Source of the DNA: Caecitellus pseudoparvulus | Lineage: Eukaryota > Protista > Bigyra: Bicosoecida | Direction: 5' to 3' | DNA: 36,486 nt | Assembly: GCA_965644315.1 (NCBI GenBank) | Contig: CBFFRQ010000012.1 | Span: forward strand, 1-36,486 | Shown: positions 1-36,486 of the stretch, piece after piece | How the letters are laid out: the number at the start of each line of letters is the position of its first letter | How positions within the stretch are numbered: the stretch's first letter is position 1 | Made by a program: the position numbers and the translations under genes | Notes under the pieces: model-generated | Database searches by the model: none | Told to the model about the DNA's origin: nothing | The model's input: the letters and a program-made list of their open reading frames with translations, nothing else

Positions 1-570
1 AGATTTTCTGTCCCCCCCGTACACCCCTCCAACACCACTTCGTTCCCGTGTGCGGGGGGGGTGGGCACACCTTCCCGGGCGCGTCAGAAGTTGGAAAAAG
101 TCAAAATGACACTATTTCATGTGTACATTGTGTCAAACTCGTTTCACGCTGCGGGAGCCGCGGCGGGCCGCGCAATGGGAAGGGGTGGATTGGCGTGGTG
201 GCGACGGAGGGCAGGGTCGGGGGCCGAGGGAGGCAGACTGATCAAATTTTCTGGTCATTCTGGCGAAAGTCACAGAGGGGGCTAAGTTTCATGCTTAGAT
301 TCAGATTATTGCACTCACGCGTGATGGTTCGCCTTGCATAGCGCAGGAGAACGCCGCAAAGTGGGCCATTTTGGGCGCCAATTTCCGCCTCCACAGCCGG
401 GCGGCAAACTGCCTGCGCCAACTCCCTTGCACCGCAGCGCTGGCGCGTATGAAGGCGATTTACCGCCTTTGCATTGCATTTTAAGCGCCATGCACGATTC
501 ATTTGTCCGATGCAGCCCCCCCCCTTGACGGGCTGTCTTGGGCTGCCTTGGGCTGAGTGGCGAAGCCGTC

Positions 571-3500
571 TCACGTGTCCTCGCTGGCGCTGCGCTGCTT
601 GCCGACGGGGCCCTGCAGCGCCCAGTGGAAGCGGTAAGAAGCTTCCCCTGGCTTGCCCTTCGCGATCCAAGGCGCTTCGTGCACAACGGCCGGGCCAGCT
701 ACCACACCCCCCGTCACGAGCACCCACGGTTGCGCCTCGTCCTCCGGCGAGTGGTTTACCCGTGCCCACCCCTGCACCTCAGAAGGGCCCAGTTTCAGGT
801 GACGACACAAGAGGAGGGTCTCATCGGGCAGGTAACTGCGTGCATCGTCCCTCAGCGGCGCCAGGGCCACGGCTACGTCCACCAGTGTCCGCTCCATGAA
901 CCGCTTGCCGTCCCAGTGGATGATGCACATGACGTCGGCTGGCCCCGGCAATGGCAGCCAGTTGGTGTTGCCAGAGGGGTACCGCAGCCTCACGCCTGTG
1001 CAGAGCGTGAGGGGGGGGCGGTGTCCCGCTTCCTGTCCATCCACGACGTTGTCAGGCTTTAGTTGCACCCTGTACAACCTGCCCGAATGCCCCACCCGCC
1101 GCTCCCTCAACCACGCCAGGGCGCTCGCCCCTGCGACGAAGGACTGCGGGAAGGTCAGTGGCTCATCAGCGCTCCTGAATCGCGTCACGATCGGCCGCAT
1201 GGCCGTGCCCACCAAGTTCAGTGGCACCTCAGCGCCTGGGTCAGCAGCAGCCCCGGCACAGTCGCCGGCGACCAGGGAGCGAGAATGCAATAGGTTGTAC
1301 CAGGTCTCGGGGGAGGGAGTGTAGCCTGGCGGTTGACAGTACGGCGCGCAGCTCATGGCCTGCACGAGGCACACTCTCTCCGCCAGCTTGTAGAGGACAC
1401 CCTGCTTCCCGCGGTGCACTGTACGTAGCACACGGTTGATTCGAGTGTGCATGGTCTCGCCGTGGTCGGTATCCACCGCCTCCAGGCTACCGTACCAATG
1501 CATGTCCAGCGCCAGCTGCAGCGCAATGTGCAGCTTGGGGTACGTGAGGGGTAGAGCCTTCCGGCCAAGGGAGCGCAGCTCGTTGCTGACGAGCTGGAAC
1601 ACGGTGGCCACACGGGCCATCCACTGGGCCAGACGGCACGCGTCACCCCGCCCAGCCACTGCCCTGCCGTACGTGAAGCGCAGGACCACGCCCACGGCCC
1701 CATGCAGTGCGTTCAGCAGTTGGCGGACCTTGGGCGGCCCCACGACGGCGTCGTCCGTGCCCATCATCAGCGTCTGCCACCGAGTGAGCCCCAGCTTGTC
1801 CTCTGCTGTGACGGCGTTGCCGGCCGACAGCTTGACCGCCGTCTCCCGCCCCGCGCCGACAACCTGTACGCCGTCGATGCGGCGCGGACGCGGCTGCTGC
1901 ATGCGGTGCATGAAGGTCGCTTGGCGATCGTCCTGCGCCCCGAGGCCAGGCGCGAGCATCCCCTGCTCCAAAGCACCCCATGTCCGGTCCCCCACCACCC
2001 CGCTCCCCAGCACATGCAGCCTGTCTGCAGGGCAGGCCTCGTAGCCATTGCCCCCCACAAACAGCGTCGCATGGCGCTCAATGTCGCAGATATCCTCGAC
2101 GTCCTTCCACCTGATCGTGGCAAGGTCGGCCTCCGCCCGCGCCTTCACGACCGGATCGGCAGACGCCACGTCACGCAGCGCGTCGGCGTGGAAGGACGCC
2201 GAGCGCCGCGTGCAAGTCCCCAGCGCTGCCACGGTCTCGGCCATGTCGAGGGGCACGGCGTCGGCCAGCTCTTGCTGGCCTTTGCTGCGCCACGCCAGCG
2301 CGCACGAGCACCGTGGAGGCCTGCCGTGAACCGCATTGAGTAGCATCCATCTCTCAGCCGTGTCGGCGCAGATGGCGCCGATGAGCGGCCACACACGGGC
2401 AACGAACGAAGGCCCATCGACCCCCGCCCCCGGCTCAAGGACATCGACGCCAAGGTCCCGCAGAGCGCCGACTTGGTCGGCTGCTACCGGGATCCACAGG
2501 CCACCCTGAGCGTGGATCTCAGCAAGAGGCTCCAGCAGCACAGCGCGGAGCTGGGCCTGGTGTGCCTTGTACTTGGCGCGCTTCGCCTCCTCCGCGGTCC
2601 CTTTGAAGTCCATGTCTTTCAGCGGCATGAAGGCAAGGACTGCCGCTGACCCCAGGCTTCGGGCCTCTCGGGCACTAACTTGCATGGGCCGGACGCTCAG
2701 GGGCGTGATGGCCGTCTTCGGTTGGCGGAAAGGGTGGGCCTCGTCCATGAAGACGTTGATGACAAACGGCAGGGCGCGGTGTTGCAGAGCTGTCTGTGAC
2801 GCCGCATGAGCACACGGGCTTTCAGCGAAGCACGACACGGTGCCGTCTTGGGGTTCCTGGGCGCCTGCCATCGTGTGTGCCTGAAAGCGGCCATGCTTCG
2901 TGAACGGAGCGGCCAAGGCGGGGGTTTCGTCGTCGCTCAACCCAGGCCGGTGCCTTTGGAATGCTGCACGCGCAACCGCGTCGCAGTCTGCGAAGGCGGC
3001 CTCGAGCTTGCTCGCCAGCGCAGTCCCCATGGGCGTGTCAATTCCCGACGTGTGCATGGGGTCTGGGACGCCCCTTGTGGCCCGACGGGCGGGCAAGCAC
3101 TCAACAGGTATCCGAGCCAGCGAGTGGACAAGCCAATCCTTCAGCTTCACGCCGTGGATGGGCCAGGTGGCACGTGGCACTCCACGCCGGTCGCACACGC
3201 CGGCGGGCATCTTGGCGTGCACCACCCCCGGCATGCAGATGCCAGGCAACCCCTTGAGTGTCTCGACCAAGCGCTTCATCTTCCTCTGGGGCTGCATCGG
3301 CTTCCGTGCTCGAACCTTCGCCTGACAAGTGCTGCAGCTGGCTGTGTCTGCCATGCACTTCGACCAGAGATCGTGCTGCACTTTGAACACCGAGGCGGCA
3401 CTCGCATCGGTGGTCAGTATCGCCTCCAGCTCAGAGTTCCTCTTCCTCAGTGTCTCCAGCTCTTCCGAGAGCAAGCCCACGCGTGCCCGCAGCACCTCAG

Positions 3501-3945
3501 TGGCTGAGTGAGTGTCGGCTGGTAGAGCAGCCGGCTCGCCTGCCTCTCCCGCTGCCTCTCCCGCCTGAGCGTCTCCCCCGCTGGCCGCAAGCCCAGCAGG
3601 CAGGGTCTCCGTGGCGTCGGCCCCGAACTCGTCCGCCCCATCACTCTCGCTTTCCTCGGTCTCATAGTACTCGCTGTCTGCGTCCTCCTGGACAGGTGCT
3701 TGCGCAGCCCCAGCGTCCCCACGCGGGTGCTTCCGATGTGAAGCAAGTGTATGCTCGTAGACATCCTCCCAGATGCCGGGCGCAGGGCTGCCCCCGTCCT
3801 CAGAGTGCTTCGCAAACTTGGCCTCAAATTCGCGCCTACGCTTTCTCCTTCTGGCGTGGGTCACCTGTTGGCACTGCCTCTGAAAGTGACGGGTCAAGCC
3901 TGATTGGGTTGAGAACGTCCGCTTGCACACAGTGCACGTGAACAT
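571..3945 (-). CDS. Plavaka/CMC-family transposase with N-terminal C2H2 zinc finger (~1124 aa from ATG 3945)
   Basis: CTVCKRTFSTQSGLTRHFQRQC zinc finger. Core motifs VINVFMDE, PLIGAICADTAE...C-x-C, CPADRLHVLGSGV and YPKLH...WYGSLEAVDTDHGETMH match the D..D..DxxH..PKxH..E pattern of Plavaka/EnSpm-like transposases. Confidence 0.78.
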   Translation of the reverse strand: MFTCTVCKRTFSTQSGLTRHFQRQCQQVTHARRRKRRREFEAKFAKHSEDGGSPAPGIWEDVYEHTLASHRKHPRGDAGAAQAPVQEDADSEYYETEESESDGADEFGADATETLPAGLAASGGDAQAGEAAGEAGEPAALPADTHSATEVLRARVGLLSEELETLRKRNSELEAILTTDASAASVFKVQHDLWSKCMADTASCSTCQAKVRARKPMQPQRKMKRLVETLKGLPGICMPGVVHAKMPAGVCDRRGVPRATWPIHGVKLKDWLVHSLARIPVECLPARRATRGVPDPMHTSGIDTPMGTALASKLEAAFADCDAVARAAFQRHRPGLSDDETPALAAPFTKHGRFQAHTMAGAQEPQDGTVSCFAESPCAHAASQTALQHRALPFVINVFMDEAHPFRQPKTAITPLSVRPMQVSAREARSLGSAAVLAFMPLKDMDFKGTAEEAKRAKYKAHQAQLRAVLLEPLAEIHAQGGLWIPVAADQVGALRDLGVDVLEPGAGVDGPSFVARVWPLIGAICADTAERWMLLNAVHGRPPRCSCALAWRSKGQQELADAVPLDMAETVAALGTCTRRSASFHADALRDVASADPVVKARAEADLATIRWKDVEDICDIERHATLFVGGNGYEACPADRLHVLGSGVVGDRTWGALEQGMLAPGLGAQDDRQATFMHRMQQPRPRRIDGVQVVGAGRETAVKLSAGNAVTAEDKLGLTRWQTLMMGTDDAVVGPPKVRQLLNALHGAVGVVLRFTYGRAVAGRGDACRLAQWMARVATVFQLVSNELRSLGRKALPLTYPKLHIALQLALDMHWYGSLEAVDTDHGETMHTRINRVLRTVHRGKQGVLYKLAERVCLVQAMSCAPYCQPPGYTPSPETWYNLLHSRSLVAGDCAGAAADPGAEVPLNLVGTAMRPIVTRFRSADEPLTFPQSFVAGASALAWLRERRVGHSGRLYRVQLKPDNVVDGQEAGHRPPLTLCTGVRLRYPSGNTNWLPLPGPADVMCIIHWDGKRFMERTLVDVAVALAPLRDDARSYLPDETLLLCRHLKLGPSEVQGWARVNHSPEDEAQPWVLVTGGVVAGPAVVHEAPWIAKGKPGEASYRFHWALQGPVGKQRSASEDT

Positions 3946-4352
3946 CGTGGGTGTGGGATGCTGCTTGGCAGGGCCTGGTCCGGAGGGAGAGCTCGAGTTG
4001 CGTTTCAGTATCTGAAACGTGCCTAGGGGGCACACCAATCCGGACTTCACAACGCAACCAACACCACCGCGGCGGCAAGAAGCACACCTGCGCTAGTGGT
4101 TGATGTGCATTCGATCCCTAGCGTTTGTGAAAAGTCCCCCTGTAAGCCTGGAACGCGAGGGATACAAGGAAGCTTGCTGCGTTTTCCCTTGAGAGGGGGT
4201 GCAGGGGGGTGCAAGGGGGAGGGGGGTGCCTCACGCTGCTCTGTAAGCCAGCAAGGCGCAAAGGCACATTCCAGTCCCCCCCCCCTCTGTTAGTCACTTG
4301 CTCTTCTCGGCCACCTTCAGCTCTCAAGCACCCGTCTCCCCACCCAGACACC

Positions 4353-4724
4353 ATGGCTCAGCAACGCAGCGAAGTCAGCACGAGCTCAGTGCCTCAAGCC
4401 ACCGCCGCCGAGCATGACTCTGCAAAGCGAGCGTTCCAGGGCGTGCATGCGCATCTTCAAAGGATTGCCTTTGAAAAGGGCAAGCCCTTGCCCATCCCGG
4501 AGCGCAAGGTTTGGTTGGCGGGCGCCAGCAACGCAAATGGTGTGCTGCGCTGTGAAACGCTTCCCCACCACGCGCGCACAAAAGCACCAGTGCTTACCGC
4601 CCAGTCCTTGCCCGCGCCGCAGAAGAGTTCCTTCGCGCAGAAGTGCTGGGCCAGCTTGCTAAGCCGCCGCATGAATTGGACATGCCCGGTGGTGGTGGTG
4701 CGTGACATACCAACGCGAGACTAG
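4353..4724 (+). CDS. Hypothetical protein (123 aa), possibly the first exon or part of the next ORF
   Basis: ATG in ACACCATGG context, divergent from the transposase. Its TAG stop is 1 nt before the ATG of the next ORF. Confidence 0.35.
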   Translation: MAQQRSEVSTSSVPQATAAEHDSAKRAFQGVHAHLQRIAFEKGKPLPIPERKVWLAGASNANGVLRCETLPHHARTKAPVLTAQSLPAPQKSSFAQKCWASLLSRRMNWTCPVVVVRDIPTRD

Positions 4725-4725
4725 G

Positions 4726-6426
4726 ATGGCGTTCCCACCAGCCTTTGCCCGTGTCGAGGCGTGCGGCTTCAACGCAACACCGCCTGAGTTTACACGCGAT
4801 CTGTGCCCCCTTTCCGCAGCAGACCACTCCAGTGGAGAGGCCAGGAGCTTCCTTGCCGCGGCCGTCCTGCCCCGCGTTCCCAACGCGGCAGCCCTCGAGG
4901 CTCCAAGCCTGACCGACAGGGTGATAGCGGCACAGGCGAGCTTGGCGTTGGATCGGGCGCTGATCTACCAACTGTACGTGTTGTACCTGTACAGTGTGAA
5001 GGAGAGGGCCCAGATGCAAGCTCAGATCAGGGAGCTGCAGGGCGCACTTGACAAGAACGGCAAGTCCAGTCGGAATTCTCCGAGTGTCCAGTACAGCCGT
5101 CTGTCCATGTCCAATCACATGGACGCCATCGGCAGGCAGAGGCTCCCTGGACAGGGTTCGTGGACGTTTGCACAATTAAAGGCAGGGTCGGGGTGGGGGG
5201 TGCCGCCGACTACTCTCACACTCATGTGCACCAACGCAGCCCTCCGGGTACCGGAAGGGCCACTTGGCTCCCCTGACGATGTCTACGAAACGCTGATAGC
5301 GGACGCCGACCTTGAAACGCCGGAGCTAGACTTCCCTCTGGCCTTCATGCACGGCATGCCCAACGCACTGGAACAGGCGCTGTCAATCCAGCTGGCAGAT
5401 GGCGCTGATCCCTGGGACGACGCCAAAGACCTGATGCGACAGGCAGACCCCGGGCAGGTGCGCGAGGCGTGCAAGAAGCTGCGCGATGCAGTGTCGCGGC
5501 TCTTCCAACCCAGCGCACTGTCCAAGGACGAAGCCTTTATGGAGGCGGTGTCTGTGCTCTGCCCCGCCAGGGAGGCGGAGGTCCTGGTCTGCACGCGACA
5601 CAGAAAGCAGCCGGCCCACGACGCATTCCTTGACATCAGCTCGCGCTTGGACGGCACGGGGCAAGCTGCCCAGGATGCTCTGCGCTACCTGACTTGGGCG
5701 GATCGAGGGCGCAACGTGCTCTCGATGGAGGAAGTGCGCCGCAGGCAAACTGCGCGCTTTGCTGCGGTGCGCGACTTTGCCACACCGGACGCCCCGTTTG
5801 ACTGCGCCACGCTCGTGGCAGTCTCCTTGGAGCAGGAGTTGCGCAGGGGGCTCGCCAAGGACGCGGGTGTGTCCGTGAGGCGCCAGGACGTCGTCACAGC
5901 GGCGGCACTGGGGGCGCTGTATGAAGCTGCGGTGCATCTGGTGGACACGGTGCGCAACCAAGCGTACAGCTTTGTACGCAGCACACCGCCGTTCCCTCAC
6001 ACGTGCGAGTGGCACAAGCTCTCCGCCGCCCAGCTGTACACTATCGGCGCCGTGCTCGGGCCATTGTGGACCTTCTTGCGCGGGGAGGAGGCCAGCGCCT
6101 CCACATGGGGCTTCGTCACCCGGGCCTTCCGCGCTACACTTGTGAGGGATGCCCGTGAGCGTTCGAAGCTGGCCCAAGCATGTGCCAAGGAAGCGCTTGC
6201 GCAGCACCCCGTGGTCAGCACTGACGGCAGTGCCGAGCTGGGCCCCTGCCCGGGCCAGGGATCGGATTCAGGCTCGGGTTCAGGTTCCGAGTCTGAGCAT
6301 GAGCCTGGTGCCGAAGCTTCCGGTGTGCTCGGAGACGGCGGGGCGGTGCTGGGATGCGGAAGGTCCCGCGGCACAAAGCGCCCGCGCGGCGACGCAACGC
6401 CCCCGAGAAACATGTCGTTGGAATGA
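4726..6426 (+). CDS. Hypothetical helical protein (566 aa), probable transposon accessory ORF
   Basis: Long ORF with protein-like composition, a coiled-coil-like stretch (KERAQMQAQIRELQGAL) and an NLS-like C-terminus (RSRGTKRPR). No family recognised. Confidence 0.6.
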   Translation: MAFPPAFARVEACGFNATPPEFTRDLCPLSAADHSSGEARSFLAAAVLPRVPNAAALEAPSLTDRVIAAQASLALDRALIYQLYVLYLYSVKERAQMQAQIRELQGALDKNGKSSRNSPSVQYSRLSMSNHMDAIGRQRLPGQGSWTFAQLKAGSGWGVPPTTLTLMCTNAALRVPEGPLGSPDDVYETLIADADLETPELDFPLAFMHGMPNALEQALSIQLADGADPWDDAKDLMRQADPGQVREACKKLRDAVSRLFQPSALSKDEAFMEAVSVLCPAREAEVLVCTRHRKQPAHDAFLDISSRLDGTGQAAQDALRYLTWADRGRNVLSMEEVRRRQTARFAAVRDFATPDAPFDCATLVAVSLEQELRRGLAKDAGVSVRRQDVVTAAALGALYEAAVHLVDTVRNQAYSFVRSTPPFPHTCEWHKLSAAQLYTIGAVLGPLWTFLRGEEASASTWGFVTRAFRATLVRDARERSKLAQACAKEALAQHPVVSTDGSAELGPCPGQGSDSGSGSGSESEHEPGAEASGVLGDGGAVLGCGRSRGTKRPRGDATPPRNMSLE

Positions 6427-8092
6427 TGATAAGTACCCTCGGTACAGGGCATCCATATCGTGTGCGTATGCCTGCTCTGAGGCTGGTGACACCGCAACAC
6501 CACCCATATCCCCACCGCACGCCCGTCAGCGCAATGCAAGCTCTTCCGGCGTGCCAGCGTTCGCTTGCGTGCAACACCCCCAGCTTGGCGCTGAGGAACA
6601 GCTGCACCCCTGTGGCCCATGCAACCACCACACCACTGGAAGCGCACCCCGCCTGGCCCTTTGCCCGTGTGACAAGGAAGCAGCGGACCAGCATCAGAAG
6701 AACCCACCCCCCCCCCCCCTCCCCCCGTCCGCATAGGGACACTTTCTAATCCCAGCGCAAATCTGAACGGTGCAAGTCAAGTCCCCATGGTAGCGTACGT
6801 TTGCACATGGCCTTAGCCTCGGCCTGCCTGTCGCTGCACGAGTACACAGAAGTGAGCGGCGCACAGCTTGCGTGCCGGGCGTTTCGCCTGCAACGGCATG
6901 GGACATGTCACCTCCTCCGCTCCCGCCTGTCGCCCTCTCCTGCGCAGTGAGCCGGATAGTGTCGTGAAGAGCTGTACACCTCATGGCCTGCAGACGCCAT
7001 CGCAGGCTGCAGGTTCGTGCAGGGGCCTAGCACGCGGGTTCAGCATTGGCGTTGCAAAGCCGAGTCACACACAGACCCCTCTGCGTGCAGGCGCCCCCCC
7101 ACCCGAGCTCCCCCTGCCAGAGCATGCCCTTTCGAGAAACTTGACCTTGTTGCATCGCGGACTGTGCTCCATGGATGGCTTCAGCGGTGCGTTGGGACAG
7201 GGGTAGCACCCGCCTATGCGCGGCGTTTGCGCGAAACGCCGTGTCATGTTCCAAGGCACCCCCGCACACTCGTGCCAGCCCCAGCGCCGCAGAAAAGACA
7301 CCATTGATATGATGTTTGTCGGTACCTATTGAAAGCGCGGCAGTTTCTTGTGAGGGTGGGTGGGACTGCATGCGCCGGGCGCTGGTGCTGCCTGCCTCCA
7401 ACGCCACCCCTCTGCGCAGGCGAACTCCCTCACCCGCGACGCACACACACCACCCCTCTGGCCATTCGCAGGGCCCACTTGGATGATCCAAGTATCTCCC
7501 TGAATGCCGCATACTGTACTGGGATGGCCTGAGCGGTGCGTGGCCGTCATGCGCTCGTCCCCATGCCTGGCGTTGCAGCCGGTGCCTGGCACTCCCACAC
7601 CATCACCCGAGCCACTGCCGCCCCTTCACAGGAATGGAAGACCCGGCAACCTGATCATGAGGGGCAAGTCCCACCACGGTGCCAGCCAAAATGGGGTGAG
7701 TGCGAGGGGCTGCTGCGCTGGTGCCTTGTGCAGGGAGCGGCTACGTCGTGACTGCTGGTGTCAAGGTACAGAGCCACGCGAGCCTCCTCCCCCCACCTGC
7801 GCAGGCCTTCCGGTACGCGATGCTGCAGAATAACTGGTGTACCACCCTGAATGACTTGGAGAGGCTCCCCACAGTGCTTGGCGGACTGAGAGGTGCGCGG
7901 CGGCAGAGGCGGGCGGCGGCAAAGGCGCGTGGCCTGAGGCGTGAGTGCTCCGAGGCGGGTGCCGTGGACGCAGGGCATGCATTGCAGTGCGCGACACCGC
8001 CTGGTGACAGTTTGATGGCCAGCGCGAGCTGCAAGGTGCCGTAGACCCCCCCCTGCCTGCAATGCACAGCCTGCTACCAGTTCGCCTGGGTA

Positions 8093-8222
8093 CCCCCAAA
8101 GTGGGTGTTTGCACCACCCCCCCCCAAAGTGGGTGTCTGCCCCCCCCCCCCAAAAAGGAGTTTGCCCCACCCCCCTATACCCCTTCGAGGGCAACCCCCC
8201 AAAGGCATGTCGCCCCCCCCCC
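8093..8222. repeat. C-rich subterminal direct repeats (CCCCCAAAGTGGGTGTYTGC x2 plus two degenerate copies)
   Basis: Seen directly: cccccaaagtgggtgtttgc, cccccaaagtgggtgtctgc, cccccaaaaaggagtttgc, ccccccaaaggcatgtcgc. Confidence 0.75.
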
Positions 8223-8246
8223 GAAAATCTCACGACGGAAGTGGGC

Positions 8247-11200
8247 GCCCCACTGTTCCTGCAAGCTACGCCACCAGCTGTCCAGGTCGGACATGCAAGC
8301 AGCAACAACACCGTGAATGTGACACTGCAAGGGCGGTACTTGGGCCATAACGCGAGTGCTGTGTCCAGCCTCTTCATCGCAGGGCAGGGGTGTCCAGGAC
8401 TCGTGTGGAACCGGCCAACGCCGCATGTGTGGAGCTTGACATGTGTCGGCTTGCCTGTCGCGGGGCTGAGTACCTCAGCGCCCCCAATCGCTATCACGGC
8501 ATTCGGCGAGTCATTCACACAGCTAGATGTGCTCAAGATCGTGCCCCCGCCTGATATGTCTCCCCTGCGAATTATTTCGAGCGGTCCAGGCAGCACAGAG
8601 CATGAACAGGCCATCACGATTCGCGGCAGTGGCATCGGAGCAGTGGGATCAGATGTGTTGCATGTGGAAGTGAGTGACTGGGGAGCCTGCCATAGTGTGT
8701 TCTGGGTGGACAGCAGCGAAGTCAGCTGCATGGCACCTGCAGGAGCAGGCAACGCTGAGCCCGTTCGGGTCTTCCTCGCAGGCGGGCACGTCCTGCACGG
8801 ACAGTTTCAGTACGCCGCTCCATCAGTCCACTCTATTTGGCCGAACACACTCCTGCCCTGGAAGGCTAATCACCCTGGCGGGATCGTCACTATGCAGCTT
8901 TGCACGGATGGCACACGCTGGTCTCCTCCTGGCAGGCTGCTGACGGCATCCGACGTCGCCATCCAGGTCGCCGGGGCCCCATGTGTTTTCCAGGCCCAGT
9001 TGAACGCCACTTGCTTGAGCTGCTGGGTGGACACCGCAGCTGTGGTTCCTGGAGCAGCCTCGTCTGTCTATGTCCGTTGCGCCCAGGCCAGTTTCGCTCC
9101 AGGCGTGGGTGTGCAGGTCCTGAGCCTGCCACAAGTGTCTGCAGTGGTCCCCCCGCTCGTCTCCGCGGCTGGAGGGCAGGTTTTAGAGGTGCTCGGCATC
9201 GGTTTCTGTCGCAACTCATCCGGTGATGTGGAATCAGTTCGTATTGGCTCCCAAGCGGCTGCAGTGCGCAGCTGCACCTCTACCAGCGTGTCAGTGACCG
9301 TGCCTCGTCCCCCAGCAAGCGTACAGACAGCAAGTGTGAGCATCACACTCGTATCCGGCCATTCCGCCTTCCTGCAAGATGCTCTGCAGTTCTCCCATCC
9401 CGAAGTGCTGACTGTACTGGGCGGACTGGTGCAGCCGGCGCCTCAAGGCGGCCAGCAGATCAGGAATGTCTCAGTCACAGGCCTGGCCTTGGATGACGGG
9501 CCAAGGAGCCTTGCTCGCCTGCTGTTTGGCAGTGCGCCAGGTTTATCTTGTGCCCAGGCAGGTGGGGAGCTGGTGTTCACATCCACCCGCAGTTTGGAGT
9601 GTCGTGGGTTCCACACGGCTGCTTTAGCGCCACTCGCATCGGGGCGCATGGCTGACACGACCATCACGATCCAAACCGCACAGAACTTGACGGCTAAGTC
9701 TTCCCTCGGCACGTTGCGCATCATGGGGCCACCGCGGATCTCTGAGCTCTCCTCTTCGAGTGCAGCTGTCAATGACACGCTCACAGTGACGGGCTCGGGG
9801 TTCGGCCTGACACACTCGGACATTGCAGCTGTTCGGATCGGCGCTCGGCAAGTCACAACGTTCACACGAGGTAGTGACAGCATTGTCACCCTGCGTGTGC
9901 CAGAGCCAGCGTCTGACGAGCTTGCTGATGTCTTCAGCCTCGATATCGCCATTTCTTTGGCAAGTGGCCACACAGCTGTGCTCCCGCGTTCATTCTCGTA
10001 CACCTTGGCCCCCAGAGCGCCGGTGTCAGCCCCGACTGCTGTGTGCCCGTACAGGGACGAGGCTGGCGCGGCACGCGTGGCATTCAACTGGATCGATGAT
10101 GCCGCCACACTGCTATCCCCTGTTGGCGCCTGGCATGTCTCCTTCGGAGTGATTCTTCATGGTGGGCTCATCTCGCGTGTCAATGCTTCCACCCGCCTTG
10201 TTTCCCTGGCTGGCGGCGCGGCAGGGGACATCCTGCGCAACGTGGACACTCCAAGGGTATGCCGGGGTTTGACAGAGCAGCCCAGCGCCCTGGACTTCTC
10301 AGTGCGCGTTGCCGATGCACCTGCACAGCCGTTTTGGGTTGCAGTTGCGGCTGGAGTGCTGGGAGAGTCTGCAGGGCGAGTGCTTCGAGGACCTCTCAGC
10401 ACCCAAGTTGGGCCGTTGCTTCCTGCTTGTGGCGCTGCAGAGTACCTTGCGACATACGAGCTGGGCGAAGGGCGCTGGCCGCAAGTCACCTGCAGACCAT
10501 GCCCACAAGGCGCTGTGTGCAATGGAGCTGAGTGGGAGCGAGTGCTCGCTGCGTCTGGCTGGTTCAGGATTCCGTGGAGGGAGCCGGACATCAGCTTCGA
10601 GGCTTGTGTGTCGGAGGACGTTTGCCCGGGAGAGTCGCAGAGCCCCGTTCAAGTGCCGTCTAGGCACTACACATCCTCGGCATTTCAAGCGCTACCTGGC
10701 TTGGGAGCTGCGGCCCTGAACACAACGGCAGCTGGGAACAGTTCGAGCGTATTTTCCAGTCACCTGCAGTCTTCCTGCGAAGCCAGTCGCACAGGGCCGC
10801 TTTGTGCAGCCTGTGCGGAAGGATACACTGGGCAGGGTGACGGCAGCCAGCCATGCACCCGCTGTGCCCCGACATGGTTGAACTGGCTTGGCGTTGTGGG
10901 GGGCGTCACCGTGGCTGGAGTGCTGGTCGCCGCGCTGACTCGAAGCGCTCTTGCGTCTGGGGGAGCGCCCACCAAAGCACATGTGGCTCTGAACAAGGTA
11001 CTACTCACACACCTGCAGCAGGTGGGCATCGCTGCCGCCTTTCCGTTGGCCTGGCCGTCTGAGCTTCGCGGCATGTTCAGTGTGTTTGACGCTGCCAGCA
11101 GTGTAGGCGACGCGCTCATCAGCGTGGACTGCTTGGGTCTGGACTCCACGAGCGCCTTTCGGGGCACGCAAATCCTCACGCTTCTTTTGCCTGTCGTACT

Positions 11201-12302
11201 TGGGCTGGGCATTGTATTCGTCTGGCGATTTCTCGTGCCCTTGATTTGGCAGGCTGACGGCTCCAGCACTCTCAACTGTACACTTTGTCGCAGGAATGGG
11301 GAAGCTCCACCCGCAGATGACGCCCACGCCACAGTCACGGCCAGCACATCAGGGCCTCAAGGCGCACGCCAGAGTGCACCCCAGGCGGGTCGTGAGACGC
11401 GCGTGTCGAACCCCATGCGGACCCGAAGTCGAGCTTCCAGTGTGCAGCGAGCGTTGCGGGGACCAGCTGCGAGCATCAGGGCACAAGCCCGCACTTCCCC
11501 CCGCGAAGGCATTGTGGTGTCGTTCCTCGTCATGTGCTTTGTGCTGCACTTGGGGTTGACTCGATCCGCCCTGAGCTTGTTCACGTGCAGAATGATTGGA
11601 GGGCGAGCTTTTCTGGTGGGGGATGTGCAGATCTCCTGCGATGATCCACAGCACCAGGCGTGGATGTATGGGATTGGACTCCCTGCTTTCGTCTTGTATG
11701 GTTGCGGCATCACGGCAGCATCATTGATCTTGCTCTGGATCCATAGGGCCACGTTGGAGACCCCTGCGACACGGCAGGTATACGGCTTTCTTTATGCCGC
11801 GTACGCCCCAGGTCGGTACTTCTGGGAAGCTGCAGTGCAAGGCCGAAAGGTTGCCCTTGCGTGCATTTCAGTGCTGCTTGCACCTGCAGGCATTGGCGCC
11901 CAGGCGCACTTTGGCATACTTCTCATGGTCGGAGCCCTTGCAGCGCATGCAAGCTTGAGCCCGTACCGCCTCGCGCTGGTGAATCACTCCGAAACTGCCA
12001 GTCTTCTGGTTACCATCTCCACCCTGGCCGCGGGAGTAAGCCTGCTTGACCAAGGCACTTCAGCGGCCATGCACACGGTGGCGACTTGGTCCGTCATCCT
12101 CATGAATGTGGTCTTTATCGTAGTAGCAGCAGGCTTGGTGGCGCATTCGCTGCTGTCGTCCGCAGCAATCAAGGTACACATCGTCAGGTTACAGCGAAGC
12201 CTGTCAAAGGTAAGGGTCCCAGGAATGGCTAAGAAACAAGCTCGACAGGGAAAGTTGCATCCAATCACGGACGTTGTCTCAGTGACTCGTGTTCCCTTGT
12301 AG
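8247..12302 (+). CDS. Large membrane protein: IPT/TIG repeats, Cys-rich region, C-terminal multi-pass TM domain; N-terminus missing or displaced
   Basis: IPT-like units (ITIRGSGIG, LEVLGIGF, LTVTGSGFG...FSY), Cys-rich CRPCPQGAVC and C..RTGPLCAACAEGY, about 9 hydrophobic segments and YGFLYAAY...YFWE...RK, typical of protist Cys-rich multi-TM families. The first ~46 aa of the ORF-track protein are just translated C-rich repeat. Confidence 0.8.
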   Translation, partial: APLFLQATPPAVQVGHASSNNTVNVTLQGRYLGHNASAVSSLFIAGQGCPGLVWNRPTPHVWSLTCVGLPVAGLSTSAPPIAITAFGESFTQLDVLKIVPPPDMSPLRIISSGPGSTEHEQAITIRGSGIGAVGSDVLHVEVSDWGACHSVFWVDSSEVSCMAPAGAGNAEPVRVFLAGGHVLHGQFQYAAPSVHSIWPNTLLPWKANHPGGIVTMQLCTDGTRWSPPGRLLTASDVAIQVAGAPCVFQAQLNATCLSCWVDTAAVVPGAASSVYVRCAQASFAPGVGVQVLSLPQVSAVVPPLVSAAGGQVLEVLGIGFCRNSSGDVESVRIGSQAAAVRSCTSTSVSVTVPRPPASVQTASVSITLVSGHSAFLQDALQFSHPEVLTVLGGLVQPAPQGGQQIRNVSVTGLALDDGPRSLARLLFGSAPGLSCAQAGGELVFTSTRSLECRGFHTAALAPLASGRMADTTITIQTAQNLTAKSSLGTLRIMGPPRISELSSSSAAVNDTLTVTGSGFGLTHSDIAAVRIGARQVTTFTRGSDSIVTLRVPEPASDELADVFSLDIAISLASGHTAVLPRSFSYTLAPRAPVSAPTAVCPYRDEAGAARVAFNWIDDAATLLSPVGAWHVSFGVILHGGLISRVNASTRLVSLAGGAAGDILRNVDTPRVCRGLTEQPSALDFSVRVADAPAQPFWVAVAAGVLGESAGRVLRGPLSTQVGPLLPACGAAEYLATYELGEGRWPQVTCRPCPQGAVCNGAEWERVLAASGWFRIPWREPDISFEACVSEDVCPGESQSPVQVPSRHYTSSAFQALPGLGAAALNTTAAGNSSSVFSSHLQSSCEASRTGPLCAACAEGYTGQGDGSQPCTRCAPTWLNWLGVVGGVTVAGVLVAALTRSALASGGAPTKAHVALNKVLLTHLQQVGIAAAFPLAWPSELRGMFSVFDAASSVGDALISVDCLGLDSTSAFRGTQILTLLLPVVLGLGIVFVWRFLVPLIWQADGSSTLNCTLCRRNGEAPPADDAHATVTASTSGPQGARQSAPQAGRETRVSNPMRTRSRASSVQRALRGPAASIRAQARTSPREGIVVSFLVMCFVLHLGLTRSALSLFTCRMIGGRAFLVGDVQISCDDPQHQAWMYGIGLPAFVLYGCGITAASLILLWIHRATLETPATRQVYGFLYAAYAPGRYFWEAAVQGRKVALACISVLLAPAGIGAQAHFGILLMVGALAAHASLSPYRLALVNHSETASLLVTISTLAAGVSLLDQGTSAAMHTVATWSVILMNVVFIVVAAGLVAHSLLSSAAIKVHIVRLQRSLSKVRVPGMAKKQARQGKLHPITDVVSVTRVPL

Positions 12303-12960
12303 CAGCAAGGATTCACGGAGTGCTTTGATCTCATGAGAAAGAGAACCGCACTGGTTGCTGCCTGCAACGTATACTTCTCACACACATTGTCACGTACTGT
12401 TCAGACAAGGTAGCCGTCCTTAGCGTGCAAAATTCAAAATGAAACAGATGGAGCACGTGAATGTGATTAGGGTCAGTATCACAGCAAGGTTCCTGTGCTG
12501 CGAGTTCGCTGTTTGGGGGGCTGGCGCCAGTGGCTACCTTGGTAGACATGTGGTCACTCTCCCCCACACTCCAGATATGGCCAGCAGGATATGGTTCCAA
12601 TGATGAGGAGACAGTCGAAGCTGGGGCTGCATGTGGGCCAAAGATAGTATGTCATTCTATTTTCTCTGACAGCATGCAAGATGAGGCGGCCTGAGGGCCT
12701 CCTGAGTGCCACAAAGCTTGATGCCACAACGCGCGGAAATTGCTGAGTGTCCGATCGGTGTACTCAGTGCAGGCTCTGGATCAAAATTGCATCGTTTGGG
12801 CATAGGGTGCAACAGCTAGTCGAGTAAGTGTAATCAAACAATCCTTATGGGTGGCTCAATGTGTGCTTGTTTTCGTAGCAGCGGTTGCAGTGCGATCGTT
12901 GCTAGCGGCGTGGTGGGCGGAGGTTCAAGTTCCGCACTTGCTCTCAACAGTAGATAGCTC

Positions 12961-15042
12961 ATGGAAGGCGACGTCATGACGCTGCATGAACTTGCACAGT
13001 GTGGTAATATTGTAGGTGTGCGGTTGAAGCTTGAGACAGGGGCTGATGTGAACGCGGCAGACAAAAACGGCAAAACCCCACTGCACGAAGCCAGTAGGTG
13101 GAGCAACGCGGAGCTGGTGCAGGTGTTGGTGGGGGCGGGGGCCGACGTGAAGGCGGTCGACAAGGATGGGAACACGCCACTGCTGTTCGCCAGTTTTCAA
13201 GGTGCGGTTGAGGTGGTGCAGGTATTGGTGGGGGCGGGTGCAGAGGTGAGTGCTGCTAGCAAGGATGGCAACACTCCCCTGCAGTTCTCCAGCTGGCGCG
13301 GTTGGGTGGAGGTAGTGCGAGTGCTGTTGGTGGCGGGTGCAGATGTGAGTGCTGTGGACAAGGATGGCGTGTCTCCACTTCATGAGGCCAGCAAGGAAGG
13401 ACATAAGGAGGTGATGCAAGTGCTTCTAGAGGAGGGTGCTGACCCGAACGTCACCGATGTCGGCGGCAACACCCCTCTACACGCCCTCATGGCTGCAAGC
13501 AGGCTTGATCCGAGTGTGCGCCGTGCGGGTATCGCGATGCTGAAGAAGGCTGGGGCCGACGCCAGCCTGCGCAATACCGCCGGTCTGACCCCCGACCAAG
13601 TGGCTGAGCGTTTCTCTCTGGATACCAAGAAGGCCCTGGTACCAACCGTTCATGTCACGACGACTGTATTGTTCTGGGCCCTGCTTGGGGCCGCCCTGCA
13701 CTATTTCGACATTGTATCAGACGCCCAGGTGGCGGCGGCGTTCTGGGTTGAGCAGAACTATGTGTTCTTCTCGCTAGTTGTGGCGAGTGCGGGAATGAGC
13801 AGCGTGTACATGCTGTACGTGCTGGTGGGGGACTGTTTGCAGAATGAGTCGCCCACAGTGATGCAGCGGCTGAGCCCGCTGATCGGGCTGCTGCAGCTCA
13901 TCCCAGCAGTGGAGGCATGTCGTCTGGTGGCTTCGTGGGGAGGGGAGGCTCCAGACTACGACGCTTCTACTGAAGATTTGCGTGTAGTGGAGGTTGCGGT
14001 GGAGGCTGTGCCTCAGCTGGCGCTGCAGCTGTACATTCTCGGTCTGCTGGTGGAGGAGGGCGGTGTGGGGCGTCTGGGTGTGCTCCTGGTGATGAGTGTC
14101 GCAGGATCGGTAGGAAGCATGGTGTACCAGTACGCAGGGGTGACCGACCGCCCACAGATGGGCATGACAGTGCCGGTGTGGGTGCGTATCGTGTTGGGCG
14201 TGTGTCGGGTGTGCATGCTGCTGGGTAGACTGGTGTTTCTGGTGGCCCTGGGCCTTGCGACACGGGCTTGGGGAGGGGTGTTTGTGTATTTGTGGATGGA
14301 GACGTGGGTTGTGGTTACAGTGATCGAGTGGCACACGTGGTCGTGCTGGCCGACCGGGACGTGGAGAATTGCTGTTTTTGCGGGCGAAGGGCGTGAGGGC
14401 TGCCGTGAGGGTGCGAAGATGCTGTGTCTTATGTCTCCCTGCTGCTCTTGTCTGCTTTTTGTCCGGCCGCACATCAGGACGTTGCTGAAGAGCATCCTGA
14501 CTTGGAGTGCCTCCCTCATGGTGCCGTCCGGCGAGGATCCGCGAGAGGTTTCAGATGATCCGTGGACGTTTGTATCAGATACTGACGTAGCGTGGTCCCA
14601 GCACCCCAATGTGCTGCACCGCATCGTTGCGTCAGTGAGAGGAATAATGGGAGTTGTGATTCTCGTGGCATTGGCCATCGTGGTAGCCGCGGGGGAGAGC
14701 AGCTTCAACTGGGTGTGGCCGGCAGCGTGTGCTCTGGGTGTGTGGGGCATGGGTACGAGCGGGGCACTGGTCATGTCGTACTTCGTGCTGGGTGAGGCGC
14801 TTCAACGGGAAACGACTGACCCCACGCAGCAAAGCCAGCCCGACGCTGGTCAGGGCGCCCCCCCTTCTCCCACATCCTCTGCTTCTCCAACAGCTGTAAG
14901 GGGAAGTAGGGACAAGGTGCACACCATGGGACCATCGGCCAAGATTCACATCGGGGGGCAGCCATCTACCATTGATGTAAACTCACTTCGAGAGGTGAAG
15001 GTGGTGGGGTCGCCTTCGGCCACAGCTGCAGGGCTTGAGTAG
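12961..15042 (+). CDS. Ankyrin-repeat protein fused to an XK-related (Xkr scramblase-like) multi-TM domain
   Basis: About 6 ankyrin repeats (ADVNAADKNGKTPLHEA etc., 99-bp periodicity), then HYFDIVSD and EVAVEAVPQLALQLY, matching the XK-family DxxxD and ExxPQ motifs, with multiple TM helices. Confidence 0.82.
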   Translation: MEGDVMTLHELAQCGNIVGVRLKLETGADVNAADKNGKTPLHEASRWSNAELVQVLVGAGADVKAVDKDGNTPLLFASFQGAVEVVQVLVGAGAEVSAASKDGNTPLQFSSWRGWVEVVRVLLVAGADVSAVDKDGVSPLHEASKEGHKEVMQVLLEEGADPNVTDVGGNTPLHALMAASRLDPSVRRAGIAMLKKAGADASLRNTAGLTPDQVAERFSLDTKKALVPTVHVTTTVLFWALLGAALHYFDIVSDAQVAAAFWVEQNYVFFSLVVASAGMSSVYMLYVLVGDCLQNESPTVMQRLSPLIGLLQLIPAVEACRLVASWGGEAPDYDASTEDLRVVEVAVEAVPQLALQLYILGLLVEEGGVGRLGVLLVMSVAGSVGSMVYQYAGVTDRPQMGMTVPVWVRIVLGVCRVCMLLGRLVFLVALGLATRAWGGVFVYLWMETWVVVTVIEWHTWSCWPTGTWRIAVFAGEGREGCREGAKMLCLMSPCCSCLLFVRPHIRTLLKSILTWSASLMVPSGEDPREVSDDPWTFVSDTDVAWSQHPNVLHRIVASVRGIMGVVILVALAIVVAAGESSFNWVWPAACALGVWGMGTSGALVMSYFVLGEALQRETTDPTQQSQPDAGQGAPPSPTSSASPTAVRGSRDKVHTMGPSAKIHIGGQPSTIDVNSLREVKVVGSPSATAAGLE

Positions 15043-15130
15043 TGAATTGTCAGCCTCTACTCTTCAACCACGCTCCCCTCAAACTTGCATATTGAGGAAA
15101 GTCGGCCAAAGAGGCTTGCACCCGCTGCAG

Positions 15131-17286
15131 TCGCTACGGGGCATGTCCAACCGCACGATGGAGAAGTACTTTGGCGTGAATGGCGCTTCTGTGCGCTTGT
15201 TGTCCAGGGCTGTGTGGGGCGCCAACCCGGCCTTTGTCCTGCCAGAGGTGGACCGCGTCCTCATCGGCTTCTTCTCCCTCATGCAGGGCGACGTTGCGAC
15301 AGGCCTCTGCCGCATCCTTGGCATTCCCCGCGTCATGCTGACACAAAACACCGTGCAGCTCACCCTGCTGCACAACGAAAGCATCCGGAACTCCCTCATC
15401 CGCGTCCTTCTGCGACGCCTGCCCAAGCCGGCCGCCGAGGCCATCGTGCAGCGCGTCAGGGAGGTGTCCCAAGGAGGCCAAGAGCTGCCCCCGGCTTGAC
15501 CAGCTTCAAGGAGGTGAAGTTGTTGCAGAGCGTGTCTCCATCTTCCATCGAGTCTGCCATGGGCCTGCTGGGGCCAGTGGACAAGGTGCAGGCGGTCCTG
15601 CAGCGTGACACGTCAGGCAAGGCGGCCCGGTCCCGCAAGGGGCAGGTGTCGCAGGCTGCACAGGCCTCAATGGCGGTGGTCAAGTTCGCCGCGTCACAAG
15701 TCTCTCATGGCATCGCGACGTCTGTGGCAGCGCCTCTGGCTGCGCTGAGTGCGTCTGCCAGCGCAGCAGCGGGCCAGGCGCAAGACGCCGCCAGCAGCAT
15801 GGTGGGCGGCGCCAACTTATCTTCCCTGCTCAGTGCAGACATCATGGGCGCGCGGGACTCTGCTCTGGGAGCTGTGGGCAGTGCGGCAGGGGCTATTTCA
15901 GGCGGCATTTCCCAGGCACAGGGCGCCCTCTCATCCCTGGGCATGGTGACGGACTTCCTGTCGCAGGGCAGTGGCGACGAGATCTTCGCCAAGCGCCTGC
16001 GCGACCCCAAGTTCCTGGCCGTCACGCTGGGTGGCATCCTCCTGCGCGGCAACCCTGGTGAGCTCCTCACCACCATCCCCGTCTTCGTGCAGGCACTGGT
16101 GCAGAACGAGCCCAAGCTCGTGGCTGCCCTCGGCGTCATCCAGCACTTCATCGCGCTCGTGCAGGCCCGCCTGCGTGCCCTGGAAGACGTCTCCAATGCC
16201 GCTGCGTCACAGGCTGAGTCCGTCATTGGCTCAGCTGCCTCTGTCGCGTCCCGAGCACAAACGGCAGGACAGAGTGGGGCGGCGGCTGCGGCGGCCGTGT
16301 CTGCAGCGGGCTCCACCAGCGGCAGCTCTGCAAAGAAGGCGCTGGCAGTGAGCAAGGCGGTGGCGGAGGAGCTGGGGAAGCGGCAAGAGCATATCATGCA
16401 GCTGCTGGAGAGCGTGGTGCCGGTGGAGCAGCACGGCGCCCTGGCCATCGTGGACGCCATCCTGTCCCTGTTGCGCAGGGACATCTCCGGTGTGCGCAAG
16501 CTGGCCCTGCAGTTCGGCGGCTTCAACAAGGACCGCCTGGAGACCATAATCAACACCATCACGGGCCTCGTGGAGCAGCTGCAGCGGGCTGGAGTCGACA
16601 CCTCATCTCCCGGCGCAGCTGCCTCTGCCGTCACTGCCGCGGCAACTGCAGCGGCCAAGGTGGCCCTGGACGCTGCCAAGGACAAGGCCAAGGCGGCCAT
16701 GGACAGCGTCATCGCGGGCGCCAAGACCAAGCTCGCCAACAAGTTCGCCTCCCTGCCCCTCGTCAACTGGCGCCTGTCCGACCAAGCCATCGACCTGCTG
16801 TACGACGCCTTTGACACGGACGGCGGCGGCATCTCCTTCGACGAGTTCGTGGACTTCACTGCCAATGCGTCGCTGCCCCTGACCAACGAGCGGGCCAAGC
16901 GCATCTTCGCGTCGCTGGACGTCATCGAGTCGGACAACGTGCTGGACCGCCAGGAGTTCAAGGCGGGCATCCACATCCTGCTGCGGGAAATCACCGAAGC
17001 AGCCCTCTCAGCCATGGGCCTCTCGTGGGACGTCTTGCTGTACAGCCTCATGGTACTTGTGGTCTTGCTCGTCATCATGCTCGTCTTCATCCTGCTGGGC
17101 GTGCAGGCCATGTCGGGCGGCAGCACCTTTGGCGCAGTGGTCAACTTCGCCATGCCCCTGGCCGGCGGCCTCGGCCTGGCTGCCGGAACAGACCCTTCTC
17201 AAGTGGCGAAGCAGCTCAGGGAAAAGGCCACTGCACTCAAGCAGCGCATCACCGACGCCATTAAGAACCTGCAACCCAAAGACTGA
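15131..17286 (+). pseudogene. EF-hand pair + C-terminal TM protein; one frameshift near 15470-15499, 5' part absent or spliced
   Basis: EF-hand loops DTDGGGISFDEF and DVIESDNVLDRQEF, Ala-rich helical body, two hydrophobic C-terminal segments. Coding switches from ORF 15035-15499 to ORF 15085-17286. A CTGCAG acceptor-like site ends at 15130. Confidence 0.65.
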
Positions 17287-17906
17287 GATGTGTCGAGTTT
17301 GCTCAGTGGCTACGTTGCGAAGCTGATGTGCGGGTAGGCTGACGTTGTGCACTTGGTGAGCTGTGTGAAGGCAATGCACATTGAATACAGATGGCTGCTC
17401 GGCGCATTGTGGGTGGATGAGGTCAGGGTGGGCGTACTGAGACTGCTGAGTTTCCGGAGCTGCTTGCTGTGGCTCGAGTGTGCCGCTTGCACGGCCTGGC
17501 GGGGAGTATGAGCAGGTGTGCAGTATGGCGACGGGCTGGGGTGGTGTAGTAGCTTTGGTTGAAGCGATCTGGTGTGCTGCTGCGCCAGGCCTTGCAGGAA
17601 GTGTGGAGCGCCAGCTGTGGGTGTTTGGCGTGGCCAGCAGCTGGGCGAAGCAGTGACAGCGCCAGCGCATACACGAGGCGCTCTGCAATTTAAACCTGCA
17701 GAAAGTCGCTCAAGTGGATGAAAGGGGTGGGGTGAATATACTCAACTGTGGGCGGATTGTTGCAGCAAAGCCTGCAGCGCACACGGGACAGCTGTAGCGC
17801 GTGCGGAGTTGCGGAATCTGCTTGCTGGACCACTGTGGATGGACAGCCGCATGGAGTAGCGCCAGAGGAGGGATGGCAAGCACCGTTCGGAGGTACAGGC
17901 TCTTTC

Positions 17907-19220
17907 ATGCCGTTGGAGCCAATGATGCCGATTGACCTGACCAGCCCTTTCATGCCGGGAGGTGGACAAGGAGGTGGCAGAGGCGGAGCCAAACGCCTGG
18001 CTGCTTGTTGAGACGGAAGGGTGCAGGAAGTCCGGGATGTCCTGGCGCTGGAAGGTGACAGTGTGGTGAATGTGTATGTTGGCGGCCTGTGTGGGCGAGA
18101 GGTCTGATTTCAGGGGGCATGTGGGCGTGGTCACGTCGACATCGTGCGCGAACTCGTAGTTCTGACTGGTCCGCGGGCCGTGGATGTGCACGCAGGGGAC
18201 TGGCTTGGGCCCGAAGGAGGGTTCCGGGGTGCGTGCAAGAATGGCCGCTTGGAAGTGGTCCGCGAGCTCCTTGCTTTGGAGGGTGACTGAGCAGTGGATT
18301 CGCATGCCGGGCAAAGGGGTGTGTCTGAGGCTGGCTTCCACGAAGCGTGTGCATTTGGCCATGTGGAAACCGTGCGAGAACTCCTGGCTCTGACTGGGCA
18401 GCGGGCTGTGAATGTGAACGTGGGCAACGGGGTTGCCTTCTGCTTTGCCTTCCAAGGTGTCAATGTGGGTGTCTTGCGAGAGCTGCTGGCGCTGACTGGC
18501 AGCCGCACCATTCCACTGCAGGTCAGGCTTGATGCCGGGCCTGCTGTTGTCCAGGCTGGCAAAGATGCCGTATGGGACGGCACAAGCACTCGACAGGGGC
18601 GCAGAGCCGCAGTGCTTCTGCGGGCAGTGTAGAGCCTTTGGTCGCTGGAGGGCGAGCGGGTAGTGGACGTGCACACAGCAGACCTCCATGGGCCTGAGGC
18701 CAGGATTCGACTCTCACGCTAGCATGGACACCTGGCGTGGTGGTGACACTTTTGAGCTTGCGTGGTGGCCGGGCAGCTGACGAACACGCGAGAGGTGGAT
18801 CCAGGTGTGAAGCTGCTTTCAGGCTGGCATGTGGATGTGTTGTGGGAGCTTCTCGCACTTTGAGGGGCCGAGCTGTGGACGCACACGCAAGTGATGGGAA
18901 AGAATCTGGGGCCGGGCTTGTGAAGATGTGCCATGGCAACCATGTGGGCGCCCTTTATGAGCTGCTTGGGCTGGTTGACGAGCAGACTTGCAGCGTATAT
19001 GCGCGGGGAGAGTTCGGCGATCGATGGGCATTTCAGAATGGCTCGTTTCTGCTGCTCAGGGGATGTTCTTTCTTACAGGCCTTTGCGCTGTTGAAAGTGC
19101 TGGGGATGCAGGCGGGCTTGACTATGGTTTTGTCTGGGCCAGCTCAAACGGCCATTTGGGCTTGGTTCGGGAACTTCTTGCCTTGAGTAATGGTCGAAGT
19201 GAGGACGTGCGGGTCTGAGA
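17907..19220 (+). pseudogene. Degenerate ankyrin-like repeat gene
   Basis: Repeated units across frames, with stops: AC*DGRVQEVRDVLALEGD, ACKNGRLEVVRELLALEGD*AVD, ACAFGHVETVRELLALTGQRAVNV, ASSNGHLGLVRELLALSNGRSEDV. Confidence 0.72.
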
Positions 19221-20510
19221 TGAAGCTAACTTTCGACTGGCACGCAATTAAGGTTGTGTTGCGGTTGGAGGTGGCTCTTGGGCCTGGGTGGGGCTCGAGC
19301 AGTTGCACGTCAGGCTTGGCTTGCGACAGGGGACAACGAGGCGGAGGCAGCCAAGGACGCTGCCTGGGGCGCCTCGAGCACTCGCCACGGACGAACGTCG
19401 ACGGAGCTGTACAGAGCGTAGGTTGCCACTGCATAGGTGTGCACACTGCACTTGTGGGGGTGCTTCTCTGGCTGCTGTATGCAGGTTGAATTGGAGGCTT
19501 GGCTTCGTTCGCTGCCACCCGCTGCACCTGGATGGGCCGGGCTTCGCAAAGGTGGGGCTGGATTCAGGCCGAAGGCTGTAAGTAGGGCGTGGTTTGGGGC
19601 GTCAAGTGGCTTGAGGTGCGATTTCGAAGCCTTGCCACAGCCTGCATGGGCGCCTGCATTCTACCTTGATCACCTCACCCACGCTCGACACAGGGTACTC
19701 TCGGCCAGCTGCTGCGGAGACACCAAGGCTAAGGCACACGGCGTGGGAAAGGTCAAACTTCAAGCAGCTTTCTGCAGCCTCAGTCGTGGTCATGATACTT
19801 GCGGGAGCAAAGGCAGGCCTTGGTGTGCAGTGCGCTTGGACGAGCGACTGGTGCAGGTGGAGGTCACAGCACATGCATCTCAGGCGCTGTGGAGGTGCTT
19901 GGGGGCTGAGGCGTGGACAGGGCAACTGCCGTCCACTACGTCCAGCCTGTGCGTGCCTACGAGGAGCAGAGTATAAAGAACATAGAAGTGTATTGCGAAA
20001 TGCACTTTAGTAGGAGACCCGTTGCTCTCTGCGTGACTTTCCAGCCCAAAATTGTTAGCGTCTTGCAGCGACTGTTCATGGAGATTTGCCACAATTCACT
20101 GTTTCATGTACCCAACGGAATCTCTCCGACATGCAGTTCCCCAGTCTCTCCAGGAGCACCACCCGTCCAGCCAGAAGCGCCCTGTGCCGGAGTGGCCTCG
20201 CGTTTCGCACCACCAACACCAACCCTTGCCATGCAGCTGAGCATTATGGCCGCCTCTTCATGGCAGGGTGAAGTTCCCCGGTGCTGGGGGGCGAGGTGGA
20301 GGTAGACATGTGAAGCGTATTCGTCGCATGTGTACTGCCTGCACCGTGCTCCAGGCCTTTCAACAAGCGGCTTGTGATTGTCCGCCGTTCAGGATGAAAC
20401 TCCCTTCACGCCACCCAACACAAGGCCAGCCCTGCTCCAGCGCCCAGCGCTGCAGCTGGTTGCCCCCTTGCTGACGAGAGGCATATTAGAAATTCCACCC
20501 TTCTGCACCT

Positions 20511-23500
20511 ATGTACTGTTGTGCTGCACGTTGCATGTGGCCGGCCGGGCCTTTGACCCATGCGGCACTGGCGTTTGCAGCTGAGGCTGTTGCGGCCAAC
20601 CTAGAGGTGGAGCTGGTGAATCTTTCGGTGCACGCCTGCTCGGGGAGCGCGTGGCTGGGTGTTCTCGACGTCCATCGTGGTCACGCTGTGTGTGCGGCTG
20701 GGCCGTGCTGCTGTGGGTATCGCTTCAGCTAGCCCAGGATGTGGAAGCGGCGAAGCGGGACTGGTTCGCTCCGCTGGCATGGCCTGGCAGTGTGGTGGGC
20801 TGGATACATCGCCGAGAAGAAGAGTCACTCCCACAGACTGCCATTGGCCCGTAAGGGGTGTGCAGACCAGGCAAGGGCTGTGTTTGCGGCAACCTGCACG
20901 GCCCAGTTTTCCTTTGTGACGGTGTGTGCAGTGCCTGCCAGGGTTTCTGCTTGTAATCCGTGGCCTCAGAGAGCTCGATGTACCTGTAGAACATCTTTTC
21001 TCGTTTGTCAGTCGCTTCAATTTTCATTGCGGCGTCCACGGAGCGTTTCCTATCCAGCAGTGACGGAGCGACGCTCAACTCAGCCGCATTGTGTGAGAGC
21101 ACCGTCACCGTCTCTTCTCCATGCTGGGGCGATAGTCTTGATCGTCCCATTACTGTACGGACGGTCATGACAGCTGTCCCAGGCAGTCCTAGGGTCATGA
21201 AATGCGCAGAGCACGCCATTAGCAAGCCCAGCAACACCCACAGGGCCAGCCAAGGCAGCCGCGATTGCAGGGACGACCACGTCCGATGGGGACATCAGGG
21301 AGGCACTGGGCTGCCACGCCCCCTTGTTCAGTTTGTGAGCAGCATCCTGACACTAGATTATCGCCAGCATGTGCAGCCATTGGCTCTGCTGTGTTGCAGG
21401 TCATCATGGCGATGGCCTTGGCAGTGTTTTGCTCTCCGCAAGTATGCCAAGCCTGCTGAGAAGCTCACCACCAGCCTGTTCTTGGGCGGACTGCGGATCA
21501 TGCTCTGGTTCATGGGCATTTCAGCGCAGATCGCAATCCTTGCCCCATCGGGCCCAGACTCTCTCCAAGCGTCAGCACACTCCCTGCACCAGTGGGCAGG
21601 CGCATGTGAGCTGGCCAGGCCGTGGACAGGCAAGCCCACCGCAAATCTGAACGGCACGCTGTTTACTCGCGATGCTGGCACAGACTCAGCTGGTGCAAGT
21701 GACATGGCTGTACTATCTAGCATCACAGGCTCCAGCAACTTTGCCAGCCTGCCGTCTGTGGCCTGTGCTGCAGGCGGCGGCGACCCATCTAGTCCAGGCA
21801 ACGCCGGCAACCTGTTCATGGTGGCGCTGGGCGCCTTCTTGCTCCTGGCATCCGCACTGACGCTGGGTCTTACCGAGCCTGCAGCTGGCACAACTCGTGG
21901 TGTGTGGCGCAGTGTGTTGCTGTGGCTCCCGGCAGCAGCATACGTCCGCCTGCTGCCTGCTCTGCTGCAGCTGCACGCCGAGTTGGTGGGACCGCGGCCC
22001 AGCACGAAGCACCGGTCGATGCAAACGCGCCAGCTGGTACCATGAAGGCTGCAGCTCCCTTCATCTTCCCCCTCATACTGCACATTCTGGCAGGCAGTGT
22101 GGGCTTCGTCGCCTTCATGGCTTGGCGGCAGTGGCGAGGAGCAAGCACTGCTGCATTGCGAGGCGCCACAGTGCGTGGCTTCCTGTCCAACGGCTACCGC
22201 ATCCAGATGACACCAGTACAAGCTCGGAACCTTGTGACTCATGCAGGCGGCCACAAGCACAGTGCCATCGCAGAGGCCGCTGTCGCTGAGGCTGAGCAAG
22301 CCCAGGCAGCTTGTTGGGGCTTTGCATGGCTCCTGCCCACACACACATTCCTTGCGATGCAGACCACCCTTGTCGCTGTCGTGGCATGTGTCACATGGCC
22401 GACCACTGACATCACTCTCCGCCTGTGTAGGGTGGGTGGTGTAGTACTGGGCAGCCTGCTTCTCGTGTGGTGGCGGCGGCCCTGGTGTCTGGAGGAGCTG
22501 ACTGACCTGGACGTCATGGCACATGGCGGCATCGTGCTGCAGGTGATCCTGGTGGGCGTGAACAGCCTCCGCCCACCTGCAGGTGTGCGTGGAGTCACAG
22601 ATACCTTCCTGTACATTTCACAAGGCGTCATTCTGCTTGCTATTCTGCTGGTGGTGGTGCGTGGGTACAGTTCAGCGGCACGGGCAGTGTTGGCTTGAGT
22701 TGGAGCCCCCATCCGGGCCCTGCTGCCTGAGCTGGACAGCGCGGACAGCGCAGGGGACAGCACTGTGGCGCAGATCGTGGACAGTCGATTGCCGACGCTC
22801 GTGGACATCTCATCAGCCCTGGCGCAACGACTGGTGAGGGGTTGTCGCATCAAGCCAGCCGCCCCACGCGCCGCCACCAGCTTGAGCACTGTGTTGTCGT
22901 TCCCTGGTGGCATGATGCAACAAGGGGTGACTGGTAGTCCACGTAGCGATGCTGATGCCGTGCTACAGGCATTGGGTCCAAGGGGAGCCGCCCTCGTGTC
23001 GGTGGCATTCTCTCCCAGCGCAGTGCCAACGAGCGGCATCACAACAGACACGCCAAGGGCGCAGCCAGGTACACGTCCAGCCCAGCCAACATCATTGTTG
23101 GACTTGCAGAAGACAGCATTGCTGTCCATCACGGAGGCAGGTGCAGGCAACGCCGCCAACCTACTACGCGCAGGCAAACTGAAGCCCACCTCGGCACGCA
23201 GCGATGAAGCAGCTGGTGCTGAGGTACAGGTCGCCTCGCAACCACAAGCAGGGCAAGCAAATCAGACGCTCGACCTTCCAGCCGGCCGTGAGAGTACACC
23301 AGGCCAGCTAGCAGCCCTGCCGATTCCTGCACCGGGGCGCAGCTCCCAAGCTGGGCTTGCAGACCTCAGCCATTCAATGCCTGGTGCACCAGGCACATCT
23401 TTGACCCACAATGCTGCCTGTCCGCGTGCAAGCTTTAGCGAAAGGGCAGAGCTTGGCAGGGGCGGCGGAGAGGTTGAGAACCCTCTGCAGCGCACACGCC

Positions 23501-23547
23501 GTCTGAACATGGGGCACATGGCAGACATTGCAGAAATGGTGGAGTAG
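20511..23547 (+). pseudogene. Disrupted Cys-rich/multi-TM membrane protein gene with low-complexity tail
   Basis: Successive ORFs 21005-22045, 21904-22698 and 22765-23547 carry many TM-like segments, joined by a frameshift and an in-frame stop. Cys-rich fragments lie upstream; the 5' boundary is uncertain. Confidence 0.5.
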
Positions 23548-24016
23548 CAGCGCACCCGGCAAGGCTCCTTGGCGGCGAGGCGGTCCTTTGACAGTCGAGG
23601 TCGGGTTTCTTCCACAAGCTCCACCCGCCGGTGCACCTCCTCCGCTCAACGAAGGAGCAGCGCCGCCAATCCCCGGCAATCGTGAGCAGCCGCCCAGATA
23701 CTTCGATAAGCAGAGAATGGATACATGGAATATATTTTCAGTTCTCTCCGACAAAAGGGTACAAATAGGATCCAGTGTATAGGAATACTCTGCAAGTTGC
23801 AGACCTGTGTGCTTGATCGTATTTGCATTCTTTTGGTTGTCATGATAGCTTGTTAAGCCGACAACCCCGCCCATAATCTTGACCGGGCCCGCCAATACCC
23901 AGGTAGTGTCGAGGCGGGGGCGGCCGAGGCGACTTCCGGCGCCGCTCTGCCCATAAAGGATAGGCGTGGCGGCTGGCTGCGTGGTCGTGGTGGATAGTAC
24001 TTATCCGGCGCACGAC

Positions 24017-25222
24017 ATGGGCATCACCTTACCGGAACTTGCAATGAAAGTGCTCAGTAAAGCCTGGTCCAAAAGCATGATACAGACAGTAGATGTGTCA
24101 CTGAGAGCGGGAATGCGGACACGCAGGTGGGCGGGGTTCTCTGTAAATATCACCAACTTCTAGATGAACTGCGCCTACAGATACTTGGCAGCGATCATGC
24201 GCAAAGTGACACGCCAAACCTCGTTAGTTATGTGTAGTGTGACCTTGGTGTTCTTTTCGCTCTGGCGCGGACCCTCAGCAGTCCGAAATTTTCGCACCGG
24301 AGCCTGGTTCCCGCATTTTCGACGGCACTGGGTAGCATGGGTCAGGAGCAATGTCGTTGGCTGCGAGAGCATTTGCGACAGATGGTGGGTGACGCCACCG
24401 GGGCCCTCGCGCAACATTGCATGGGCCTGCTGGGCAGCTACATCGCCACGCCAGCTGCCGGCAAGGAGGCGGCCAAGTACTTGGGCAGCAAAGCCAAGAG
24501 CTTCCTCATCAGGTCTCCCTTCTCACAGCAAGTTGCCCGACACGCGGTTCAGGTGCTGACTGTAGAAGCCGCCAATACCGAGGGGGTGGACAGCTTCGAC
24601 AAGGTGCTCTCTGGGAAGCTTGCAAGCCACAAGGCAATGATCGATAGCAAAGTAATTGAGCAGGTGGAAGCAGTGTTGCTAGACATGGGCTTGGCGGGCG
24701 GAGGTGTTGCGATGTGTCCGAGCGACCAGGAGCAGCACATGCGCATGCTGCTCACAGACAGTCAGCCATCAGTCGCGTGGAGGGCTGCATTTGAAGCGGG
24801 GCAACTGCCTCCGATCTGCAGCAACGCAGCAGAGGGCAGCTGCATCAGCCTTGCTGATGTTGCCGCGATTCATCAGCTTGGCATTGGCAAGCATCACACG
24901 ATACACACGTCTCACGTTTTCCCAGGCATCGACCATGTAACGGTTGGGCTGGAGAGGCTCGATACAGCCACCGTGGTGACTCTGTCCGTCCAGGAGTCAA
25001 GCATGTCACCCTTCCTTATCCACGCCAAGAAGAAAGCCATCCAAGCCATCTTGAGCAAGTGGAAGGCTGATGGCACTGAATTCCAAGATCCCCGTGGAGT
25101 AGCGCGGGAGCTGACATGGCTGACTGCGGTTCCAAGGTGGATGGTCCAGGATCGCGGAACCAGCCTAGAGGCGCCGGTCGGGATTGTCAGAAAGAGAGAC
25201 ATCGTGCAAGATGCGAGTGTGA
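24017..25222 (+). pseudogene. Unknown gene remnant, truncated at a telomere-repeat remnant
   Basis: ORFs 23966-24163 and 24164-24559 are in one frame separated by TAG, then a frameshift leads into 24337-. Protein-like sequence stops at GGTTAGGGGTTAG (25223), and the rest of that ORF reads through element A. Confidence 0.45.
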
Positions 25223-25235
25223 GGTTAGGGGTTAG
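25223..25235 (+). repeat. Interstitial telomeric remnant GGTTAGGGGTTAG
   Basis: Same strand as the terminal TTAGGG array, and located exactly at the junction with the first telomeric element. Confidence 0.65.
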
Positions 25236-25770
25236 CTCACTCAATGCATTGCAACTTGCCTCCGCACACTCTTGCACGGTACAGCTTGGGCATCACTCGT
25301 GGTGCCTTGCGTACCACAGCACACGAATGCACTGCAGTAGGCACCACAGCGGCTCCGAGGTTGCCGGCACCCCAGCCGGCAACCATGTTTCCCGGCAGGA
25401 GGGGCGGCGGGCAGTCCCACGCTAGTGGCACAATTGTCCCCCGCCGCCCCAACGCAGAGTAGACGACGGCAGGACCGGGCATGACAAAACCAGTCATTAG
25501 CCGGCCTCGTCACTCTCTTTCCTTTTTTTTCGAGATGGCATCGGATGATCCAGCTTCCAGCGACACGGAGGGCGGAAGCTGGGAGGACATCCACGACAAA
25601 ATGATGTCTGTCAACTCCGCCAAGCAAGCCAAGGCGCTCATAACGGAGCAGGAGTTCGAGTACTGGCTGAAGTGGGCAGATTCTGAGGATTTTGGTAAGA
25701 TGGAGGCCGCTTGGCGCCTCCGGGAGGTGCCCGAGGGATTCCGGGAAGATCGCATGCGATCCCTCATTGC
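25231..25770 (-). mobile_element. Telomere-associated element A (3' fragment with conserved terminal motif)
   Basis: Starts GTTAGCTCACTCAATGCATTGCA...GTACAGCTTGGGC (25279-25288)...AATGCA...CCACAGCGGC, homologous to the starts at 25771, 26473, 28996 and 31924. The right boundary is set by the next element. Confidence 0.62.
25535..25770 (+). CDS. Truncated hypothetical protein, antisense to element A and cut by element B
   Basis: ATG after a T-tract. MASDDPASSDTEGGSWEDIHDKMM...EFEYWLKWA... looks protein-like up to the GTTAG junction at 25771. Confidence 0.35.
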
Positions 25771-26472
25771 GTTAGCAACTCACAATGCATTTCACCTCGG
25801 CACAGCTTGGCACCGTACAGCTTGAGCGTCACACGGGCGCCCCACAATGCACCTCTGCACATGTAGGACGCCACAGCGGCTACCGCTTGGCGCGGATTCG
25901 CAACAAACACAGGCTTGCACCCGTTATATCTGCCGCCACTTGCTAGGGCAGGTCCCTGCCCGCTCCAATTCATCATCTTGGCCCTCCTCCGCTTCACTTC
26001 ATCCCTTGCTCCGCCAGCGCCAGACACCTGGGGCACACCAGAGCACACCCAGGCATCCGCGCAGTCTTGACAACAGATCATAATCCAAATTCCTCACCCA
26101 CCTCCTCTGTGGGCCTCATAGGCCTCTCTGTGCCTTCCATGAGGTTCCTGCTGCGTCTCTGCGTGGTCTTTCGGCCGGTTGCGTGGTGCGGAATTCGATC
26201 GCGCACACCAGCACCCGTGCGCACACACGCGCCCGCGCCACAGAGCGCATCGCGCGCATCAAGGGGGATACAGAAAGGAAAAGGACCTTCTTCTTCAACC
26301 CGTCACGCCCTGGTTTCGTGGTGAGTGAGCTTGCTTCATCGTCAGCCGCCATCCGGGCCGCGGCCGTGCAGCACTGCGGCTGCACACGCGCCGCGGCCCG
26401 AGGCGCGCTCCCGCTCACTCCACCGTTACTCGCAGGTTATAGAGGGAATAAAAGGTAAGGTCTTGGTCGTCT
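25771..26472 (-). mobile_element. Telomere-associated element B (702 bp, no convincing ORF)
   Basis: Begins GTTAGCAACTCACAATGCATT. It is a diverged tandem copy of 26473-27103 (offset 702, ~70-bp indel). Confidence 0.7.
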
Positions 26473-28995
26473 GTTAGCTAATCGGAATGCATTTCACCTC
26501 GGTGCAGCTTGTCACCGTACAGCTTGAGCGTCACACGGGCGCCCCACAATGCACCTCTGCACATGTAGGACGCCACAGCGGCTACCGCTTGGCGCGGATT
26601 CGCAACAAACACAGGCTTGCGCCCGTTATATCTGCCGCCACTTGCTAGGGCAGGTCCCTGCCCGCTCAAATTCATCTTCTTGGTCCTCCTCCACTTCACT
26701 TCACCCCTTGCTCCTCTCACGCCAGACACCTGGGGCTCACCAGAGCACACCCAGGTGTCCGCGCAGTCTTGACAGTAGATCATAATTCAAATTCCTCACC
26801 CACCTCCTCTGTGGCCCTCATAGGCCTCACTGCGCCCTCCATGAGGTGTGTGCTCCGCCTGCGCCCGCACCACAGAGCGCACCGCGCACGTCAAGGAGCA
26901 TACAGGAAGGAAGAAGACATTTTCTTCAACCCGTCACGCCCTGGTTTCGTGGTGAGTGAGCTTGCTTCGGCGTCAGCAGCCTTCCGGGCCGTGGCCGTGC
27001 AGCACTGCAGCTGCACACGCGCCGCGGCCCGAGGCACGCTCCCGCTCACTCCTCCGCTACTCGCAGGCTATACAGTATGTAGAAGGTAAGATCTTGATCA
27101 ACTGTTTCTTGCTACCGTGGTTGTCACCACGCTTCACACAGGTTCATCACGTCAGGACGAACGTGGAGGGTAGGCCCGGCCACAAGCGTGGCTGTTCCAC
27201 GCCTCGCCCGCCCGCCTGCGTTCCGCCTTACTCCTCGCTCTCTTCACAGGAACTACCGAGACCCTCCCCGTCATCATCAGCGTCTGAAGAGGCTGGTGGT
27301 GGCCCCATGAAGTGCTGCAGGGTCCTCTGAACCTTTCCCTCCGTGGACGGCACCTGGCCAGCCTTGGCAGGGAAGAAGGTGCCTGCCCTGCGGCGAGTGC
27401 GAGGCCTGCGCGTGTGCCGCGTGGCTGCTGACCGCACTGGCTGCGTGCGGCCAGGCAGCGGTGCCCCGCGTCCGTGTACCGCCCACCACAGGTATTCAGC
27501 ATGCCTCTGGACTGCAAGGTGCTGGGGATCAGTCATGCGCAACATGTAAGTGACTGTCACCCGCCACGCCTTTGCTGTGAACTCGACTGCGCTTCGCAGG
27601 ATGTCCCGCCATGCAGCTGGGGCACGGACGCGACCAGGACCAGCACGGTGGACAAGGTGGGGGTGGGAGAGGACAGCCGCCTCTCTCATGGACACAAGCT
27701 GCTCGTCGTCGGCCAGTCCCCACCGGTGGGGCCACTGCCCGCAGAGCAGGAGCCTGTGGAGGACCTCGAGGTCCCGCAGGCTTCGCGGCTCTGGGTCGGG
27801 GGCACGAAGGAGGGCCTGAAGGATCTTGGGGGGGATGGGCAGGCACTGCACTTGGCCCGCTGCGGACTCGGGCACAGCTGACCAGTTGGCAAGTTCCTTG
27901 AACTTGGCCATCGTGTGTTGGCGTGCCACGGTGAGTTCGTGGTGGGTGCAGTGCAGTAAGATGTGCACATGGAGCTGTTCGTCAGTGTTGAGTCCGCAGA
28001 TCGGACAGCACTCGTACAGTGTGGGTGCATCCCCTCCATGGAGCAGCTGCAGAGTTTGGAACTGGTGCACCATCACCCTGGTGGGTCTGTCGTCGGCACA
28101 GACCCAGAAGAGGGGGTTGACACCATGTGGCAGTGGGTGGAGCCACACGAAGTGCTGCGCACCAGGCCCGAGATGATACGGCCTGGGCTTCTGCACTTGG
28201 GGGATGCGGCTGTCGACAGTGTAGTGAGCAGCTGCACTCGGCACTGCCTGGACTACATGAAGATACGACGCAAGGACTTGGCGACGCAGTGCCCAGGGAG
28301 TGTCGGCCGGGAAGGCAGGGGGTTCGGCCATGGACGACGACTCGCTGGCAGCCACCCCAACCACCGCAGACCTGTGGAGGCCCGGGGCTGTCTTAAGTCC
28401 GGCAAGGACTTGGGCAAGGGCAGAGGCAGCATGCTCAGAGCCAGGTGCACATGCAAGCCGAAGCTGTGCAAGGTCTGGCATGCAGCCCAGGAGCCAGAGG
28501 TCCAAGAGGGCATGCAGTGCCCACGGAGCAGGGACACTGGCAGCCCGGAGCCGACCTCCATCAGCAATGGTGTCGACGATGAAGGTCGTCGACACCGAGG
28601 TGGGCATGAGGTCAAGGGCCTGTGGGATGGTCAGACACAGGGCTCGGGCAAGGGGCGTGTCCGAGTGCAGCATTCGGAGGGCCTTGATGAACATCCCGAT
28701 CCGCAGCTGTGTGAAGCGGATGTGGGCAGGCAGGACTCCACACAGAGCCAGCTTGGCGTAGCTGTGCGGGCGCATGAGTGCACTCTGCGAGCCGACTTGG
28801 GTCCTGTCGAGGGCGAGGGCGACGCCGCGGTCAACGTCACGCAGCGGAAGCAGGGAGCTGTTGGCTTGGGTGGACAGCATGTAGTCGGCGGCTGAGGTGA
28901 CAGTAGCACACCCAACTAGGTGCCGCTGCTGCACATCGAGCCAGGTGGCACTGAGCAGCGCGCCCGCAGTGAACCCGGCTTGGATGCAAGCAAGG
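26473..28995 (-). mobile_element. Element C plus 5'-truncated non-LTR retrotransposon (C may be its 3' UTR)
   Basis: Begins GTTAGCTAATCGGAATGCATT and is homologous to B up to 27103. It continues, with no other GTTAGC junction or poly(A), into the ORF2-like frame ending at 27228. Confidence 0.6.
27228..28994 (-). CDS. C-terminal part of a non-LTR (LINE) ORF2-like protein: post-RT region and CCHC zinc knuckle; RT core absent (5'-truncated)
   Basis: The frame is open right up to the AGGGTTAG junction. LALCGVLPAHIRFTQLRIGMF resembles the LINE post-thumb motif, and CPICGLNTDEQLHVHILLHC is C-x2-C-x10-H-x4-C. Confidence 0.65.
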   Translation of the reverse strand, partial: LACIQAGFTAGALLSATWLDVQQRHLVGCATVTSAADYMLSTQANSSLLPLRDVDRGVALALDRTQVGSQSALMRPHSYAKLALCGVLPAHIRFTQLRIGMFIKALRMLHSDTPLARALCLTIPQALDLMPTSVSTTFIVDTIADGGRLRAASVPAPWALHALLDLWLLGCMPDLAQLRLACAPGSEHAASALAQVLAGLKTAPGLHRSAVVGVAASESSSMAEPPAFPADTPWALRRQVLASYLHVVQAVPSAAAHYTVDSRIPQVQKPRPYHLGPGAQHFVWLHPLPHGVNPLFWVCADDRPTRVMVHQFQTLQLLHGGDAPTLYECCPICGLNTDEQLHVHILLHCTHHELTVARQHTMAKFKELANWSAVPESAAGQVQCLPIPPKILQALLRAPDPEPRSLRDLEVLHRLLLCGQWPHRWGLADDEQLVSMREAAVLSHPHLVHRAGPGRVRAPAAWRDILRSAVEFTAKAWRVTVTYMLRMTDPQHLAVQRHAEYLWWAVHGRGAPLPGRTQPVRSAATRHTRRPRTRRRAGTFFPAKAGQVPSTEGKVQRTLQHFMGPPPASSDADDDGEGLGSSCEESEE

Positions 28996-29120
28996 GTTAG
29001 CTACTCAATGCATTGCAGATTGCCTCCATGCAGGCTACATCATGGTACAGCTTGGGCTTGGACATGTGGTGCCACCTGCGCCACAACAGAATGCAGTGAC
29101 ACAGACACCACGACGGCACC
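28996..29120 (-). other. Conserved structured 3'-terminal RNA motif (also at 25231, 25771, 26473, 31924)
   Basis: Invariant CAAGCUGUA next to a hairpin that differs in sequence but keeps pairing in all variants, enclosed by a UGCAUU/AAUGCA stem and ending in GCUAAC. Confidence 0.6.
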
Positions 29121-29615
29121 GCTTGCACGGCTTTGCGACTAGCACAGACTCGTGTCCGTTGTATAAGTCGCCGTCTGTCTTGGCGCTTCAGCGCCCGCCC
29201 CGGTGGGATGGTCTTGAGGTGTAGGTCCAGGTCTCGGTCCACTCTTGTCTTGTCCGTCCAGTCCAGTCTCGTCCGTCTCGGTCCGATGTCCAGGGGTGGA
29301 GACCCGACTTGCTTGGCTTGGGTGGCGGTGTGGGCTGGAGGATATGGACTCGACACGGACTGGGTGTTGCTGAGATGCAAGCACACGACCCAGCCCGGCT
29401 GTCCCTTCGGCTCAGGTTTGGGGGCGGCCTCACAGATCTTGCTGCAAGTGCCTTCCCCTTCCACTGAGCCGAGTCCTGATGTGTTGGTATCGATGTTGGG
29501 TTGGTGATGGTGAGGTTGGGTTGGACTTTCCAATGTCCGATGTCAGCTATGTGCGTCGGTCGCGACACAAAGCTTCAGTCATGTGTGGCACAGGGAGTAT
29601 GCCCCCACAGGTGAC

Positions 29616-31742
29616 TTACATCAGGCGTCCACCCATCTGCCCGATCGAGATGTGGGGCACATCCTTGACCTTGGGCAGGCGACCCTCGCCGTCTTCAGGC
29701 ACCAGCCGCTTGAGGGGGTCCTTGACCTCAGCCTCCAGGGTGGCGGCCTGCTGTCGGGTCATCCGCCCATGAGGCATGGCCACCCTTGTGCCCTTGCCAG
29801 CGATGAGGGTCTGGGGGTGCACGGTGCCGTCGGTGGCCTTGTGAGGCAGGGGGGGGAAGTCATCTCGGAGAGACTGGAGTGCCCCTCGAAGCCTGTCCCG
29901 GAAGGGTGCTGGACTGCCCGCCTCGGGTGTGGTCCAGATCCGGTACAAGACGTTGATGCCTTCGGCTGCCAGCCGGGTCATGCACTTGTGCAGGGGCAGC
30001 TCGTCATGGAGGTCAGGGATGTCGGGGTTCCACAGCACCAGCTTGCCTCGATCATGGTCGACGAGGATGAGCTGCAGATGGGCCGTGTTGTCGGTCCACA
30101 CCTCTCGAAGTGCGAAGGCATACAGCACTCCGTCGAGGTGCCCCTCTTGGTCACCCTCTTCATCAACCTGGCTGGGGTCGACGCCGGCCTGGCCAAGGTC
30201 ATCATGCCCGGCTGGGGCACGGTACCCTTGGTTGATGCGGTCGATGAGCAGGTGCAGGCCGGGAAGCAGGACTGGTGGTGTACCTGGGGCCAGGAAGGTG
30301 TCATCCGGCGAGTGCTGGTGCAGCATGTTGCGGAAGACGGCCACCCGTTGCCCGTCTGAGCGGAAGGGGGAGGGTGGCTTCTGGCCGACGTCCATGATGT
30401 CCGAGCTGGACGAGTCACTGACCACCCCCTCCAGCTGCCTGACCATGTGCTTGAAGGCAAGCTGGGCAGCGTTGATGGTGGCTGCATGCTGGAGTAGGAG
30501 GAGGTCCCCAGCCTCGAAGACCCTCTCCCCTGCTGCCGTCTCGAGACAGGCCTGGACACAGGCCCGCCCCCCCACGTTAGAGTACACGTGGGTCGATGAC
30601 AGCAGGTCGGCCAGAGGGCCAGGCTTGATGGGGTACTCGGCCAGGTGCTCGGGTGTCCGCACACTGTCATGAAGAGGCACCACCCTTGTGATCACCTCCC
30701 ATGCTGCTGCTGCAGACGGCCGATACCGGTGCACCTCGGGGCTTGCCTCGCCCGACGGGGTGGGGGACGGCCACTTGCGGTCGACGCCCCGCTGCACCCT
30801 TGATGAAGGCAACATGGCATGCACCACAGGGGTGGTGACGGTATCTTTGGGTGAGCCTTGGGTGGCAGGTGGTGAGGTTGGTCGAGGTGCAGGTGGCCGG
30901 ACGTTCTTGATGAAGACGTCCTCGAAGGTGAGGGATCGTCCGGCTGACTTGCCCTTTCCTCGCTTGCCTCGACGGGTCTTCTTCTTCTTCGGTGCCTTGT
31001 CGAGCTGAGTGTCAGTCCAGGTCGATGGTGTCTTGGTGTCGACAGGTGCATCACCCTCGGAGGGGACGGATTGTCTGACACTGGGACGGACGGCTTGGGC
31101 TGGCACGGGGCCATGGTCGAAGTGGGACCTAACGAGGCACATGACCTTGGCAACATCACCTGACTGGCAGGCGATTTCGGTTGCTTCCTTGGTCACTTGG
31201 TGGGCCACTTGGATGGCGGTGGGGTGGGCCTTCACCTTCACTTTCGCCTTCGCCGATGCGAACTGCTTGGTGTTGGTGTAGGCCACGGCGACGAACCCAC
31301 CTTGGCCGACTCGAATGGCGAAGTCGTCCTCTTGAGCAGCAAGAATGCGAAGTTGACGTGCCACTGTTGGTGAATCACCCTCACTTCCGAGCGTGACGAG
31401 GATGGTTGGCGATCCGGTGGGTCCCTGGCGCAGGGCCGCATTGGCGTTGCCGAATTCCGCACTCAGCCCTGGGATCAGCCGTTCGGCGGCTTCCCCATAG
31501 ACCTCGAGCCACATGTCCCGTGCCGAAGATGAACTATCATGATCAGTCTTGGGCAGGGGTCCTCCAAGCTCGAAGGTGCGTGCGGCACCCCGACGTGGCA
31601 TGTCAGTGAAGACACCTGTTCTGGGGCCGAGCACTTGCTTGCGCTTCAGGCACCCCTCCACGAAGAGGACCCCCAGGACTTGATCCACTTGGGCGTTCAT
31701 GATGCTTGTCAATGATGCTTTTGATGTCGATCCCAGGTGCAT
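29616..31742 (-). CDS. ~708-aa unknown protein; basic NLS-like tract, Pro-rich linker, possible papain-like Cys-His-Asn domain
   Basis: First ATG at 31742 (alternative 31700). Motifs KAPKKKKTRRGKRGKGK and NVGGRACVQAC ... TAHLQLILVDHDRGKLVLWNP. No YxDD RT motif seen. Confidence 0.75.
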   Translation of the reverse strand: MHLGSTSKASLTSIMNAQVDQVLGVLFVEGCLKRKQVLGPRTGVFTDMPRRGAARTFELGGPLPKTDHDSSSSARDMWLEVYGEAAERLIPGLSAEFGNANAALRQGPTGSPTILVTLGSEGDSPTVARQLRILAAQEDDFAIRVGQGGFVAVAYTNTKQFASAKAKVKVKAHPTAIQVAHQVTKEATEIACQSGDVAKVMCLVRSHFDHGPVPAQAVRPSVRQSVPSEGDAPVDTKTPSTWTDTQLDKAPKKKKTRRGKRGKGKSAGRSLTFEDVFIKNVRPPAPRPTSPPATQGSPKDTVTTPVVHAMLPSSRVQRGVDRKWPSPTPSGEASPEVHRYRPSAAAAWEVITRVVPLHDSVRTPEHLAEYPIKPGPLADLLSSTHVYSNVGGRACVQACLETAAGERVFEAGDLLLLQHAATINAAQLAFKHMVRQLEGVVSDSSSSDIMDVGQKPPSPFRSDGQRVAVFRNMLHQHSPDDTFLAPGTPPVLLPGLHLLIDRINQGYRAPAGHDDLGQAGVDPSQVDEEGDQEGHLDGVLYAFALREVWTDNTAHLQLILVDHDRGKLVLWNPDIPDLHDELPLHKCMTRLAAEGINVLYRIWTTPEAGSPAPFRDRLRGALQSLRDDFPPLPHKATDGTVHPQTLIAGKGTRVAMPHGRMTRQQAATLEAEVKDPLKRLVPEDGEGRLPKVKDVPHISIGQMGGRLM

Positions 31743-31923
31743 GCCCCGACCGAGGGCGCAAACTGGGAGCCACGGTGCGATGGTGTGCGGAATTCGCACT
31801 ACCCCGCCCCGGTGCGCACCACCCAACCAGCAAGCACTGTGCAACACCACACTTGGGTGCACGAGCGCCTGGATTAGGCAATGTTAGCACTTCACAACTT
31901 GTGATTAGCTTGACATTTGGAAA

Positions 31924-34851
31924 GTTAGCTACTCAATGCATTGCAGATTGCCTCCATGCAGGCTACATCATGGTACAGCTTGGGCTTGGACATGTGGTGC
32001 CACCTGCGCCACAACAGAATGCAGTGACACAGACACCACGACGGCACCGCTTGCACGGCTTTGCGACTAGCACAGACTCGTGTCCGTTGTATAAGTCGCC
32101 GTCTGTCTTGGCGCTTCAGCGCCCGCCCCGGTGGGATGGTCTTGAGGTGTAGGTCCAGGTCTCGGTCCACTCTTGTCTTGTCCGTCCAGTCCAGTCTCGT
32201 CCGTCTCGGTCCGATGTCCAGGGGTGGAGACCCGACTTGCTTGGCTTGGGTGGCGGTGTGGGCTGGAGGATATGGACTCGACACGGACTGGGTGTTGCTG
32301 AGATGCAAGCACACGACCCAGCCCGGCTGTCCCTTCGGCTCAGGTTTGGGGGCGGCCTCACAGATCTTGCTGCAAGTGCCTTCCCCTTCCACTGAGCCGA
32401 GTCCTGATGTGTTGGTATCGATGTTGGGTTGGTGATGGTGAGGTTGGGTTGGACTTTCCAATGTCCGATGTCAGCTATGTGCGTCGGTCGCGACACAAAG
32501 CTTCAGTCATGTGTGGCACAGGGAGTATGCCCCCACAGGTGACTTACATCAGGCGTCCACCCATCTGCCCGATCGAGATGTGGGGCACATCCTTGACCTT
32601 GGGCAGGCGACCCTCGCCGTCTTCAGGCACCAGCCGCTTGAGGGGGTCCTTGACCTCAGCCTCCAGGGTGGCGGCCTGCTGTCGGGTCATCCGCCCATGA
32701 GGCATGGCCACCCTTGTGCCCTTGCCAGCGATGAGGGTCTGGGGGTGCACGGTGCCGTCGGTGGCCTTGTGAGGCAGGGGGGGGAAGTCATCTCGGAGAG
32801 ACTGGAGTGCCCCTCGAAGCCTGTCCCGGAAGGGTGCTGGACTGCCCGCCTCGGGTGTGGTCCAGATCCGGTACAAGACGTTGATGCCTTCGGCTGCCAG
32901 CCGGGTCATGCACTTGTGCAGGGGCAGCTCGTCATGGAGGTCAGGGATGTCGGGGTTCCACAGCACCAGCTTGCCTCGATCATGGTCGACGAGGATGAGC
33001 TGCAGATGGGCCGTGTTGTCGGTCCACACCTCTCGAAGTGCGAAGGCATACAGCACTCCGTCGAGGTGCCCCTCTTGGTCACCCTCTTCATCAACCTGGC
33101 TGGGGTCGACGCCGGCCTGGCCAAGGTCATCATGCCCGGCTGGGGCACGGTACCCTTGGTTGATGCGGTCGATGAGCAGGTGCAGGCCGGGAAGCAGGAC
33201 TGGTGGTGTACCTGGGGCCAGGAAGGTGTCATCCGGCGAGTGCTGGTGCAGCATGTTGCGGAAGACGGCCACCCGTTGCCCGTCTGAGCGGAAGGGGGAG
33301 GGTGGCTTCTGGCCGACGTCCATGATGTCCGAGCTGGACGAGTCACTGACCACCCCCTCCAGCTGCCTGACCATGTGCTTGAAGGCAAGCTGGGCAGCGT
33401 TGATGGTGGCTGCATGCTGGAGTAGGAGGAGGTCCCCAGCCTCGAAGACCCTCTCCCCTGCTGCCGTCTCGAGACAGGCCTGGACACAGGCCCGCCCCCC
33501 CACGTTAGAGTACACGTGGGTCGATGACAGCAGGTCGGCCAGAGGGCCAGGCTTGATGGGGTACTCGGCCAGGTGCTCGGGTGTCCGCACACTGTCATGA
33601 AGAGGCACCACCCTTGTGATCACCTCCCATGCTGCTGCTGCAGACGGCCGATACCGGTGCACCTCGGGGCTTGCCTCGCCCGACGGGGTGGGGGACGGCC
33701 ACTTGCGGTCGACGCCCCGCTGCACCCTTGATGAAGGCAACATGGCATGCACCACAGGGGTGGTGACGGTATCTTTGGGTGAGCCTTGGGTGGCAGGTGG
33801 TGAGGTTGGTCGAGGTGCAGGTGGCCGGACGTTCTTGATGAAGACGTCCTCGAAGGTGAGGGATCGTCCGGCTGACTTGCCCTTTCCTCGCTTGCCTCGA
33901 CGGGTCTTCTTCTTCTTCGGTGCCTTGTCGAGCTGAGTGTCAGTCCAGGTCGATGGTGTCTTGGTGTCGACAGGTGCATCACCCTCGGAGGGGACGGATT
34001 GTCTGACACTGGGACGGACGGCTTGGGCTGGCACGGGGCCATGGTCGAAGTGGGACCTAACGAGGCACATGACCTTGGCAACATCACCTGACTGGCAGGC
34101 GATTTCGGTTGCTTCCTTGGTCACTTGGTGGGCCACTTGGATGGCGGTGGGGTGGGCCTTCACCTTCACTTTCGCCTTCGCCGATGCGAACTGCTTGGTG
34201 TTGGTGTAGGCCACGGCGACGAACCCACCTTGGCCGACTCGAATGGCGAAGTCGTCCTCTTGAGCAGCAAGAATGCGAAGTTGACGTGCCACTGTTGGTG
34301 AATCACCCTCACTTCCGAGCGTGACGAGGATGGTTGGCGATCCGGTGGGTCCCTGGCGCAGGGCCGCATTGGCGTTGCCGAATTCCGCACTCAGCCCTGG
34401 GATCAGCCGTTCGGCGGCTTCCCCATAGACCTCGAGCCACATGTCCCGTGCCGAAGATGAACTATCATGATCAGTCTTGGGCAGGGGTCCTCCAAGCTCG
34501 AAGGTGCGTGCGGCACCCCGACGTGGCATGTCAGTGAAGACACCTGTTCTGGGGCCGAGCACTTGCTTGCGCTTCAGGCACCCCTCCACGAAGAGGACCC
34601 CCAGGACTTGATCCACTTGGGCGTTCATGATGCTTGTCAATGATGCTTTTGATGTCGATCCCAGGTGCATGCCCCGACCGAGGGCGCAAACTGGGAGCCA
34701 CGGTGCGATGGTGTGCGGAATTCGCACTACCCCGCCCCGGTGCGCACCACCCAACCAGCAAGCACTGTGCAACACCACACTTGGGTGCACGAGCGCCTGG
34801 ATTAGGCAATGTTAGCACTTCACAACTTGTGATTAGCTTGACATTTGGAAA
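31924..34851 (-). mobile_element. 2928-bp telomeric unit E, capped directly by the telomere
   Basis: Copy of unit D; ends ...GACATTTGGAAA followed by GTTTGGGTTAGGG. Confidence 0.8.
32544..34670 (-). CDS. Second identical copy of the ~708-aa protein
   Basis: Translation identical to 29616-31742. Confidence 0.75.
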   Translation of the reverse strand: MHLGSTSKASLTSIMNAQVDQVLGVLFVEGCLKRKQVLGPRTGVFTDMPRRGAARTFELGGPLPKTDHDSSSSARDMWLEVYGEAAERLIPGLSAEFGNANAALRQGPTGSPTILVTLGSEGDSPTVARQLRILAAQEDDFAIRVGQGGFVAVAYTNTKQFASAKAKVKVKAHPTAIQVAHQVTKEATEIACQSGDVAKVMCLVRSHFDHGPVPAQAVRPSVRQSVPSEGDAPVDTKTPSTWTDTQLDKAPKKKKTRRGKRGKGKSAGRSLTFEDVFIKNVRPPAPRPTSPPATQGSPKDTVTTPVVHAMLPSSRVQRGVDRKWPSPTPSGEASPEVHRYRPSAAAAWEVITRVVPLHDSVRTPEHLAEYPIKPGPLADLLSSTHVYSNVGGRACVQACLETAAGERVFEAGDLLLLQHAATINAAQLAFKHMVRQLEGVVSDSSSSDIMDVGQKPPSPFRSDGQRVAVFRNMLHQHSPDDTFLAPGTPPVLLPGLHLLIDRINQGYRAPAGHDDLGQAGVDPSQVDEEGDQEGHLDGVLYAFALREVWTDNTAHLQLILVDHDRGKLVLWNPDIPDLHDELPLHKCMTRLAAEGINVLYRIWTTPEAGSPAPFRDRLRGALQSLRDDFPPLPHKATDGTVHPQTLIAGKGTRVAMPHGRMTRQQAATLEAEVKDPLKRLVPEDGEGRLPKVKDVPHISIGQMGGRLM

Positions 34852-36486
34852 GTTTGGGTTAGGGTTAGGGTTAGGGTTAGGGTTAGGGTTAGGGTTAGGG
34901 TTAGGGTTAGGGTTAGGGTTAGGGTTAGGGTTAGGGTTAGGGTTAGGGTTAGGGTTAGGGTTAGGGTTAGGGTTAGGGTTAGGGTTAGGGTTAGGGTTAG
35001 GGTTAGGGTTAGGGTTAGGGTTAGGGTTAGGGTTAGGGTTAGGGTTAGGGTTAGGGTTAGGGTTAGGGTTAGGGTTAGGGTTAGGGTTAGGGTTAGGGTT
35101 AGGGTTAGGGTTAGGGTTAGGGTTAGGGTTAGGGTTAGGGTTAGGGTTAGGGTTAGGGTTAGGGTTAGGGTTAGGGTTAGGGTTAGGGTTAGGGTTAGGG
35201 TTAGGGTTAGGGTTAGGGTTAGGGTTAGGGTTAGGGTTAGGGTTAGGGTTAGGGTTAGGGTTAGGGTTAGGGTTAGGGTTAGGGTTAGGGTTAGGGTTAG
35301 GGTTAGGGTTAGGGTTAGGGTTAGGGTTAGGGTTAGGGTTAGGGTTAGGGTTAGGGTTAGGGTTAGGGTTAGGGTTAGGGTTAGGGTTAGGGTTAGGGTT
35401 AGGGTTAGGGTTAGGGTTAGGGTTAGGGTTAGGGTTAGGGTTAGGGTTAGGGTTAGGGTTAGGGTTAGGGTTAGGGTTAGGGTTAGGGTTAGGGTTAGGG
35501 TTAGGGTTAGGGTTAGGGTTAGGGTTAGGGTTAGGGTTAGGGTTAGGGTTAGGGTTAGGGTTAGGGTTAGGGTTAGGGTTAGGGTTAGGGTTAGGGTTAG
35601 GGTTAGGGTTAGGGTTAGGGTTAGGGTTAGGGTTAGGGTTAGGGTTAGGGTTAGGGTTAGGGTTAGGGTTAGGGTTAGGGTTAGGGTTAGGGTTAGGGTT
35701 AGGGTTAGGGTTAGGGTTAGGGTTAGGGTTAGGGTTAGGGTTAGGGTTAGGGTTAGGGTTAGGGTTAGGGTTAGGGTTAGGGTTAGGGTTAGGGTTAGGG
35801 TTAGGGTTAGGGTTAGGGTTAGGGTTAGGGTTAGGGTTAGGGTTAGGGTTAGGGTTAGGGTTAGGGTTAGGGTTAGGGTTAGGGTTAGGGTTAGGGTTAG
35901 GGTTAGGGTTAGGGTTAGGGTTAGGGTTAGGGTTAGGGTTAGGGTTAGGGTTAGGGTTAGGGTTAGGGTTAGGGTTAGGGTTAGGGTTAGGGTTAGGGTT
36001 AGGGTTAGGGTTAGGGTTAGGGTTAGGGTTAGGGTTAGGGTTAGGGTTAGGGTTAGGGTTAGGGTTAGGGTTAGGGTTAGGGTTAGGGTTAGGGTTAGGG
36101 TTAGGGTTAGGGTTAGGGTTAGGGTTAGGGTTAGGGTTAGGGTTAGGGTTAGGGTTAGGGTTAGGGTTAGGGTTAGGGTTAGGGTTAGGGTTAGGGTTAG
36201 GGTTAGGGTTAGGGTTAGGGTTAGGGTTAGGGTTAGGGTTAGGGTTAGGGTTAGGGTTAGGGTTAGGGTTAGGGTTAGGGTTAGGGTTAGGGTTAGGGTT
36301 AGGGTTAGGGTTAGGGTTAGGGTTAGGGTTAGGGTTAGGGTTAGGGTTAGGGTTAGGGTTAGGGTTAGGGTTAGGGTTAGGGTTAGGGTTAGGGTTAGGG
36401 TTAGGGTTAGGGTTAGGGTTAGGGTTAGGGTTAGGGTTAGGGTTAGGGTTAGGGTTAGGGTTAGGGTTAGGGTTAGGGTTAGGGTT
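34852..36486 (+). repeat. Telomere (TTAGGG)n, ~271 units, first unit variant TTTGGG
   Basis: In-phase TTAGGG array from 34859 to the window end, with the G-rich strand running 5'->3' outward. Confidence 0.99.

What the first reader, a model, noticed from the sequence alone, without database searches (positions are those of the whole stretch)
25223..34860. Stack of five head-to-tail elements joined at telomere-phase GTTAG: candidate telomere-elongating retroelement system
Seen: five segments start with GTTAG-C at 25231, 25771, 26473, 28996 and 31924, two of them preceded by more telomere sequence (GGTTAGGG at 25223, AGG at 28993). All share one terminal motif although their bodies fall into three unrelated types. 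Their main ORFs read away from the chromosome end, several truncate the sequence to their left, and the last is capped by (TTAGGG)n. No poly(A) or target-site duplication is visible. Known: this polarity and stacking is typical of Drosophila HeT-A/TART and of endonuclease-deficient Penelope-like elements (Athena/Coprina, terminons). Inference: RNAs ending in ...GCUAAC(CC) anneal to an eroded G-overhang and are reverse-transcribed onto the end. The only RT-associated remnant here looks LINE-like (CCHC) rather than Penelope-like, which would be an unusual combination.
Basis: partly seen in the sequence, partly recalled or inferred. Interest (0 to 1): 0.9.

Follow-up and report, generated by a model that had tools for sequence, protein, structure and literature searches.

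The report
Telomere-specific LINE stack with gag-only partner
The last 10 kb of this protist chromosome is a head-to-tail pile of one family of telomere-specific LINE retrotransposons, some with endonuclease and reverse transcriptase and one abundant partner without them, found at nearly every chromosome end alongside ordinary telomerase repeats, much like the fruit-fly HeT-A/TART system.

Summary
Five segments start with GTTAGC-N(4-8)-AATGCATT...GTACAGCTTG at 25231, 25771, 26473, 28996 and 31924, all on the + strand, and (TTAGGG)n caps them.

Genome-wide the motif occurs 113 times. All 100 listed copies lie within 30 kb of a contig end and point the same way.

The elements are not endonuclease-deficient Penelope-like elements. 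They are one diversified family of non-LTR (LINE) retrotransposons.
- Autonomous 7.6-7.9 kb members (types B and C) carry a single ORF of about 2,150 aa: an N-terminal domain, an APE endonuclease with all catalytic motifs, an RT and a CCHC region.
- The 2,928-bp element present twice in the window (type A) encodes only the N-terminal domain, 41-43% identical to B/C. It shares their 5' leader and structured 3' UTR, and its ORF is under purifying selection (dN/dS about 0.15).

3' ends are always intact and joined at ...TTAG|C. 5' ends are truncated at many points, leaving copies as short as 12-40 nt. About two thirds of junctions have at most 12 nt of telomere upstream. TERT is present.

Best reading: cDNA is primed from the G-strand 3' end, mostly on very short ends. 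This is a new variant of a known kind.

First-stage notes flagged similar stacks on other pieces of this genome; none had been followed up.

The parts
24337..25222 (+). Low-copy subtelomeric ORF cut off at 25222 by the telomere remnant; the boundary of the retroelement stack
   Evidence: The ORF 24337-25425 runs through the junction. The DNA 24300-25222 has only one 90% paralogue, near the start of contig C93.
25223..25230 (+). 8-nt telomere remnant GGTTAGGG between the chromosome body and the first element
   Evidence: Direct reading.
25231..25356 (-). 126-nt 3'-terminal fragment of autonomous LINE subfamily B (extreme 5' truncation)
   Evidence: 100% identical to positions 1-126 of the B reference.
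25357..25770 (+). Fragment of an unrelated dispersed LTR-like repeat, not part of the telomeric family
   Evidence: At least 23 full matches plus about 17 partial (1-174) matches spaced about 5.48 kb from full ones, at internal sites and in both orientations.
25771..26472 (-). 703-nt 3'-terminal fragment of LINE subfamily C
   Evidence: 96% identical to C reference positions 1-703.
26473..28995 (-). 5'-truncated subfamily C copy (reference 1-2593 with a 70-nt gap). The ORF 27228-28934 is the C-terminal post-RT region with a CCHC motif; 28993-28995 is AGG
   Evidence: BLASTN. tblastn aligns it to aa 1549-2120 of the B ORF at 43% identity. The motif CPICG...H..H....C sits at residue 310.
28996..31923 (-). 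Full-length type A element (2,928 bp), non-autonomous: 3' UTR 28996-29615, ORF 29616-31700 (694 aa from MNAQ), 5' leader 31701-31923
   Evidence: Exact tandem copy. The ORF is 41-43% identical to the N-terminal 640-800 aa of the B/C ORFs and has no EN or RT. Its ends are shared with B/C.
31924..34851 (-). Second identical type A copy (ORF 32544-34628), the terminal element of the stack
28996..29115 (-). Structured 3' UTR end: a long hairpin, a short hairpin, then single-stranded AAUGCAUU-N6-CUAAC-3'
   Evidence: In the consensus fold across 12 subfamily representatives, 10 of 14 pairs show compensatory changes. 90% of cells pair, against 20-66% when partners are slid, and 0 of 500 shuffles reach this.
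31829..31923 (-). About 95 nt of conserved 5' leader (putative internal promoter or end-recapping sequence); the same sequence lies at 34757-34851
   Evidence: About 93% identical among A, B, C and a metagenome element whose proteins are only 42-58% identical.
34852..36486 (+). Terminal telomerase-type tract: one irregular repeat (G-TTTGGG), then perfect (TTAGGG)n to the contig end
   Evidence: A TERT gene is present in the genome.

Best explanation
The window ends in a stack of telomere-specific non-LTR (LINE) retrotransposons that belong to one old, diversified family. Autonomous members (7.6-7.9 kb; subfamilies B, C and at least four more) encode one polyprotein of about 2,100-2,400 aa. It has an N-terminal region of about 700 aa with a probable papain/Josephin-like cysteine-protease fold, then an APE endonuclease, a reverse transcriptase and a C-terminal CCHC region. 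The 2.9-kb type A element, which makes up the last two units here and about 60% of motif-bearing copies genome-wide, encodes only the N-terminal protein. It keeps the family's 5' leader and structured 3' UTR, so it must borrow RT in trans, as HeT-A does from TART/TAHRE (inferred). The RNA has no poly(A) and ends ...AAUGCAUU-N(4-12)-CUAAC. Reverse transcription is primed from a G-strand 3'-OH ending ...TTAG, so the cDNA becomes the continuation of the G strand (polarity and junctions shown, priming inferred). Synthesis often aborts, which gives the 5' truncations. The full-length cDNA ends ...GGAAAGTTAG, again a telomere-phase end, which telomerase or the next element extends (inferred). Because most junctions have almost no telomere repeat upstream, additions seem to happen mainly on critically short or eroded ends, or by template jumping between RNAs. 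They do not look like random nicking of long telomere tracts. The elements therefore lengthen and heal ends alongside an intact telomerase.
For: Distribution and polarity:
- 113 motif copies occur genome-wide. All 100 listed lie at most 29.4 kb from a left contig end (reverse) or at most 11.4 kb from a right end (forward), with the body towards the end.
- The looser signature GTTAG-N(4-12)-AATGCATT occurs 82 times forward and 0 times reverse in the oriented ends.

Coding capacity:
- A 2,144-aa ORF has RVT_1 (E 6e-30) and Exo_endo_phos (E 2.5e-6). Its best solved relatives are LINE-1 ORF2p.
- The EN motifs N, E, Y, D-N, D and D-H are conserved. The EN model (pLDDT 72) matches APE1 and L1 EN at E 1e-11 to 1e-13.
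- 91 RT matches in at least 6 lineages, many in open frames of 2,000-3,394 aa, have their sense running from telomere to centromere.

Retrotransposition hallmarks:
- 3' ends are always at reference position 1. 5' ends stop at 40, 89, 107, 134, 212, 450, 1332, 1748, 2687, 4018, 7009, 7232 and 7541, and there are abortive copies of 12-38 nt.

Partner element A:
- Its ORF is 41-43% identical to the B/C N-terminus. It shares both termini with them, and every type A copy in the fetched chromosome ends aligns at 100% to the window copy.
- Of the 33 listed ORF differences from other samples, 23 are synonymous and 10 are not; dN/dS is about 0.15.

3' UTR covariation.

Junctions:
- About two thirds of the 74 catalogued 3' junctions have at most 12 nt of telomere upstream. 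Only 4 have 300-650 bp, while terminal tracts measure 0.8-4.4 kb.

Independent samples:
- Contigs from a marine metagenome and two other organisms show telomere repeats before 28996, after 31928 and after a truncation at 31537.
- A metagenome scaffold carries a full element flanked by CCCTAA repeats on both sides.

TERT is present.
Against: - No RNA data were available, so the RNA 5' and 3' ends, and trans-mobilisation of A, are inferred.
- The endonuclease is intact and conserved across lineages only 32-58% identical. That argues it is used, so nick-primed insertion into duplex telomere repeats cannot be excluded.
- The in-phase 5' and 3' junctions of full-length copies fit both routes, because the target is a 6-bp repeat.
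- Short upstream tracts could also arise from later deletion of internal telomere tracts, or from RNAs that carry read-through telomere repeats.
- Some identical multi-element junctions recur on different ends (for example C18 and C30). Subtelomeric recombination therefore also spreads the arrays.
- G-run lengths at junctions (3 G or 4 G) may include long-read homopolymer errors.
- The protease-fold assignment rests on a low-confidence model (mean pLDDT 47; 70-89 only for residues 360-620) and middling scores (Z at most 7.5).
Confidence: 0.85

Rival explanations
1. Same LINE family, but the main route is classical endonuclease-dependent, site-specific target-primed reverse transcription. The APE endonuclease nicks the G strand of duplex (TTAGGG)n at TTAG^GG, as the SART1/TRAS1 endonucleases do in the silkworm. 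The elements are then telomere-repeat parasites rather than end-extenders.
For: All APE catalytic motifs are conserved in B, in P0001 (58% id) and in P0002 (32% id). The EN model has an APE fold. The 3' junction phase ...TTAG|C is uniform in every subfamily and in a related organism. Full-length copies are flanked in phase by telomere repeats on both sides. Internal telomere tracts of 300-650 bp exist.
Against: About two thirds of junctions have 0-12 nt of telomere upstream. Nicking at random along 0.8-4.4 kb tracts should give that only rarely. Elements are also joined straight to unique DNA or to truncated elements with no repeat at all (C32 8016, window 25771 and 26473). Abortive 12-18 nt starts are followed by 3-8 nt of telomere and then a new start. 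Only one orientation exists, the one that natural 3' ends allow.
Confidence: 0.3
2. The arrays are now only subtelomeric repeats spread by recombination or break-induced replication, like yeast Y' elements. Retrotransposition is extinct and the telomere bits between units are relics.
For: Identical compound junctions occur on different ends (C18/C30). The exact 2,928-bp A-A junction recurs on several ends. Every type A copy in the fetched chromosome ends aligns at 100% to the window copy, which gene conversion could also produce.
Against: There are dozens of different 5' truncation points, all with intact 3' ends. Many open frames of 2,000 aa or more exist in at least 6 lineages. The A ORF is under purifying selection across samples. 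Junctions differ between samples: a GTTAGG insert at the A-A junction in X11 and a truncation at 31537 in X12.
Confidence: 0.05
3. Endonuclease-deficient Penelope-like (Athena/Coprina/terminon-type) elements that anneal to the G-overhang; this is the first reader's analogy.
For: The polarity is the same, and a short reverse-complement telomere sequence (CUAAC) sits at the RNA 3' end.
Against: The RT matches Pfam RVT_1 and LINE-1 and R2 structures. An N-terminal APE endonuclease is present and intact. No family other than RVT_1 and the APE-type endonuclease was reported for the polyprotein, and no Rfam search for a hammerhead motif was run. 5' truncation and a CCHC tail are LINE features.
Confidence: 0.01
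4. Assembly artefact: chimeric long-read joins at repetitive chromosome ends.
For: G-run length varies at junctions, and many small telomeric contigs exist.
Against: The same architecture appears on more than 50 contig ends, in contigs of independent runs from other samples and organisms and in an unrelated metagenome scaffold.
Confidence: 0.01

Closest known systems
Drosophila HeT-A / TART / TAHRE telomeric LINE arrays (Jockey clade)
   Same: Head-to-tail arrays at chromosome ends with 3' ends towards the centromere. 5' truncation is variable. A very abundant partner lacks RT and encodes only the gag-like protein, alongside RT-encoding relatives that share its terminal sequences. Elements attach directly to non-telomeric broken ends.
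   Different: Telomerase (TERT) and long TTAGGG tracts are present here. There is no poly(A); the 3' end is a fixed CUAAC in telomere phase. There is one fused ORF instead of gag plus pol. The N-terminal protein is not a zinc-knuckle Gag but has a probable papain/Josephin-like fold. RT clade membership was not tested.
Bombyx/Tribolium SART and TRAS (R1 clade), telomere-repeat-specific LINEs
   Same: LINEs with APE endonuclease and RT that sit in telomerase-type repeats at a fixed phase and coexist with telomerase. The RT recognises a structured 3' UTR (established for SART1; only inferred here).
   Different: SART and TRAS have poly(A) tails and two ORFs, and the two families insert in opposite orientations. 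Here there is one orientation only, no poly(A), a single ORF, and most junctions lack upstream repeats.
Other telomere-associated LINEs listed in PMC10088271: Zepp (Chlorella), GilM/GilT (Giardia), MoTeR (Pyricularia), Tx1-1_ACar (anole)
   Same: Non-LTR elements stacked in or on telomerase repeats, with 5' truncation. Tx1-1_ACar also targets TTAGGG repeats and is L1-like.
   Different: GilM/GilT and MoTeR belong to the CRE-like group (PMC10088271). As far as I recall, none is described with a separately evolving gag-only partner or this N-terminal domain. Only two close protein relatives were found among 5.8 billion sequences.
Athena/Coprina EN-deficient Penelope-like elements and terminons (PMC8557442)
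   Same: A reverse-complement telomere sequence at the RNA 3' end, proposed to anneal to G-overhangs; terminal location; one orientation.
   Different: Those have a PLE-type RT, no endonuclease, hammerhead ribozyme motifs and longer telomere-complement stretches. Here the RT is LINE-type with an intact APE EN, and only 5 nt (CUAAC) complement the telomere.
Dualen non-LTR elements with a Josephin-like cysteine protease domain (Kojima and Fujiwara 2005, as cited in PMC8557442)
   Same: A precedent for a papain/Josephin-like protease domain inside a LINE polyprotein.
   Different: My recollection, not checked here, is that in Dualen the protease domain sits elsewhere in the polyprotein than here and that Dualen has two endonucleases and is not telomeric. 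No sequence similarity was tested.

Membership tests
Non-LTR (LINE) retrotransposon with APE-type endonuclease | Reverse transcriptase domain of LINE type | tested here: met
   PF00078 at E 6.1e-30 in the 2,144-aa ORF. The best PDB sequence matches are LINE-1 ORF2p (E about 1e-18) and R2.
Non-LTR (LINE) retrotransposon with APE-type endonuclease | N-terminal APE (Exo_endo_phos) endonuclease with catalytic residues | tested here: met
   PF03372 at E 2.5e-6, above its cut-off. The motifs WN, TE, YxPN, GDLN, D and SDH are conserved. The AF2 model matches APE1, NExo and L1 EN at E 1e-11 to 1e-13.
Non-LTR (LINE) retrotransposon with APE-type endonuclease | Intact 3' ends with variable 5' truncation, and no LTRs | tested here: met
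   Every copy starts at reference position 1 and ends at one of many different points.
Non-LTR (LINE) retrotransposon with APE-type endonuclease | Poly(A) or simple-repeat 3' tail, and target-site duplication | tested here: inconclusive
   There is no poly(A); the 3' end is ...GCTAAC. A TSD cannot be read in a 6-bp repeat target. Neither feature is universal among site-specific LINEs.
SART/TRAS (R1 clade) telomere-repeat-specific LINEs | Insertion at a fixed position of telomere repeats | tested here: met
   The 3' junction is always ...TTAG|C in all subfamilies and in a related organism.
SART/TRAS (R1 clade) telomere-repeat-specific LINEs | Two ORFs (zinc-knuckle gag plus pol) and a poly(A) tail | tested here: not met
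   There is a single ORF of 2,144-2,386 aa, no zinc-knuckle hit in the N-terminal part and no poly(A).
SART/TRAS (R1 clade) telomere-repeat-specific LINEs | RT groups with the R1 clade | not tested
   No curated clade reference sequences were available. Non-family homologues are only about 21-29% identical.
HeT-A/TART/TAHRE-type telomere-building LINE system | Oriented head-to-tail terminal arrays made of a gag-only element plus RT-encoding relatives | tested here: met
HeT-A/TART/TAHRE-type telomere-building LINE system | Telomerase and telomerase repeats absent; the arrays are the telomere | tested here: not met
   A TERT RBD domain (E 7e-21) lies in a 1,389-aa open frame. TTAGGG tracts of 0.8-4.4 kb cap the ends.
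EN-deficient Penelope-like elements (Athena/Coprina/terminons) | PLE-type RT and no endonuclease | tested here: not met
   The RT is LINE-type and an intact APE EN is present.
Papain-like (clan CA, Josephin-like) cysteine peptidase fold, for the N-terminal protein | Papain-like fold with Cys at a helix N-terminus, then His and Asp/Asn on strands | tested here: inconclusive
   The model is confident only for residues 360-620. VIA Z is 7.5-5 against Josephins, calpain, staphopain, C39 and streptopain. Foldseek E values are 0.03-0.3 against the same kinds. Atlas feature scores are 0.83-0.87 for C58 and C39 peptidases. N375, C381, C385, H541, N558 and D560 are invariant. No sequence homologue was found.

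The most novel reading that the evidence does not exclude
A telomerase-positive protist runs a second, retrotransposon-based end-maintenance pathway that evolved independently of Drosophila. It pairs a gag-only element with gag-EN-RT elements. Their RNAs end in a 5-nt telomere complement that aligns on critically short G-strand ends, much as a telomerase template does. Their conserved 5' leader recreates a telomere-phase, telomerase-extendable 3' end after each addition. On this reading the system is a mutualistic healing device, a snapshot of the stage that preceded telomerase loss in flies. Its gag carries a Josephin-like protease domain that is new in this position.
Probability: 0.4. Interest if true: 0.85.

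Novelty: new variant of a known kind. Interest (0 to 1): 0.72.

Why it matters
Telomere-specific LINEs are known from a handful of lineages: flies, silkworm and beetles, Giardia, Chlorella, rice-blast fungus and anole. How a parasite becomes a telomere-maintenance partner is an open question, argued mostly from Drosophila, where telomerase is already gone.

Here a small (30.6 Mb), apparently culturable marine protist has the two-component HeT-A/TART-like arrangement on essentially every chromosome end while still keeping telomerase. All sampled copies of its partner element are identical, and many polyprotein frames are open. This makes several questions directly testable:
- whether additions happen on short telomeres;
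- whether the endonuclease is needed;
- how a 5-nt telomere complement and a structured 3' UTR direct priming;
- what a gag-only partner contributes.

It also adds a very divergent LINE lineage, with only two close relatives among 5.8 billion proteins, that has an unusual N-terminal domain.

Tried and rejected
- Pfam on the type A ORF and on the window's 568-aa ORF gave nothing significant.
- A PDB sequence search with the EN region alone gave only E 0.25-1.1. The fold search was needed to confirm the APE fold.
- An exhaustive profile search of 1.84 billion representatives with the N-terminal alignment found only a 48-aa fragment.
- I tried to identify the organism through a host protein and found one unnamed 55% hit. 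Literature searches on thraustochytrid or Corallochytrium plus telomere and retrotransposon found nothing relevant. The taxon stays unknown (a marine protist; run names are coded).
- No RNA runs hold the element, so transcript ends and expression could not be examined.
Because of this, the left boundary of the LTR-like repeat at 25357 could not be resolved, and complete B and C copies had to be handled as pieces across two loci.
- RT clade assignment was not attempted, for lack of labelled reference sequences.
- The coral-metagenome relative (L052) shows no telomere repeats or the 3' motif. Its contig probably ends early, so it says nothing either way.
- I did not rely on the 3-G versus 4-G junction classes, because homopolymer errors are likely.
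- Read laying was given 3,061 letters that exclude the terminal repeat tract.
Full report
**1. The observation.**
The window is the right end of contig C12 of a 30.6-Mb, roughly 62% GC eukaryotic genome. Perfect TTAGGG repeats run from 34859 to the last base, after one irregular repeat (G-TTTGGG, 34852-34858). None is expected by chance. GGTTAGGG precedes the first match and AGG precedes the fourth. Units 4 and 5 are exact 2,928-bp tandem copies. The long ORFs lie on the minus strand.

**2. Genome-wide distribution.**
The same pattern occurs 113 times in the genome: 90 reverse, 23 forward, and 0 for the backwards control.
- Every listed reverse copy lies at most 29.4 kb from the start of its contig.
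- With contig lengths in hand, every listed forward copy lies at most 11.4 kb from the end of its contig.
- So all 100 listed copies are end-proximal, with the GTTAGC side inward and the body outward. This covers more than 50 contig ends.
- A looser signature, GTTAG-N(4-12)-AATGCATT, is found 82 times forward and never reverse in the oriented ends I fetched.

It is not met.

**3. What the units are.**
I fetched the first 20-30 kb of nine other telomeric contigs. They contain units of 7.6-7.9 kb that begin with the same motif.
- An intact copy on C134 has a 2,144-aa ORF with RVT_1 (E 6e-30) and an APE-type Exo_endo_phos domain (E 2.5e-6).
- Its best solved relatives by sequence are human LINE-1 ORF2p (E about 1e-18) and R2 proteins.
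- The endonuclease keeps every catalytic motif (WN, TE, YxPN, GDLN, D, SDH) in this copy and in its two database relatives.
- An AlphaFold model of the domain (pLDDT 72) matches APE1, NExo and the L1 endonuclease at E 1e-11 to 1e-13.
- After the RT comes a region of about 650 aa with a C-x2-C...H...C motif.

These are LINEs, not Penelope-like elements.

A six-frame search with the RT region finds 91 matches in at least six lineages (100, 77-80, 61-63, 54-57 and 36-47% identity). Many sit in open frames of 2,000-3,394 aa. Their sense strand runs from the telomere inward in all but one fragment, C23:10663-11160.

**4. The window's units, reassigned.**
- Unit 1 is only 126 nt of subfamily B (25231-25356). 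It is followed by 414 nt of an unrelated, dispersed, LTR-like repeat (25357-25770).
- Unit 2 is the last 703 nt of subfamily C.
- Unit 3 is a C copy truncated at 2.6 kb, which carries the C-terminal part of the ORF.
- Units 4 and 5 are full-length type A.

To the left, a low-copy ORF is cut off at 25222 by the 8-nt telomere remnant. The stack therefore sits on a healed break.

**5. Type A is a gag-only partner.**
- Its 694-748-aa ORF has no EN or RT. It aligns over its whole length at 41-43% identity to the N-terminal 640-800 residues of the B, C and P0001 polyproteins.
- At the DNA level, A shares only its ends with B/C. The 3' 116 nt are about 77% identical. The 5' 90-150 nt are 85-92% identical.
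- The first roughly 95 nt of the 5' leader are about 93% identical among A, B, C and a metagenome element whose proteins are only 42-58% identical.
- A accounts for 60 of the 100 listed motif copies. It is the outermost unit at most ends, and every copy I fetched aligns at 100% to the window copy.
- Versions at 97-98% identity occur in a marine metagenome and in two other coded organisms.
- Of the 33 listed differences that fall in the ORF, 23 are synonymous and 23 are at third codon positions. dN/dS is about 0.15.

The protein is therefore functional. A is not a recent deletion derivative but a separately evolving lineage that must use RT supplied in trans (inferred).

**6. The N-terminal protein.**
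It has no Pfam match and no sequence relative among 1.84 billion representatives. The AlphaFold model is poor overall (pLDDT 47) but reaches 70-89 for residues 360-620. For that part, three weak lines of evidence agree on a papain-like cysteine-peptidase fold:
- Foldseek: GtgE, Josephin and a papain-like toxin at E 0.03-0.3.
- VIA-align: Josephins at Z 7.5 and 7.4, then calpain, staphopain, C39 peptidases and streptopain.
- Language-model features: C58 and C39 peptidases at 0.83-0.87.

The alignment has invariant N375, C381, C385, H541, N558 and D560 in the order this fold requires. I hold this at roughly 60%. A Josephin-like protease in a LINE has a precedent in Dualen, as cited in PMC8557442.

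**7. Hallmarks of reverse transcription.**
In every end examined, each unit starts at reference position 1, the RNA 3' end. Units stop at many different points: 40, 89, 107, 134, 154, 183, 212, 263, 450, 1332, 1748, 2687, 4018, 7009, 7232, 7541 or full length. There are abortive starts of 12, 18 and 38 nt. Telomere tracts from a few nt to 650 bp separate some units, and every complete end is capped by 0.8-4.4 kb of repeats.

The last 120 nt of the RNA fold into a long hairpin and a short one, followed by single-stranded AAUGCAUU-N-CUAAC. Across 12 subfamily representatives:
- 10 of 14 consensus pairs show compensatory changes;
- 90% of cells pair, against 20-66% when partners are slid;
- no shuffle of 500 reaches the observed values.

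This fits recognition of a structured 3' UTR by the RT, as is established for other site-specific LINEs. The recognition itself is inferred.

**8. How the units are added.**
The cDNA strand is continuous with the G strand, so the primer is a G-strand 3'-OH ending ...TTAG, which can pair with the terminal CUAAC. Full-length units end ...GGAAAGTTAG. That is again in telomere phase and is followed by 0, 1 or many TTAGGG repeats. This explains the direct A-A junction GGAAA|GTTAGC in the window.

Two routes fit these facts: priming from the natural or eroded chromosome terminus, or from an endonuclease nick in duplex repeats.
- The conserved endonuclease argues for nicking.
- The junction statistics argue for end priming. 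Of the 74 catalogued 3' junctions, which include some double counts where GTTAGGGTTAGC matches at two offsets, about two thirds have 0-12 nt of telomere upstream. Only four have 300-650 bp, although terminal tracts are 0.8-4.4 kb.
- Several units are joined straight to unique DNA or to a truncated unit.
- Only the orientation that a natural 3' end allows exists.

I therefore favour addition mainly to critically short or eroded ends, possibly with template jumping between RNAs (about 0.6), and keep nick-primed insertion as a live rival. Recombination also moves the arrays, because identical compound junctions occur on C18 and C30. A TERT gene is present, so the elements work beside telomerase and not in its place.

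**9. Independent support.**
- Contigs of other runs show telomere repeats directly before 28996 and directly after 31928.
- One run shows a copy truncated at 31537 and capped by repeats.
- One run shows an A-A junction with one extra repeat.
- An unrelated metagenome scaffold (L051, 7,707 bp) is a complete element of a related organism. It has the same 5' end (CTTTCCAAATGTCAA...) and the same 3' end (...AATGCATTGAACAGCTAAC), between CCCTAA repeats on both sides.
- First-stage notes on other pieces of this genome described similar stacks. None had been followed up.

**10. Comparison and novelty.**
Telomere-specific LINEs are a known kind. PMC10088271 lists SART/TRAS, GilM/GilT, Zepp, MoTeR, Tx1-1_ACar and the fly HeT-A/TART/TAHRE. 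This family works most like the fly system, with oriented terminal arrays and a gag-only partner. It differs by coexisting with telomerase, like SART/TRAS. It also has no poly(A), a fixed telomere-phase 3' end, one fused ORF and a different N-terminal protein. It fails defining features of both SART/TRAS (two ORFs, poly(A)) and the fly system (no telomerase), and of EN-deficient Penelope-like elements. Only two close protein relatives exist among 5.8 billion sequences, one in a marine metagenome and one in a coral metagenome. I class it as a new variant of a known kind.

**11. Limits.**
- There are no RNA data, so transcript ends and trans-mobilisation are inferred.
- The organism is not identified.
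- The RT clade was not assigned.
- G-run lengths at junctions may contain long-read errors.
- The reads call used 3,061 letters without the terminal repeat tract.

Noticed in passing
window 25357-25770: Fragment of a dispersed repeat that does not belong to the telomeric family. It has at least 23 full matches plus about 17 partial matches (query 1-174) lying about 5.48 kb from full ones. Sites are internal, both orientations occur, and nearly all copies are 99-100% identical. It looks like an active LTR-type (or split-direct-repeat) retrotransposon of about 5.5 kb. How a 414-nt piece came to lie between a 126-nt LINE fragment and the next LINE is unresolved: insertion followed by terminal erosion, or template switching.
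   Followed up: partly
5' junctions: window 34852-34858; C44, C150, C184, C134, C32, C41 ends (loci L031-L048, L030): The first repeat after a full-length element is often irregular (TTTGGG, TTTAGG, TTTGG). Short linkers recur between truncated elements and telomere repeats on different ends: TCCTTGCCGG twice on C32, and CTTCTTTAGG on C134, C44, C41 and C11. Their origin is unexplained. Candidates are non-templated RT additions, telomerase start-up errors and sequencing errors.
   Followed up: no
C43 rev 3093-9848 and C184 rev 3032-10465 (loci L045-L048): Older, degenerate copies of the same LINE family (70-81% identity) lie further inside the subtelomere. The family has therefore lived at these ends for a long time.
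   Followed up: no
G000:C23:10663-11160 (-): This is the only RT fragment of the family found in the opposite orientation relative to the nearest contig end (contig length 58,771).
   Followed up: no
G000:C77:25738-26142 (-), locus L068: Telomerase reverse transcriptase gene: Telomerase_RBD at E 7e-21 inside a 1,389-aa open frame.
   Followed up: partly
window 571-4050 (-): A 1,159-aa ORF with a C2H2 zinc finger and a weak, sub-threshold Plavaka transposase match. It may be part of a Plavaka-type DNA transposon in the subtelomere.
   Followed up: no
window 8109-12302 (+) and 12961-15042 (+): Long ORFs without stop codons, encoding an IPT/TIG-repeat protein (1,397 aa) and an ankyrin-repeat protein fused to an XK-related domain (693 aa).
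   Followed up: no
window 24300-25222; G000:C93:4453-5373 (-): The sequence cut by the telomere remnant has one 90% paralogue near the start of another contig, in the same orientation relative to the end. This suggests a duplicated subtelomeric gene family.
   Followed up: no
G000:C147:54629-56107 (-) and C42:707731-709218 (-): The most divergent RT lineage of the family (36-37% identity to B) sits in very long open frames of 3,394 and 2,779 aa, also near contig ends. Its extra domains were not examined.
   Followed up: no
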